From contig NC_086376.1 in assembly GCF_036588685.1 (NCBI RefSeq), forward strand, positions 79,959,630-80,023,629: a stretch of 64,000 nt of DNA, given 5' to 3'. Source of the DNA: Mytilus trossulus (lineage: Eukaryota). Positions 1 to 64,000 of this stretch are shown in pieces (positions within the stretch are counted from its first letter, which is position 1; each line of letters opens with the position of its first letter). The notes beneath the pieces are model-generated. The model had not been told where the DNA came from. It searched no databases and worked only from the letters and a program-made list of their open reading frames with translations. The position numbers and the translations under genes were made by a program.

Positions 1-447
1 TGACTGTTGTTTGTAAACTTCCCTTGATATCTAGTACTTTTTTTAATTATTTGAATACATAAACAAATTATGTCTGTACTTAATATGACATTTTACAGAA
101 AAAAATAGCTAAATATCGATGGTCTGCAACTCAATCGACATATAAAAAAGCGCGAGTTGATGAAGATTAACGTTCGACAGGAAACTGGTTTTAGTTGTAA
201 TGTAAATACAACGAGTTCGAGATAAACGTGATTCGATAGTGAACCTAACTTTTTTGGAAGAAAATGAAGCTTGATTATTTTTAAAAGTGCCTACATATAA
301 TTTAAAAGTTTGGATTGCTATTGAGATGTCAAAATCTTAAACCAGTTTTATAATTTTGAATACCGGTTACCCATCATGATGTGTGGCTTGCCAGTTGATG
401 ACTGAGATTTAGAATAAATTTGACTATCCAGAGACGAAAATACTTAC

Positions 448-3400
448 TGGAGAATTTGGTATCCCGTCATCATCTATATCATCATCACAAGCGTCACCTA
501 CACCGTCCATGTCCGTATCTTCTTGACCACTGTTTGGAATTACACGACAATTGTCCTTAAAGAGAAGTGGAAAACAGATATTAGACGCGATATTAACAAA
601 AGAATTAATGTAATATTGCCAATTCAGGTAAGACAGAAACGAAAAAACTTCGACAAAACGAACGTTTACAAGATGCCGATAAATTTAATCATAGACAAAA
701 TAAATATAGGAAGATGTGGTGTGAGTGCCCATGGGTCAATTCTTATAAAACTATATAATATTAATGCTTCAGAAATATAGATAGAAAGGTTAATAGGTTA
801 ACGTTTGCTTGCTTAACATTCAGAGAAAGATGAAAGATGAATTTATCTATGACGCATTAAAGTATTTTACATACTCGTAAACATCTAGAGCCAGAACAGT
901 CAAGTGTTTTGTCTGGGACACCGTCAATGTCAAAATCTTCTCCACATATATATCCATCACCAGCGAAACCAATATTACACTGTAAAAATAGTTCAGAAAT
1001 CATTAAAAGTGACCATTTCTGTAGTTTTTTATAACATGTAATTTTGAAGTGAATTTCTATTTCGTTCTTACAAAAAGAAATTTATACGACAGGTTAAATG
1101 GGGAATACTATTTCCATTTAAAAAAACATTGATAAATAATAGTCCTGGTTAAAATGAAATGACAAATTGCATACTGAGTATGCATAGAAATGTAAAAATA
1201 CTATTACTTGACAAAAGAATCCTGCTTTACGTTGGTGCTTTATACATCTGGCATTGATATCACATTCAGATTCCTGGTCAGGACATTTTGTTCCAAGTTT
1301 TTTACAACCGTCTGTCTGGTTTCCATAGTAACCATCAATACAACCTCCACATACAAATGAGCCCTAAAATAACGTTCGATATGCCTTTTTGAATATATAT
1401 AATGTAAAAAATAATATCCGAAAAATGTTACGGAATAATTATACGTTTGTGTATTTTATTATCTTGCTTTCCATACCTAAAACTGTTTTTATTTAAGAAT
1501 CTCGTTTACATGTTAAAACACATAGGTTTCCTTACAGCTTACTCTACTATACTTATGCTACTTAAATTATCTGTTAATGCACTTCTCTGGACTGTTAATC
1601 ATTTGCTATCAATTATTAACTCTAGAACAAAACAGAGCAGAATATAACAAGGGAACATTCAAAACTCATAAGTCAAAGGACAATAGACAAGGCCATGGCC
1701 AGTCGACAAAGGCGTTATCTGTTTTTGGCTGTTCTGTTCATCCACTTTTTGTTCTATCGCTTTCATAATTATTTATTTAGTTTGCATGATCATACCTCCA
1801 TGATGTGTGTGATTCCGGAAACATATGTTGTATGAAGGGACATCATATTATACGATTTTACATGTTTGATTTGAAAGAGTTATGTCTTTTCCAGTATAGG
1901 AAGAAGACATTGTCATATGGAGTAGTAACAGTTCCTGTATTTAAATAATCGTATATGTTTGAGTTATAGCGAAAAAGATAAAAGAAACACAATACTCACA
2001 ACAGTGTTTTGGCACACAGAAAAGTTTGCACATCCTCCATTTTCGATGCTGCAATCGTCAAAATCTGAACAGATCTGTAAATAGTGATATGTTAATAAAC
2101 TACATCAAATTATATACTTTTGTTGTATTTTGTTACATTGTTGTCCTACTTGTGTTCTGTAACCCATGAATTGACTTTTCGAAGTTAAATTACTGTTTGA
2201 CAATGTGACGATCTCGATTTATTACATAATTATGGTACAGTAAGAGTCTTACAGACAGATGAAAAGTGACAAGAGAAATTTACATTTTTGTTGCTCAAGG
2301 ACTTAACATCAGAAAGAACCAGACTTTAATGCTAGCGAACAATGGTGAAACAAAATGGTATTCAAATATTGAATATTCTTAACAATCATTACCAATCAAG
2401 ATGCATTTAAACAAATTAAAGATAGATTGTTGGTTGTGAAAATTTGTCTTTTCGTGTAGTTTAAAAAATCAATCTTCGAAATACCGTATGCCCCATGTAT
2501 CAAAATTATAATGCTACATTCGTCAGGACCTGACAATATATGTAAATGGTTATCTTTAATTGTCTCTTATTGGTGTTTTATATCCTGTTTCCATGTATAG
2601 ACTTTATCGCATTTGTGTATTTACATAATATAATATAATATAAAGTTTGTCTTTTATCTTTTCAGGGTCTAAATAATGTTTTAGTAAAAATAGCAAATAG
2701 TCAATATGAAAATATATACCTGTTGAGTTGTGGTGTCATTTAATCCAACTCCTGTCACAATGGACCCAGTATAACCTGATGGACACTCTGTACAACGGAA
2801 GCCTGGTTCTAAGTTGATACAACTGGACATATTGCTGCATGGATTGGACAGTTCACACTGATTCATACAAATGAAGTTTATACAGTACGACTACTATTTG
2901 TTATACTATGATTAAAACATGGAGCCTACTGTGCACAATGTTGTGACTTCGTTATCAATGGCATATGCAAGACGAACTTGATTCAAGCACTGGCTTGATC
3001 GTAACAAAGACTGACCTTCAGGCAATTCCGAAGCATGTGCATAATTAATTTAGAAGTAAAGGGCAAAAACGAATGTGCTCAAAGTTGGAATAATTTGTCG
3101 TCATGACAAGCAACCCACCATTTTTCTTTAAAATGAAATGGTTATGTGGTGTTCAATCAATTCATCGGATTTTTTGTTTGTTTATTAATAGATACAAGGA
3201 TCGGTATAGATATAAGGTATTATTTTGATTCAGAGATGTTACACTTATACCGACAGAAATCAATTAGCGTACACGATACACGATTTTCTAGAGATTCGTA
3301 ATTTATTTACATGAAATAGAAGTCTGTGATTTTCGAGCATGACCGGATGCGTGCATCAATTTAGTTGTTAACGATATGAAACCAATGGCTAGTGGGTATA

Positions 3401-6400
3401 AATGATTTTTTTTTCTAATATAGGATTTCGCTATATTTTTTCATAAATGAACTTTATTATATACTTAAAAGAAAAATGAAATAAAAAGAAGGGGTCACCG
3501 TTCATTTCAGCTAAAATCTGCCTCTGGAAGAAGCATACATTTGTCCTTTTATTCTGTTGAACTAATAGGAGAAAAAGAGGAAATAAAAAAATAAAAAAAT
3601 AACCTAATATAAGAAACCGCTCAAATTTTACAATAATTTAGTTTATGTACAGCTTATTTGAAAACAATAATAAAAAATATAGGTCACCGATGAGTTAAAA
3701 AAGAAATTTCAAATTAAAGACCAAAAAATGGCATTTTTGCACCAAAGGGAGATAATTTGGAACTTTTTCAATTTTTAAAGACATCTGGGGCCAAACCAAA
3801 TCATTTTTTGGGGTTGTTTTTTGTACCATATCATAAAGTAACAGCTAATAGTGTAATAAATAAAATTTGTAATGATAAAAAAAATAAAGGTTTAATCTTT
3901 GCTAAAATTTTGTACCCACGAGCCACCTTAATATCTTTTAAAGTAAATATGAATTTTGAATTTATAGAAAACCTATATTTATCTTTGTTATAATTTTGGA
4001 AAATATTTCAATTACATACCTCATCTATGTCTGTACAGTGGGTACCATTTCCCTCGAAACCAGGCGGACAGTTGCCACAAATATATCCATCTGTGATATC
4101 ATCGCATGTTGCACCAGGAAAACAAGGACTAGGACTGGAACTGCAAGTAACAGGAAGTGACATACAGCCATTAATTGTCCCGTTTCCAGTCATCCCACTT
4201 GGACACGCTCCGCACTGGAAACCATCCTCTGTATTTGTACACACAGATCCTTCAAAACATGGCTGGGACGAGCACGTAATAATTATTGTGGCACATTCGT
4301 TTTTCAAACCAGTTCCGGTTTTACCAGATGGACACGCACCACATGTAAATCCAGTCTCTGTTTCAGAGCATTCTACTCCGTCATCACAAGGTTCTGAACT
4401 ACATGATGGCATGCATCCATCCCTTTCACCGTTACCTTTCATTCCTTCTGGGCAAGCGCTGCATTCATATCCATCCTTTGTGTCATTGCACAGAACTCCC
4501 TCAAAGCATGGATTTGAATTGCAACCAATAATAATCTTTTTGCAGTTGTCTTTGCTTCCATTTCCGGTTAACCCGATTGGGCAGTGCCCACATATATGTC
4601 CTGATTTTGTATCTGTACATGATACATTGTCAAAACATGGATATTTATCACATTTTATTATAGGTAACTTGCATCCGTTTTTTGTTCCATCGCCTTCCAT
4701 TCCGGACGGGCATTTCCCACATTTATAGCCTTTCCTGGTATTTGTGCATAAGACACCTTTAAAATTCAAAAAAAATATTACACAAAACACGTCAACTATC
4801 AATGGATGGAATCGATCTTTCGTAAAAAAAATTGTTTTACTATATCATATTTAATTGATATATGCAAAATTGAAAATGGAAATGGGGAATGTGTCAAAGA
4901 GACAACAACCCGACCAAATATAAAAAAAACAGCAGAAGGTCACCAACAAGTCTTCAATGTAGCGAGAAATTCCCGCAACCGGAAGCGTCCTCCAGCTGGC
5001 CCCTAAACAAATATATACTAGTTCAGTAATAATGAACGCCATACTAATTTCCAAATTGTACGCAAGAAACTAAAATTAAAATAAAACAAGACTAACAAAG
5101 GCCAGAGGCTCCTGACTTGGGACAGGCGCAAAAATGCGGCGGGGTTAAACATGTTTGTGAGATCTCAACCCTCCCCCTATACCTCTAACCAATGTAGAAA
5201 AGTAAACGCATAACAATACGTACATTAAAATTCAGTTCAAGAGAAGTCCGAGTCTGATGTCAGAAGATGTAACCAAAGAAAATAAACAAAATGACAATAA
5301 TACATAAATAACAACAGACTACTAGCAGTTAACTGACATGCCAGCTCCAGACTTCAATTAAACTGACTGAAAGATTAGGATTTCATCATATGAACATCAG
5401 GCACAATCCTTCCCGTTAGGGGTTTAGTATCATACCATTATAACATATATGAGAAGAACATAACCCATGTGAATGTTTTATATGTCTTTTACCACTTTGT
5501 TTTAATTGCTTTGTTCTTTTATTTTATGTTTACCTCTTTACAATTCTTTTTTTTTTATATTTTAACAAATACAGTGTTTGCCTCATTCAGTTTGATAAAC
5601 TGATCATAGATACCAGGTTTGAAATTGTGTACGCCAGACACGTGGTTCGTCTTCAAATGACCCCGCAGATGCCCGAATTAAAAATGCTAGATAAAGTACA
5701 AATTTAAGGACCCATAACTTTGAAAGGTTTGCAAAATTTAAAGTTTTGTAACCAGTAAATTTGTAATTATGACCATATAAATGATACTTCATGTCATCAC
5801 ATTAGTTCTGACTGACTATTGGGCTGGTGATACTGTAGAGGACTAAACCTCCACCGTGCAGCAGTTGAATCGATCCAGTATGGCTGTAAACACAAGCAGT
5901 TGTCTCCAAATAAAATACCTTAGGTGTATATCAAGAAAACATTTCAGAGACAAGAGCCTGTGTTTTATTATTATAAATAAACTCATCAGTGATGTCAAAA
6001 TTATATTTTGGGTGGTTCTGTGTCTTGAAACATTAGTATTTCTATAAAAGAAACAATAACTACTAGAAAAAAAGGTGGAAAAAATCCCGATTTCTAAAAA
6101 AGAAAATAACATGTGATCATCCTGTGTTCTCATCTTTTTTTTTTTGCAGTGATTTTTCTCATTTTAGTCAATACATGACTTTTATTTTGTTCGTTCCTTT
6201 ATATTTTAAAAACACTGATTCACTCCTGTTCTTGGTACAATATTTTGAGTTCATTGTACGTGTCATTTTTCGTTTCAAAATAAGTAAATCATGTACCTTT
6301 AAAACAAGGCTGCAGTTTACAGTTAGGCCGCAAAAAACACTTTTTACCATTTCCTTTGAAACCTGGCGGACATTTTCCACATTTAAAACCTCTCTTTGTG

Positions 6401-9400
6401 TTTTTACAGGACACTCCCTTGGAGCATGGATTATCAGCACATGTTAACTTCTTTAAAATAAGCTGGTCCCGTGGAGCTAAAATAATTACAGGAAAAACTG
6501 AGGTGTTTTATGAAGTCTAATTTACATATCTCTATATAATCCTGTTTATATGTGGTATATTTAAACTAAGCTGCACGGTTACTCTGGTACGATGATGTTC
6601 CATGCAAAAAATTGTCCGATTATGTTTTACTATAACAACCGTGCTTACCTTAACATAATATATACAATATACTGAGTCTGGGTCGTGGCTTCAAACTCCA
6701 GATTGAACAGAGACAGTTTAGAAGGGAAATAGTGTTCAACTGTTACATTTGTAATACTAATTATTTAATGGTTACTCAGCAATAGTTCCGTGTTAACAAC
6801 TTCTTAAAATTCAACAGAAAGTACAAGTAATTTTCGTTTCTGTGCATGTTGCATTGTCGTTTGTTTTTGGTTACATATCAGTGTTTCTGTTTCGTTATTT
6901 TCTCATTATGTTGTTGTGTTTTCTTCGGTACTAGTACTTGTTTGTAATCAAAATTTGATTTCTCTGAACCGATTTATGACTTTTGAACAGCGGTATACCA
7001 CTGTTGCCTTTATTTATATGAAACTGACTGACACAAAACTCTCTATAAAATATTGCTATTTTTCAGGTATTCAAAAACGCTATGTCTACTCACCTCGCTC
7101 CGAAAGTACAGTACACATATCACATTTGTTGATGATTTCCCGAAGAGATCGCGTTTCAGTAGCCTAAAATGGATATTTTGCAAGATGGAGATAGTCTGCT
7201 AACTTGATTCGCTCAATATGTTCATACTAACACATACCCAAAAATAATATTCCTATTAGTAATAATAGTTATCAATAGTACCAGGACTATAATTTAGTAC
7301 GCCAGACGCGCGTTTCGTCTACATAACCTCATCAATGACGCTCATATCAAAATATTTAAGTACAAAGTTGAAGCGTATTGAGGATCCAAAATTCCAAATA
7401 GTTATCAAAAGTACCAGGATTATAATTTTATACGCCAGACGCGCGTTTCGTCTACATAAGACTCATCAGTGACGCTCAGATCAAAATAGTTAAAAAGCCA
7501 AATAAATACAAAGTTGAAGAGCATTGAGGATCCAAAATTCCAAAAAGTTGTGTCAAATACGGCTAAGGTTATCTACTCCTGGGGTAAGAAAAACCTTAGT
7601 TTTTCTAAAAATTCACAGTTTTGTAAACAGAAAATTTATAAAAAGGACCATATAATTGATATTCATGTCAACACCGAAGTGCTGACTACTGGGCTGGTGA
7701 TACCCTCGGGGACGAAACGTCCAAAAAGTTGTGCCAAATACGGCTAAGGTTATCTATGCCTGGGATAAGAAAATCCTTAGTTTTTCGAAAAATTTGTAAA
7801 CAGAAAATTTTAAAAAATGTCCACATTATTGATATTCATATTAACACCGAAATGTTGACTACTGGGCTGGTGTTACCCTCGAGGACGAACCGTTCACCAG
7901 CAGTAGCATCGACCCAGTGATGTAAATAGTAATCAAAAGTACCAGGATTAACAGTTATGAATTGATAATCAAGTAATTTGGTTATTATAAACTTTTATTT
8001 ATGCATTTTTCATAAGAAATACACTTAAAATGGTCTCGCTGATTTATGAAAGGAACTGTAAAGTGATATATCGACCTAGTGTATGAAGAAATGTTATAAC
8101 GAACAATGTAGCTTTAAGCAAAAACTTTAAATATGATTTCTGATCATCAGGCGACACCAAAATTATAGATTTGTGCCTCATAGTTTAACGGTCACTGGAC
8201 TAGTCTTATCATTGAATGTATAATAAAATGTTGATGAAAAGTAAAACAACAAAAATACCGAACTCCAAGGAATACTCACAACGGAAAGACCCTAGTCAAA
8301 TGACAAAATCTAAAGTTCAAACCCATCGAACGAATGGACAACAACTGTCATTTTCTGTGAAACCTCTCACTTGTATGACAGTCGCATAAAATTCCATTAT
8401 ATTGACAACGATTTTGAACAAAACATACAGACTCAACAGTTTCAATTCTGTAAAAAACGTTTCAAGTTCATAAAAAGAAAGAGCCCAGCTAGATTTATGT
8501 TAGGAACAAAATGTTAACATCGATTGTGATACCACTCCGGTCTTATAATGAATATCTAAACGCAAGACAAGAAACACTCAAAACATTGTACTTAGAAAGT
8601 ACATGTTCATATTTAATTTGCCGAAAATGTTTGTGGTCTCGTATTTACAGATCAATCAATGCACGTGGGAAATCAGATCATTAATGATGTAAATATATGC
8701 GTATAGTTTTAAGTATTGACAATCTAGATTGTAAATACAATCAAACCTGCTTTTTAATTTCCTCTTGTAGTGATTTCACTGAAGTTGTCAACTCTTTCAA
8801 AGCATCTGTCAGCAGATTGTTGACATCTTGAACTAAAAAAAAAGAATATGAAAATCACTATTGTCAACTATAAATACAAGTGAATAAGAGTGCGCGAGTC
8901 TCCAATTAACATGAATGACACCAATGCCTTTCTGTCTCCGGCCCATATAAAAAAGATGTGATATGATTGCCAATGAGACAACTATCCATAAGAGACCAAA
9001 TGACACATATAGGTCACCACACGGCCTTCAACAATGAACAAAGCCCATGCCTCATAGTCAGACATAAAAGGCCCCGAAATAACAAATGTAAAAAAATTCA
9101 AACGAGGAAACTAACGGTCGAATTTATGTACAAAATATAAACGAATTGTCGTTTGTTGATGTGTTGCATCAACAAACGACTATCATTAAATTAACAGTCA
9201 ATTTCCTTTCAACCATCAACCATGCATCTTAAACCAGTGCATATTAAACCTTGTCATTTGATTTCTTTTGCAGAGACTGATATACTTTCAATACTTACCA
9301 CACTAGTCAATGGACAAAACTGAATGCAACCGTATGGAAATCAACGAGGAGCGAAAAGTGAATATCATGAACACATAATTAAACTTGGCAGAATTTTAAA

Positions 9401-12400
9401 TATTTGTATCCCATTGTTTCGAAAAATCAAGAAGAGAGCTTAAACAGAAAGGCACACACTGAGCTTACCAGAAGAATGGAAGTGAACCCATTACATTTTA
9501 ATAAAGTAAGTTCAGACCGTAAGTTAATCTTTTCAATATATATTTTGGTTTCATATGTTATTGGTTTGCTGTCTCATTGACGCATGCTCGACAGCTCCTT
9601 TTCTTTATAGTAAACTTTATATATTTACAATGATTGACAGTTTCCGTTTCTGTCCTATAACCACCACCACCATTCGTCTGCTTATTTGGATCATCTGGAC
9701 CTTTGATTACATTGATTTCCACTCCCCTAAATTCCCTGGCAGGAATTACGTTAGAGACTTCATTCCGTTGCCTTGTAATTGGAATTCCGTCCCTTTCCGG
9801 TACAGTTATTACTTGTGATGAACGCTGGCGGGATTTTGGAAGTGGCAAATATGGTCTTTGGGTCGGTCTTGTGAACGATGGTTGTGGTGTACTACAGTGT
9901 TGTCTCTTTAAAATCATATGAATGTCTGCATTCCAGTAGAAGTTGAATTCATCTTCTTTCTTCTGTAAACAAATGAAACATATGAAAATCCAATCTGTGT
10001 AAAGAATGTGTCAATTATTGTGTCGTCTTTACTACATTGGATCGGAAAACTAACGTCAGTGCTGACACGGTTGGTGAGTACTTTAGTATGCTTTTGATAT
10101 TTAAGAATCGTAATCAGAGCTACATTGCTACAATGACACAGATCGAAGTAGCTACTACTAACCTCAGTTTTACTCGATTGATAATAGTTTTTTGTTACTG
10201 TATAATTTTTCAATGATAATAAATTGTTAATACTGATTCAGTGCATCTGGTAAATAGTTTATCATTTATACTTAAATTTTGCGTACATATTTCACCTTTG
10301 GACAGGTAACAAATGCCTAATAACCATTAATTAAGTAAAAGCAGGTAAGATCATGTGTCTGCACAGCTGTCGAAACAGACGTCTTAAAAAGCAACTGCAT
10401 GTTTCAGTAATGAAATTCAATTATATTAATAGAATAAACATGTTGGAAGGAATATAACATCAATGCAAATATTGTATCACAACCCCTACTTTTTGGCGCT
10501 TCCCCCACCTTGTTATAGTCATTTTCGAAGAATGCAGAAAAGTGAGTTTTAAAAAGTTGTATTTCACTTAATTTGATAAAAATGGAGATAGCTATACTAA
10601 TATTTGATAACCAGGTGCAATGGTATATCTTGCTTTATATACTAGAATATCTATAATGCGAGATTTCTACATTCTAAAAGTTTTTGTTAAACTATATGCT
10701 GTTCTATATCATCACTCCCATTGAATAATAACAGGTTATTTTTGCGGTTAAATACTTATCAAAATTAGTACAGTTGTTCTTTGCTTTAATTGTTTGCATG
10801 GTTTAAACTCAATCTTTGATTAATGCTTAGCAAAATAACTTCCTGAATGGATTGAGGATAATACACAATTGTAAAATCCATGATCTATCTTCAATAGAGA
10901 TGAGGGGATGACATTTTAAAACGACATTGTTTGTCTTGACCACCTTCCATCTCCAGAAATGGTGGTCTTTTATATATTATATGTGCTTGTCTATTCAAAA
11001 GACAATTGAAAAAAACAGTTACTCTTCATGTCCGTGACTTTTTATATCTTCATTTTTGTCAAATATTTAGGATATTGCGTTTTTAAACTTTATGTTCCAA
11101 TTAGACTTACAACATTGTAACACTCACAAAACGATATATAGTGTTGGGTTCGAGCCTGTAAAATTATAAACTTACAATTGCTTGTTTACCATACAACATT
11201 GCTTTGAATGGTAATTTTGACCTGGTTTGACCTTGGCGCACACAATTTACGTAGAGATCAGCAACATTTCGCTGCCGAAATAGATTGTGAAAATGAATGA
11301 TCATCTTAATTCCATCTGTAGTTTTCAGCAATGGTGTTTGGAATGTCATGGAATCATCGCCAACAGCTCGTGAAGACGATCTAATGATAACTGAAAAAGA
11401 CCAGTAAGAAAATGCATACATGATGAAGAAAACATATAATCACAATTGTTGAAAAAAAAATCGCTAACTAATGAGTAACGGCAAGATTATATTGTCCTGT
11501 TTTTTGTTTCATGCAGATGTTTTATTGCTAAAATATTGTCTCCACTACAAAATGATTGACTTTTTTATACACGAGAATGAGAAAGCTATTGTAGATGTAG
11601 GCTGCTAAGATAAACGTCATCCTTATCTTTTCTTTAATTATAAATAACTTGCACTTTTTGGTGTTCAAATTAGTATTGAATTAATCCTGTGGTTTTGTGA
11701 TTTTGAACTAAAATTACAAAATGTGTGTCACATTTTCATAATAAGAATAATCAATGTAACCGGGTGTTTTCAAAATCATATATATTCCTTAATGTGCGTT
11801 ACCTTGATTTACATTAAAATCTATATACACTGCAAACTGTGTCCCTGCAACAAAATCCTGTCCACTAAACAGGAATGTAACACCAGACCTCTGGACACTG
11901 GAAGGGGGTAATTCTCCACTAAGAAAAACATCTTCCGTTCTTGAAAATACTTCGTACAGTTCATTATCAGCAGCTAGAAAAAAAACATAGGGAGATTTGA
12001 CAATTTAAAAAACGATTTAAAATTTTGCACATTAGTGGCACCTAATATAAAAATAAGGAGATGAATGAGTCAACTATCCAACAAAGTACGAGTGAAATAG
12101 ATGTAGGCAATTGTAAGTAACGTTCAACAATGAGAAAAATCCATACCGTAAAGACGGCTTTAAAAGGCTACGACATAAAAAATATGAAAAAATTCAATTG
12201 AGAAAAATATCATTTAAAAGTCACAACTGTCCTTGATCAGTTAATGGAGTCTGTGTAATAAAGAAAGGATGCCAATGGCGTCGAAATTATACACATATGA
12301 AATTGAAGAGATTTAGTAAGATTGAGAGTGAGACAACTATCAGAACAAATGTCGAGTATATAGACAAATATAAGTCATCGTTTGGTCATAAACAATAAGC

Positions 12401-15400
12401 ATAATACAGTAAATTAATGTCAACTATAAGAAGCACTGGTAAGCCAAATGTGAAGCAATTCAAAGGGAAAAAAACGAATAAACGAAAAACAAATATGAAT
12501 ATAGCAGCCACAAGTAACTACCGTTGAATTACAGGCTCCTGACTTGGAACGAACTCATACAGAATGTGACGGACATCACCGTGTCACTGTTTGTGGTGTT
12601 TGTCACTGATAGAATATGTATGATCGTTGTTCTGATGGTTTTATGTTGTGTCGACTATTATATTATTTGTTTTGGCGTTTCTTTGTGGTGATTTTTCTTG
12701 TGTGTGTTTTTGCTGTATTTCTGTCACGTAGTGTTGTCATTTTAGTGATATTTTTTAACATTGCCATAAAAGCCGGAGGTTTGGCTATCCATAAAACCAG
12801 GTTCAACGCACCGTTTTATCAAGTCAGGAATGTGGCAGTTGTTATCAAATAGTGTGTGTTTATGTATTTTGGCGTTTGTTTTGTTGCATTTCAGTTTTCC
12901 TTTTATAGTTGATGTGTTTCCCTCGGTTTAAGTTTATAATCCGGATTTTTTTCCGTCTCCCAATCGATTTATGACTTCTGAACTCCGATATACTACTGTT
13001 GCCTTTATTTGAGTGATGAAATCGTCATGTAGGCCGAGACAGTGGAGAAACAGCTCAATATAAAAACAAACTGTGTGTTTCCTTCGGTTTTAGTTTGTAA
13101 CCCAAATTTGTTTTCTCTCAATCAATTTATGACTTTTGAACACAGATGATTATACTACTGTTGCCTTTCTTTGAGTGCTTAAACGAGACAGTGATGTTAC
13201 AACACAACAAAAGAACAAACTGTAAAAATCATTTGAAATTTCTTCAGGCTCATCAGGCTGGCACGACACACAATATACTAATAGAAACACAAAAACACAA
13301 ACAGTACAAGAGACAATAATTGAACGCAAACAGTTTAACCACATGCTCAATCTATATAATTCAATTAAGCAACACATAATTTAAATAACTTAGTATTCTC
13401 AAAAGTGTTTACTTTATAAATAATAAGACAACACAATTGACACAAGCGGTAATACAATTATATATTTTCACAGATCAAAATGTTTTGTTTCAAACAATGA
13501 GGATAATGATCAAAATGAACTTATTATTTAGGACAAACATTTGATTTATCTGCTATGATACAATTAATTTAAACAACGGCACGAAACGAAATACAAAACA
13601 AAATGTGCAATGCAGTTCAAATAACTGTAACTAGAATTTGAATTACCCTGTCGATGGTAGTAAAACGCATTATTTATTTTGTCTTAGTCCTTCTGTCTGC
13701 CCGTCTGTTAGTCTGTCTCGTATCACTATCACAATACACATTTTTGTCAAGGTAAAGTACCATTAAGATGCGGTCACTTCAATTTAAAATGTTCTTGTCA
13801 AAATTTTAAGTTACGGTATTGACCCCGATTTAAATGGTCAATGAACATAGAAATGAGGCAGTATGCAATAAGTATATTCTCGGGTTTAAGTTTTTGGCTG
13901 GGACAAATTACCAAGAAGTTGTAGCCATACCAACTTGAAACTGAGAAACTTTTGAAATTTGGAGCTGATTTACGAATTTACCCAGATTTCACATTTTACT
14001 GATCATATGGATATATGATAGTACAAATTTTAAAAATAAGAATATGTTCTTTTGTCGTAGAAATTAACTACAATAGTACATTCTCAAATTAAAGTTTTCG
14101 GTAATGACAGTACACGGAAAATAGTACATTCTCAATTTAAATTTTTTATAACGACAGTGCACGAAAATAGTGACTCACAATTTGATTCGACATTTTTGCA
14201 CTGAAGGAGCGTACCAGGAAACCACAATACTTATTTAATAAACAATGATGTACATTTGTGGTTTCTCACAAATCGTTTCAACTGTAACTTCTCTAATTAA
14301 ATGAGACAAATTCTGCATCTTTGATCGCTTTCTCATATTCTTCAACACAAGAGCTGCACGTGTAACGCACATTTTTTGTTATTATTAAAAACTATTATAT
14401 AATTATATCCATGTGATCCAAAAAACGATATTGGTATGTAAAACTTCCGGTAATCCATTAGCTCTTAATGTGCAACAATGTCAAATAAAATATGATTAAT
14501 TATATAGTTGTTCTATCTTTATGGCACACCATACCCGATAAAAGATACCAGGTTAATATTGCTGATAAAAAAACTACTGCATTCTTTGCCCATGAACATA
14601 AAACAAATACTGCTGTCTCTTTCAATGCCTTAGTGACCGAATGAAGATCGAAATGCAGACATTTTAATGACAAAGCCTATCATGACATAACAATGCCGAT
14701 TGCACAAGATTTGGGAAATAAGTTATAAATTAAGGAGGCTGCATGTTTCAAATGTAATCACTCTTTGCAGTCATTGCAAAGTAAAATGCATTGCTTGAAT
14801 GTTTAGCATATAGTCACATGGCATATAGCAACTAGCAGGAGTACATTACAAATTAGAATTGAGGAAAAGATGATAACTAAATACCAACCCTTTCAATACA
14901 GCCGAATTTATAACATGTAATAGACTTGAAATTTGAAACCCCTAGATGTTTTGTCAAAGAATTTTTATCATACTCTGAGAATTCTACAAACATTATCTTA
15001 ATTCAAAAGCAAGCTATTACAAGCCCGTCCGAATTGACAATTGTAAAACAAATAAAACGAGAAAACTAACGGCCGGAATTTTTTACAAAACAATAACCGG
15101 AAAACAAATATAATATACAGCAATAAATAACAACCTTTATTTACATACTGCTGAACTAAATACAAATAATATATAAGGGTAGTGAAATAAATGAGTTGAA
15201 AACTGTATTTTAGTATTGACGAAGTGTTAATTTATGTATGTAATAACAATGATAATTGCAATGATTTTATGGTTCTGGTCCTGCCTGGAATTAAATGTAT
15301 ATGATTTTTACAGAATGAAGATTATAACATATCTGTCTGAACTTTTCTTAATGTTTCATTTTTTTTCTGTTACAAATCATGATGTATTGTTTCATGTGTA

Positions 15401-17385
15401 CATGTTATGCTGCCCATCAAGGGCCCTCGATTGGAATAATAAATATTCTTATTCTTATACTATTGGATTGTAAAGTACTAGTAAGTAGTTGTAACACGTT
15501 ACAGAATTGATAAATCAACTCAAAATTAGATGTTGTTATGAGTTGTGTTTGTGGTAAGAAATAGAAAATTGAATTCAGTAATAATAAAAGTTGGAATATA
15601 AAACAAGTCAGGAAAAGAATAAAATGCGGACCACATTCTTCCTTTTCGACAATGATTTAATCTGGAAGTCTAAGAAGCGAAAATCTAAAGACTTCTATTA
15701 AAGTTTATTGTATGTAAGAAAAGCACTAGATCATTACAGGATAGTATTTGGTTGATTTTGTCTCATTCGGAATCATTTAAAAAAAAATATAAAAGACAAC
15801 AGAAACACAACTTTAAAATGTAGCACACACATAAACGAATATAATATAACAATGGTCATTTTCCTGACTTGGTACAAGACATTTTAAGAAAAGAAATGGT
15901 GGTTTGAACCTTGTTTTGTGGCATGCCAAAACCTCCCGCTTTAATGGCAATGTTAAATATAACATTGAAATGACAATATTACATGACAGGACTACAATAC
16001 ATATCAATGGGAGAACAGAAAAACACAAGAATAATAGCAAACAAAAGGTACCAGATTTAAAATTTGATACGCCAGACGTCCGTTTCGTACACACAAGACT
16101 AACCACTGACGATCAGATGAAAAAAATTCGAAGAAGTACAAATTTGAAGAGCACAACAGTTCCAAAACGTTGCGACCAATACGGTTAGGGTTTTCTGTCT
16201 GGGCTAATCGTCGAGATACTAGTGCTTTCGAATTTGACATTTTAGAACAACTTACATACACTGATCTTAATGGAATATAAGATGGATGTACGAATGTATG
16301 ACACGCCTATACAATATCAGTAAAATAACACATGTGATGCTCTTAATTTTCAGGACAAGTATTGGTCTTCTATAACCAAGCTGTACGCTGAATCTAACAA
16401 TCCAAGAAATAGATTAGAGAGACGCTTTCTTAGTACCGTTATTATGGATGTGATCTAAAGAACTAGCAAATTAGGGTTATAGTTTTTTCTACGTATCACT
16501 AAGTTCAAACCATTGTTTCGGTTTATTTTGAACGCAGATCATTATGAATGTTATTTGTTTTGTCTTTACTTCATTTACAATTATGACACGTAAGAAAAAA
16601 CAGAGCCGTTTGTAATCGGGACCTTGTGATTTTCCCGCCAATTTCCCGTCGCCGATTTTTTTTTTTCTAGTGTTGTGGAGAAATCTTAAAATGATGATCA
16701 TGATGAATTGGTGCTTAACGTTCAGTGAAAAATTGTACAGCATATCAAAAGGAGAACATTTTCATAATACATGGCCCTGATTAGTAACGGACCGACACAA
16801 TAAATCTAGATTTAAAAGGTCTATAACACTTCATAAGGTCCAGTGTGCCGAAAGGCATGTAAACAAATTCACGATAGACCGGGATTAAAATTGTGTACGC
16901 TCGTCTTGTCTCATCGGTGACCCCAAGATATAATAAACGACTTAAAAGGCGAAATAAAGTGCGAAGTTGACAGGCATTGATGACCCACGAGCAGCCGGAG
17001 AATATGCAGCTAATAGATTTTTTTCAATTTTTGATTTAGCCCAGTTGGAGATCGTACCCACGAAACCATCGAGGCGGTTGCAAACTTTAATGTTCAAAAG
17101 CCTTAGCAACAATTTAGAAATTGAAAAACAAAAAACTGGAATCGTAAAAACAAAAATAAACTTCGAAATAGACATAATACTTTCGTAGAAGCAATTAATC
17201 AATCGTAATGGCTTTTCTACAAACATAACAGCACATCTTTAGGAAACGAATATATAACCAAGAAAAATATTTTGAAATGAAAATTAAATTGAATTAAGAA
17301 ATCTATATCACTTACCTTGACGAATCTGGGATTCGACAACTGTGATAAATCCAAACATAAAAAGAAAAATACTTAAATATTCCAT
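448..17385 (-). CDS. Thrombospondin, subgroup B / COMP-like (5' part; gene continues beyond the left edge)
   Basis: Phase-consistent GT-AG exons: 17316-17385 (signal peptide [19 protein letters not shown]); 11803-11973 and 11176-11390 (LamG/TSPN-like, ADLYVNC); 9629-9962 (Pro/Arg linker); 8747-8832 and 7094-7163 (coiled coil [45 protein letters not shown], ending in CxxC); 6297-6476, 4020-4756, 2720-2857, 2000-2074, 1208-1363, 875-979 (10 EGF modules ending [23 protein letters not shown]); 448-555 (type-3 repeat [34 protein letters not shown]). Total 2445 nt with no stops. Confidence 0.92.
3386..3931. mobile_element. MITE-like element with imperfect terminal inverted repeats
   Basis: tggctagtgggtataaa (3386) matches the reverse complement of tttgtacccacgagcca (3909-3925); right end is followed by ccttaa. 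Confidence 0.55.
4020..4756 (-). CDS. Thrombospondin exon 8: tandem TSP-type EGF repeats
   Basis: Within ORF 4008..4802; repeated C..PCF.G..C.....G..CG.CP.G..G.G...C units; AG at 4757-4758, GT at 4018-4019. Confidence 0.95.
4866..5469 (-). mobile_element. Dispersed repeat family A (3' end of a Penelope-like retroelement)
   Basis: aaattgaaaatggaaatggggaatgtgtcaaagagacaacaacccgacc... recurs at 20106, 26538, 40595 and 57647, and as reverse complement ending near 21140 and 24762. Confidence 0.75.
5605..5905 (-). mobile_element. Degenerate retrozyme-like repeat (family B)
   Basis: Homologous to 7265-7950 (taccagg...tacgccagac...gggctggtgatac...gatccag); hammerhead core is eroded. Confidence 0.65.
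7298..7343 (-). ncRNA. Degenerate hammerhead ribozyme copy
   Basis: Same motif with UUGAUGA (C3U) and a weakened helix II, 133 nt from the intact copy. Confidence 0.65.
7431..7477 (-). ncRNA. Type I hammerhead ribozyme, intact core
   Basis: Minus strand: GAGCGUCA CUGAUGA GUC-UUAUGUA-GAC GAAA C-GCGC-GUC / UGGCGUA. Helix I GCGUCA:UGGCGU, helix II GUC:GAC, minimal palindromic helix III, GUC triplet. Predicted cleavage between 7438 and 7437. Confidence 0.85.
8240..8430. repeat. Dispersed repeat family C
   Basis: aaaaatactgaactccgaggaaaattcaaaacggaaagtcc...aacgaatggataacaactg also at about 19752-19858, 36030-36230 and 59745-59980. Confidence 0.7.
8950..9190. repeat. Dispersed repeat family D
   Basis: agatgtggtatgattgccaatgagacaact...ggccttcaacaatgagcaaagcccat also at about 12050-12200, 24268-24420 and (reverse) 52290-52455. 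Confidence 0.65.
15800..16210 (-). mobile_element. Composite repeat ending in a degenerate family B (retrozyme-like) copy
   Basis: ggtaccagatttaaaatttgatacgccagacgtccgtttcgtacacacaagactaaccactgacg at 16047-16111; the left part is the reverse complement of the repeat at 12700-12900. Confidence 0.55.
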
Positions 17386-20105
17386 ATTCCAAAAATATTA
17401 ACTATAAAAATCAAATGTATATTTCCATTATTATTTTTTTTAATATATTTTCTTTACTAGAACTATCTATTGAAATATTACTGAAGTTCATGAATAACTT
17501 TATTTTATGTCATTGCATTGTTTCTACTAAACGTATGAAAACACTGATACAAACACCATACATTTCTGATTCGTTGATTGGCACATTAGAATGTAAAACA
17601 ATTACACTACCTTTACATTTACCGTTAAAATTCTCTCTCCCTGCAAGCATGCACATAGATAAGAATATGTAATACGACAACCAGAACACAATAAGTTGTT
17701 GTTTTGATTGCCAGTCTTTTATTTTCTATCATAATGGCATATTAATGTAAGTGTATGCTTTGTCACCTTTTGCTGTAGCACAGACCCATATTGAATCGGG
17801 GAGGTAAAGATTAAATAATCATGCATCTACGTATACCCTAAGTCCAGAACCCGTCGCTGGTCAATAGACTCAATACATACCCGTAGTCAGGTGGGGTCGG
17901 GCCTTAAAACAAATAGCACTGTTAAAGTCAACGTTCTGTTCGAATTGTGACTGTTAAAGTCGAGTCTGTGAGTCCAAATACCCCCCACCCCACCCCTGGA
18001 AATTCCTGGCTACAGGCCTGTAATGCATATATATATTGTTTCTGGTCGTTTTAACTGCAGAATTTTATATTGACGGTAGATCTTTGGAAGTCCATCGTGC
18101 AATTGATGCACAGTTTTTTTCTAAACAATGTCTGATTTAGTGCTCGACATAATGTATAAACCACGTTTAGTTCTATAACCTTCACGTCGTCATCTTACTA
18201 GCCTATAGTAAGGCGGTATTGGCAAGTAAAAAAATAATTATACACTTGCAGCAACCTTAAAGAAAGAAATAATAACTCTGATCTAGTCTTCATTATGCCC
18301 ATCTCAAAGTAGCCTAGAGTATTCGAATATAACGGTAAATTTCATGCTGATCAAAATTTGCTCTGATGGGCAAAAGAAGAAAATCAGAACTGGTTGATAG
18401 TACCAGAGACATGTATACATGTATTTATATGTCTCTGATAGTACCCATGCTTTAAATTAGGGTTAAAAAAAAACACTGTAAGATCAAGATATTTTTTTTT
18501 TTTCGCTCATGTTAATTTCAGCAGAATTTAGATAATAGCCCTTTTCACAATGTAAGTATTATTCTATCTCTGCAGCAATGATACAGACATACTTTGATCA
18601 ATATGTAGCGTAATTTTCACGGTCACATCCAACCAGTTATAATTAAACCACAAAGCCCATCCAATGTCAAGATCCATTCATCAGTTTCTTCAGTACTTAT
18701 AGTTATCTACATATGTTTTCTTTGTAATTCTCTTATTATTGTAATAAAACAAGAATAAACATGTTTTTCATTTGAATTTTACCAGTTATGACATCAACTT
18801 CAAAATAAATATGTACCATGATCGTTTTAACATGCAAAGCAGCGTGAATACATTGGATTGTTTATCACATTTGATTAGTTTTTGAAATAAAATATCTCTT
18901 TTCTCATCCGCCTTCATGTTTTATTTTATTTAGCAATCAGTTTGCAAAGTCTTTAAATTAATATTCACGAAGACCTTTGACGAGGTCAATACCTCCTTTG
19001 GCTTTATATATTTTATCTTATGAGAATCGGTGATTTATAGACTATTCAACTACAGTATCTTTATTCATTGGCAGTTCCGTCATAGACTTTTATCATTTGA
19101 AAGCAGGTTTACCGGGTAGAGAAAAGTTTATCAAATCGTGACCTTTCGTTAATTTCTGTTCTAATGTTGGAAAATGGTATGGAAGACAGTTATGCAGCAG
19201 TTCATATGCCATTTGACAGTTTAGCTTTTACTCAATCCTTTGTTTTGTCTTTCGATTTTGAAGACTGTTCAGACTTTCTTTTCTTAAATTCACATTCAAT
19301 AATTGGCATCAGTTTGCATTGTCGACTATTAGGCAGGAACCATTTGATTTTCGGGGGGGGGGGCTATGGGTTTTGTTTTACATGAGTTCATATCATAATT
19401 GCTTGGAGATCTCTATCAACTGCTGTTAATATTTCTAAATTATTCTCAATTTTATTGAAATTAAAACTAAGTAATACCTTTAAAACTCTTCTTTTAAATT
19501 TATTTCTGGATGCTTTTGAAGGCAAAATTTTACCCACAAAATCAACATAAAAAATTGTAAAAAAACACTTGTTATATGAAGATTCTTCAATATTCATATT
19601 CCACAAGGTTTCATCAACTGTTCTTGTTTACCCTTTCCAAGCGGAACAAATAAAGAAGCTCCTCGATTACAAAAAAAGAAGGTGTCTTTTTCCAATTCAA
19701 TGGACTCACAAGCATACGTAGCACATTATCGTTCTTTTGTTTTTAAAAAAGGTAAAATCACAAAAATACTGAACTCCGAGGAAAATTCAAAACGGAAAGT
19801 CCATAATCAATTGGCATATTCAAAAGCTCAAACACATCAAACGAATGGACAACAACTGATAGGCATTGCAACAAAACAATCTGATACAATTAAACTACAG
19901 TACTATCAGTTTGAAAATACACATAATCTTTCACCCTCTACAAATATTTACAAACGAATGGGTGTTACATCAAACAAAGCACTATAACATCATTGCAGTG
20001 GTTACAGTTGTATTTAAGAGTTTTATCACTCTTAAGAGCCTCTTGTTCAATAAGCTGTCAGAAGACCTATGCTTGAACTGTGTGCATCAATATAAATTTG
20101 ATATT

Positions 20106-21140
20106 AAAATTGAGAAAGGAATTGGGACAACAACCCGACCATAGAGCAAACAATAGCTGAGGGCCACAAATGGGTCTTCAATGTAGCGAGAAACTTCCGC
20201 ACCTAGAGGCGTCCTTTAGCTTGCCCCTTAAAAAATATGTATACTAGTATGTACGCTAAAAGTGATAATGGACGTCATACCAAGGATTTGTATAGTTTCC
20301 TATACAAATGCTTGGTCATACGAAACTCCGAATTATACACAAGAAACTAAATTAAAAATGATACAAGACTAACAAAGGTAATATTCTTTACAAAGCACAA
20401 AAAATGTCAGTGTTCACCTCAAAAGCTTACAAAACCTTTAAACAGACTTATTAAGAAGGGATATAGTTACGATACTGTATCAGGTCATTAAAAATAGCGT
20501 ATTTTGGCTTTAATATTGATTCAGTTATAGGGTCTTTGCAACGGAAGTAAACACATTTATCTTTTTAAAAACAGTTTTTAACATGCCATGGGTTATGTTC
20601 TTCCGTCACATATTTTATGATAGTATGATACTAAACCCCTAACGTGAGTGAGTATGCCTGATATTCATATATATGATGGAAGACATAATCTTTCAATCAG
20701 TTTAATACAGGTCTGAAGCTGGCATGGAAGTTAACTGCTAGTAGTCTGTTGTTATTTATATATTATTGTCATTTTATTTATTTTCTTTTGTTAAATCTTC
20801 TGACATTGGACTCGAACTTCTTTTGAACTGAATTTTAATGTGCCTATTGTTATGCGCTTGCTTTTCTACATTGGCTAGAGGTATAGGGGAGGGTTGAGAT
20901 CTCATAAACATGTTTAACCCCGCCGCAATTTTGTGCCTGTCATAAGGCAGGTGCCTCTTGCATTTGTTAGTCTTGTAGGATTTTTTATTTTAGTTTCTTG
21001 TGTTAAATTCGAAGTTTAGTATGACGTCCATTGTCACTGTACTAGTATACATATTTTTAAGGGGCAAGCTGAAGGACGCCTACGGGTGCGGGAGTTTCTC
21101 GCTTCATTGAAGTTCCATTGGTGGCCTTCGGCTGTTGTCT
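20106..21140 (+). mobile_element. Penelope-like retroelement fragment with an inverted terminal segment
   Basis: 20377-20550 reads, with two frameshifts, GNILYKAQK/CQCSPQKLTKPLNRLIKKGYSYDTV/RSLKIAYFGFNIDSVIGSLQRK* (L..KGY resembles the C-terminal thumb of Penelope-like RTs). Family A sequence follows to 21140; 20106-20377 is an inverted copy of its last portion. Confidence 0.6.
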
Positions 21141-22718
21141 GCTCTATGGTCGGATTGTTGTCGCTTTGACACATTCGCCATTTCCTTTCTTAATTTTATT
21201 TATACACGTTTTCGAGCGTTCAAGATCCCCATCCTCCAAGTAAAATATTATGTTGTGAGGATTGTAACAGCAAAATATAAACCACTGTGAAAATTAGTTA
21301 TATACAAAAATATTTCGTTCCTTGAAATCTATAACGACATTACAGAAAAGGCATAGAGAACAATTTCGAAATTCGGGACAAGTATGTTGACTTTGTCGTC
21401 AAAGTATATATATAAAAAAAAAAGCATCATCAGTTATGATAGCATACCCCCAAGCCCCATCGTCTGATGGTGGTGCACAAATGACCAAAATGCAAAGTTT
21501 GTTTTAAAAGATAAAGAATATTCGGACGAAAAGATGACTGAGAAAAAAAAATCAACACACAAAGATCGACAAAACGCTTCAATTGGTATTCACTGCTTCG
21601 CTGTCATTCAAACGATATTTATACGTTAGGAAAAAAAAGATTTGTCTGAATACTCGGAATCCAAAATGTCACGTTACAAATCCAATTCATTATGTCGGTC
21701 TATATAAGGCAGAGCATCGTCATTTAAATCAAGATGATGGGGTAACATCGCAAGTGAGACATATTTGCTCCAGAGACTAAATGTTGTAGAAGTTAGAAAC
21801 TAAAGGAAAAAGTATAGTTATTGTTATTGTCTTGTATATACAAGTGCATTATTTGCCGTTGGGCTTTAAGTCGGGAAAAAATTAACCTAACAACTCATTA
21901 TTTACTTTATGGGAATAAAACCAGCAATGCATAGTCCCATTGCTATCTATGCTAAATACTGCAATTTCAATCATTCCACAGCTAGTTTAATTGTCATATT
22001 AAGTTTAAAAAAAGCGACAGTCATTTCATGTCAGACAAAGTCTTATCCTTTCTAGCTGAAAATTCCCATAAATCTCAAAATGCATTTACGAAATGGTTTC
22101 CGAAAGTTTGGTAGTACAATTACAGGTATTTCTGATCACTCATGAGCAACACAGGAAATATCCCCTCATGTTTTGTTAAATATATATATTCATTTTGTAT
22201 TCAAAAGAAATTTTCCACAAGGGTTGTACAGTCATCTCAAGTCCTAAGTTTTTATTTGATACCAAACATTTTAAATTACCGACAATATTTTATTTATTTA
22301 CACATCTATGTGTAGGAACTTTTTGTTTAAAAATGTACTACTGTCTTTCATTATGTCTTTACTATGGTATCTATTTTATAACTGAAGTAAGCATTAAAAA
22401 ATATACTTTTAAAAATTACCAAATTAATTATACGGACATGGATAGTTAACTGTACATTGCTAGAAAACTAAGAAATATTGATGCAAATGTTAAATGCGTT
22501 GTTTAGTACTACCATCAATGAATTGTATATTTGAAACCTTTCAAATGTACAATTCCTTGGTACCATAGATTTAATACGGATATTTTATCTATGTTTAGCA
22601 CAAATAGGCAGGAAATACGAGATGAACAAAATTTTAATCTTCTATTCGATTTAGTACATGAGTACTGAACGCGACAAAATGTAGAAAAATGAAAATAAAT
22701 TTCCGCAAAATAGCATTT

Positions 22719-22919
22719 GTAGCAAGGCAACAGATGAAAATAAACAAACGATTCGCAATTCTATCCGATTTCCCTTGTCACGAATATTAAATTGACGACC
22801 CCTTACAAAAGTTTAATTAATGAACCAATCATGGGATTACCCCTATTCTATTTGTGTACGCAATGAACTCGTCCACTACCTAATTGCCACCTGTGGAATC
22901 GTCCACTAAAATGTAAACA
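22719..22919 (+). promoter_or_regulatory. Candidate proximal promoter of the cyclin-O-like gene (X-box-like, forkhead and CCAAT motifs)
   Basis: gtagcaaggcaac at 22719-22731 (reverse complement GTTGCCTTGCTAC), taaacaaa at 22741, ccaat near 22825, tgtaaaca at 22912. Confidence 0.3.
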
Positions 22920-22927
22920 GTCAACAC

Positions 22928-25900
22928 ATGCCCGAAAACTTTGACGAGGCCAACGATTTGAACAAGACTCTAAATGACAAAAAAATAAATAAATTTGTCG
23001 AATTCAAACTGGAGGAGCCTGTTTACTGGTTATTGTGTGGTCTTCCTGACGATTTTCTTATGACGGACACTCTGTCCCCTTCGGTCGCTTCCATGCTGGG
23101 ACAAGTTACTGAAGATGGTGACAGCATTATTACCAGTTTAAAGACGGAACTCCTTGACGTAGATGTCGATGTCGGTATTTATGTTGATCAGGTAACTATA
23201 TGAGGATGAAATAAGAAATTAAATTTGTAAATATCAATTCACTACTATAGAAGAATTTTGTCAACAGTTTTAGTTCTAAGATCACCCTTTTTGCCATCTC
23301 GTCCGATGACAGGTGATAATGATATTATTTCTTCTGTTCTGAGAAGCAGCAATTTTGAAACTCCAAAATTGAAAAGATTATTAAATGTATATATATATTA
23401 ATAAAATTATTTTGTCAGAAAAATAGTATTGGAATAAGAATATAATTGGCGATTCAGAACGTTAATTGTTTTATGATTTTTTGCCTGAACATTTTTCTGA
23501 ATAAAATTCAGAAATTTATAAATTTTATGTAGTATGTATTTGCAATGTTCCAAAATAAAAATTGAGACCTATAAAACTTTCGATTTCATTTATTTATATG
23601 ACATTTATGCGCATGCAGCGTAAAACAAACCCCAATAAATCAATATGTATGTGTATATTACTTATATTTTCATAATCAACAATTAAAAAATCGAAGACCT
23701 CCGCACGTGTTAGAGGTTAATATTATTCACAATTTTCTGATTCAAAGTCATAAATGAATCCCTTGTTGTCCGAGATGATATGCACGACTTGTCCTTTCCC
23801 GAAATTTTCTTTCACAGGCAATCAGTGTTCTAGGTTTTAAATTAAATCAAATGAAAACGTGTCAGATATTTTTCAAGAAAATTTGGCACGAGTTTATTTT
23901 GTGCCAATCAGTATATAGTTTATGGAGTTATAAAAACTAGTTTATAGACTGGCATTTCATTTAAAGTTCAATTAGTAAATACATTTTATGGAAACAGACA
24001 TTTCTTTCAACTTTAATTCTTAGAACATTTTTCTCCAATCTTTTTTTTCTGCCATTTATTCCCTTTAATCTTTTTAATTTAGTATCACATGATTTTCTGT
24101 TCCTTATTTTTTTCCCTAATTTTCTGTTTTCGTATTTTTCTGTCTTGTGACTCTTTTTTGTCTATGTTTTTGCCTCTTTTTCTACCATCTTTTCTGCAAT
24201 TTTTGCTTACAATTCTAAATAAGAGTCTAAAATCGCATACACACACTCCATAAGTTGTTATATAAAACAGATGTGGTATGACTGCCAATGAGACAACTCT
24301 CCTCAATAGACCAAAATGACACTGAAATTAAAAACAAGGTCACCGTACACCTTCAACAATCGAGCAAAACCCATACCGCATAGTCAGCAATTTAAGGCCC
24401 GGAAATGACAATGCTAACAAAGTTTACTTTTCTACATTGGCTAAATGTACAGGGGGAGGGTTGAGATCTCATAAACATGTTTAACCCCGCCGCATTTTTG
24501 CGCCTGTCTCAAGTCAGGAGCCTCTGGTCTTTGTTAGTCTTGTACTATTTTAATTTTAGTTTCTTGTGTACAATTTGGAAATTAGTATGGCGTTCATTAT
24601 CACTGAACTAGTATTTATTTGTGATGGAGCCAGCTGAAGGACGCCTCCGGGCGCGGGAATTTCTCGTTACATTGAAGACCTGTTGGTGACCTTCTGCTGT
24701 TGTTTTTTCTATGGTCGTTGTTGTCTCTTTGATACATTCCCCATTTCCATTCTCAATTTTATTTTTATGTAACATAAACGAAAAACAACCACTGAATTAC
24801 AGGCATCTGACTTTGGACAGGCACATACATGCAAAATGTGGCGGGGATTAAGATGTTAGTGGAATGACATGTTAACGGGCATACTTTCAAACCTATCTCT
24901 CATGACCAATTATAAAACTGTATAGAAAGTTTGGGAGAATAACCAACAAAGCAACATTATTATTAGACTAAGATAATAGCCAATTTGAGTGAAAAAAGTC
25001 CCTATTATAGACGTCGCAGACAGCCTCCCACCTTTTTTCACCTAAAGAAAAGATTTCAGACTAGAGGACCAATAATATATCACTGTCATTAGTAAACTAC
25101 ATATAGAAATTTTATTAAAAAAAACCTGTGGAAGACAGGTTCGAATATTTATGATACAACCTCAGGTTTTAATGTAACCACTCCTTTGGAAGAATTCAAT
25201 GTACATATCGGCATCTAGAAAACAAGGATTTATGTGGTATACTATAAATCATTGATGGAAACAATCATGTGAAAAAATATACTTTTGTGATATCTGTGAC
25301 ATTTTAAACCAAAGGAGTAGGTCCGGTAAGGACCGATTTTGGCCTCAAATTTCAGTTTCATCTGACGAAAGATTTTGACCACTTTTTAAACACTTAAGTG
25401 TCTATTTCATTTGATTCAATTATTTTTTGTGAAAGATTTTAACTCATTAAGTCATAAAAAATGATCCTATTCAAGCTTAAATATGAAAAACCTACCAAAT
25501 ATGCGAAAAAATGTCACTTTTCAGATAGTTTTTGTCAAATATGAAAGTGGCCGCATCCGTGTTCATCCTCAATCTTTATATATGTTATGTATTATCATCA
25601 AATACAACTTCCATTTAAATATTTTGGATGAACACGAATGCGGCCACTTTCGTTTTACACGGAAACCGTCTTAAATTTAACTAAAATGCTTGAATTTTGA
25701 TGATTTCAGTAATTTAGCATGACTTAATGGTGCTAGTTCTCAATATATGTGCATTGCATTGCCAAAAACAGCCAATATTTATGTAGCAGAACCATTCTAC
25801 TATCCAATAAATAACTAAAAGTTTACATTTTCAGAATTTTGTAAAACTGCTATATTTTGGGGCCAAAAAGGGCTCTTACCGGACCTACTCCTTTGGCCAT

Positions 25901-28900
25901 TAATTTCTTTGAGTTCTTTATAGACTTTTTAACAGAACCCGTATTGAGCCTGAATTATAACTTACACAGATCAACGTTCAAAACTAATGAACAATTTAAA
26001 ACGACCGACTTCGTGCGATTTTGTTACACACTTGTATTATAGGTGAACATTTCCAGTATTAGACTCGAGTTTCACGGGCACTGGCTTATTTGAAAAAATC
26101 GTTAACAAGTTGGGTTACATTTCAACATTTACTTTATCAAAGTAAAAAGTGTTTGCCTATTCTCACTTATCAGTCTGTTTATCAGGCACCCATGAATTCA
26201 AATAAAGTTCCAACGTAGACAAAAGACAGATATTGTTACAAAAATAGGATTACTCAAAATTATTAATTGAATGCATGAAAGAAAGAAGTTTTGTCTAATA
26301 TGTACTAGTATTTACTTCTCAAACAGCCAATTAATGCATTTCATCAGTACATCGGTACCATAAAGTTGGTTGTTGGTTTTTAAGATTTAAGATGTTTTTT
26401 GGCAAAATTTGTTAATGAAATTCTTCATCCATATTGGTTTGACGATTTTATCGAATAAATCCATCTTCCATTTAATCTTACGTCTTATAAGAGCTCAAAC
26501 GTGGCTTTTTAAGCTTTTCTTGTAATACTCATTGAAATAAAATTAGGAATTGAAATGGTGAATGTGTCAAAAAGACAACAACCCGACCGGAGAACCGAAA
26601 ACAGTTAGCCATCAATGGGTCTTCAACACAGCGAGAAAATTTTGCATCGGAGGCGGCTTCATCTGGCCCCTAAACACATTGTACTGAATCATTGAAAGCA
26701 TTGAGTTCAACTAGTAGGTCTTGTGAATATTCTAGCACCAAGACTATCATCTGCGTACCGTATTCCTCCAACTTTCGAGTAAATGCCTATCGAGTTCTCT
26801 ATAATACTTCAGCAATCATTTGCACTTTGATTCCATAAATATTGTTACTGTAGCTAAATACTTTAGATACTAGGTTTAAAATTATTAGTTAAAAAAATCA
26901 TATATTATAAACTGATATTAATAAAGAATGCATATTTGAAATTTAATATCTGATTGCTCATATTTTTGTATTTTCAACTACCCTGGAAAACATATTACTA
27001 GAAGAAAATTTGAAAGTACGAACATCTCCCTTTATGCATTGCAAATATCATTGTATTTATCACATTTTAGGAATACAGTATCCCATACACACCCTCAGAC
27101 ACGGAAACACTGGACCCGTCACTAGCAGATTCTGGTTTTAACGATGCACTCAGTTTACAATGTTTAGAAAGCGTATTCGACTGGAAGGGACAGAAAGGAG
27201 ATGACAAAACAATAGAGAGCCCAGCATCACCAACAGCTACATGTATGCACCACTGTTTAGATCACCAAGGGTTCGAGGATTATTTGGATGATATATATTA
27301 CCATAGACTTAGTATAGAATATAAATATGTAGTGACGACTTGTCTGGAAAACCAACCGGAGGTAAAGCTAAGAATGTTTTCTTGTTCCAGGTACAAACAC
27401 GTGGACAATTTTTAAATAACAGATATAATATGCAAAAGCTTTATTATGCATCAGTTTTCACAATGCTCTTTGAAATACAAAGTCATACATAAACAGCTGT
27501 TCATGTGCAATGTTCAATGTTCAATCTCAATATATAAGTGATCAATCAGGACAGAGCGTACTTACAAAAGAGGTTTTTCAAAGTACAAACGAATATATTT
27601 ATGAGATATATAGGAGCATTTGAGTTAATCGCCAGTTGTTCACAGGGTTTAGTCTTTGAATTATATGTTGGTGTTTTGAGACCGTTTTTACCTTTTGCAT
27701 TTTTGTACTCGTTTGTCAGTTGCCAATGGTATTTTCTATCTATAGGTTTTGTCTACCTTTGGTACCTTCTAACGTTTATAATCTCCTGTTTCGATTTGAA
27801 TTTTGTTTAAGGGAACGGACTTAGTGACTGTTTTATGTATACTTGGGTAAAGTAATTGAGTCCTATTGATAAAGTTTCGTGCTGTACATCAAATACCCGA
27901 CCCGATATAAATGTGTTGTCAGGAGTTGAATATTACTATTTTGATAGAGTAGATCTTTGTAATTCGTCAACTATACAATGGAACATTACGTCAGATCATA
28001 ATATATATTTTGTAGGTTGATTCAGGTATGCGTGGCTTACTGGTCAGTTGGATGACCGGTGTCCATCACCAGATGAAGTTATGTCAGGACACACTATTCA
28101 TTGCTGTAAACATCGTAGACAGAGTTCTAGACGTTATGCAGGCATCTCGAGATTATCTACAACTTCTCGGAATAACTACAATACTGATTGCTTCCAAACT
28201 TGTAAGTATTATAAGCAACAGAGTTTGAAACATGATTTGTGTTATAAAATACATATATTCAAAACGTTTGTCATCTTGTCCAACATACTAGTTCTGTTCT
28301 CAAATTAGTAGACAGTAGTCCGAGATTACTCTGACGTCAAACGGCTGTTTTGCCAGACAGGCTGGGCCCATGGGAATTGCATAAATGTATGAATAAATGA
28401 AAAATGAACAAATTGAAGCCCGATTTATATGGATCCAAGCCAGTTGACTCCAGAGGCAACGAAGCGGCTTGCATATCATGTCTTTTACTTCTATGTTTAG
28501 GTCCAAAACATGCATGCAATATTACCCACCTGATGATCATCAACAAAATATCAACCAATCGATCAATATTAAGGGTTCTTAAAATGAGAATTATAAAAAA
28601 TTTACATGACGATTTAACGACTATTAAAGTCGCAGGTTCACTATGATCTATATGGTTGTATTTCGGATACCTTTTTTACAGGAGGAAGTAACGCCGCCCG
28701 AAATCAGCGAATTACTTGGTTGTTGTGACGGGGTGTACACAAGGGACATGGCGAAGCAATTAGAAAGGGTTATATTAGACGCTATCAGATTTGATCTGAT
28801 GGTCCCGACTTCACAATTTTTCTTAGAATACTACGCAACGTCCTGCATTAATTCATTCCAAGGTTTCCAAGGAGACCAACTCAGGTGAGTTTTAAATCAG

Positions 28901-31900
28901 TCGAAATTAGAACGGTGAACAAGTATAAACTGAAACTTGTTTTAAGTGTTAGAATGTTAGGTACGAGAGAGAACATAATCAGAATGTCTCTCGTCAACAT
29001 CAATTTCTTCTAAAATCAAAATTTAAACAATAAGATTGACATGACAACCCCTGACGAAGATCCTGACTTCCAACAGGCAACATAATATATATATGAAGGG
29101 ATTAAGTGATGTTATATAAACTCCACCCGTACAATATTTCGATCGTTGGACTTGCACGACATTAAAGGATTTTTTTGTCACTAAAAGCATGTTCAAAGCA
29201 CTTGTTTTGCTGGTATGTAATCGTGTCGTTTCATCCTATAAAAAGTAGTCAGTATTAGTAATTGATGCCAGCTTACAGGTGCAAACTCTATAAATTTATT
29301 TAAGTATTTCACGTTCGTTTTGATGTGGTTTTGTCATCTTTTTGTTTAATTCGTTATAAAAATCTCTGATAGTTCATTGCACTCTGATTTGTAGAAGTGG
29401 TGGCTGTTATTTTAATCTGGACGTCAAACATATTTTATTAATTTCAAATAACGCCCAATAGAAGCATACTTCTTATAATGTTTTATCATTTCTGCTGTTT
29501 AAAATGAAATTAAAACAAAATAACTTTGTTTGTTATGTCTGTGCATATTGTGGTATTAGTATATAACGATTTATAATGGTAAGCTGCAGATGAGTTCATG
29601 TTTTGTAAATTTAAACATCATTCGATAAACATTATAACGTTAGCTTTTTGTCGAATGTATAAATCTTAAAGTAACAAATAGATCAAATCATGAAGCATGT
29701 AGATCAAATCAGGTGAACAGATTTAGCTATCCTCAAAAAGCCAAAAAATATCACGGGGAACTAAAAGCGGAGTAAAAATTACGATTCTGAAGCTAGCAAA
29801 TAACGCAAGCATATAAACACCTAAAATTGCCACATATAGCTTCAGGCATTACACTGCTTTACAAAATAAACACAGCATGCGGAAATTGAAAAGTATATCG
29901 AAGTATTTTAGTTCACGGTTTGGTTTTGTCCTTTTATTAGTGGAAGAAGACGTCAAGTCTTCTGAAGACTTAAGGGGCCGACCCTTGGCATTGAGTCTCT
30001 GTATGCCGCATTCATTTCGTATATTACAATTTCAAAACAACTTAGATTCCTGACACCGATTTTTACACATGATTAGGCATCTGAATCATTTAATTTGTAA
30101 ATTATGATTGTAAAACAATATGACCCTTTTATTTATGTAATTTATTAGATTTCATCTCATCCACATGAACGTTATTTGTTTACTTGTAACAGGATGTTTT
30201 AACTGTAGATATTTGTATTACGCATGCGTGAATTTGGTATCGGGACAACTCGCCCTGTTTACAAGTTCGCCCTTGAAGTTACGAATTTGCAATCCTGCAG
30301 ACAAGAAGATTTTGTTTTTATATAAATAAAAAGGATATATAAAGTGTTGTCTTCATTCATGGTTTTCCTTTGTCATGTGAATTAGATGCCCTTCGTAATA
30401 CATACATGTGAACCTCCCGGCGGGAGAACAAAACTCCCGTTTTCAGGGGTCTCCTCCCGTCCTCCCGTTTAGGAGGAAAAAACTCCCGTGTATGAAAATT
30501 TTCAGACGCCAAATTTAATCATTTCTTACTACTGTACGGGTGTAATTGACACCTGTGTTAAATTTTACCTGGACATCAAAGAAGATGTATAATTATATGG
30601 CTTCACTTGACAGCTTGGGTGTCAAACATACTGGTAATCAACGATGTTTACCTCCGGCTAACTGCCGTTGTGTTATCAAAACGATGTGTATTTGGAATAT
30701 TGAAATACTTTTTTGTTACTTCCCTTTGTTTTAGCCTGTTTTCAGTTATTTTGCTTTTAAAAATGTAAATTGTTAAAAGACTATAAATGATTAATATATT
30801 AATCAAATAATCATAAAATGATGTTAATTAAATGAATTTAAATGATTTTGGACAAATAAAAAAGTTAAAATTTATAAATTATTTTAGCAATCTAGACCTC
30901 CTTTCAAGGATTACATTGAAGTTTATATGATAAATTTGTTTCTTATTTATTAGAAATGATATGTACCATCATACAATATGTGCAACTAGACTAATAAAAG
31001 GGGTAGTAGGTAGATTAATTCTAGTAAAATGTTGAAATTTAGATTTGTAAATGTTAGTGTATATTAGATTTTATTGTGTAAGCTAAGAAATAGCAAGACA
31101 TTTTACACGGTTTTCAAGTCTTTTTAAGCTTTCTACTAATATGACTTTCATAATGCTTAAAATCCATGCAGTACTAGTGATAGTGTATGTTATTTTTTTA
31201 ATTAATTTACGATGTTGCAAATATACATGTGGAGCTTATTTCTTTCTTATTTGTCTAAACATTTACAAATGATAAGGAGATGGAGACATGAACAAAAATA
31301 TATACAGATAAGATATATAAATATAATGATTCATTTGCAAGCAGTGAACAATCATTTGTCAAAAACAAAACAAAACAAGAAACAGATTCTTCTTATTATT
31401 GTATTTTATTCAAATAGAGAGGCAATAAGGGAACTATAAACATTACAATTTGATGGAGATTTGAAGAAAAAACACAATTTCTACATCATTTGGTTACATT
31501 TACGACAAAATTGATGTCGATAAAAAAAACATGATGTTTTGACCATTCAGAACTTAATAGATGCATAGTTCTTGGGGAAAAGTTTCATCAAATAATATGA
31601 ATATAAATGACTTTTTTGTGCTCATTTTTAACAGTGGGTTGTGATGATCTTCCAGTTAGGTTACCCTCATTTGGAGTGTTGTTCCCAACCTGTTAAAGGT
31701 CCATCTTTGTGCATTATTCAAAATTGGAAATTTCAACAAGCATCTAATATTCTTAATCTGGAAAATAAACCCTGGTCTGCTAGCTTCATGTATATTTTTT
31801 CTACCGATTTAATATATAACTAGAATCATGCAAACAAACTTAAGGAAAAGGCATGTAAGTTCATCATACAAATATGACACTTTTTCTAGACAATCCAGAT

Positions 31901-33063
31901 CTTGCAAAATACGTCGCTAAAAATTGTAACCTTTAAAATTGTTGTTGTGCAGTAAAAACCCATATGGGAACTTTCAAAAGTTGGCAGGTATGTAACAAGT
32001 CTTACTATTTTTATGCTCCATTTATGGGCAATATGTTTTCTAGTCTGTCCGTCCGTCCTGCTTCTGGTTATAAAGTTTATGGTCGAGGTAGTTTTTGATG
32101 AAGTTGAAATCCAATCAACTTGAAACTTAGTACACATGTGTTCCTCTTGATATGATCTTCTTAATTTTACTGCCAAATTAAAGATTTTACCTAATTTTCA
32201 TAGTAAACTGAACATAGAAAGAGATTGTACGGATGGGAAATCCATGTACTTATGACCTTTTCTTGTTTGAAGAAAAAAATACATTTTAACAATAATGGAA
32301 CAAAGCAGCCTGGGTAAGTGGGGCTGCTTTTATGGTAATTCAAGTTACTTTTTATTCACCTTCTTCCACTTCAGAGCTATCAGCTCTTTGATTATATTCT
32401 GAGATGATCTAAGTGGTTTTTTTTATTTATTGAATGACAAAATATAAAAATCGAGTTCCTGTTTGTTCCGAATGAACAACTTGAAAAAAGACAGTTCTTT
32501 CGTAATTTCAAAGGCATGCAGAGGCATTCCTGTTGTCTCGAAGCCGATTTGGTTTTGAAATCTGACAATACTAGTTAAATAGTCAATACTATAGTGACTC
32601 AGAAGATTTATACGAAGTGAGCAATACAATGTCTTTGAAACCAATGTTTTAACGCATACCGTTTACTAAATCTTAGAACTGTCAGTTTGTCATGCACTGA
32701 AATGGAACATTTCTCTCTACTAAGTTTTGAAAAATTTAAAATAAAATACATGTTTCAAAGATTTGAATCAATATTTTCAGACAATCACGTGCTCTTGCTC
32801 GCTGTGTTCTAGAGCTCTCCCTTCAAGATTATGACCTTTCACAAAGACGTCCATCAATGCTGTCATTGTGTGTATGGAAAATAGCCGTGGAGGAGACCAA
32901 AAGTGACGACGGCGACTACTTACCTCCTGGATTATTTCACAGCTGTGAAGATTTCGAATTTATCTACAAAGAAGTTAAAACATTTTCAGAAAATTTACTC
33001 CATAATTTACCTGATGTTTCCAGAGTTTGCGAACATTACTATCGGCTATATGGTATCGAGTAA
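22928..33063 (+). CDS. CCNO: Cyclin-O-like cyclin, 408 aa
   Basis: Exons 22928-23191, 27071-27361, 28016-28201, 28682-28884, 32781-33063 (1227 nt, phases consistent). Cyclin box MRGLLVSWM..VH...LFIAVNIVDR...LQLLGITTILIASKLEE. DSG...ESP, QPEV, PPEISELLGCC, PTSQFFLE and ALARCVLELSLQDY..RPSML resemble vertebrate cyclin O more than cyclin A or B, compared from memory. Confidence 0.85.
24421..24762 (+). mobile_element. Family A fragment nested in a family D repeat
   Basis: Reverse complement of 4866-5205; family D sequence stops at 24420 and related sequence resumes near 24770. Confidence 0.7.
25309..25896. mobile_element. MITE with 22-bp perfect TIRs and an internal inverted repeat
   Basis: ccaaaggagtaggtccggtaag (25309) / cttaccggacctactcctttgg (ends 25896); inner pair gaaagtggccgcatccgtgttcatcc / ggatgaacacgaatgcggccactttc (25543-25651). 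Confidence 0.85.
32008..32267 (+). mobile_element. Family E element (HINE/Helentron-associated-like, with GTCC/GTTC microsatellite)
   Basis: tttttatgc...tttatgggca...(gtcc)n...gaagttgaaatccaatcaacttgaaacttag...ttcttgtt; copies at 46478-46750 (reverse) and 59290-59562, and a degraded one near 13680-14000. Confidence 0.6.
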
Positions 33064-34453
33064 AGAGAAAAAGTATCAAATGTTTCAATTAAAACAGTCT
33101 TTCATGAATAGTGCTGAACAATGTGATTTTGTAACATTCCAAAGTAAGGACAGAAGCTCTATTGCTAAACAAACTTTACAATTAAAATCATTACAAATGT
33201 TTGTTGAAATTATTATGTTACTCATTATTTGAATTACATCCAATGAGTTTTAAGTCGAAACACCATGTTTTTATGGACACTACTAGATGAAAAACAATTA
33301 TTTTTTAAGGTGTTGCCAAGCAGAATTTCACTTTAAATTAAACATTGAAGTATGGTAATATTCAAGCAAGAAGTTCTGATCCACATAGTCCTATGATGCA
33401 CTAGATTGTTTGATTGATGTTTGATTAACGTCTAGTGACAAACATTTCCTGCGTGTACAGGACGAGAACAGTATGTAGATTATGTACTCTTTAGAAGAAC
33501 CGCCCATGATGAAAGTCTTAGACAGGTATCATTTGACTTTGACCTCATTTTCATAGTTCAGAGGTCAAAGTTAAGTTTTTGAGTTTTAGTCTTTTTTTTT
33601 CAAATATTATGCAATAAGTCAACTATATTTAGTGTATGGAAATATTTTATGAATTAAATGTGAGTCGTGCTGGTTTTATTTGACCTTGACCTCATTTTCA
33701 GGGTTCATTGTTGAGTATTTTAAGTTTTAGTGTTTTGGTCTGTTTTTCTGAAATTATAGGCAATATGTCAACTATATTTGTTGTACTGAAGAATTTTCAG
33801 CTGTTCATGTCTGCCTGGCATGGTTCATCTGACCTTGACCTCATTTTCATGGTTCATTGTTCAATGTTTAGTTTTCTTGGTTAATGTAAATAACTTTAGG
33901 TGACAGTTGTAATAAAGCTTTATGTCTAGGACTATCAACACAATATCAATGATTAGTAAAGAAGGCGAGACATTTCAGTGTGTGCACTCTTGTTTTTCGA
34001 TTTTGTTTTTTTATTTTTTCTGATTCATCATTGTGCTTAGTCATGCTATTTTCGTTTTCCCAAAGCCAGTAGAAAAATAAATGGAAACAGGTAAGGCATA
34101 TGTGTAGTTTATATAAACCCCCTGTAAACTTTTTCACTCTCGTTTCATACATTTATAAGACAATTATTACATAATATAATATTTACGGTTTAGCTTAAAA
34201 AGGGCAAAGGAAGCTTTTTATCATTTCTTTGCGTCTGTTTAATTTTCAGTTATCTTCTCAACTGAAAATAGTAGGCCATTTGACCAAACTCGCAACCATC
34301 CTTGGAGTATCTATTTTAAAGGGTGCGATCGATGACCCAGCCAACCAACATAAACTTTGTATCTTAAAATGTTAAAGAGGTGGAAATGCAGTTTTGTCAT
34401 ATTATTTGTAAAACAGTTTTGAATAGAAAATTTTTGAAAGGGGACACATTTAT

Positions 34454-35116
34454 AAAGTTGAGATCACTTCTAACCTCTCAATAGAACTCTCAAAAAAGTC
34501 TGTCATATAACTGTTCTAAACTCTTAGAACTGTCAGAATCAGTTCTAGGCAGAACTGACTAAATCAGTTCTGAATAGAACTGTCAGTATAAGTTCTAGTG
34601 TAGAATTGTCTAAAACTGTTAAAACCAGTTCTAGTCGTATAACTGTCAGCAGAACTGACCAAAATCAATTCTAACCGTAGAACTATCAGCAGAACTGTCT
34701 AAAACTGTTCTTGTCGTAGAACTAACCTAACCTGTCCGGATTGTAGAACAGATTAAAATGAGTTTTATAACATACATTAGACATTATATTCTTTTGACTT
34801 ATTTGTATTAAAGACATAGAGTTCTTCAAACTGTTCTATGGATAGAACTGACTAAATCAATTATAACCGAAGAACTGACCAAATCAGTTTTAATCGTAGA
34901 ACTGTTCTAGTCATAGAACTGTTCTAGCTGTAGAATTGTTCTAGTCGTAGAACTGTTCTAGGTTAGAAGTGTTAGGATCAATTCTAGGTCAGAACTGTTC
35001 AAGCTAGAACTGACTAAAAGGTGTCAAGATGACAGTTCCATAGATACTGTTCTAGAACAGTTCTCCTGTCAGATTCAGACAGATTTGATGAGAGTTAAGA
35101 AGTGATCTCCGCTGTA
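34454..35116. mobile_element. TIR element filled with an AGAACTG(TTCT) minisatellite
   Basis: gagatcacttctaacctctca (34460) matches the reverse complement of tgagagttaagaagtgatctc (35089-35109); interior has many agaactg/gttctag units. Confidence 0.75.
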
Positions 35117-35411
35117 TCAATTGTTTATTTATACATAACTGCCAGATCATTTCTCTTAAATTTCAAAAAACAATGATTTTCTTGTTTGCCTTTTATGTTG
35201 AAAACTAAACAAGATTTAGCGACTCTATATTTAAAAATCTACAAATAAGACGAATTATTGAAATCGTCAGTCGACTTCTTATTGAAGTTGTTGCACTTGA
35301 ATATTTAGTTTTACCAATTTTTTTATTTTTTTCTAATTACAAACTTGAAAACTACAAGAGCTAGATAGACATTTTAAATGCATAAATGATCATCAAGACA
35401 AGATCTACAAA

Positions 35412-35856
35412 TAGAATCATATTCAAAACAGTGTGGTCTTGGCCATTGATTGACGACCTAAATTATCCCATTGACTGGGACATATTAGGTGAACGTTGGT
35501 CTGTAACGACCATTGCTCACTTCTTACTTATTATAGAATTTAAACTGTGGGGTCACCAAAGGTTCTTAACGCCTTTAATAATAAAATAATTCGAAAAATT
35601 ATTCAGGAATTACCTTTATGTTTTGATTTATATTATTAATATAAATCAACACATCGTATTATTCCGGATTCGTTTTTCGAATTGCTTTATTTAGGTGTTG
35701 AGAACATTTGGTGACCCCACAGATTCAGTGTCTTTAACAAGTACGTAGTGAGCAGTGATAGTTACCGACAAACGTTCACCTAATCTGTCCCAGTCAATGG
35801 GATAATTAAGGTCGTCAATCATTGGCCAGGACCACACTGTTTTGAATATGATTCTA
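35412..35856. mobile_element. Fold-back MITE with inverted arms of about 185 bp
   Basis: tagaatcatattcaaaacagtgtggtc... / ...gaccacactgttttgaatatgattcta; the arms pair over about 35412-35597 and 35673-35856; TA at both ends. Confidence 0.9.
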
Positions 35857-36477
35857 AGTCAAACTTTTGCCGAAATCGGTGATATGAAATCTTTAAAAGA
35901 ATATCCTTAAGGGGAAATCTTACGAAGACAGAAAATTTGAAGTGAATAAATGATTAGTAAACAAGATCAACAAAAAAAAGAGAATGTTTACCTAGAGGTT
36001 AATATGTCGGCACCTCTTCACCCTTTGAAAAAAAAATCACAAAAATACTGAACTGCGAAGAAAATTGAAACCGAAAAGTACCTTAACAAATGGCAAAATC
36101 AAAAAGCTCAAAGACATCAAACGAATAGATAACAACTGCCATATTCCTGACTTGGTACAGGCATTTTCGTAAATAGAAAATTGAAGATTAAACCTGGTTT
36201 TAAAGCTAGATCAATCTCTCACTTGTATGTTACTCTTCATCTGGTCTATCTTCTACATGTGTTTTCTACAGATAAGGTATGGTATGTTAATATTTTTCCA
36301 GGAAGCATGAAAAAAATGAAAACACCCATTGTATTTTGAAACTATTCACTTAAACATATTATTTTAATAATTTAGTTGCCTTTTGAAATTCTAAACTATC
36401 AAATTTCATGACACACGCAAAAACGAAATTATTTGTACAATAACGCGCATACAATTTTTTCCCCCACCTAACGCTGC

Positions 36478-37375
36478 ATGGGCTTCAAACGACTTGGAAT
36501 GTTGACGTCTCTCATACTTGTCTTTGTTGTTACTGGATATGGGATTGCTGAAAGTTCATGTCACACAACATACGGTAAGTACATCGTGAAAGACTTATCA
36601 GTGGGTTTTAATTCTTGAGGAAGCACAACCACAATATATTCTTTTACAATATGATAAACGTGATGACTTTAATTCAGACGTTAACATGTTCCTCATAGTA
36701 TTCAGGAATCGGCCATTGTCGAACTTTACTGCTAATTGTCAGAATTATCCAAAATATTTTAAATTCTATGTAGCAATTTTGACATCAATTATGAGCGGTA
36801 TTATTCGGAGTAAGGTTTTAAATGTCGGGTTTTATATTCCAAAAAAAAGGTATGGAAATTGAAGACCATTGATGTGATCCTAAAATAATTATCTTTACTA
36901 ATTCCGACCATTTATTCATTATTTTAGGCTTATATAAAGTCAGTTTAATTGGTCGAAGTGTCGGTGATAAAATCCCTAAAGTTATAGCATTTTATACTTA
37001 CAAATCTAAAGACGTGAATCCAGGAGCTGGTCGTAGACTGGTATTTGATGTGACCAAGACAAACCAAGGAAACGGATACAATAGACATACTGGAGTATTT
37101 ACATGTCCAAAGACAGGAATCTACGTATTTATATGGGTCATTCGAATGTTTCATTCCGAGCATTCCACCGAGTTGATGATAAACAATACGATTTACGGGT
37201 CCACAGTCTTCGTGCCAATGACGGAGACGATGGATGAGTCAGTGGCACAGTTGTTGCTCATGTGTCAAAAGGAGATACAGTTTATGTTCGAAATCAGTCA
37301 ATATACGGCGGGAATGGTAACATATATAGTAACAAACTCGGTAAAACATCATTTTCGGGATGGCTTCTACAGTAG
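36478..37375 (+). pseudogene. Secreted globular C1q-domain (C1qDC) pseudogene
   Basis: Exon 1 36478-36574 (signal peptide); exon 2 36928-37375 (IAFYTY...LVFDVTKTNQGNGYNRHTGVFTCPKTGIYVF). A 1-nt frameshift near 37206 and an in-frame TGA at 37235-37237 precede VSGTVVAHVSKGDTVYVR...TSFSGWLLQ*. Confidence 0.85.
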
Positions 37376-38985
37376 AAAACAATAAATGCAATATGATATA
37401 TGCTTTTGATGTTAACTGTCTATCGTTTGATTTTTTTGTTTGTTGTGTTGGGTTTTTGCTGATCTGACTACTCATGTTTGGTACCATGGTCTCATGGTCC
37501 CTGAAAACACAACTTGAATTAGAATATACGTAAATATTATATTTCTCAGGATTTATATCAAAAGGTTTTATCAATTTCCTTGACAAAAGCATTTAACATA
37601 TGAACGGATATGAAATAACAGCCTTGAGATGAAACATTTTGAGAAGACGTCAGCAAATGTACGCTTTTGCAAGTATCACGGTTAGGAAGATAAAACAGGT
37701 ATCTTGTAAAAGAAAATACGTCATTAAATACACTAGCTATCAACCATATAAAACTAGATGCTTATAAAGTTATGTAAATATTGAAAAAAAAAACTATTCC
37801 AAGGTGTCGCAAACCAAACTATGCAACAAGATTTAGTGTCTATTCACCATTTGAATGTCCGTCCCTCTGTCATCTTTTGCCCCTCTTATCATTGATATGC
37901 TTCATTTTCTCAGGCCAATTAAGTACTCTAGAAAAGCGCCAGTATTCACTTCAATTCATTTTTTAAAGGTTGAAACATTAAATACACTTTGATGGTCATA
38001 CTAATAAATGGTCAAAGCAATTGTCATTAACTTTGATAGTATGTATTTTCGTAACCCGAAAGAGGAAAACTGAGCTGAGTTACTTGTTTTTTGTGTTTCG
38101 TAATTTTCATTATAGATCAATAAGTGACACTTGTATTAACTATTATTTACCTTATCCACACTGCTATCAACAACCAAGAGCGTCCACCTCTATTACACCC
38201 GACCCGATTATGGATGAGATTAGTATAAAATTGTTGACGAGATATACATAGGGATAAGTAGAGTATTCAACAATTGGTCTTTTGAGGTCAAAGCTCTTAA
38301 AAATTTATCGAGATTTGGTAAATGAAATCATGAAATATAAAATGTAATCTCTAGTGAATCTTACATTGTAGCTTGTCGGTATACTTATCTTTGTTGCTTA
38401 TCCAAAGTCTTCCCCTTCTTTTCATTGAAAAAAATTCAAATTTGTACAAATATAGGTACTTAAAGAAGAATATTTAGTGTTCTGGTAGTTCAAGAATTTA
38501 TTTTTCTTATCTCGGAAAAAATCCACAGAAAATATGAATGCGAGGTTTTCTGTCGGCAATATCGAATGCTTCGGACACAACGTTATGAGTACATGACAAC
38601 TATGGAAGATGTTAACTTAATAAAAGACTCAGTTATATATCTTTATTTATTGTTTAACAAGTATACATAGTATATCAGTCCAAACACAAATTGAATTATC
38701 CTTCTCTCACTCGCTCACCTCTACGGCTTATAGCTGATATATTGACCCTCTTCGATGAAAATGTTTTGTAATGATGTATGGCATGTCGAATTTGACATAT
38801 GTATGTATGATAGTCTGTCTTGCCAGCTGAAAGCTTATATTACGAGAGGTTCAAAGGACACTGGGCATGCTTGTTCATAGGGATCCTGTCAAACATTTTG
38901 ATGCTTTTTATGAAGAATGTCCTCAAACTAGAATATCCTCTTTCTTTATAACAGTTTTAGTGCATTTATTAGACACTGACATTGT

Positions 38986-41900
38986 TCACATAACATTACA
39001 TCCACGTCCTTTACGACTGCTTTTTCGATGTTTGCTTACGTAGTTGCCACTGATTGGCGAATGTTTGTCTCCTGCTGACGAAGACGGAGAAGGGGTTAAA
39101 CCAGGGATATATATATATGTCGACGTTTGCTCTGGAAAGATACATACAAGTGAAGTTAGATTATATTTCTAGATTAATAAATGGTGGTTATGTAAAAATT
39201 GACCTGTATTCAAAATTTCAGATAAAACGATTTGTTTTGCAAACTTAAACACTATAGTATAAACTTTCATGTGTGTTAATTATTTTGATATAAGTGAATA
39301 CTGCAACCTTTCTGGAAAATCTAAAACTGATAAATAAACGCTTGCTGTCATTGATATGATGAGAGAACACTTTTTAATTAGATGTTTTAATTGAAAAAAA
39401 ACATGCTTACTTTGTGTTGGATTGTTGTATTGTTTCCATTTGTCAGTTTCAGAGTTGTAAATATACTGTGGTATAATCGTATGGTCCTGTTCAAAGTTCC
39501 ACCAACTAAAGTTGAACTTTTTCTATAAAATAAATAAGAAAAGGTCAAAAATACTTAACGGAGCGGTACATTACAGACTCTTTCAAACGTAGTACTCTCA
39601 CATCTTTCTTACAATTCTGTCAACAAGTATTGATTCTTTTATTTTGCAAAAACAATCCAAACTGACAGTCACACAAAACTTCAAAACCCATAAAAATATG
39701 TTTGTATGACAACGTAAGGAAAGCTATGCAGTTACCGCCAGTTATTGTGTTAACACTTTTACTGTGTTTGTCTCACACAAAATAGAAGTAAATATTCTAC
39801 TATTATGTTTAAGACAAATTTTCAAAAATTCAACCTGTAATGAATGCTCAGTTGTTAAATGGACAGATGGTTCATTTCTGATTCCAGGTTTTATTTTATA
39901 TCACAGTCCTCTCTCCTATCTGTTTTCCCCTATTTTCTCTTCCCTCGTCCTACTTTCTTTCGGCAATCTTTTATTACCCTGTCCGTCCCTCATTTGAAAA
40001 AAAAAAAAATTTACCAAATAACTGGGCGTGTCCTCCACTTTACTTTCTTCTGATGGTTTCGTATTTTCCAGTTGTTTCATGAGAACTTCGGTTTCTTCTG
40101 TTAGTTTACCTTCTTGTTTTAATTCTTCAGTGAATGCCTCTAACTGTTCCTGGTTCGACTCCTTGTAACACACTGTAATATAAACACAACCAATAATCAA
40201 TAGAGTATTCCAACATTCCTCATTCATTCCATATTCTTGGGGAGGGGAAGAGAAAGATGGATTTTTCCGGATTGTATTTTCTTCTGTTGCAATGCATGCT
40301 TACTATTCCCTGCATTTTGTGATGCAAAATATTCATTCACATCCTGTTTCTGCAAGGTTATTTATATTCAGAATTAAATATGTTTTTTTTTAATCACAAT
40401 CCCTCTCCAGAAATCAATTGGTCGTTTCTGTTTCTTCATTTTTAACTTCACTGTGTACTTTTTGTTCCTTTTTCTGCAAGACTTTACCTTAATGTCGTAA
40501 CCCCTTTATATAATTTCGCTTCGTTAAATTGAAAACTCATTTGACTAGATATTATAGATGATTTCATCTTTATTCTGATAACTGATTGTTATATAAAATT
40601 GAGAATGGAAATGGGGAATGTGTCAAAGAGACAACAACCCGACCATAGAACAGACAACAGCAGAAGGTCACCAACAGGTCTGCAATGCAGCGAAAAATTC
40701 CCGAACCCGGAGGCGTCCTTCAGCTGGCCTTCCTGATATCAGAGTTCTCGAGTATTGTGGTCATATTTGCCTGTTACATTAACGAATAAATACCCGGACA
40801 ACAAATAGGGGTTGAGATTCTTACTAACGTCATCTCCCATACAATAATATCAAGATCAGTACAACATGATGAGATAAGGACAATGACAAGCAAAATCATA
40901 TACAACAATGATGGACATGTAAAAACACAAATAATTTAGCTAATAAATTCATTTGCGAACTTGTTTTTATGAATAAATTATCACAATTTATATAAAAACC
41001 ACAGCCAGACCATAGCCACGTTCAACGCAATAGCCCCATTCAATATATGCTCCCAGTAATGGCATGCATGCGCATGTTTAAATTTCACCCTAAAAGTATT
41101 CATACTAACAGAAAATAACATTGCAATGTATAATCATTTTAATGGTACGTACCTCCAAGAAACATTTCTGTAATTAAACTGAAGTTAGCTAATCTAAGAA
41201 GGCATCCGCCAGTACGGTCTGCTAACTCTTCATAAAACTTCTTGGCGTTTCCTTCTCCACTATTGCAAAATACACCATAAACCTAAAGAGATATGCATAA
41301 CACGTATTTTTAACGAAGAACTTTATTATTTCTGCTTATTTCGGTTGCTTTATCATAATTTTACCCAAAAGGACAAGCTTACATGAGATTCTATTTCTAT
41401 ATTTTCTGGTTTCTTTAGTCTGTACATTTTAATTGGTAATTCATTTGGTCAATGTTTTAATCCTTTTTATTTCAGGAAATATTAAAATCAACTTCACATT
41501 TACTATGTTCATCTGGCCCAAGACCACTTTGACATTTTGCTATCACTTTACATCCTTATCCAAAACTCTAGAACGAATTAAAAATACTTATGAGTAAAGC
41601 AGAGTTTTGCCTTCAACACGGTATCTTGAAAACTATAATATATAAGCAGTACAATGGTAGTCAAGGTAAGACATATTAGTACAGCAATTTCAATATGATC
41701 TCTATAATACATCTACTGTAGGAGTTATCGGTATAAAATAGAAAACAGCAATTATAAGGAACTGAAACATGGGGTCTGGGTTTTTTTAATGAACCTTTTA
41801 TCCCCGATTTTCAAACAAATTTTCAGTAGACACATTATTATCTGTTGAGTGATTCACGCTCCTTGTGGTTTCTAGTTTATATATCCAGATGTAGTCCTAG

Positions 41901-44900
41901 TTTGTTCTGGTAATGATACTAATCTGCCAATTTTCATATCACCCAATCACGTTTCTCGCACCCTAAGTATATGGACAAGAGTATAGTATATAATTGGCAT
42001 ACCTTAACTCCCATCCCCTTTAAGACATCTAGTTCTGTGTGCCAGTTGATGTTCTGGTCTGTATAAGATGGTGGATGTGGTTCGCAATCTCCAATAACTA
42101 CCAAAGCTTTGGCGGAATCTTCTGACCAGTCCAGCTGTTGAGCTTTGTGTAATGCCCACTCATAACACTGCAATAGAAAATATTATGGAATTGACAATTC
42201 ATTCCATTAAAACTGTTATATATATATTTTTTCGGGGGTGATGACGTGTGTTGATAAGTATGGAATGTTCGTTGGATAGGTCATCATCTTTGGGTTTCTT
42301 TTAACTTTTTTACCATACAATTTAAAATTGAACTTGAATGATTGAAGACTTCATGCAAGGTTTTCTTGAAATCATAAAGAGCTATTACAGCCAGCTTAAA
42401 GCTTAAACAACACATATGTTGCAAGGACAAACTGTTCGTTGTGTTAAAAACTTGTTATTTAGACTTCTTTTTTCGAGGGTTGCCTCATCACCAATCGTAT
42501 CACATCATCGTATCAAAGTGTTAATTTTACGTCTTATTTTTCAAACGCTCAACGCGAGATAACTCATTTTTAAACCACATTACCTCGGGTGAATCGCCTC
42601 CACCTGTTGATGGGGTACTGGAAGCAAAGTCAACCAGCTGTTGAACGTCTGTTGTTAGGTCCTGAATCTTGATGACGTAGTTATCATAATCACAATAATC
42701 ACCGTGGGCCATAATTCCAATTTTTATATTTGGTATGTCTCTTAAAAGCCGTTGACATGTTTCTTTTAATTTTGTCCTCACCTACAACCCGGATATTTTA
42801 TGATTACTAGTAATATAACAAGCAGAGAGAAATAATCACAAAATTAAGAATTTATTTTAAGGAATTCTAACTGATTTTATTATAGACTGTTAAATTTACT
42901 TTTGTTATGGACATGCTAAATTTTGCACATTTATTTTGAAACATTTGAATATTTTAATTGCAATAGCTGGTGTTAACATTTTTACATTTTACTGCAACAA
43001 TATAGAAATATTATTCGAATGTAGAAATACCATTTTATAAACCAACATTATTTTTTTTATTTGTCAACCCCATCCACCCCTAAAAAAAACAACTTATCTG
43101 ATCACATAAACTAAAGCAGCCTTACTTACACTCCCAAGATATTGACTCATGCTGCCAGTTGTGTCAAAACAAAACACAACTTCTACATTCTTTCCATTTG
43201 TCTCGAAACTTGAGAGGACGGCATCTTTCAAATCATCATCTATAGCTTTGGGATCTGTATCTTGAGCTGGGTCTAATAAAATAAAAATTAAATCAATAGA
43301 ATAAAATGAAAACAGGAACTTTGCTTCAAAGGTTCAGGGTTGATTTGTAAAACTTGTTAAACTGTGGTTTAATAAGAACATACACCAAACACCAGAACGT
43401 TAGTGTCTTCGTTTTTCCCATATCAAAATTAGTAGTCATGCTGCAGTTTATACTCTTAGGTAAATGCACTGGACAGTTATTAATGTGAATTTTACTTTTG
43501 CCACATATGGTCTAGATCTGCAACGGGGTGAACTGGATAAATCCCAACACAGTTTGTGGTTGCTCTAAGTTTGGTCTTCTGAAATTAATTGCTAAATCGC
43601 CTTTTTTACTTTTGACATAATTTGATAATCAATCAAACATTTTCTGCACGATAGGTCTAGCTCCAAACAACTCGAGTCTTGAAAAAACTATTTGAGTTTA
43701 TAACGGTCAACCATTTCTTAGATATGTCCCCCCTTTTTAAACTTGACAAAGGCATAGTTTAAGGTAAATAGAAGAAGCGAAATATAATTGTTAAATACAT
43801 AACAACCCTGACAGGTACAAGAAAAACAATAATTTTAAAATAACGTCTCAAATAGTGGTCGCAGTTACTGATGACAAGCTCATAGTATTAGAAAAAAACC
43901 GTCATGTCGATGAGAAATTACATTGTCCAACACTTGAATATCAACGACTGTAGTAAAACACGATCCCCCTTATAAAATCACGCCCAAATTTTATTCTTGT
44001 TTCAAATAACCAATCTTCTAACCCTGATCACAAGTCTACTAACCATATAATTCGCAAGTCTATCAACGAGTGTGCTAAAATACCCCTCCTTATAAAAATC
44101 ACACACAAACACCAAGTGCATAACTCTCGGTAATGACCTCTCTAGATTCGCTAGAGTGTTGGGATCAGTGGCGGACCCAGGGGAGAGTTCCAGGGGTTGG
44201 AACCCCCTTTTTTTTGACAATCAATGCATTCCGCCCCAGGGGATTAACTCCAACAAAGAGTAACAAGAAATAACTCCTACCTGATTCTGTTCAATCGTCT
44301 GCTTTGTCACCGAATGTCACTTGTATAAAGAGTAACAAGAAATAATTCCTACCTGATTCTGTTCTATCTTCTGCTTTGTCACCGAAAGTCACTTCTATAA
44401 CACTTTCCTCTCTAATACTTGTTTCATATAGTGGTGTGTTACATGGACGATAAACAGTGCCTGAGATTTTGAAGGACTGAAGAAAATATTTATAAAATTT
44501 GAAACTTTATAGTAGATTTTAATGTACAACTTAATAAATTGCATGTTTTGATTAATGTATTGTTTAAAAAAAATTATCCAATAGTAATTCTATCAACGAT
44601 AAAGTCACTTCATGAAAAAGTCAATTCCATTTGATTATATCAATGAAATAAGTCCATTACAATTTTACTTATGCTTATATCAATAATATTTTTCATAATA
44701 CCAGGCTTATAATTTGATACGCCAGATGCGCGTTTCGTCTTCATAAGAATTATCAGTGACGTTCAGATCTTTTAATACTTGTAAAGCCATACAAATACAA
44801 AGTTGAACAGCACTGAGGACCTTACAATAAGATTTTGTTTATTTTAGGGGTTAATAAAAATAAATTATTTGTCATGTTGTAGACATTATAATTTTCTATT

Positions 44901-45896
44901 TTTCCTGTTAAACTTTCATTCTGTAAATGGAAATAAATTATTGTCGTGTGTACACGTACCTTCACTGTTTTAGGAGAAACAATCTCTAGTCGTTCAACCA
45001 CAGATTTAAAATCTTCTAATGTACTAATGTTCTGTATATCCACTGGCGCGGAACCTCCTCCAACTACTTTAGCATACACTTTGATATCTCTTGGAATTAC
45101 GAACTGTGGATGAAATATAACGCATATATATTTGAAGATAACTTAAGGTTAATGTTGAAATGCTATATTGAAAAACGATAAGTGGCAAGGCAAATTACTT
45201 GCATTTGTTCGCAGTGCCAAATATAAAAGTATATTTAAAAGTGTTAACTCAAAGCGGTATATATGGGCTTTGCTCATTGTTATAAGCCATATGATGTCAT
45301 TTGGTCTCTTGTTGCAATTATACCCCATCTTCTGGTTTTCTATTAAATCCGTTACCAACAATATGTTTGTAAAATTTTTCATCGAAGAATGTCTCTTACC
45401 AAAGGTTACAGCTTTACCTTCACCAAAACAATATCTTGTTCAGGATGTCTTTGTATATATGTATACATATTTTTGGGGGTAAAATTTGCTGTGCTTTCCT
45501 GAGCCATTAAATTAATGAATTAATTAAAATATCAATGAATTTTTAGGTATAAAAACACAAAAAATGTAAATCTGCAAAAGAAATTAAATGTAATACATCC
45601 CACAATTAAGTGTATTCCTGTGAGCATATCAAATATAAACAAAAAATAAAAAAAGAATTACATATATATACCTCTGCTTTCAGTATAGTTTCTGGACAAA
45701 TTCCGAGGAATCCGATTGTTTTAGATTTATCAAGAAATTTTCCTTGGTACTTCACTCTTACTCTCCCGGGGATAATTTCTTCTTCTTTTGCAATCTGTTC
45801 AATAATTCTTTTTACTTGTTCCGTGGGTAATAATTTCAAAACTGAAGTACGACCTGTCGGTAATTTCACATAAACATCAACTAAAGGAGTTGCCAT
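38986..45896 (-). CDS. Di-ubiquitin-like + VWA (MIDAS) + polybasic CaaX protein, copy 1 (514 aa)
   Basis: Exons 45672-45896, 44960-45103, 44353-44476, 43130-43272, 42584-42781, 42003-42167, 41153-41282, 40015-40172, 39411-39522, 38986-39131; 1545 nt, all GT-AG, phases consistent. Ubl1 VYVKLPTGRT...YQGKFLDKSKTIGFLGI; Ubl2 VYAKVVGG...PLYETSIREESVIEV; VWA VVFCFDTTGSM / GGGDSPE / LVVIGD; C-terminus KHRKSSRKGRGCNVM*. Confidence 0.9.
44257..44400 (-). repeat. 72-bp tandem duplication of the exon-3 end and donor site
   Basis: aagagtaacaagaaataa(c/t)tcctacctgattctgttc...gtcactt(g/c)tata occurs twice; donors at 44351-44352 and 44279-44280. Confidence 0.9.
44697..44822 (-). mobile_element. Truncated family B copy with a degenerate hammerhead (44718-44764)
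   Basis: Minus strand: AACGUCA CUGAUAA UUC-UUAUGAA-GAC GAAA CGCGC AUC UGGCGU (G8A change). Confidence 0.7.
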
Positions 45897-46477
45897 TTTC
45901 TCAGTGATATTTAACCGTGTACTAAGGAATTATAGTGTATAATATATATTAAACTGAATACTTTGTTATACTAACTTGTTTATATACTATAGCGACTGAA
46001 AGATTTATTCTATATTTATTGTCCAATGAAATATCTCATAATAAAATCTTAAAATATCCTGTTCTATTATTAGACGATACGGTGTACAAAAATCGATTTG
46101 TTAGCATACTATTTATATTGATATTTTAGAATTAATTTTAAAATGGTAGGAGAATCAGTTTTTGTAAATACAAGCAAGGGCGGCCAAGTCGGAAAAGTAA
46201 ACCCTCCGCATTTAATTAGTATCCCAAAAGGAATGAGGGCCCGGGGTTTCAAATCGCAAGCACCTGTAGGTTAAACAAAAGTAGATACTGTAATGATTGT
46301 TAAGACGACGAAGTCTTCGGGATATAAATAAAAATTTCTATAACTATATATTTTATTATATGTATTTATAAAACAAATACTTTAACACAGACAAAGCCAA
46401 AACACACACACACACACACAGGCAAAATAATAATAAAAAAAACCACCATTAATTTGTTCATAGTACACGCATCATCA

Positions 46478-46750
46478 TGCCCCATCCGCACTATAATTTT
46501 CTATGTTCAGTGGATTGTGAAAATTGAATTTTAACTCTAATTTGGTATTAAAACTAGAAAGGTCATACATGTATCATAGGGAACATGCATGTGTAATAAG
46601 TTTCAAGTTGATTGTAGATTGAACTACTACTTCATGTAACACTACCCTGACCAAAAACTTTAACCAAAAACTTAAACCCGAAGCTAGACAGACGGGCGAA
46701 CAAACGGACGAACGAACGGACGCACAGACCGAAAAACATAATGCACCTAT
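46478..46750 (-). mobile_element. Family E element
   Basis: Reverse complement of 59290-59562, including the gacg/gaac microsatellite. Confidence 0.6.
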
Positions 46751-47099
46751 AAAGCGGAACAAAAACATTTAGAGATACCACTACATCTATCTGCAACTGT
46801 AATGCTTGAAATATTGGTCGCTAACCAACAGCCGACACTATTTAGGATTCCGATCTTTAACACGAATCTATTCCGGTAACAACGCGCCGTATTTACAAGT
46901 AGACATAAATTAATGACAATAAACATTACCATGGTCGACCACTCGTCAATAATAAGATCCCGTCGTGGGGAAAATTAGACATATATATGTCTATTCAGAC
47001 GTGGACCTAGAATTATAAAAACAATGGGGAGACGGTTACCAACATGGCGCGCGTCTAACGCATATATTTACTTTATTTCATCCTGGTATCTGAGTTACA

Positions 47100-49360
47100 C
47101 GAACAAAAGACATTAAAAGAGCTAAGAGATGTCAATAGGAAAAGATTACAAACACTGAGGAGATTAGAGAACCTTAGAAAGAACAGAAGGAAAGGAGCAA
47201 GAAAGGGATCACAATTTACTTTGTAAAGAAACTTCTAGGAGATAAAAGATCACGCCGGTGAGATTGCCCAAAAAATAGGTTGAACAATATTTGGGAGATA
47301 CTCGTAGTGATCTAGACAGAGAACAAGAGCTTGGAGACCAACATAAACTGATAGGTCCAGATGAGCCAACAGTAGAGTTTGATATGCAAAAAACCCAAAC
47401 TCCATTAAGTGATGTAAAATTTAAAGAGCAGCATCATCAACTGGACCAAACGGTCCATACAGAGTTTATAAGAACTGTCCAAACCTCGCAAAACATCTAT
47501 GGAGTCTTATCAAAGTTATAGGAGAAGAAATCGGTATCCAGATGAATGGTTACTTGAAATCAGATGGTTGTTTTATTCAAAAGGAGGAAGATTCTAAAGA
47601 GCTGAATTAGTTTAGGACCATATAACTTCGCAACGTTGAGGGAAAGGTTTGTCTTGCAATCTTGCTTTTGCGAAGCAGGTTACAACAATTATGCTTGAGA
47701 TCAACTATATCGACATCTCAGTACAGAAAGGAGGAGTACCAGGGTACCTCGAACATACAAGCGTTTTAAGAAAGTTTACCCAGGAAGCCAAGGAAAACAA
47801 AGGTGATTTGGCTGTCCTGTGGTTAGACCTGGCAATTGCTTACAAAAGTATTCCACACAAGCTAGTTGACGTAACCTTGGAGTACTATCACATACCTTGA
47901 AAGATTAGAGAAATGCTTCAGTACTAGTTTAACAACTTTATAATATGTTTTACAGTGACAGACTACACAACAGCATGGCAAAGGCTAGAAGGGGGAATCG
48001 TTACAGCATGTACCATATCAGTAGTTTTATTCTCAGCAGCAATAAAAATGCTAGTAAAATCAGCAGAGAAGATGAAAAGAGGGCCTGTAATGTCATCTGG
48101 GATAAGTCAGCCACCAACAAGAGCATTCATGGATGACATGACAATAACAGCAAAGTGTATGCTGCAAGATCTATGTGAGCTTATAGGCTGGGCACGTATG
48201 AAGTTCAAGACATCAAAGTCAAGGAGTGTGATATTAAAGAAAGAAAAGGTGCAGGACAGAAAGATTAGGATTGGAGGAGACATCATTCCAAAAATCATGG
48301 AGAAACCGGTCAAAAGCTTGGGCAAGTGGTTTAGAGACTCCTTGAACCACATAGAAAGCGTAGATGGGTGGTATCTCAGGCAGGAAATAGGATGGACATT
48401 ATTGACAAGTCTGGTTACCCTGGAAAGTACAAGGTGTGGTGCTACCAGCATGGAATATTACCAAGGATAACTATTGGTGTACGAAATATCTCTAACCAAA
48501 GTTGAAAGAGAGGATGTTCAACAGTTACAGAAATGGCCTGGGGTTCCAAAGAGTTTTAGCAGCATTGGCTTGTACAGCACCAGTTCAAAACTTCAACTAC
48601 CACTGTCTTCTATCACAGAGGAGTTTAAAGTCACCAAAACCAGACAAGACAGTAAAGATGACAAGGTGAAAGAGGCAAATGTTGATGTCATGAAAGGATG
48701 AAAATGGGTGGCCAAGAGCGCTGTTGAAAATGTAGAGAGCCGATTAAGACAGAGAGACATAGTGGGAGTGGTGACTTCAGGGCCACTTGTGTTTGGCAAC
48801 ATTCAGCAACCATTATGGCAGTCAGTAGATGCAAGACTTAAAAGTGAAAACTTGTTCATCAAGAAGTTCTTCGTGGAGAGGCGGATAGTCATCAAAAGAC
48901 ACATACAGCAAAGCCAGTGGTATTCTAGCAACAGCAAATGACTGGGAGATGCAAGCCGACGTTGAGTGAAAGACCACCTTCCCAAACGAGATTCTAATAA
49001 CAACCCTCCGACCAAACATTGTGCTAACAGTGCCAATGGAAATAAGACTGGATGAAGCCCATGAGAGAAAGCTTGCCGAGTACCAGGAATTGGTAACAGA
49101 CATCCAAGAGAAGAATTGGATGACATGGTATTTTCCAGTGGAGGTAGGCTGTAGAGGCTTTGTTTCTCAAGCATTGTGGAGAGCCTTAGGACTAACTGGA
49201 CCAGTCAGAAGAAGCTTGGTTGGAAAAGTTGGGAAACATGCTCGTTCCTGGCTGAGTCTGATCAACTCAGTCGGCGCACCCCTGGAGATTGTCGTGGACA
49301 ACGCCGAAACAGTCGAGGAGAGGTGATCCACCTGATGATGGAACCTGTTAAGCAGTGAAA
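47100..49360 (+). mobile_element. Decayed non-LTR retrotransposon, RT plus restriction-like endonuclease (Hero/R2-group-like)
   Basis: Fragmented ORFs contain QKGGVPG.LEH, LWLDLA.AY.SIPH, GIVT.CTISVVLF and AFMDDMTI (RT), then TLRP.IV, LTVPME.RLDEAHERKL..Y..L and FPVEVGCRGF (RLE); many stops and frameshifts. Confidence 0.88.
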
Positions 49361-49399
49361 AACATGGTATTTAAGGTATTGAAAAGTGAAAAATACGCA

Positions 49400-50190
49400 A
49401 CATCAAAATATTGATGTTGTCGTTATCTACAGTGGTCACAATTTTCTTAAATTTGGGTCAAAGGTCATAGCTAGATTTTAATGGAAAACGCATACTAACG
49501 TTAGACAGCTGCACTGCCGCATATATTCCTTTATAAGAAACCAAATTCTAATATCGGTAATAGGATGCCCAATTCTCATTTCACTGTTAAATAACGAGGG
49601 CCCTCATGGGTTTTTTTGATTATGTGATTACTTGGCCGTTTTTTTAATGATTATTTGATTATTAAGCCAAATATTTCATGATTATTTGATTACCTAGGAC
49701 TGTATTTTTAGTTTATGATTATTTGATTACTAAAGATAAGCAAATATTTAATGATTATGTGATTATATTGGCAAAAAAATGGTGATTATGTGATTACTAG
49801 GACCCCCCCCCCCCCCCCCCCCCCCATGAGGGGCCTCAATAACAGTGATCTTGACCTGCTAGAATTTCCAATTCGGATGTTTTACCTAAGATTCGATGCA
49901 AGTGATTCCGAGGTGTTTTCAAGATATTTACATTTATAAGTTGCTCTCCCAAAATGTTATAATTCTGTCTTTTGATAGAACGTGTCCATAATGAGTTTTG
50001 GGGGTAAATATCCAATTTCTTTTGCTGAGTGTGGAAGCACATACAATTGTAGTTAGTTTCAAAACTGTTATAATATTAATGCAGAATGCACTGAATAAGC
50101 AGATCTATATTTTTGCTGTATAGAATTAAGAAAGACTGCAAACGGTGAAGAAGAGAAGGGTTTCTGTTAAAGTATATATATATGAAAACA
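49400..50190 (+). repeat. Direct repeat, first copy (second copy about 51395-51960)
   Basis: Both copies share cagtggtcacaattttct...gggtcaaaggtcatagct, taggatgcccaatt and ttttgctgagtgtggaagcacat. Confidence 0.8.
49596..49837. mobile_element. 242-bp MITE with 15-bp TIRs and a 6-bp TSD (AATAAC)
   Basis: aataac|gagggccctcatggg ... cccatgaggggcctc|aataac; internal gattatttgatta repeats and a C23 tract; absent from the paralogous site near 51663. Confidence 0.9.
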
Positions 50191-50515
50191 AAATGACAAT
50201 TAGACACAGGTCAATCTTACACACTTATATGCCTAGTTATTAAACATAAATTGGCCTACAATTTATATATATATATTTATCGGTCGTCCCTCTGTCTATA
50301 TCACTCTGTTCAGCTCTTTATATTATTCCGTATCATGTCTTTGTGACGACAAATACGTTGACCCGGCCTTAATAACTTTGACCCGGACTTATCAGCGACG
50401 TCATAATGTTTGAACCGACGTTAATAACTTTGACCTGAACTTATCAAGTCATCTTTTGTGTGCTGGCGAAACAAAGCAAACACTTCCGAAACACGCAAAT
50501 ATAGCCCGATAAATT

Positions 50516-50676
50516 GATTATCAGATTATTTGCATATTGATATTGTAAAATATCAGCTGCTTGGCATTATATGAAGGCTTTTTGATCTCGTTCGCTACGC
50601 TCACTCGACAAAAAGCTTCATATCATGTCTCGCAGCTGATATTTTACGATATCAACATGCAGATAACCTGATAATC
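50516..50676. repeat. 161-bp hairpin / palindromic element end
   Basis: gattatcagattatttgcatattgatattgtaaaatatcagctgc pairs with gcagctgatattttacgatatcaacatgcagataacctgataatc. Confidence 0.8.
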
Positions 50677-52583
50677 GGTACATATAAAAGAGTGGTAAAC
50701 AGCAGCAATTTAATTAAGATATAGAACTCTAATTAAGTTATCGCTGAGCTCATATATACAAGCACGCAAAATAATGGAAATACTCACAACTTTTAATCAG
50801 ATTAAAATAACATAGAAAAAGTGCCGCAGCTAGCAGTAGCTGTTATATTCAACTGCCTACTGTTAAGTTGAAAGCCTATTGACACGGTTAGGTTAGAAAG
50901 CTTATTCAATTTTCGTTTTATAATCGAATTCGAACCAAGACACTTCATACTTTGTATATAGACCTATTTTGCAACGAATTTTTCGTCTGTCATTTAATCA
51001 TTATCCTTGACCTCATTGTCATGGTTAAGTGCCTGCTAAATAACGTTGATCGTCATGTGAATGTCTCACTTGTGAGATTTAATGTGCCTTTGGTATCTTT
51101 CACATCTCTTGTATCATGAGTTCTATGATAACTATGACTTGGTAATTAATTTATGGTATCATTGTAATGTCTACAAGGTTCACTAGTCCTCGACCTCATT
51201 TCGTGGAAAGTTGAAGAATGGTCGGTAACATAAATTTGGTTATGGAATGGTAGGGGGCACAGTCATCCACATAACATTAAAAAGAGGACTTGTAAAAATA
51301 GTAGGGTCAACGATTTTTTCCGATTTGGGTTAATTGAATAATACACTGATATATACTTAATAGGATTGAAAAGAGAAAAATAAGCCTCATCGAAATATTG
51401 ACGTCGTCGTTATCAACAGTGGTCACAATTTTCTGAAACTTGGGTCAAAGGTCATAGCTTAAATTTCAAGGAAAACGCAGTCCCCTTCGGATAGCTGACC
51501 GCCCCTTCATATATTTGCATATAGGAAAACAAATTCAAATAATTCAAAGGATTATAACTATAGTTTGTATAATAAGGACTAATTTGATATTTATGTTGCA
51601 AACTATGGCCAGTTAGAGATTAACATTTGTACTTGTAGGATGCCCAATTTTCATTCAGCTAACATAACAGTGATCTGTATCAAAATCCTCAAATACGAAG
51701 TTTTTACATGAGATTCGACACAAGTTGTCATCCCAAAATGTTATGTTTCCTCTTTTTATAGAAGGTGTTAGTAATGATTTTTGGGATCAATATCTATATA
51801 TTTTTTGCTGAGTGTGGAAGCACATGGAATTGTACTGGTGTAGTATTAATGCAGAATGGATTGAATTAACATGCATGTCTAAGTTTTATTTTGTTTAAAA
51901 ACATAAGAATGACTGCATACGTTGAATAAAGAGATGGTTTCAGTAGAATATTAGTCTTAGATGCATGATTTTTCATTAGTTGTTATTGGTTTTGAACTAC
52001 CTGTCGGTAGAGATGTATAAATACCCTTTCATGTTCAGTCTGTGATTTGATAAGTTTTGTTCTGCTTGATAAATATCTGATGAGTAAACCCCTTTCAATG
52101 ATTTGTTCTTCTATTGTACTATTACATAGCTGTCCCATGTAAAGGGAAGCGTTTGGTGCCAGCAAATCCGCCACATTCTGTATCCCCCTGTCCCAAGTAG
52201 AGACCGTAATTAGGTGGTTGTCCTTTGTTACTATAAATCATATTTGTTCTTCGTCCTTTGTTTTGTACACCAATCAGGCTGTTAGTTTTTTTAGTTTGAA
52301 ATGTTTTACATTTTTCTTTTCGTGACCTTTATATCTTACATATTGGTATGGTTTGGTTCATTGTTAAAGGCCGTACGATTACCTGTAGTTGTTAATTTTT
52401 GTGTCATATTGATTTTTTGGAGAGTCGTCCCATTAGTCATACCACATCTTTTTATTTTCACAGATGAAATAATAAAAAAAACCTAACCGTTCATGAGACA
52501 GAAACCAACAAAAGGACAAGAAGCAGATATTAGAATATGCAGGCAGAAAACTGAACTTTAAAAACGGGAAGATATGGAAGGTT

Positions 52584-52725
52584 CAGTGGTGGATCCAGAG
52601 GTGGTTCCGGGGGTTGAAACCCCCTTTTTTGATGATTTATGCATTTGAATGGGGAAATAAAGTTGAACATTCCCCCTCAATCCTGGATTAGGAAACCCCT
52701 CCTTTTAAAAATAGCTGGATCCGCA
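52584..52725. mobile_element. Short MITE with CAGTGGCGGATCC-type ends
   Basis: cagtggtggatccag ... ctggatccgc; a truncated relative lies at 44166-44235. Confidence 0.55.
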
Positions 52726-53128
52726 ATTTAAGTACATAACAAAAATTGCATGTATATTTTTCCATTTATTTGTTTATTAAGAACAAAATAATAAGTAACA
52801 AATATATGAATGAAAATTTCATTCTTTTATTCCACCCACTTCAACGAAAGTACATTATAATTATATGTGCCTGTCTCAGATCATTTGCACACTTGCTATA
52901 TCCAACAATGCAAATTCTGATACTCTCTCTTTTGTGTCATCTTCTTCCATGTAAATGCATGCTTTGGTATGTCATGTGACATATCGACATTGCTGCATAA
53001 TAGTCTTTTCTTTGGAGAGCTTAAAACGGCCTTGCTTGTTATTAAGGACACTGGTACCCGTCATTGCAGGTGCTGGCTATGGCTATCCTCTTCACTTAGT
53101 TTAAGTGTTTTATGACAAACTTCATTGT

Positions 53129-56100
53129 TCACATTACATTACATCCACGTCTTTTCTTGTGACGATCTCCCCTAAATAAGCTACACTCAATCATTGGCGA
53201 ATTTGTGTCGCTTGATGTCAAAGTCGAAGGAGGGACTGAAAAAAAAAGATATTGAATACATTAGAGAAGTTTGATATACTGACCCCTCTATGTGGATTTG
53301 TAAATGGTGGTGATGTAAACACTGACCTATGTTCAAAATTCCAGAAGTCGATTTCACAAAACAACTTACGACTTAGATTAATCGTAAGTATGCTGATTTG
53401 TTCATGACTTAAGACCAATCTTAGTCGTAAGTTTTTTTTGTGAATTTATATATACACTCTTCCTCCCTTATAAGAGAATGTATTAGATGTCGTAATTTTT
53501 TGTATAATTAAATACAAACATTAAAACAATGAAGGGAAAAGTTGAAACTGACCATGTAAATATTTCTATCATTGATATGATTAGATGTTTTTTTGAGAAA
53601 AAAATTCTTACTTTGTGTTGGATTGTTGTATTGTTTCCATTTGTCAGTTTCAGAGTTGTAACTATACTGTGGTGTTTTAGTATGGTCCTTTTTAAAGTTC
53701 CACCAATCAAATTTGTATTTTTTCTGAAAAATACAAAAAAGTAAACATTTCTTTTCAAGCAGATTGACATTACTTCGCCTTCTGTTTCAAAGAGATTGCC
53801 AAAACGCAGCGGTACTTCGCCGACTATTTAGAACAGATTGTCATTATGCAGCAGAACTCGCCGACTGTTCCAAAAATTCTGTCAACAAAATTTGAATTAT
53901 TTATTCAAAATCAAAATATGCTGACACGACACTTTTTCAGTTACCAACGAGTTACAAAATTTGCTACTAGTTTATATTAAATAAAAACATTAAACATGCT
54001 CAGTGGATGAATGAACGCATTCTCTTTTTCACCCGCTTTTCCCGATTTTCCAATTTCCAGTTTCAGTGTTACATCCATCCCTGATTAAAAAAAGATTTAC
54101 CAAGTAACTGGGAGTGCCCTTCGTTTTTCTTTCTTCTGATGGTTTCGTATTTTCCAGTTGTTTCATGAGGTCTTTGGTTTCTTCTGTTAGTTTACCTTCT
54201 AGTTTTAATTCTTCAGTGAATGCTTCCAACTGTTCCTGGTTCGACTCCTTGTAACACACTATAAAGGAGAGATAACCCATACAAAATACCCGTTGAAGTA
54301 TTTCGACGTTTGTCATTCTAAGGGGGCTAACATTTGTATTCTGGTTGGGGTAGTAGGATTCTTTTGGGATTGTCTTTTTATTTTCATTTATTGCTCCGCA
54401 TGCTAATTATTTTCTGCATTTTGTGTTTTTGTCAAATATGATTCAATGATTTACATATTTAAAAGCACAAATAATTTAAATGATTATATACTTTTAATAT
54501 ATATATATAATATATATATATAAACAAATGCACAGTCAGACCAGAGCCCCGTTCAATACTACTGCCATACAACATATTCCCCTGTCCTAGAATACATATG
54601 CATGTTAGTACTCGTTCATAAAGGCTTTTATAGCTACTAGTGAAAAACTCAGTTCAGTTGTTTAAATATTTTGATACGAATCAAATATCATTGTAATGTA
54701 TAATAATTTTAAAGTTATATACCTCCCAAAAACATTTCTGTAATTAAACTGAAATTGGCTAATCTAAGAAGACATCCACCGGTACGGTCTGCTAATTCTT
54801 CATAAAACTTCTCGGCATTTCCTTCTGCACTATTGCAAAATACACCATAAACCTAGGGAGATATGCATAATAGGTATTAAAGTATATTTATTTGTTCAGC
54901 TTTTTCAGTCGCTTAATCAGTCTTTTACTAGAAAAAAGAAGACATGTTTTCAGGAAAAATCTACTTGAATACTATTTTTCTGGCTCTTCAATCAGTCAAT
55001 TTTAATTGCTATTTGATAATTTTTCTTTCGGTCATCTTTATCTCAAGAAATAAGTAAAACTTCACATTTTAGCTCATTTGGCGGAATGCCATTTTGAGCT
55101 TTTACTATTACTTCATGTACGTCTCAGAAACGTATGAACCAGTCAAACAAAACTTCTCAATCTAATTAAGATATTGGACTCTGATTTTGTTATGATGTAG
55201 TATAACGAAATCAGAGATCAATATTTTTAATTAGATTGAAAAATTCTTATCCTTATAGTATCAGGATTCGATTTCGTAAATTTTATACCGGTACATCAAA
55301 ATACGATGCTGACTATATTAATGATAAAACATTAAGGGAAAATACATGTAAGTCTTTTGTATATTAAAAAACACAATATGTACAGGATCAGTTTAAAGTC
55401 CTTTTTTTTTTATAGAAGAAGTTTCACTGTTCACTGACATCGGCAACCTCTGCAACCGGTCGTGTTGCATCTCGTTATCATCGTCATTCCAGTAACCAGT
55501 CATCCAGTTTCATATTAGACAAGAGCAGAGTATCTTATTATCGTACCTTAACCCCCATCCCTTTTAAGACGTCTAGTTCTGTGTGCCAGTTGATGTTCTG
55601 ATCTGTATAAGATGGTGGATGTGGCTCATGGTCTCCGATTACAACCAAAGCTTTGGCCGAATCTTCTGACCAGTCCAGTTGTTGAGCTTTATGTAATGCC
55701 CACTCATAACACTGAAAAAGAAAATACAATGAACTTGATTTATTGGCCTAAATATTAATTCATCTTAAATGCTTGGTTAAACATTGTAAATTGGTGTTTG
55801 TTTATGTTGGTTTTTTTTCTTTTTCGGGAGGGGTGTTATGGCAAGTGTGGAATTTTCGTTGGTAAGGTCTCCAAAGTTTTTGTTTTCTTAAGACTTTAAG
55901 GCCCCAAAATGTTTAAATGAGTTTGCGATTGGGACAATACATAAAATATGCAAGTTTTAAAAAAAAATGATCAAGAGTTGCAACCAACTCGCATGTGTGA
56001 TCAATTATAGATATTTTGCAAAGACAAACTGTTAGTTGGCATCACATACTTGACCTTAGTCTTTGTTAGATAACTTTCTTCTCATACTTGTCCTTAGTCT

Positions 56101-59100
56101 TTGTTAGATAGATGTCTCATCAGCAATCGTACAACCTCTGATTTATTCTTCATGTTCTTACATGTTATCATAATTGTGTGAAATAATCTCGAGGTTACTT
56201 TTAATTTGATTTAAACATTCAAAGCGAGATAACTCGTTTTTAAAACCATTTAAGTACCTCTGGAGCATCGCCTCCACTAGTTGATGACGTACTAGAAGCA
56301 AAATCTACCAGCTGTTGAACGTCTGATGTCAGGTCCTGAATCTTGATGACGTAGTTTTCATAATCAAAATAATCACCGTGAGCCATAATTCCAATTTTTA
56401 TATTTGGTATGTCTCTTAAAAGTTTTTGACAAGTTTCTTTTAATTTTTTCCTCACCTACAACCCAAACATTTTATGAATTACAAAGAGAAAAGAAACAAT
56501 TTAAAAAAAAAAAAACACGAATTTATTTTATTTGGAGAGAGGTAAAAAAAAAAATTGGTCAAGAAAATGCTCAATTCTGTATTTTTTTTTTATAAATATG
56601 AAAATTGAAATTGAAATATCTGGCACAGAAATTTTTGACTCTTCAACGCAAAGCAACAATAAATAGAAAAAAATGTAGTCTGCAGAAATGCCATCGTTTT
56701 CTTACTTTCTCAAGATATGGACTCATACTACCAGTTGTGTCAAAGGAGAACACGACTTCTACATTCTTTCCATTCGTCTCGAAACTTGAGAGAACGGCAT
56801 CTTTCAAATCATCATCAATAGCTGTGTGATCTGTATATTTGATTTGAAAAAAAATATTCATAGAATAAATTAAAAGGGAAACGGGAATTTTGCTTCAAAC
56901 GTTCAGAGTTATTTTGAAACGCTGTTTTAAAAAATCATACACCAACCAACAGCACTTTACAAATAATGTATTGTCTCTTTTTTCTTATTAAAATTGTTTG
57001 TAATGTTTTTTTAATCATATTGGTAACTGCTATGGACAGGTTTTACCTGGATTATAATTTTGAGATGTTCTAGATTTGTAAAGGGATATGAACTGCAATA
57101 ATCCCAACATACTGTTTCTGTACCAAGTTTGGTTTTCTAAAGTTTACTTTCATCATGTTTTATTTACTCAAAGTAAAATGAATTGAATGCAAGTAAACCA
57201 TTTAATAATAAATAATGTCCGCTCCAGATTACAATATGATAAACAAAACAATGTAAATATCAGCATGTTATATTTCGAAATGAACAAAACTTTACCAGTC
57301 TAGGCTTTAAGAAGTCGAGTGTTGGTAGTAAGTGTGATCTGTTAAAATGGTCCAACAATTTGTGGTAGTGTTTAATTTTCATACACATCGATCGAATAAT
57401 TAACTTTTTACAGAATTTCATAATTTCATGCACTCTGATATGTCGAGCTCAAATCACCTCGTTTCTCGAAACCTAAAGCACTTGGAACAAGATCTGCTAA
57501 ACCTTCCGAGGCACATGATATCACACAGGGGTGTTTTGATAGGGTTCCTGTTGCAATCTATAGTTCCCTATCTATAGTGTGCCTTGTAAACAGTTGTTTG
57601 TCAGTTGGTCATTTTTCGTTTTATTTTTTCCTGTTTGTCGTTGTAAATAAAACTGAGAATGATAAGGAGGAATATTGTCATAGAGACAACCTAACCAAAG
57701 AGCAGAAAACAGCAGAAGGTCACCAATGGGTCTTCAGCACAGCGAGAAAATCCTGCACCCCGAAGCGTGCTTCAGCTGGCCCTAAACAAAAATGTGTACT
57801 AGTTCATCGATAAAAGTTTGTTTTCGATTGATGAGTTTATATGTCCCTATTATGCTATGTTTCGTTTCTTCTTTGGAAAAGTATGTAATTACAACTATGG
57901 ACAAAGAAAGATAACTCAAATTTTTAAAGATGACTTAACAACGACATCATTGATTACATGATTCCTGCACCTTACAAAGGTGATTTTACTTGACAAAATA
58001 GCACCCTTTTGTAATTTGAATATCTGAGCATATATTTCATTGATTAATTGCTGGAAATGTTCATGGATGGGGTGAATAGAATGTTATGGTCAATGCACTA
58101 TATTTAGTGTATCTCAAAATTAGTAATAAACCTTGGAAGATTTAGATATCAAGGTAGTAACATGGGGTTTTGGTTGTATTTCTGCAATCTTTACCCAAAA
58201 ATAATGATTTATAACATTATGTCACATAACGCTCTCGGTTAGTAAAAGCAAGCTCATAAAACTTTAAAACATGTCGGTCTCCCACCTCTAAAAAAAGCAC
58301 GCACACAGACACACATGTGCAAAACTAAACAAAGCAAAATAACACGGACTTTTTATTCTCGTTTCAGATCACAAGGCTGTAAACCATTCATGCTTTTCCT
58401 GGACTCGACACAAGTTTTGGGGTTTACTTAAACAAAGATTTACAAGAAATCATACCTACCAGTTTCTGTTCTGTCGTAGATAGTCACTTCTATAACACTT
58501 TCCTCTCTAATACTTGTTTCATATAGTGGTGTGTTACATGGACGATAAACAGTGCCGGAGCTTTGGAAGGACTGAAGAGTAAAAATAAATAAATTTGAAA
58601 GTTTAGTAAATTTTAATATTCATAACTTCATGGAATGCTTTTTTTTTAATACAAATTCATTTTAGTACATTGTTGAAAAGGATTCTATCAATGGAAGTCA
58701 ATTAATAATGGCTATATCGATTAGACTTTGTTCATTTTAGATTAAAAAAAAGAAAAAAGAAACTATTTGTAGAAATTATATTTTTTTCTACCCCTCCCCC
58801 TCCCTCCACCCCCCTCCTTTAAATTTTCTTTCATATTCTAGAATTGAAATGACACTTACTTGCACTATTTTTGGAGACACAATCTCTAGACGTTCAACAA
58901 CAGCAGATTTCAAATCCTCTAATGTACTAATGTTCTGTATATCTATAGGAGCTGAACCTCCTCCATCTACTTTAGCATAAACTTTGATATCTCTTGGAAT
59001 TACGAACTGTGAATGACATATTACGCACATATTTGAAAACAAACAAAACGTGTATGCTGTAACATAATCGGTGTGAAGAGCTAGGGCCAATTTTCAAATT

Positions 59101-60250
59101 AAATGTTGCACTCGTAAGGTCAAATATTGAATCATTTAAATCTTTAAAAGTCCGAAATGTAAACTTGAAACCGTTTTCTACTAGTTACGTATATCTGAGA
59201 ATATCTAGCTAGATTAAAACAGATACCAGTCTTACTCCGCGACATCACTATCATCTTCTCTATCTTTTTATTCAGCATTACAGATATTTCTATGCTCTTT
59301 TATGGGCATTATGTTTTTCTGGTCTGTGCGTTCGTTCGTTCGTTCATCTGTCCCGCTTCAGGTTAAAGTTTTTGGTCAAGGTATTTTTTTATGAAGTTGA
59401 AGTCCAATCAACTTGAAGCTTAGTATGTATACATGTTCCTTATGATACGATTTTTCTGATTTTAATACCAAATTAGAGTTTTTAACCCATTTTCACGGTC
59501 CACTAAACATAGAAAATGATACTGCAGATGGGGCATCCGTGTACTGGGGACACATTCTTGTAGATGTATCAACTACTTTTGTTGTAAAACTAGATGAATA
59601 AGAACAAAAACACATTAAATAATTGAATTTGATATTTATGATTTTTTTTAAATACAACACAAATTAAAAAAATCTGAATATCATAGTATGTAATTATTCA
59701 ATACGTTTAAATAAAGCGCCCGTGGAAAAAAAACATTTCACAAAAAGTAAAAACACAAAAATACTGAACTCCGAGGAAAATTCAAAAAGGAAAGTCCAAA
59801 ATCAAAAGGCAAAATCAAAAGTCCATACACATCAAACGAATGGATAACAACTGTTATATTCCTGACTTGGTACAGGCATTTTCTAATGTAGAAAATGGTG
59901 GATTGAACCTGGTTTTGTAGCTAGCTAAACCAGGCTCTCACTTTTATGACAGTCGCATCAAATTCCATTACATAGTCAACGCAAGCGACTGTGGAAAAAA
60001 AAACAAAAAAGAATAAGATATATACCTCTGCTTTCAGTATAGTTTCTGGACGAATTCCGAGAAATCCGATTGCTTTAGATTTATCAAGAAATTTTCCTTG
60101 GTACTTCACTCTTACTCTCCCGGGGATAATTTCTTCTTCTTTTGCAATCTGTTCAATAATTCTTTTTACTTGTTCCGTGGGTAATAATTTCAAAACTGAA
60201 GTACGACCTGTCGGTAATTTCACATAAACATCAATTAACGGAGTCGCCAT
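53129..60250 (-). CDS. Di-ubiquitin-like + VWA (MIDAS) + polybasic CaaX protein, copy 2 (492 aa)
   Basis: Exons 60026-60250, 58860-59006, 58460-58571, 56706-56830, 56258-56455, 55547-55711, 54723-54852, 54101-54258, 53612-53723, 53129-53235; 1479 nt, phases consistent. VVFSFDTTGSM, GGDAPECYEWAL, LVVIGD; C-terminus RHKKRRGCNVM*. Confidence 0.9.
53353..53444. mobile_element. Mini fold-back element in intron 9 of copy 2
   Basis: ttcacaaaacaacttacgacttagatt / aatcttagtcgtaagttttttttgtgaa; not present in the homologous intron of copy 1. Confidence 0.7.
55157..55239. repeat. 83-bp hairpin
   Basis: tcaatctaattaagatattggactctgattttgttat / ataacgaaatcagagatcaatatttttaattagattga. Confidence 0.75.
59290..59562 (+). 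mobile_element. Family E element in intron 1 of copy 2
   Basis: tttatgggcattatg...(gttc)n...ggggcatccgtgtactggggacacattcttg. Confidence 0.65.
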
Positions 60251-61690
60251 TTTTTTCAATAATATTGTTAAACCGTGTTATGATTATATATATGTTTATA
60301 CATTATGTATAGCGACTGAAAGGTTAATTCTATATTTATTGACCTATGAAATATCTTACATTTAAATCATTGAATATCGTGTTCTATTTTTAGACTAGAC
60401 GGTATATACCGGGTACGAAAATCAATCAGTAGGACAGACAAATGTACGATTGTGTTGAGAAAACCATTTTATTACAGAACACCTTGAAAAAAAGAGATAG
60501 AATACGTGTCATTAATGATTGAAACAAAGACAATTATCTAATTAAAAAATTTCCATGTCCATTAATCCGGCCTTTTTTGGTATTCAGAGGCGATTTTCGT
60601 TCGAGGTCTGTCAATATTGGACAACTCTAAGGGTGGCCACTTCAAAATCGCTTCGGACTTGAATTCCCAAAAGAGATTAGGGGTACATTGTTCCAAGGGA
60701 CTAGTTGTCAAAAGAAAATATAACCATGCAATTATATATATATCACTATGTCCGTCTCGAACTGTAATTCTTGTAATAGTGGTCGCTGGTTTGTCATCAA
60801 CCTAGGCAAACAATCAAACAACTTGAGATGTCGTGTACGCTGCTGTGAATAACGGACAAGATTCACTTATGGCTCAAATGATGGCATAAAATATCAACTT
60901 TAACATAAATCACCAAAAGATCACAATTTGGTTTGTAAATGGGTATATTTCAAAAGTTTTTTTAAAGTTAAATAAATCAGTTCTTTTCATAAAAGTACAA
61001 AATATAAGCTCATTTTGCAAATTTTGTCAGAATAAGATGATTTTGTTCAATTTTCAGACCTTTTAACGCTTTAGAAAAGGCTTGGCCTCCCCCTACGATC
61101 CAAAATGTGTTGTTACAAAAGATTCCAACTTTGATATAGAATTCATTAACATAAAAATTTTTGGATCGTGGATGGCGGGATTATGGATTATCTAATTTTT
61201 TTTTACCAAAATTGACCTTATTAAAATACGAATAATGTTTATCTAAGGGGTCATATCTTCATAAATTTTATTTAAGGAAGGTTAAAAAAAATGTTTGTGT
61301 CTTAATTAAGAGTATTGAATTTGTCACAAGTATTAATATGTGAAATTTGTAATTTTTTGGCCCGATTTAAAAAACCATCAAACATTTGAGGCCAATCTTA
61401 TATAATAAGTTAATAACCCTTCGTGAACCTTCTCCTGTTACAGCATCAACCAATAACAAAACCGCATTTTCAAACAGTCAGAAACTGTGACAAAAGACGA
61501 CCACGGGTATATACGAGAGCTACCGTCGGGAAAGACGGGAGTTCAGACAAATGTATGTGTATATATATTATAATTCCAATCGGTTCATAAGAAACATAGC
61601 TTAGTTTTTTCTTGGAAAATGATCACTTTCTATAAACAAGAAATCCATATATATATATATATATATATTAATAACAATGTGAACAAATAA

Positions 61691-62096
61691 ACTTATTCAA
61701 TTATATCATACCCTTTGAGCTAAAAGCTGTTGAAAAGAACACAATGATTCATTGTGAATGATTGATGAATCATTATATGGAAGTAGTCTCAGTTTAGACA
61801 CATAGAATGTCAATCAATGATTAAACTGAGTGATTAAGTTAATTCTATTGTCTTGTCTTTAATCCCCAGCATTACCACCAACAAATATTCGTAATGCATC
61901 AGCAGCTAACGTAATTTTCGAATTGTAAGAACTTGACCAGAGTTCATAAGTTGAGAGATTGAAGGCCCAAAAACCTATACCAGGATATACTTTAACATGA
62001 AAAACTTCCATATATAATGATTCATCAATCACAATGAATCATGGTGTTCTTTTCAACAGCTTTTAGCTCAGAAGATAAGATATAATTGAATAAGTA
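61691..62096. repeat. Inverted repeat pair of about 92 bp
   Basis: acttattcaattatatc...gagctaaaagctgttgaaaagaacac...tcattatatggaagt (61691-61784) is the near reverse complement of 62004-62096. Confidence 0.85.
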
Positions 62097-62136
62097 TATG
62101 TGTTATAGTAGTCTCAGTTGATCCACTTTCTCTGAG

Positions 62137-62716
62137 ACATTCTATGTGTATACAAAATTAAGTCAAAATTTAGTCATTGATTCACATTCTCCGATACATT
62201 CTATGTGTATACAAAATTTAGTCATTGATTCACATTCTATGTGAATCAATTATACAAAATTTAGTCATTGATTCACATTCTATGTGTATACAAAATTTAG
62301 TCATTGATTCACATTCTATGTGTATACAAAATTTAGTCATTGATTCACATCCTACAAAATTTAGTCATTGATTCACATTCTACAAAATTTAGTCATTGAT
62401 TCACATTCTACAAAATTTAGTCATTGATTCACATTCTACAAAATTTAGTCATTGATTCACATTCTACAAAATTTAGTCATTGATTCACATTCTATGTGTA
62501 GAAATCTATAGTACAAAATTAATTAAGTCATTGATTCACATTCTATATGTATACAAAATTTAGTCAAAATTTAGTCATAGACATAGATTCACATTCTATG
62601 TGTATACAAAATTTATTCATTGATTCACATTCTACAAAATTTAGTCATTGGTTCACATTTTATGTGTATAATACATACAAAATTTAGTATTTTTTCTATG
62701 TGTCTACAAAATTTAG
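62137..62716. repeat. Tandem satellite with 36-bp and 28-bp unit variants
   Basis: tacaaaatttagtcattgattcacattctatgtgta (36 bp) and caaaatttagtcattgattcacattcta (28 bp), roughly 15 units. Confidence 0.92.
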
Positions 62717-62927
62717 CCTCAATGATGTTTACGAAGGGAAAGACAATAAGTACAACAGTCCACACACAACTAATGACTTATTTTACATACTTTTGTCAAA
62801 ATCTTATTATTTATGGGAATTGTAGTTTTAGCAATTAGTTTTAGAATTGTTGGTCTTTGTTTTCAAATGTGTATAGTAAGTCCACATTGGCACAATACTT
62901 TTAAGGATAGATAAAATCACAGTTTAA

Positions 62928-63072
62928 ACTTCGCGGGAACAAAAGTTGTCGATCTTATTTCTTGCGCATGCGAAGTAATGATATAAACTTCCGGTTTTAC
63001 TTTGTCACGATAAAATCTGGAAATCGTTTATTTTGGTAAATTATGAAGTAAACAATCACAGAATAGGTAAGA
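62928..63072 (+). promoter_or_regulatory. Candidate housekeeping-type promoter and non-coding first exon of a downstream gene
   Basis: ttcgcgggaa (E2F-like), tgcgcatgcgaa at 62963 (NRF1-like), aacttccggtt at 62986 (ETS-like), strong donor ag|gtaaga at 63067. Confidence 0.4.
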
Positions 63073-64000
63073 AATATATGTTACCCTTATCAGTATCATC
63101 ACATATCTTCCTCTTTAGGAATGACAAGACTGAAAACCCTTACACATTGCCGTTAGGTGGTTGCAGTAACGATGTAACTTGTAAGGAAGGGCAGTCTCGT
63201 CTAACTTTTTATTTTACCTTTTATTTCTGTGCAGGTGTAAAATCTGATGTGCTAAGCGGCAATACACTATAATGCATAATTGGAAAGGGGCGGAACTCCC
63301 ATATCCGAAACATTACTTATAGCAATAATTATAAGTGTTAAAAAAAGCAGTGTCATTTTCATTGGGATCCCGATTACTGTTTTGTCACATTCCCGTTTCC
63401 CGCTTACACTATGTACGTAAGCAATTCTCTTTTTTTGTCATTTCCCGGATCCCGCTTGACCTCATTTCCTGTTTTCACGACACAATAATTTGACTTTCAC
63501 GTTTCACGCTTACAAAAAATCAGCAATCCCGCGTCATTAGACCCCAATGAGACCCACTTTCATGATTTTATCAATGTGTGACAGATTCAGGGTTTTGAAT
63601 CCCTTAAGCTTTTTAAAGATATTAAATCTAAAAATCTACCTTACAAAAGAACAATTTGAATATCACATACATTGTATAGAAAACACACATTATAAAGTAC
63701 AATGTATCTCATTCAGTGTATTAAAAATGCACAAAAAACAATGTGTCACATACAAATGAATGTATATAGAAAACTGTTAAATATGGGAAAATAAAGGGTG
63801 GCAGGTACATGTAGGTGAAACTTACATAAATGAAAAGATAAATGAAAAATGAACAGATTGATGCCCCATTTATATAATTCTAAGTCTGTCGGTCTGCCCC
63901 GGCCCAGAAGCAACAAAGCAGCGCAGTGATTTTGGACAGTTAAATATCCACTTTTTGACATGGGAGGAGCTCTGATGTCTAACAGCCCCAGCTTGGCTGA

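What the first reader, a model, noticed from the sequence alone, without database searches (positions are those of the whole stretch)
7265..7950. Retrozyme-like array with an intact hammerhead ribozyme, sense-oriented in a thrombospondin intron
Seen: a complete type I hammerhead core (7431-7477, minus strand) in a head-to-tail unit of about 355 nt, with a second mutated core 133 nt away. It lies about 270 nt upstream of the exon 6 acceptor, on the transcribed strand. Known: non-autonomous retrozymes with type I hammerheads that yield circular RNAs have been described in mussels, and palindromic minimal helix III motifs favour dimeric cleavage. Inference: the host pre-mRNA may be cleaved co-transcriptionally, or act as a source of retrozyme RNA.
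Basis: partly seen in the sequence, partly recalled or inferred. Interest (0 to 1): 0.7.

Follow-up and report, generated by a model that had tools for sequence, protein, structure and literature searches.

The report
Nested mussel retrozyme in thrombospondin intron
The hammerhead ribozyme motif is really there on the transcribed strand of a thrombospondin intron, but it is one of about 9,500 identical motifs of a mussel repeat that very likely is the published retrozyme family, here a truncated young copy that likely jumped into an older decayed copy, and it is likely a near-neutral passenger.

Summary
Ordinary. The type I hammerhead is real (Rfam Hammerhead_1, 7475-7432, minus strand; cut site 7438/7437), sense in intron 5 of a thrombospondin/COMP-like gene, 274 nt before exon 6. 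The same 44 nt occur 9,492 times in this genome, in a 355-nt repeat that fits the published Mytilus non-LTR retrozymes. The locus is not a tandem array. A young 5'-truncated copy (328 nt, 97% like the unit) sits between two colinear halves of an older copy (83-87%). The two cut sites are 133 nt apart, so no unit-length circle can come from here. In a sample of 160 loci, intact cores in introns were not depleted in sense orientation (9 sense : 9 antisense with Pfam support; 12:14 overall). At the published rate (~0.1/min) little pre-mRNA would be cut before exon 6 is transcribed. One local twist is predicted: the intact core folds more easily as a half-active double hammerhead on the damaged copy's site, so any cut may fall at 7305/7304. 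The scan has already reported such intronic copies several times on other DNA of this genome.

The parts
7720..7950 (-). Segment A: 5' part of an older retrozyme copy (unit positions 16-254, counted from the cut site); holds a diverged copy of the unit's 43-112 hairpin, no ribozyme core
   Evidence: 87% to a natural unit cut from L019; best match among 160 fetched loci 88%; fold of the hairpin copy
7396..7723 (-). Segment B: young, 5'-truncated copy (unit positions 70-355 plus 1-42), 328 nt, ending at the family's usual 3' end
   Evidence: 97% to the unit; best match among 160 loci 98%; both junction words occur once in the genome
7432..7475 (-). Intact type I hammerhead: helix I 7475-7470 with 7437-7432; core 7469-7463; helix II 7462-7450; GAA 7449-7447; 2-bp helix III inside a self-complementary octamer 7446-7439; C17 at 7438; cut 7438/7437
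   Evidence: Rfam Hammerhead_1, 33.0 bits, E 2.4e-4; sequence; 9,492 exact copies
7396..7437 (-). 42-nt tail after the cut site, ending where most copies of the family end
   Evidence: departures from the unit after +41: 1,332, after +42: 434, control after +36: 71
7264..7395 (-). Segment C: 3' part of the older copy (unit positions about 252-355 plus 1-41), 12-nt deletion, colinear with segment A
   Evidence: 83% to the unit; alignment
7299..7341 (-). Damaged second hammerhead: C3 to U at 7335, helix II 5' strand altered at 7328-7327; helix III, GUC site (7305/7304) and helix I 3' arm intact; predicted substrate for the intact core in a double hammerhead
   Evidence: sequence; constrained folding
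7164..8746 (-). Host intron 5 (1,583 nt, GT..AG) of a thrombospondin/COMP-like gene
   Evidence: tblastn of P0003; splice sites read
8747..8832 (-). Host coding exon 5 (likely coiled-coil region)
   Evidence: 93% to P0003 residues 263-292
7094..7163 (-). Host coding exon 6
   Evidence: 96% to P0003 residues 292-314

Best explanation
The locus holds a young, 5'-truncated copy of a very abundant 355-nt hammerhead-bearing repeat that likely inserted into an older, decayed copy of the same repeat in intron 5 of a thrombospondin gene, where it is likely a near-neutral passenger. Shown: three-part mosaic, one intact core, fixed 3' end of the family, no sense depletion in a sample of introns. Inferred origin: a retrotransposon reverse transcriptase began at the fixed site 42 nt past the ribozyme cut on a circular or multimeric retrozyme RNA, read back through the ribozyme and stopped after 328 nt, at a target that resembles the element's own 3' end. 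Inferred action: host transcription makes the ribozyme in sense. The monomer fold is weak, and once the damaged copy is transcribed the intact core is predicted to pair with that copy's GUC site (double hammerhead, cut 7305/7304). Either way cleavage is likely slower than splicing commitment, so few transcripts would be lost and no mobile RNA circle would be made.
For: 9,492 identical ribozymes; 355-nt period, 37.7% GC. A ends at unit 254 and C resumes at 244-252, both 83-88% like their best matches, while B is 97-98%. Both junctions are unique. The same young-in-old layout occurs at L141 (same unit position), L064 and L100; 5 of 160 loci continue into retrozyme sequence at the 3' end, against 3.0% retrozyme-derived background, so nesting is at chance level. 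Fixed 3' end: 1,332 and 434 against 71; 5' ends are spread over the unit and 106 of 160 copies are shorter than one unit. Intact cores in introns: 9 sense, 9 antisense among 27 Pfam-supported loci; 12:14 among 41. Published mussel monomer kobs ~0.1/min (PMC7229834) gives 2% cut in 12 s and 10% in 1 min. Slow intronic ribozymes were reported not to affect splicing (Fong 2009 as cited in PMC10919898).
Against: No cleavage or expression was measured. The orientation sample is small: 95% interval for the sense share 0.27-0.67, so mild selection is not excluded, and multi-core arrays were 0 sense to 3 antisense. Host strands come from my own exon calls, not from an annotation. Intronic hammerheads can lower mRNA: under 3-fold for N79/N107/N117, 13.6- to 20-fold for the engineered T3H48 (PMC11856399). 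If splicing of intron 5 takes 5-10 min and the 37 C rate held, 39-63% would be cut. The empty allele was not seen: contig mapping was swamped. No clear target-site duplication beyond a 3-11 nt overlap. Sequence identity to the published clones could not be checked.
Confidence: 0.82

Rival explanations
1. The ribozyme measurably attenuates the host gene: the 133-nt spacing lets the intact core form a double hammerhead within seconds and cut 141 nt before the acceptor quickly enough to abort a sizeable share of transcripts.
For: Double fold favoured over the monomer by 3.1-8.3 kcal/mol in 30 of 30 contexts with equal numbers of forced pairs; dimeric constructs cleave much better than monomers in axolotl retrozymes (PMC7229834); intronic hammerheads can knock down genes (PMC11856399).
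Against: Even the double fold lies 1-8 kcal/mol above the ensemble. The family lacks most loop 1-loop 2 tertiary contacts (PMC7229834). Exon 6 follows within 141-274 nt, against 9,931 nt for the CPEB3 ribozyme whose half-life matches its distance (PMC10919898). No sense depletion in the sample.
Confidence: 0.1
2. The locus is a source of retrozyme RNA: host transcription and two cuts release a circle.
For: Two GUC sites in sense; sequential cuts (first 7305/7304 by the double fold, then 7438/7437 by the monomer) would free a 133-nt piece with ligatable ends (inference).
Against: The piece is 133 nt, not 355; it folds weakly as a circle (-14.4 kcal/mol against -71.4 for the unit) and lacks the 43-112 hairpin that follows the fixed 3' end. 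Religation would rebuild only the damaged core. No such joint was listed in the one RNA-guess run laid (contigs, weak test).
Confidence: 0.04
3. The mosaic arose by recombination or gene conversion between an old array and a young copy, or by template switches in one insertion, not by a second insertion.
For: Both junctions lie in short microhomologies (about 4 and 8 nt) and there is no long target-site duplication.
Against: B is out of register with A and C (starts at 70 after 254, ends at 42 before 252), ends exactly at the family's fixed 3' end, and the age contrast is sharp at both junctions; anchored duplications of 6 nt or more are rare in the family generally (9 of 88, shuffled 3.9 +/- 1.8).
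Confidence: 0.12

Closest known systems
Mytilus galloprovincialis non-LTR retrozymes (Cervera and de la Pena 2020, PMC7229834; main text read through the discussion, supplement not readable)
   Same: Type I hammerhead in a non-coding repeat of 350-390 bp, GC under 45-50%, thousands of copies, tandem arrays, mussel host (nearest host protein is from M. galloprovincialis, 91% over the large EGF exon)
   Different: This locus is a truncated copy nested in an older one, with one intact core and no full unit; 9,492 exact cores here against ~5,000 reported there; the sections read do not discuss introns or a fixed 3' end; identity to their clones untested
Penelope-like elements and their 30-40 bp tail (Frangieh et al. 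2024, PMC11167929, results read; Craig et al. 2021, PMC8557442, passages)
   Same: Fixed 3' end downstream of the hammerhead cut, 5' truncation, insertion into own copies, palindromic short helix III
   Different: No ORF; unit of 355 nt; the mobilising enzyme was not identified here
Intronic self-cleaving ribozymes with host effects: CPEB3 HDV-like ribozyme (PMC10919898, passages); conserved amniote intronic hammerheads (de la Pena and Garcia-Robles 2010, seen only as a reference)
   Same: Self-cleaving motif in sense inside an intron
   Different: Those are single-copy and conserved; this is a young repeat copy, and its rate and distance to the next exon do not match as they do for CPEB3
Dimeric (double) hammerheads of amphibian satellites and PLEs (PMC7229834; PMC6765202, passage)
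   Same: Self-complementary helix III lets two neighbouring motifs swap strands
   Different: Here only one core is intact, so the dimer would be half-active; the mussel monomer was reported to cleave without a tandem partner

Membership tests
Type I hammerhead ribozyme | Conserved core CUGANGA / GAAA / UH with three helices, open helix I | tested here: met
   Full-length Rfam Hammerhead_1 match, all pairs standard, 33.0 bits, one bit under the gathering score
Type I hammerhead ribozyme | Self-cleavage 3' of C17 | not testable with these tools
   Needs an in vitro assay; a mussel clone cleaved at ~0.1/min (PMC7229834)
Metazoan non-LTR retrozyme (mussel) | Short tandem unit (150-450 bp; 350-390 in mussel) with one type I hammerhead per unit | tested here: met
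   Family: 355-nt period, one core per unit. This locus holds only a partial unit
Metazoan non-LTR retrozyme (mussel) | Low GC, non-coding, thousands of dispersed copies | tested here: met
   37.7% GC; 9,492 exact cores on both strands; matches on all 14 largest contigs; no long ORF over 7264-7950 (longest listed 86 codons, output partly cut)
Metazoan non-LTR retrozyme (mussel) | Sequence identity to the published M. galloprovincialis clones | not testable with these tools
   Supplement too large to read; the GenBank records are in no collection offered here
Metazoan non-LTR retrozyme (mussel) | Expressed as linear and circular monomers | tested here: inconclusive
   One run guessed to be RNA holds 66 contigs at 99% or more to the stretch, family-level and not shown to be RNA; no raw reads offered
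Metazoan non-LTR retrozyme (mussel) | This locus can release a unit-length monomer (two active cores one unit apart) | tested here: not met
   Sites 133 nt apart, second core damaged; it is a truncated copy of the family, not a source array
Metazoan non-LTR retrozyme (mussel) | Target-site duplication when present | tested here: inconclusive
   3-11 nt overlap of A and C here; family: unanchored 7 nt or more 6 of 88 against 4.4 by chance; anchored 6 nt or more 9 of 88 against 3.9
Domesticated intronic ribozyme (CPEB3-like, amniote intronic hammerheads) | Single-copy, conserved at the orthologous site | tested here: not met
   Identical to 9,491 other copies and part of a young insertion; presence in other individuals unresolved
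Autonomous Penelope-like element | RT and GIY-YIG ORF | tested here: not met
   No such ORF in the 355-nt unit or at the locus

The most novel reading that the evidence does not exclude
A nested insertion has built a half-active double hammerhead: the young copy's intact core cuts the old, damaged copy's site 141 nt before the exon 6 acceptor fast enough to lower thrombospondin mRNA, so that damaged retrozyme copies act as cis substrates and stacking of insertions creates new intronic cut sites and 133-nt mini-circles.
Probability: 0.08. Interest if true: 0.5.

Novelty: already known. Interest (0 to 1): 0.17.

Why it matters
As a locus, little: it is one of very many. By extrapolation (12 of 160 sampled loci, times 1,766 counted ends) at least about 130 genes carry an intact core in sense within an intron. 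The useful by-products are general. A first small count finds no strong selection against sense-oriented mussel hammerheads in introns, which suggests they cut pre-mRNA too slowly to matter. The locus also offers a ready natural construct for testing half-active double-hammerhead cleavage. If the cut did lower host mRNA, polymorphic retrozyme insertions would be a widespread source of expression variation in mussels.

Tried and rejected
Presence or absence of segment B in other animals: DNA contigs of four runs at 90% likeness and of three DNA runs plus one RNA-guess run at 99% were swamped by other copies; the joint of an empty allele equals the ordinary unit sequence, so it cannot be told apart; no conclusion. 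One search does show the outer junctions of the old copy in run X1 (pieces 7004-7291 and 7939-8088) and the 3' one in run X3. Read ends at the cut site: no raw reads offered. Unconstrained folding does not return the hammerhead fold (z 0.05-2.1), and canonical array context does no better, so absolute fold probabilities were not used. Idea that both junctions are amplified family variants: rejected, each occurs once. Idea of preferential insertion into own copies: rejected, 5 of 160 against 3.0% background. Idea of sense bias from the 4 of 4 sense remnants in this window: not borne out in 41 loci. Search for a shared autonomous element upstream of 24 tail-only loci: no shared upstream sequence. 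Orientation count: 14 loci with a Pfam hit but uncertain intron status were left out (with them 13:14); 22 loci flanked by transposon-like ORFs were left out of the Pfam-free call; 119 of 160 loci got no host strand. Fong et al. 2009 is not held and is cited second-hand. Literature searches; no listed title or abstract start dealt with intron orientation of metazoan retrozymes, but only listings were seen for most. No direct source was found for the effect of C3U with G8; that it impairs cleavage is recalled, while C3G and G8C are shown inactive in PMC11167929.

Full report
Observation. Rfam matches Hammerhead_1 over the whole model at 7475-7432 on the minus strand (33.0 bits, gathering score 34, E 2.4e-4). 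From the sequence: helix I 7475-7470 with 7437-7432, core 7469-7463, a 3-bp helix II with a 7-nt loop, GAA, a 2-bp helix III inside a self-complementary octamer, and C17 at 7438. A second motif lies 133 nt downstream with C3 changed to U and the 5' strand of helix II altered, while its helix III, GUC site (7305/7304) and helix I 3' arm are intact.

Host gene. The large exon at 4023-4754 is 91% identical to a 1,258-residue Mytilus galloprovincialis protein with COMP, EGF, TSP_3 and TSP_C domains (P0003; Pfam hits). tblastn of that protein gives coding exons at about 17376-17317, 11974-11804, 11391-11176, 9962-9630, 8832-8747, 7163-7094, 6477-6295 and onwards, all on the minus strand. The element is in intron 5 (8746-7164, 1,583 nt), in sense; the cut is 1,309 nt after the donor and 274 nt before the acceptor.

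Family. The 44-nt ribozyme occurs 9,492 times without mismatch (4,804 forward, 4,688 reverse; reversed control 0). A DNA search gave 3,549 candidates, 39 scored, 103 matches, many in arrays of 355-nt period. A natural unit from L019 is 355 nt and 37.7% GC. This fits the mussel non-LTR retrozymes of Cervera and de la Pena 2020 (PMC7229834; main text read through the discussion): about 5,000 hammerheads in 350-390 bp repeats, abundant circular RNA, monomer kobs about 0.1/min at 37 C and 6 mM MgCl2, most loop-loop contacts absent. Their supplement could not be read, so identity to their clones is untested and may bear on family assignment.

Anatomy of this locus. Counting the unit from the cut site, the locus reads A (7950-7720, unit 16-254, 87%), B (7723-7396, unit 70-355 plus 1-42, 97%), C (7403-7264, unit 244-355 plus 1-41, 83%, 12-nt deletion). 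A and C are colinear and old, B is young and out of register. Both junction words occur once in the genome. I read this as a young copy inserted into an old one (inference). The same layout appears at L141, at the same unit position, and at L064 and L100. 5 of 160 loci run on into retrozyme sequence at the 3' end, against 3.0% retrozyme-derived background, so this is chance-level nesting. There is no complete young unit here, and the two cut sites are 133 nt apart.

How copies are made. Copies depart from the unit after +41 in 1,332 places and after +42 in 434, against 71 at a control position five bases earlier. In 160 loci chosen by this end (80 of the 100 listed and 80 of the 100, contigs C1-C3), 5' ends are spread over the unit, 106 of 160 are shorter than one unit, 100 hold an intact core and 68 exactly one. 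A fixed 3' end past the ribozyme with variable 5' truncation resembles internal initiation and the tail of Penelope-like elements (PMC11167929, results read). Reading back through the cut site requires a circular or uncut multimeric template (inference). Short target duplications are slightly in excess (anchored 6 nt or more: 9 of 88 young copies, shuffled 3.9 +/- 1.8). Earlier notes of this scan attribute mobilisation to Naiad elements through a hairpin just after the fixed end. I confirmed only that unit 43-112 folds as a stable hairpin (-31.0 kcal/mol) and that B lacks its first half; the Naiad link is untested here.

Is sense orientation special? I scored candidate exons in the 160 loci (method checked on the window), scanned 422 top candidates against Pfam and fixed host strands before looking at element strands. 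Among 27 loci with Pfam-supported intron status, intact cores were 9 sense and 9 antisense, copies without an intact core 6 and 3. A Pfam-free call on 31 loci agreed in 17 of 17 shared cases. The union of 41 gave 12:14 and 8:7. The 95% interval for the sense share is 0.27-0.67: strong purging is excluded, mild purging is not. Arrays with two or more cores were 0 sense to 3 antisense. Two other sense copies lie 86 and 224 nt before a candidate exon, so 274 nt is not unusual. 119 loci had no host strand.

What the ribozyme would do. With the hammerhead pairs forced, the monomer fold lies 5-9 kcal/mol above the ensemble at 37 C here and 5-10 in a canonical array, so this context is no worse than the usual one; the model lacks tertiary contacts and gives no rates. 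A double hammerhead in which B's core takes C's site is favoured over the monomer by 3.1-8.3 kcal/mol in 30 of 30 contexts. In that fold B's own site sits in C's damaged core. That one intact core suffices in a double hammerhead is recalled, not from a call. The prediction is that cleavage, if any, falls at 7305/7304 at least as readily as at 7438/7437. At 0.1/min, 2% of transcripts are cut in 12 s, 10% in 1 min and 39% in 5 min; at 0.01/min, which I assume is nearer to cold water and low Mg, 0.2-5%. For comparison, the CPEB3 ribozyme has a 2-3 min half-life and 9,931 nt to the next exon, and slow intronic ribozymes were reported to leave splicing unaffected (PMC10919898, passages). Against this, intronic hammerheads lowered mRNA up to 3-fold (N79, N107, N117) or 13.6- to 20-fold (engineered) in zebrafish (PMC11856399, passages). 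A double cut would free 133 nt that fold weakly and lack the hairpin, not a retrozyme monomer.

Reads. Only contigs were offered. The element is buried under other copies, with summed depth in the millions against about 40 in the flanks of run X1, and a second laying at 99% likeness did not resolve the junctions. Polymorphism and locus-specific cleavage remain open.

Verdict. A real motif in a known kind of element; a truncated, nested copy; sense orientation is ordinary; the source-of-circles reading fails on anatomy; a host effect is likely small. The scan's earlier notes list many such intronic copies in this genome (unchecked AI notes, not used as evidence). The one local prediction worth a bench test is the half-active double hammerhead. 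Interest 0.17.

Noticed in passing
window 5879-5733 and 5661-5603, minus strand: Old retrozyme remnants (75-78% to the unit) in intron 7 of the same thrombospondin gene, sense, core broken.
   Followed up: partly
window 16191-16033, minus strand: Old remnant (73%) in intron 1 of the gene, sense, core broken, ending at the family's +41 end.
   Followed up: partly
window 44819-44685, minus strand: Remnant (84%) between two candidate exons of a minus-strand gene with a ubiquitin-like domain, sense, G8 changed, ending at +41.
   Followed up: partly
L029 (G000:C1:10532000-10541999), near 5000: A 326-nt retrozyme copy with an intact core lies antisense in an intron of an RtcB tRNA ligase gene, the enzyme proposed to circularise retrozyme RNA.
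   Followed up: no
L141, 4785-5111 on the element strand: Independent-looking insertion of a young copy at the same unit position (244-251) of an old array; in L100 the target is an internal octamer identical to the element's 3' end, hinting at microhomology-assisted priming.
   Followed up: partly
G000:C1:269289-296241: A single array of about 27 kb with more than 70 exact ribozyme copies at 355-nt spacing.
   Followed up: no
window about 41000-46000 and 54000-60300, minus strand: Two near-identical sets of candidate exons (ubiquitin-like domain by Pfam, then a region that looks vWA-like from recall): a tandem gene duplication.
   Followed up: no
window 25522-25675: Long inverted repeat giving weak microRNA-family matches far below gathering scores; probably a small inverted-repeat element.
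   Followed up: no

What the first reader, a model, noticed from the sequence alone, without database searches (positions are those of the whole stretch)
38986..39131. Hidden K-Ras4B-like membrane anchor kept in both paralogs while the rest of the last exon diverged
The last exons (38986-39131 and 53129-53235) are not in the ORF track. Spliced in phase, they end ...SKHRKSSRKGRGCNVM* and ...GDRHKKRRGCNVM*. Upstream sequence and length differ (48 vs 35 full codons), yet the polybasic tract and CNVM persist, with a synonymous change in Val (gtt/gta). CaaX ending in Met is a farnesyltransferase substrate, and a polybasic tract is the classical second signal for the plasma membrane. Copy 2 has an extra upstream Cys (IECSLF) that might be palmitoylated.
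Basis: partly seen in the sequence, partly recalled or inferred. Interest (0 to 1): 0.7.

Follow-up and report, generated by a model that had tools for sequence, protein, structure and literature searches.

The report
Membrane anchor of mussel ubiquitin–vWA proteins
Two neighbouring mussel genes encode an unstudied protein that ends in a standard signal predicted to attach a lipid and tether it to the cell membrane; the signal is ordinary, but the protein belongs to an ancient family whose members keep a likely membrane-binding tail of one of two interchangeable types and, in amoebae and a sponge, carry a fused Ras- or Rac-type switch domain.

Summary
Both tandem minus-strand genes splice over 10 GT-AG exons into open frames of 514 and 492 aa ending in a basic tract plus CNVM. 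A transcript-like contig joins exon 9 to exon 10 of copy 1, and both models equal existing RefSeq predictions (514/514, 492/492), so the exon is not hidden. Retention in both paralogs is weak evidence (25/27 nt, the same rate as exons 1-9). The length difference is a splice-acceptor shift. The 'extra' Cys is ancestral, kept in copy 2 and mostly lost in copy 1. The strong evidence is family-wide. The protein is two ubiquitin-like domains + MIDAS-bearing vWA + WW element + tail, found from Amoebozoa and Capsaspora to molluscs and echinoderms. Of 62 GTPase-less members, 42 end in basic tract + CaaX and 13 in a Cys-free basic-hydrophobic tail; tail type switches at least 8 times on the tree. 21 of 211 relatives carry a fused Rac- or Ras-type G domain before the tail. 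Verdict: an ordinary prenyl anchor on an apparently undescribed, likely membrane-tethered adaptor family; the link to GTPase signalling is inferred only.

The parts
45672..45896 (-). Copy 1 exon 1: start codon and ubiquitin-like domain 1
   Evidence: (PF00240, E 1.5e-8)
44960..45103 (-). Copy 1 exon 2: first part of ubiquitin-like domain 2
44353..44476 (-). Copy 1 exon 3: end of ubiquitin-like domain 2, linker
43130..43272 (-). Copy 1 exon 4: linker and start of vWA with the D-x-T-x-S MIDAS motif
42584..42781 (-). Copy 1 exon 5: vWA, ending in the loop with the invariant Glu
42003..42167 (-). Copy 1 exon 6: vWA with the last MIDAS Asp
41153..41282 (-). Copy 1 exon 7: end of vWA
40015..40172 (-). 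Copy 1 exon 8: two helices after vWA, acidic linker
39411..39522 (-). Copy 1 exon 9: conserved aromatic WW..Y.Y...D.W element
38986..39131 (-). Copy 1 exon 10 coding part: Ser/Thr/Pro linker, basic tract (39001-39033), CNVM (38989-39000), stop (38986-38988); Gly codon at 39046-39048 where other Mytilus have Cys
38703..38985 (-). Copy 1 3' UTR as far as covered by the spliced contig
   Evidence: X2 record 18
60026..60250 (-). Copy 2 exon 1: ubiquitin-like domain 1
   Evidence: PF00240, E 3e-8
58860..59006 (-). Copy 2 exon 2
58460..58571 (-). Copy 2 exon 3
56706..56830 (-). Copy 2 exon 4 (acceptor 18 nt downstream of the copy-1 position)
56258..56455 (-). Copy 2 exon 5
   Evidence: X2 record 12, 2 differences, joined on both sides
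55547..55711 (-). Copy 2 exon 6
54723..54852 (-). Copy 2 exon 7
54101..54258 (-). Copy 2 exon 8
   Evidence: X1 record 4, 0 differences
53612..53723 (-). Copy 2 exon 9: aromatic element
53129..53235 (-). Copy 2 exon 10 coding part: linker, upstream Cys (53183-53185), basic tract (53144-53173), CNVM (53132-53143), stop (53129-53131)
   Evidence: 3' part and UTR covered by X4 record 13

Best explanation
Both genes splice into a protein with two ubiquitin-like domains, a vWA domain with an intact metal site and a disordered tail ending in a basic tract plus CNVM, which is predicted to be farnesylated and to tether the protein, likely as an adaptor, to the inner face of the plasma membrane. Steps: (shown) splicing of copy 1, open frames, motif, domain folds, no signal peptide or transmembrane segment, family-wide retention of a membrane-type tail; (from established CaaX biochemistry) FTase adds farnesyl to the Cys, RCE1 removes the last three residues, ICMT methylates, and the basic tract binds anionic lipids as in K-Ras4B; (inferred) the vWA metal site clamps an acidic residue of a partner while the non-conjugatable di-Ubl, whose hydrophobic patch is replaced by invariant Lys/Lys/Glu, binds a second partner; (weakly inferred) the pathway involves a Ras- or Rac-type GTPase, because relatives carry one fused in front of the tail. 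My odds: prenylated anchor 0.9; plasma membrane rather than endomembranes 0.65; two-handed adaptor 0.5; GTPase pathway 0.3.
For: Gene models, phases and GT-AG ends; spliced contig with all nine introns; identity to RefSeq models; chance test 2 of 2,122 and 10 of 65,849. Family: 43 of 62 complete GTPase-less members have Cys at -4, 42 with net charge +3 or more, 37 with Met last; 13 of the other 19 have a Cys-free basic-hydrophobic tail, 2 have Cys at -6 in a basic-hydrophobic tail, 4 look truncated; 10 of 10 further members found later end in Cys-x-x-Met; only 4 of 100 vWA-core hits without Ubl or G-domain match have Cys at -4. AlphaFold2 on a 35-row alignment: mean pLDDT 76.7, residues 466-512 almost all below 50; Foldseek top hits linear di-ubiquitin and ISG15; VIA-align top hits integrin beta I-like domains, Z 18.3 (rmsd 2.5, 180 aligned) and 18.0. 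D201, T203, S205, E278, D305 invariant in 35 of 35. Ubl1 has Lys at the Ile44 position in 35 of 35, Lys at His68 and Glu at Val70 in 34 of 35, and no di-Gly. Highest 19-residue hydropathy 1.5. X = Met, Ser, Ala or Gln selects FTase, and K-Ras4B needs farnesyl plus polybasic (PMC13524398, passages); an aliphatic a2 residue leads to proteolysis and methylation (PMC11152559, passages). 21 of 211 vWA-core relatives match a G domain.
Against: No prenylation, localisation or binding was measured. a1 is Asn, not aliphatic, and CNVM does not occur in PMC11152559 (0 hits). Net charge in the 15 residues before the CaaX is +6 in copy 1 but only +3 to +5 in copy 2 sequences, so copy 2 may target the plasma membrane less well. 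The copy-2 exon 9-10 joint was absent in 4 of 4 runs. Only 5 of 21 Cys-free tails have a hydrophobic moment above shuffles, so 'amphipathic helix' is not shown; I labelled them by eye. Only one animal protein (Sycon) has the G domain, and it is degenerate and lacks a CaaX. The sequence match of the vWA to integrin beta is insignificant (E 0.56), and the structural Z-scores of the top vWA hits are tied.
Confidence: 0.7

Rival explanations
1. The tail is the relic of a fused Ras-family GTPase: the ancestor was Ubl-Ubl-vWA-Ras-CaaX, bilaterians lost the G domain and kept its hypervariable region, so the likeness to K-Ras4B is partly by descent.
For: In the vWA-core tree the clade holding animals, Capsaspora and archamoebae contains the Ras-type fusions (Mastigella P0145, P0147, P0096, Sycon P0089), and their G domains group at SH-aLRT 99. 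GTPase-less rows sit next to GTPase-bearing rows with the same tail type (P0093 with P0147; P0099 with P0107 and P0108). 13 of 21 fused proteins end in Cys at -4.
Against: Capsaspora has a CaaX and no G domain; Sycon has a G domain and no CaaX and a very long branch (1.95). A basic-aromatic S-[FLI]-R motif shared by 9 of 86 rows lies before the G domain in Sycon, so the basic element belongs to the host protein. Rac-fused members also carry Cys-free tails that are not typical of Rac. Two gains and one loss need fewer events than one gain and at least four losses (my count on the tree, whose base is unresolved).
Confidence: 0.15
2. The paralogs are splitting their second signal: copy 1 relies on a stronger basic tract with two serines as a possible phospho-switch and is losing the upstream Cys, while copy 2 keeps the Cys for palmitoylation and has a weaker tract, so they sit on different membranes.
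For: Copy 1: net +6 in 9 of 9, two Ser in the last ten residues in 8 of 9, Cys at the ancestral position in 3 of 9. Copy 2: net +3 to +5, Cys in 9 of 9. Purifying selection on both copies, dN/dS 0.19 over 1-466.
Against: The Cys is 14 residues from the prenyl site; the nine sequences per copy are close relatives and partly redundant; only 10 of 43 CaaX members have any Cys in the 20 residues upstream. A neutral loss in a fast-evolving linker explains the pattern equally well.
Confidence: 0.15
3. It works like a MUB/UBL3 protein: a membrane-anchored ubiquitin fold that binds and restrains ubiquitin E2 enzymes at the plasma membrane, with vWA as an accessory.
For: Ubiquitin fold without di-Gly plus C-terminal CaaX on a flexible tether is the MUB design (PMC4996978, passages).
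Against: MUBs are about 120 aa with one ubiquitin fold; these are about 500 aa with two Ubl and a vWA. Pfam gives PF00240, and the MUB-type family did not appear for either first exon or for P0002/P0003. The Ile44-equivalent patch is replaced by charged residues.
Confidence: 0.08
4. The CaaX-like end is a chance or non-functional feature of a cytosolic protein.
For: No experiment; paralog similarity alone is uninformative.
Against: Retention across molluscs, echinoderms, hemichordates, Capsaspora and Amoebozoa while the linker is unalignable; rate of such ends by chance about 1.5e-4.
Confidence: 0.03

Closest known systems
K-Ras4B hypervariable region (farnesyl + polybasic)
   Same: CaaX ending in Met directly after a basic tract on a disordered tail; PMC13524398 passages give these as the two signals.
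   Different: No G domain in the Mytilus proteins; Arg-rich and less charged tract (+6 and +4 in 15 residues); a1 is Asn; no homology of the tail was shown.
MUB / UBL3 membrane-anchored ubiquitin-fold proteins
   Same: Ubiquitin fold without di-Gly, anchored by a C-terminal CaaX on a flexible tether (PMC4996978, passages).
   Different: Two Ubl domains, a vWA, a helical pair and an aromatic element; about 500 aa against about 120; hydrophobic patch replaced.
RIT1/RIT2 lipid-free basic C-terminal extension
   Same: The Cys-free tails of brachiopod, nemertean, oweniid, brittle-star and heterodont-clam members are basic and rich in F/I/L/W (5.0 against 1.7 per 18 residues), as expected of a lipid-free anchor; RIT uses such an extension instead of a CaaX (PMC13565119, passages).
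   Different: This applies to relatives, not to the window's genes; membrane binding of these tails is untested.
CPRas (cpRAS-VWA) proteins
   Same: A Ras-family G domain combined with a vWA domain, scattered over Amoebozoa, Capsaspora and a few animals, with G-domain-less relatives in molluscs and annelids (PMC2430557, first of four parts and passages).
   Different: There the G domain is circularly permuted and N-terminal, the vWA is Sec23/24-like with a zinc finger, and the text has no mention of ubiquitin (0 hits). Here the G domain is in normal order, C-terminal, and follows Ubl-Ubl-vWA.
Integrin beta I-like vWA domains
   Same: Best structural matches (Pactolus Z 18.3, beta-3 Z 18.0) and a D-x-T-x-S ... 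D-x-P-E ... D pattern.
   Different: Cytosolic, no signal peptide; sequence match insignificant; other vWA domains tie in Z.

Membership tests
CaaX-prenylated proteins (FTase class) | Cys four residues from the true C-terminus of the spliced protein | tested here: met
CaaX-prenylated proteins (FTase class) | X = Met/Ser/Ala/Gln and aliphatic a2 | tested here: met
   X = Met, a2 = Val; rule from PMC13524398 and PMC11152559 passages; a1 = Asn is not aliphatic
CaaX-prenylated proteins (FTase class) | Cytosolic access (no signal peptide or transmembrane segment) | tested here: met
   highest 19-residue hydropathy 1.5, 0.78 near the N-terminus; a simple scan, not a trained predictor
CaaX-prenylated proteins (FTase class) | Covalent farnesylation, proteolysis and methylation in cells | not testable with these tools
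   needs labelling or mass spectrometry
K-Ras4B-type anchor (prenyl + polybasic) | Polybasic tract next to the CaaX | tested here: met
   6 K/R in the 15 preceding residues in both copies; net +6 and +4
K-Ras4B-type anchor (prenyl + polybasic) | Plasma-membrane localisation that needs both signals | not testable with these tools
   needs GFP-tail imaging
Ras-superfamily GTPases | G domain | tested here: not met
   no Ras, Roc or small_GTP match in P0002/P0003; present only in 21 of 211 relatives
MUB/UBL3 | Single ubiquitin fold of about 120 aa directly before the CaaX | tested here: not met
   two Ubl + vWA, 514 and 492 aa
MUB/UBL3 | No C-terminal di-Gly; CaaX instead | tested here: met
MUB/UBL3 | E2 backside binding with lap-bar loop | not tested
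   no comparison with the MUB loop was run; the Ile44-equivalent is Lys in 35 of 35
Conjugatable ubiquitin-like modifiers (ISG15, FAT10, polyubiquitin) | Di-Gly at the end of a Ubl domain | tested here: not met
   Ubl1 runs straight into Ubl2 without di-Gly in the 8 rows printed; no di-Gly at the end of Ubl2 in the column make-up
MIDAS-containing vWA domains | vWA fold | tested here: met
   PF25106 above cut-off for P0002; VIA-align Z 18.3, rmsd 2.5, 180 aligned
MIDAS-containing vWA domains | D-x-S/T-x-S plus two further acidic or hydroxyl ligands conserved | tested here: met
   D201, T203, S205, E278, D305 in 35 of 35; their role as metal ligands is inferred from position
CPRas (cpRAS-VWA) | Circularly permuted N-terminal Ras domain | tested here: not met
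   absent from the window's proteins; relatives have a normal-order C-terminal G domain
Palmitoylated CaaX proteins (H-/N-Ras type) | Conserved second Cys close to the prenyl Cys | tested here: inconclusive
   Cys 14 residues upstream in 9 of 9 copy-2 sequences; 3 of 9 in copy 1; 10 of 43 in the family

The most novel reading that the evidence does not exclude
An undescribed, Amorphea-wide signalling module, di-ubiquitin-like + MIDAS-vWA, that must sit on the inner membrane (anchor swapped at least 8 times between prenyl-CaaX and a lipid-free basic-hydrophobic tail) and works with Ras/Rac GTPases: fused to them in amoebae and a sponge, and acting on them in trans in molluscs and echinoderms, the K-Ras-like tail possibly being what remains of the lost GTPase.
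Probability: 0.3. Interest if true: 0.65.

Novelty: new member of a known kind. Interest (0 to 1): 0.36.

Why it matters
The anchor is textbook, and finding it in two 90%-identical paralogs is not news. What it adds is a location for an uncharacterised family that databases label only 'ubiquitin-like domain-containing'. The family is a natural experiment in which prenyl-dependent and lipid-free anchors replace each other on the same protein body, so their equivalence can be tested directly by tail swaps. If the repeated fusion to Ras- and Rac-type G domains reflects function, it points to an old small-GTPase adaptor kept in molluscs and echinoderms, for which none of my searches returned a vertebrate, insect or nematode member among the listed hits.

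Tried and rejected
Complex prediction of the Ubl-Ubl-vWA part of P0092 with its own Rac-type domain: no verdict, score 0.00 in two runs, alignments not used; no evidence either way. The look-up of sequencing runs listed no holder on record as RNA; the runs laid are guessed RNA and were used only for the joints they show. The 53155-53612 joint in 4 of 4 runs was rejected as evidence for copy 2: its loose ends and mismatch pattern are those of copy-1 transcripts. The Fisher test used a wrong count (26/27); one search gives the corrected 25/27, p = 0.010. Gene conversion of the tail is not needed (P = 0.59 at the exon 1-9 rate). 'Amphipathic helix' for the Cys-free tails was weakened to 'basic-hydrophobic' (5 of 21 above shuffles). 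Cys-free animal tails as one paralog lineage: rejected by AU test, p = 1.6e-7 (group named after seeing the tree). Pfam on the two last exons: 0 families. NCBIfam on P0002: 0 families. No solved close relative of the vWA by sequence. ESM Atlas: own unnamed cluster first (0.97), other hits below 0.9. Literature: five full-text searches returned no listing about this family; only listings were seen except for PMC2430557; subscription papers and supplements were not searched. One paper id was not held. Earlier scan findings: nothing by sequence, words or place. A third copy in G000: none above 50% identity with exon 6.

Full report
1. Is it there? The window lies in a 1.3-Gb genome (G000:C4). A self-comparison shows a tandem duplication of about 39.4-46.1 kb and 53.6-60.4 kb. 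Both copies give a 10-exon minus-strand gene with GT-AG introns, matching phases and no internal stop: 514 and 492 aa. Exon 9 ends in phase 1; exon 10 is 146 nt (2 + 48 codons with stop) and 107 nt (2 + 35). The ends are KHRKSSRKGRG-CNVM and RGDRHKKRRG-CNVM. Of 2,122 stop-terminated frames in the window only these 2 combine a CaaX-like end with net charge +4 or more; 10 of 65,849 do in 30 simulated windows.

2. Is it spliced? Four public runs (guessed RNA, contigs) were laid on copy 1. X2 shows all nine introns as joints, including 39411/39131, on a 1,915-nt contig that reaches 38703; the other three runs show six or seven of the upstream joints but not this one in the table. On copy 2, four runs show copy-2-like pieces (0-3 differences in exons 5 and 8; a contig over the 3' part of exon 10 and UTR), but not the 53235 acceptor; the joint they do show there comes from copy-1 transcripts. 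Both models are identical to RefSeq predictions XP_063434887.1 and XP_063434889.1, and two Logan contigs of 1,684 and 1,681 nt encode a whole copy-2-type protein with the short junction. The exon is hidden only from an ORF track.

3. What the paralog comparison shows. Exons 1-9 are 88-97% identical, exon 10 76%. The last 27 nt match at 25, more than the rest of exon 10 (51 of 76; p = 0.010) but no more than exons 1-9 predict (P = 0.59). Most of the length difference is a 36-nt acceptor shift. dN/dS over residues 1-466 is 0.19. The duplication predates the split of M. californianus from the other Mytilus sampled, since it has both tail types at adjacent loci. The upstream Cys is present in 9 of 9 copy-2 and 3 of 9 copy-1 sequences, so it is ancestral and mostly lost in copy 1, not gained in copy 2; copy 1 has the more basic tract (+6 against +3 to +5).

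4. What the protein is. Exon 1 matches PF00240; the orthologue P0002 adds VWA_4 above cut-off. AlphaFold2 on a 35-row alignment gives two beta-grasp domains, a vWA, two helices, a short aromatic hairpin and a disordered tail (mean pLDDT 76.7). Foldseek returns linear di-ubiquitin and ISG15; VIA-align returns integrin beta I-like and other vWA domains at Z 17-18. The five putative metal ligands are invariant in 35 of 35. Ubl1 has no di-Gly and carries Pro, Lys, Lys, Glu where ubiquitin has Leu8, Ile44, His68, Val70 (32, 35, 34, 34 of 35), so it is neither a modifier nor, by inference, a usual ligand of ubiquitin receptors. No signal peptide or transmembrane stretch was found.

5. The family. 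Searches return members from bivalves, gastropods, a chiton, brachiopod, annelids, nemerteans, bryozoan, echinoderms, hemichordates, Sycon, Capsaspora and many Amoebozoa (names), all labelled uncharacterised or by domain. Of 266 proteins examined, 211 have the full vWA core; 62 have both Ubl, vWA and aromatic element and no G domain; 43 of these have Cys at -4, 42 with a basic tail, 37 with Met last. Of the other 19, 13 have a Cys-free basic-hydrophobic tail, 2 have Cys at -6 and 4 look truncated (my reading). Ten members found later all end in Cys-x-x-Met. On a tree of 88 rows (76 labelled; 12 set aside as other or truncated) tail type changes 8 times against 18.6 in shuffles, 4 times among 48 animal rows, and the Cys-free animal tails are not one clade (p-AU 1.6e-7). 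Unionid, bryozoan and one Mya tail are hybrids, basic-hydrophobic with a Cys.

6. The GTPase link. 21 of the 211 carry a G domain between the aromatic element and the tail: Rac-type in one amoebozoan clade (10 intact, degenerate in dictyostelids), Ras-type in Mastigella and two unnamed records, and a degenerate one in Sycon whose nearest solved structure is GEM. Two kinds of G domain imply at least two fusions or one replacement. I read this as a hint of a shared pathway. Whether the mussel tail descends from such a GTPase is open; Capsaspora (CaaX, no G domain), Sycon (G domain, no CaaX) and a basic motif placed before the Sycon G domain argue that the anchor belongs to the host protein.

7. 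Mechanism. Most likely FTase farnesylates the Cys, RCE1 and ICMT finish the end, and the basic tract binds anionic lipids (PMC13524398 and PMC11152559, passages), holding the protein on the inner plasma membrane by a flexible linker. There the vWA metal site would bind an acidic residue of one partner and the di-Ubl another. Splicing, motif, folds and conservation are shown; lipidation and location are predicted; adaptor role and GTPase partner are inferred.

8. Known systems and novelty. It works like the K-Ras4B anchor but is not a GTPase; it shares the MUB design (PMC4996978, passages) but fails MUB membership; the Cys-free relatives recall RIT (PMC13565119, passages); CPRas (PMC2430557, first part and passages) is a separate Ras-vWA pairing. 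Five literature searches found no description of this family; subscription papers and supplementary tables, where such a domain architecture could be listed, were not seen. Verdict: real, ordinary anchor; new member of a known kind; modest interest (0.36) owed to the family, not to the paralog comparison.

Noticed in passing
P0041, P0044 and their clusters; P0101: Mytilus proteins with a histone-H3-tail-like N-terminus (recalled likeness), the same vWA core (69-72% identity to P0002) and a C-terminal PARP domain in place of the anchor; sister to the window's genes in the tree. No such close vWA copy was found in G000 beyond the two window genes. An unnamed record P0101 has a similar N-terminus on the same core.
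   Followed up: partly
window 39107-39118: A (TA)n run inside the coding part of copy-1 exon 10, two codons longer than in M. galloprovincialis; a change by a non-multiple of three would remove the CaaX. The two contigs covering it show no gap.
   Followed up: partly
window 43272 and 56830: Exon 4 acceptor of copy 2 lies 18 nt downstream of that of copy 1; with the exon 10 shift, two in-frame acceptor moves separate the paralogs.
   Followed up: partly
window 44289-44360: The end of copy-1 exon 3 with its donor site is duplicated about 72 nt downstream in the intron.
   Followed up: no
window 4008-4844 (-): Cys-rich open frame with tandem EGF-like repeats (PF12947 above cut-off), probably one exon of a larger gene.
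   Followed up: no
window 36873-37385 (+): C1q-domain exon (PF00386, E 2.5e-11), about 1.3 kb beyond the 3' end of copy 1 on the opposite strand.
   Followed up: no
window 47928-49370: GC-richer stretch between the two copies with broken frames that look like a decayed retrotransposon (recalled likeness; no Pfam match).
   Followed up: no
P0120-P0137, P0321-P0334: The same vWA core occurs at about 50% identity in bacterial proteins (Chlorogloeopsis; WGR-domain fusions), and intron-less vWA frames of 43-50% identity lie elsewhere in G000.
   Followed up: no
window 62137-62726: Tandem minisatellite upstream of copy 2.
   Followed up: no

Follow-up and report, generated by a model that had tools for sequence, protein, structure and literature searches.

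The MUB/UBL3 proteins are the nearest functional analogue for a ubiquitin-like domain (Ubl) combined with a lipid anchor, since in them a CaaX prenyl group at the C-terminus tethers a non-conjugating ubiquitin-like fold to the cytoplasmic side of a membrane. Two head-to-tail beta-grasp domains occur in linear di-ubiquitin, ISG15, FAT10 and the tandem Ubl of OASL. The hypervariable region of K-Ras4B consists of a disordered polybasic stretch followed by CxxM, and in the copines (C2-C2-VWA) a cytoplasmic VWA domain is brought to the membrane by a separate lipid-binding part. Binding of a Ubl by a VWA domain or its MIDAS is known in trans, between the midasin MIDAS and the Ubl of Rsa4 or Ytm1 and between the Rpn10 VWA and FAT10. 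The building blocks (Ubl, VWA/MIDAS, polybasic tail and CaaX) are well understood; their fixed combination is without a studied member.

We analysed a stretch of 64,000 nt (the window) of NC_086376.1 from the mytilid mussel Mytilus trossulus, in which two tandem paralogues on the minus strand, gene A (38986..45896) and gene B (53129..60250), share the order Ubl-Ubl-linker-VWA-extension-polybasic CaaX. MUB/UBL3 proteins have about 120 aa and one Ubl only, whereas the mussel proteins have two Ubls and a VWA domain in about 500 aa. Rad60-SLD_2, the Pfam family of MUB type, was found in none of the window exons, and a single weak match below cut-off (0.0065) was seen in the relative P0016. Unlike di-ubiquitin, ISG15, FAT10 and OASL, the mussel tandem unit is N-terminal in a larger protein, with no Gly-Gly and no ubiquitin tail between the Ubls. 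The mussel proteins also differ from K-Ras4B in having no GTPase domain, and from the copines, which use calcium-dependent C2 domains instead of a lipid tail and have no Ubl; Pfam gave no C2 match in the window exons or relatives. Midasin with Rsa4/Ytm1 and Rpn10 with FAT10 are separate proteins, while the mussel Ubl and VWA domains lie in one chain, where contact in cis is unsupported. The Ubl-Ubl-VWA-Ras-CaaX proteins of Amoebozoa, and probably of a sponge, are homologous in both Ubls, VWA and extension (35-44% identity to the oyster orthologue), share the MIDAS and often end in CxxM, but place a Ras-family GTPase of about 160 aa before the tail and are likewise unstudied.

Contigs from four public runs, whose RNA nature is the listing's guess ('RNA?'), mapped to gene A over the exons only, with zero intron coverage except at repeats; because run coverage is confined to the exons, we regard transcription of gene A as shown. 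The joints between exons have the plus-strand form CT..AC, equivalent to GT..AG in the gene's own direction, and they cover the gene from exon 2 through exon 10. Exon 1 (45672..45896, ATG at 45896, GT donor) encodes Ubl1 (aa 1-75). Exon 2 (44960..45103, AG acceptor, open frame) encodes the first half of Ubl2 and is joined at 44476/44960 to exon 3 (44353..44476), which holds the second half and the start of an acidic linker. The joint 43272/44353 leads on to exon 4 (43130..43272, joints cut at +2), with the acidic linker, the first VWA strand containing DTTGS and a weak Pfam VWA_4 match. Joints from the contigs likewise define exon 5 (42584..42781), the VWA core with AHGDY and TGGGDSPE; exon 6 (42003..42167), with VVIGD..PH and the MIDAS Asp; exon 7 (41153..41282), the end of the VWA domain; exon 8 (40015..40172), the helical part of the C-terminal extension; and exon 9 (39411..39522), its Trp-rich beta-hairpin. 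Exon 10 (38986..39131, joint 39131/39411) encodes a disordered Ser/Pro-rich and polybasic tail ending in the CaaX box CNVM (38989..39000) and a stop. A single 1915-nt contig spans exons 3 to 10 and is linked onward to exon 2; its 456 nt 5' of exon 3 equal the length of exon 2, exon 1 and 87 nt of UTR. The joint between exons 1 and 2 was placed by enumerating canonical sites, which gave the 514-aa solution. Exon-by-exon translation was open and terminated at CNVM-stop. Gene A is an intact, spliced 10-exon gene as originally predicted, and its Ubl2 exons are spliced to its VWA exons, the contigs joining exons 2-3 onward to exon 10.

Gene B was projected from gene A by homology, with AG/GT at every intron, and the predicted protein of 492 aa ends in CNVM-stop. 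Its exon 1 (60026..60250, Ubl1, GT donor) is 97.3% identical in nucleotides to that of gene A. Exon 2 (58860..59006), exon 4 (56706..56830, DTTGS at 56727-56741), exon 5 (56258..56455), exon 6 (55547..55711), exon 7 (54723..54852), exon 8 (54101..54258), exon 9 (53612..53723) and exon 10 (53129..53235, with the tail, CNVM at 53132-53143 and the stop) were all placed by homology to gene A and canonical sites. For exon 3 (58460..58571), with a shorter linker than in gene A, canonical sites could be combined in 16 ways that keep the frame open (455-518 aa); the 492-aa solution was picked to match the 493-aa protein P0159. On homology, splice sites and open frame, gene B is predicted to be the second intact 10-exon gene that had been proposed. 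Because the two proteins share 86.8% identity at a dN/dS of 0.23 and a dS of 0.34, we conclude that both genes are under purifying selection. Each has a Mytilus orthologue with a matching tail: P0157 of Mytilus galloprovincialis (512 aa) for gene A and P0159 for gene B. Public annotation already lists both genes, with automatically assigned names. In the surroundings, an Rfam scan of 38000-61000 returned nothing, no tRNA was found in the repeat at 40.6 kb, and three ORFs of the intergenic retroelement-like stretch had no Pfam match.

Pfam scoring of the window was run exon by exon, and structure models of the public orthologues P0157 and P0232 served as stand-ins. Exon 1 of gene A scored 33.9 bits (2.7e-08) against Pfam ubiquitin (PF00240, cut-off 25.4) and so belongs to the ubiquitin family; orthologues scored 30-81 bits, several with two matching stretches. 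The AlphaFold model of P0157, which is 93% identical to window exon 1, showed both N-terminal domains as beta-grasps (1-76 and 81-155; strands and helix from 6 to 76 in the first) with pLDDT of about 90 per domain. The top fold matches of the N-terminal unit in the orthologue model were linear di-ubiquitin and ISG15 (E 6e-13 to 1e-9, about 150 columns), and polyubiquitin was also matched at sequence level. Ubl1 ends in ..KAE and runs straight into Ubl2, which continues into an acidic linker of about 30 residues, disordered in the P0157 model (158-189). Neither Ubl of proteins A and B has a terminal Gly-Gly, the sole GG pairs sitting elsewhere, in a loop of Ubl2 and within the VWA domain; with no LRLRGG or Gly-Gly end, the di-Ubl unit is therefore not a conjugatable modifier. 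The two integral ubiquitin-like folds without a diGly end that had been read from the sequence were thus recovered by family match, orthologue model and fold comparison.

DTTGS, GGD.PE and IGD were present in both genes. The MIDAS ligands of A and B follow D-x-T-x-S, with Thr replacing the first Ser, and the metal loop has the form D-x-S/T-x-S-M, which beta integrins also show. In gene A the first loop, DTTGS (aa 201-205), lies at 43151..43165. Among 55 orthologues D201 was conserved in all 55, and T203, S205, T/S271 and D305 in 54 each. Pfam VWA_4 reached 29.4 bits in P0157 (cut-off 27), and single window exons fell below the cut-off (17.2 bits). The nearest solved VWA folds to the model (Z 16.6-18.3) were integrin beta I-like domains (Z 17.5-18.3, rmsd 2.6-2.7, about 191 residues aligned) and TFIIH p44 (Z 16.6-17.3); the VWA matches overall aligned 175-202 residues at 12-20% sequence identity. 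Integrins, however, are extracellular, p44 has no MIDAS role, and the helical and Trp-hairpin extension is particular to the clade of the mussel proteins. A sequence search of solved structures returned ubiquitins only and no close VWA relative, and exon 5 of gene A as query matched 665 proteins at E<=0.001. A VWA domain with MIDAS-type residues, as first claimed, is supported by the motifs, by their conservation and by the fold matches.

The extension, also part of the original prediction, consists of helices (384-412 in the orthologue model) followed by the Trp-rich beta-hairpin. Folded alone, VWA and extension formed one domain (pTM 0.82, pLDDT about 95), and the extension profile matched relatives of every architecture; the Trp-rich part is a component of the VWA module. 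The hairpin lay outside every structural match found. A WWE identity was considered for the Trp-rich part and rejected: Pfam WWE gave E 0.16, below cut-off, and a profile built on residues 384-468 picked up the stretch after the VWA domain in relatives but missed the true WWE domains of P0121, P0040 and P0050.

Both proteins end in CNVM-stop with six K/R among the last 25 residues. A CaaX box, mostly CxxM, closes 43 of the 55 orthologues, and the 16 residues ahead of it contain 3-9 K/R. The remaining 12 have basic tails: the 16 residues that precede the final four contain 2-8 K/R and, in most, few or no acidic residues; reading of these tails suggests that several may be amphipathic. The CNVM tail is predicted to be prenylated, its Met end fitting farnesyltransferase, in line with the prenylation tail proposed earlier for both genes. 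The a1 position of CNVM is polar. No transmembrane segment or signal peptide was found in A or B, where the highest 19-residue Kyte-Doolittle mean was 1.51; in both genes an in-frame stop precedes the ATG by 36 nt, and the earlier reading that the proteins lack a signal peptide held.

Orthologues were found in molluscs, annelids, a brachiopod, a nemertean, a bryozoan, echinoderms and hemichordates, so that the search across metazoans asked for at the outset placed the architecture in many marine invertebrate phyla; among the best matches, no member of the family came from vertebrates, insects or nematodes. Every named match was 'uncharacterized', 'hypothetical' or a bare domain label, and no study of a Ubl-Ubl-VWA-CaaX family was found in the literature, in agreement with the initial statement that no characterised protein joins all these parts. 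The bacterial vWA-MoxR systems treated in PMC8195603 are different from the mussel family.

Relatives of the form Ubl-Ubl-VWA-Ras-CaaX exist among protists, in Amoebozoa (e.g. Pelomyxa), and the Ras-fused relative P0016 is probably from a sponge, going by its name pattern only. Pfam Ras matched between extension and CaaX (6e-58 in P0225, 2.5e-39 in P0046), and both branches at the deepest starred split in an unrooted tree made by a quick method contained Ras-fused forms. No Ras G domain was matched by Pfam in the window genes or bilaterian orthologues. Across relatives, what comes directly after the extension is Ras, PARP or the tail. Mytilus also has the VWA-extension module, here 59-61% identical to the oyster orthologue P0008, joined to a PARP catalytic domain, and other relatives read BRCT-WWE-VWA, BRCT-VWA and Ubl-VWA-EF-hand-WWE, with SAM partners too. 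Judged from sequence, the family is old, given its Ras-fused relatives. The bilaterian form may go back to a Ubl-Ubl-VWA-Ras-CaaX ancestor whose GTPase domain disappeared while the lipid tail stayed; because the tree is unrooted and quickly made, and the sponge origin comes from a name pattern, we infer this loss by parsimony.

Our preferred reading, to which we give a probability of about 45%, is that these proteins are farnesyl-anchored adaptors of GTPase-lost, Ras-fused ancestry whose MIDAS binds a partner in trans and whose di-Ubl unit is a handle. The tail would be farnesylated and, together with the Lys/Arg run, would keep the protein on the cytoplasmic side of a membrane, in the manner of K-Ras4B. 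Through its metal the MIDAS would bind an acidic side chain of a partner in trans, and this partner would be common to the whole VWA clade. On its flexible linker the di-Ubl unit may offer ubiquitin receptors or E2 enzymes a permanent ubiquitin-like handle, comparable to that of MUB/UBL3 proteins and UBL-domain shuttles; it could alternatively act as a Ras-association-like beta-grasp or as a degradation signal. The outcome would be that a MIDAS-bound client and ubiquitin-system machinery are gathered at the membrane. The adaptor reading leaves unexplained the link to which repeated fusion of the VWA module with PARP, WWE and BRCT domains points.

We weighed this against other readings of the same evidence. 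The original prediction had the MIDAS latching the protein's own Ubl, which would make a switch in which the metal binds an acidic Ubl residue and opening controls activity. The fusion of Ubl and VWA domains in one chain, the complete MIDAS, the near-invariant acidic residues of Ubl1 (E39 in 50/55 and E69 in 52/55 orthologues) and the precedents in trans of midasin and Rpn10 speak for it. However, all six MIDAS positions matched exactly in 81 of the 102 members with a di-Ubl unit and in 86 of the 99 without any Ubl, and an intronless paralogue in the mussel genome keeps both Ubls with its MIDAS destroyed. Because the MIDAS is equally conserved in Ubl-less relatives, and because this paralogue has Ubls without a MIDAS, MIDAS and Ubls are conserved independently, which speaks indirectly against contact in cis as what maintains the MIDAS. 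The occurrence of the VWA-extension module with PARP, BRCT-WWE and SAM partners, and a full-length orthologue model with no confident domain packing (pTM 0.56), also stand against self-latching, which we consider quite unlikely; this part of the original prediction is unsupported, though not refuted. That the pair is an artefact of annotation or two functionless, decaying duplicates deserves practically no credence: nothing was found in its favour, and the spliced transcripts of gene A, the open frames, the dN/dS of 0.23 and the Mytilus orthologues of both copies with matching tails all argue against it. Pseudogene or artefact identity was rejected on the spliced contigs and dN/dS.

The remaining readings draw on the fusions of the VWA module. 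As GTPase-less descendants of a Ras fusion, the proteins might work with a separate Ras-family GTPase at the membrane, either through their beta-grasps as Ras-association-like domains or through the VWA domain as effector or regulator. Many relatives do have a genuine Ras domain between extension and CaaX, Ras-fused forms lie on both sides of the main tree split, and Ras-binding domains have the beta-grasp fold; but the Ubls match the ubiquitin family itself rather than the RA or RBD families, the analysis turned up no GTPase partner, and the Ras fusion may have supplied the membrane anchor only, which makes such a role unlikely. We hold it very unlikely that the VWA-extension module serves to recognise some component or product of PARP signalling, a recognition that the mussel genes would couple to ubiquitin-like signalling at membranes. 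The Mytilus PARP fusion and the BRCT-WWE-VWA, BRCT-VWA and Ubl-VWA-EF-hand-WWE relatives point that way, but domain co-occurrence is a hint only, the window genes have no PARP, WWE or BRCT domain, and their Trp-rich part is not WWE. A bolder form of the adaptor is a membrane signalling node with a Ras-fused ancestor in animals and amoebae, in which a farnesyl-anchored mimic of linear di-ubiquitin and a metal-dependent VWA sensor seed ubiquitin-receptor assemblies. Receptors of the UBAN type or proteasomal receptors would be assembled when the MIDAS engages its ligand, with a possible tie to PARP; we think this distinctly improbable. On that view the family would have disappeared from vertebrates and the usual model invertebrates, and this loss would explain why it is undescribed.

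The Ubl-VWA-CaaX combination has been kept from amoebae to echinoderms, and it provides a clean, testable case of ubiquitin-like surfaces put on membranes without conjugation. The fusions give a hint that ties the VWA clade to Ras GTPases and to PARP, WWE and BRCT signalling. For mussel genomics, two 'uncharacterized' genes become a defined family with a stated hypothesis, and that family would represent ancestral animal cell biology that can be seen only in marine invertebrates.

We analyzed region 38986-60250, which contained two paralogous minus-strand genes, gene A (38986-45896, 514 aa) and gene B (53129-60250, 492 aa), separated by a gap of ~7 kb. Nucleotide alignment of the two halves gave short collinear blocks of 72-92% identity with unalignable sequence between them, the pattern expected of conserved exons, and the minus-strand open stretches in these blocks contained the motifs quoted in the original prediction. 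In a word search, 24 public runs contained 6-14% of gene A words, approximately the exon share of the gene. RNA contigs from four runs (three studies under one organism label and one study under another) were mapped to 38986-44985, where they covered eight blocks only, with zero depth between them except at repeats. At every joint the skipped segment ended CT..AC when read on the plus strand, and hence GT..AG in the direction of a minus-strand gene. A single 1915-nt contig spanned exons E3-E10 with an onward joint to E2, and its 456 nt upstream of E3 equaled the summed lengths of E2 (144) and E1 (225) plus 87 nt. The joints showed that real transcripts connect the Ubl exons with those for the VWA domain and the CaaX tail, so that the first refuting condition of the original prediction did not hold. 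The E1-E2 joint, which lies beyond 38986-44985, was modeled by enumerating canonical sites (donor after 45672, acceptor before 45103), one solution of which gave 514 aa, the length originally stated. P0158, a protein derived from a transcript in a close relative, spanned E1, E2, E3 and E4 unbroken, and an in-frame stop was present 36 nt upstream of the gene A ATG. Run X4 alone gave a contig at 39523-40045 with 4-10 mismatches per exon, a different joint and 28 extra letters. It probably represents a gene B or allelic transcript placed on gene A at 92% likeness.

The gene B model was made by projecting the gene A exons onto B by homology, and AG/GT bounded all nine introns. The frame stayed open with 16 combinations of canonical sites (455-518 aa); we chose the 492-aa solution because it matched the predicted length and the 493-aa Mytilus galloprovincialis orthologue P0159. 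The A and B proteins were 86.8% identical (dN 0.079, dS 0.34, dN/dS 0.23), and both genes are constrained and, as had been claimed for the pair, intact. Exon 1, encoding Ubl1 (45672-45896 and 60026-60250), showed 97.3% A/B identity and the other exons 88-92%, pointing either to a short tract of gene conversion or to added constraint on Ubl1.

Repeated or decayed elements accompanied the genes. A dispersed repeat of ~140 bp (40586-40745, intron 8 of gene A; related copy 57644-57781, E3-E4 intron of gene B) had 1746 candidate copies in the genome at first look, the best 40 of which were 92-96% identical, with RNA-contig depth of 5,000-100,000. Rfam gave no family for it and it contained nothing resembling a tRNA gene, so that by appearance it would be a young family of SINEs or MITEs. 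Between the genes, the plus strand of ~46500-49400 (G+C up to 0.41) held a chain of broken ORFs, such as 47955-48470 and 49021-49326, and by eye looks like a decayed retrotransposon; three of its ORFs had no Pfam match at E<=0.01. A second repeated element lay at 44154-44290 (intron 3 of gene A) and ~52530-52680. It showed raised RNA-contig depth (50-500) with loose ends at 44180 and 44230, and a similar peptide-like ORF recurred downstream of the gene B 3' end.

Exon 1 by itself scored above the Pfam ubiquitin threshold, and the orthologues had two ubiquitin stretches. Sequence searches used the exons one by one, and frames and the A/B comparison were computed from coordinates. For folding, public orthologues took the place of the window proteins, chiefly an AlphaFold model of M. 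galloprovincialis P0157 built with 55 orthologues. The model showed beta-grasps at 6-76 and 81-155 (pLDDT ~90), an acidic, disordered linker (158-189), the VWA domain (193-382), two more helices (384-412), a small hairpin (449-460) and a tail disordered from 471 on. The top Foldseek matches were linear di-ubiquitin, ISG15 and the OASL tandem Ubl, in agreement with the two predicted Ubl folds. The VWA domain aligned structurally with integrin beta I-like domains and TFIIH p44 (Z 17-18). A natural short relative composed of VWA and extension alone was modeled as one compact domain (pTM 0.82, pLDDT ~95 through the hairpin) with VWA domains as the best structural match (Z 17.5), so the extension belongs to the VWA module and is no separate domain. 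In relatives of every architecture, the extension profile located this segment immediately C-terminal to the VWA domain. We rejected a WWE identity for the Trp-rich part, weakly hinted at in the Pfam search, as this profile did not match the true WWE domains of relatives.

DTTGS was present in both genes, as originally noted, and the positions of the VWA metal site (MIDAS) were conserved across the 55 orthologues (D201 and M206 in 55, T203, S205, T/S271 and D305 in 54, D275 in 43). Judged by sequence, the MIDAS is complete, with Thr replacing the first Ser. Both genes terminated in CNVM-stop after a Lys/Arg run, and we found no hydrophobic segment or signal peptide in either protein, consistent with the prenylation tail originally proposed. 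A CaaX end occurred in 43/55 orthologues, with Met or Gln last in nearly all; the other 12 had basic tails instead, with acidic residues sparse or absent in most, and several of these read as amphipathic helices, another possible membrane-binding route. The CNVM tail would be farnesylated; similar boxes, CNLM of Rnd2 among them, are known to carry this modification.

Relatives were retrieved first with exon 5 and next with the oyster orthologue (P0008), then aligned back to the window. The best matches to gene A were P0157 (512 aa) and M. californianus P0156, and the best match to gene B was P0159, all at ~85% identity, with tails agreeing copy for copy, which identifies the window as mytilid mussel DNA. 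A-type and B-type proteins formed one starred clade without other bivalves, and together with the copy-for-copy agreement this dates the duplication to within the mussel lineage but earlier than the split from Mytilus. The same architecture was found in bivalves, gastropods, a chiton, Lingula, annelids, nemerteans, a bryozoan, echinoderms and hemichordates, and the ESM Atlas held one cluster of 95 members, with molluscs in the majority. Vertebrates, insects and nematodes were not among the best 120 matches, a statement about that list and not about general absence. At least 12 further loci in the same genome encoded this VWA clade at 25-48% identity (including C10:70546218-71824209, C1:74025464, C1:59090186 and C9:39703820); several consisted of one open frame of 340-510 aa, and a loose cluster on C10 included some of them.

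Beyond the observed anatomy, expression, constraint and conservation of anchor and MIDAS, we propose a mechanism by analogy with K-Ras4B-type tails, integrin-type MIDAS sites, and MUB and UBL-domain proteins. The farnesylated tail would keep the protein on the inner membrane face, the MIDAS would engage an acidic residue of a partner, and the tethered di-Ubl would recruit ubiquitin receptors or E2 enzymes; we give this whole scheme a probability of about 0.45. The original prediction had suggested that the MIDAS latches the protein's own Ubl or that of a partner. If the site were kept to bind its own Ubl in cis, decay would be expected where the Ubl is absent, and none was seen: the six-position signature was exact in 81/102 di-Ubl members and in 86/99 members without di-Ubl. 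Conversely, an intronless 484-aa paralogue on another chromosome (L001:1241-2695; G000:C3:89450740-89452194) keeps both Ubls (two ubiquitin-family domains, 4.5e-16), while its six signature positions read NSITYD, with the last Asp alone kept. The two features are thus retained independently, which favors a MIDAS ligand in trans. The full-length model packed the domains without confidence (pTM 0.56), and the cis latch is unsupported and quite unlikely. The paralogue also had a VWA-like region and a basic, Cys-containing tail ending CGRP, and may be a retrogene with changed function.

Two further readings concern the fusion partners of the family. In many relatives, both amoebozoan (Pelomyxa, Stereomyxa and others) and from environmental transcriptomes, the extension and the CaaX end were separated by a genuine Ras domain, and one Ras-fused protein, possibly of a calcareous sponge to judge by its name pattern, clustered with animal proteins. 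Ras-fused forms fell on either side of the deepest starred split, for which the simplest history would be a Ras-fused ancestor, with loss of the GTPase domain and retention of the tail in bilaterians; as the tree was unrooted and built by a quick method, we infer this loss rather than assert it. A link of the mussel proteins to small GTPases is unlikely. In Mytilus, the VWA and extension module was also fused to a PARP catalytic domain, and a link to ADP-ribosylation is very unlikely. Other combinations were BRCT-WWE-VWA, BRCT-VWA, SAM-VWA and, in dictyostelids, Ubl-VWA-EF-hand-WWE. The Mytilus PARP fusions P0199, P0198 and P0256 had the catalytic domain at the C-terminus in place of Ubls and CaaX, and their module was 59-61% identical to P0008 and ~69% to the window genes.

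Public annotation already lists the genes under automatic names, and all of their parts are known domains. Relatives likewise carried automatic names throughout, either 'uncharacterized protein' or 'hypothetical protein' or no more than a domain label ('Ubiquitin-like domain-containing protein' and 'von Willebrand factor type A', for example), and we found no study of this domain combination in the literature searched, in line with the claim that no characterized protein joins all three. Within that literature the combination is without a studied member, and its evolutionary depth, along with its fusion partners, makes it a reasonable subject for experiments.
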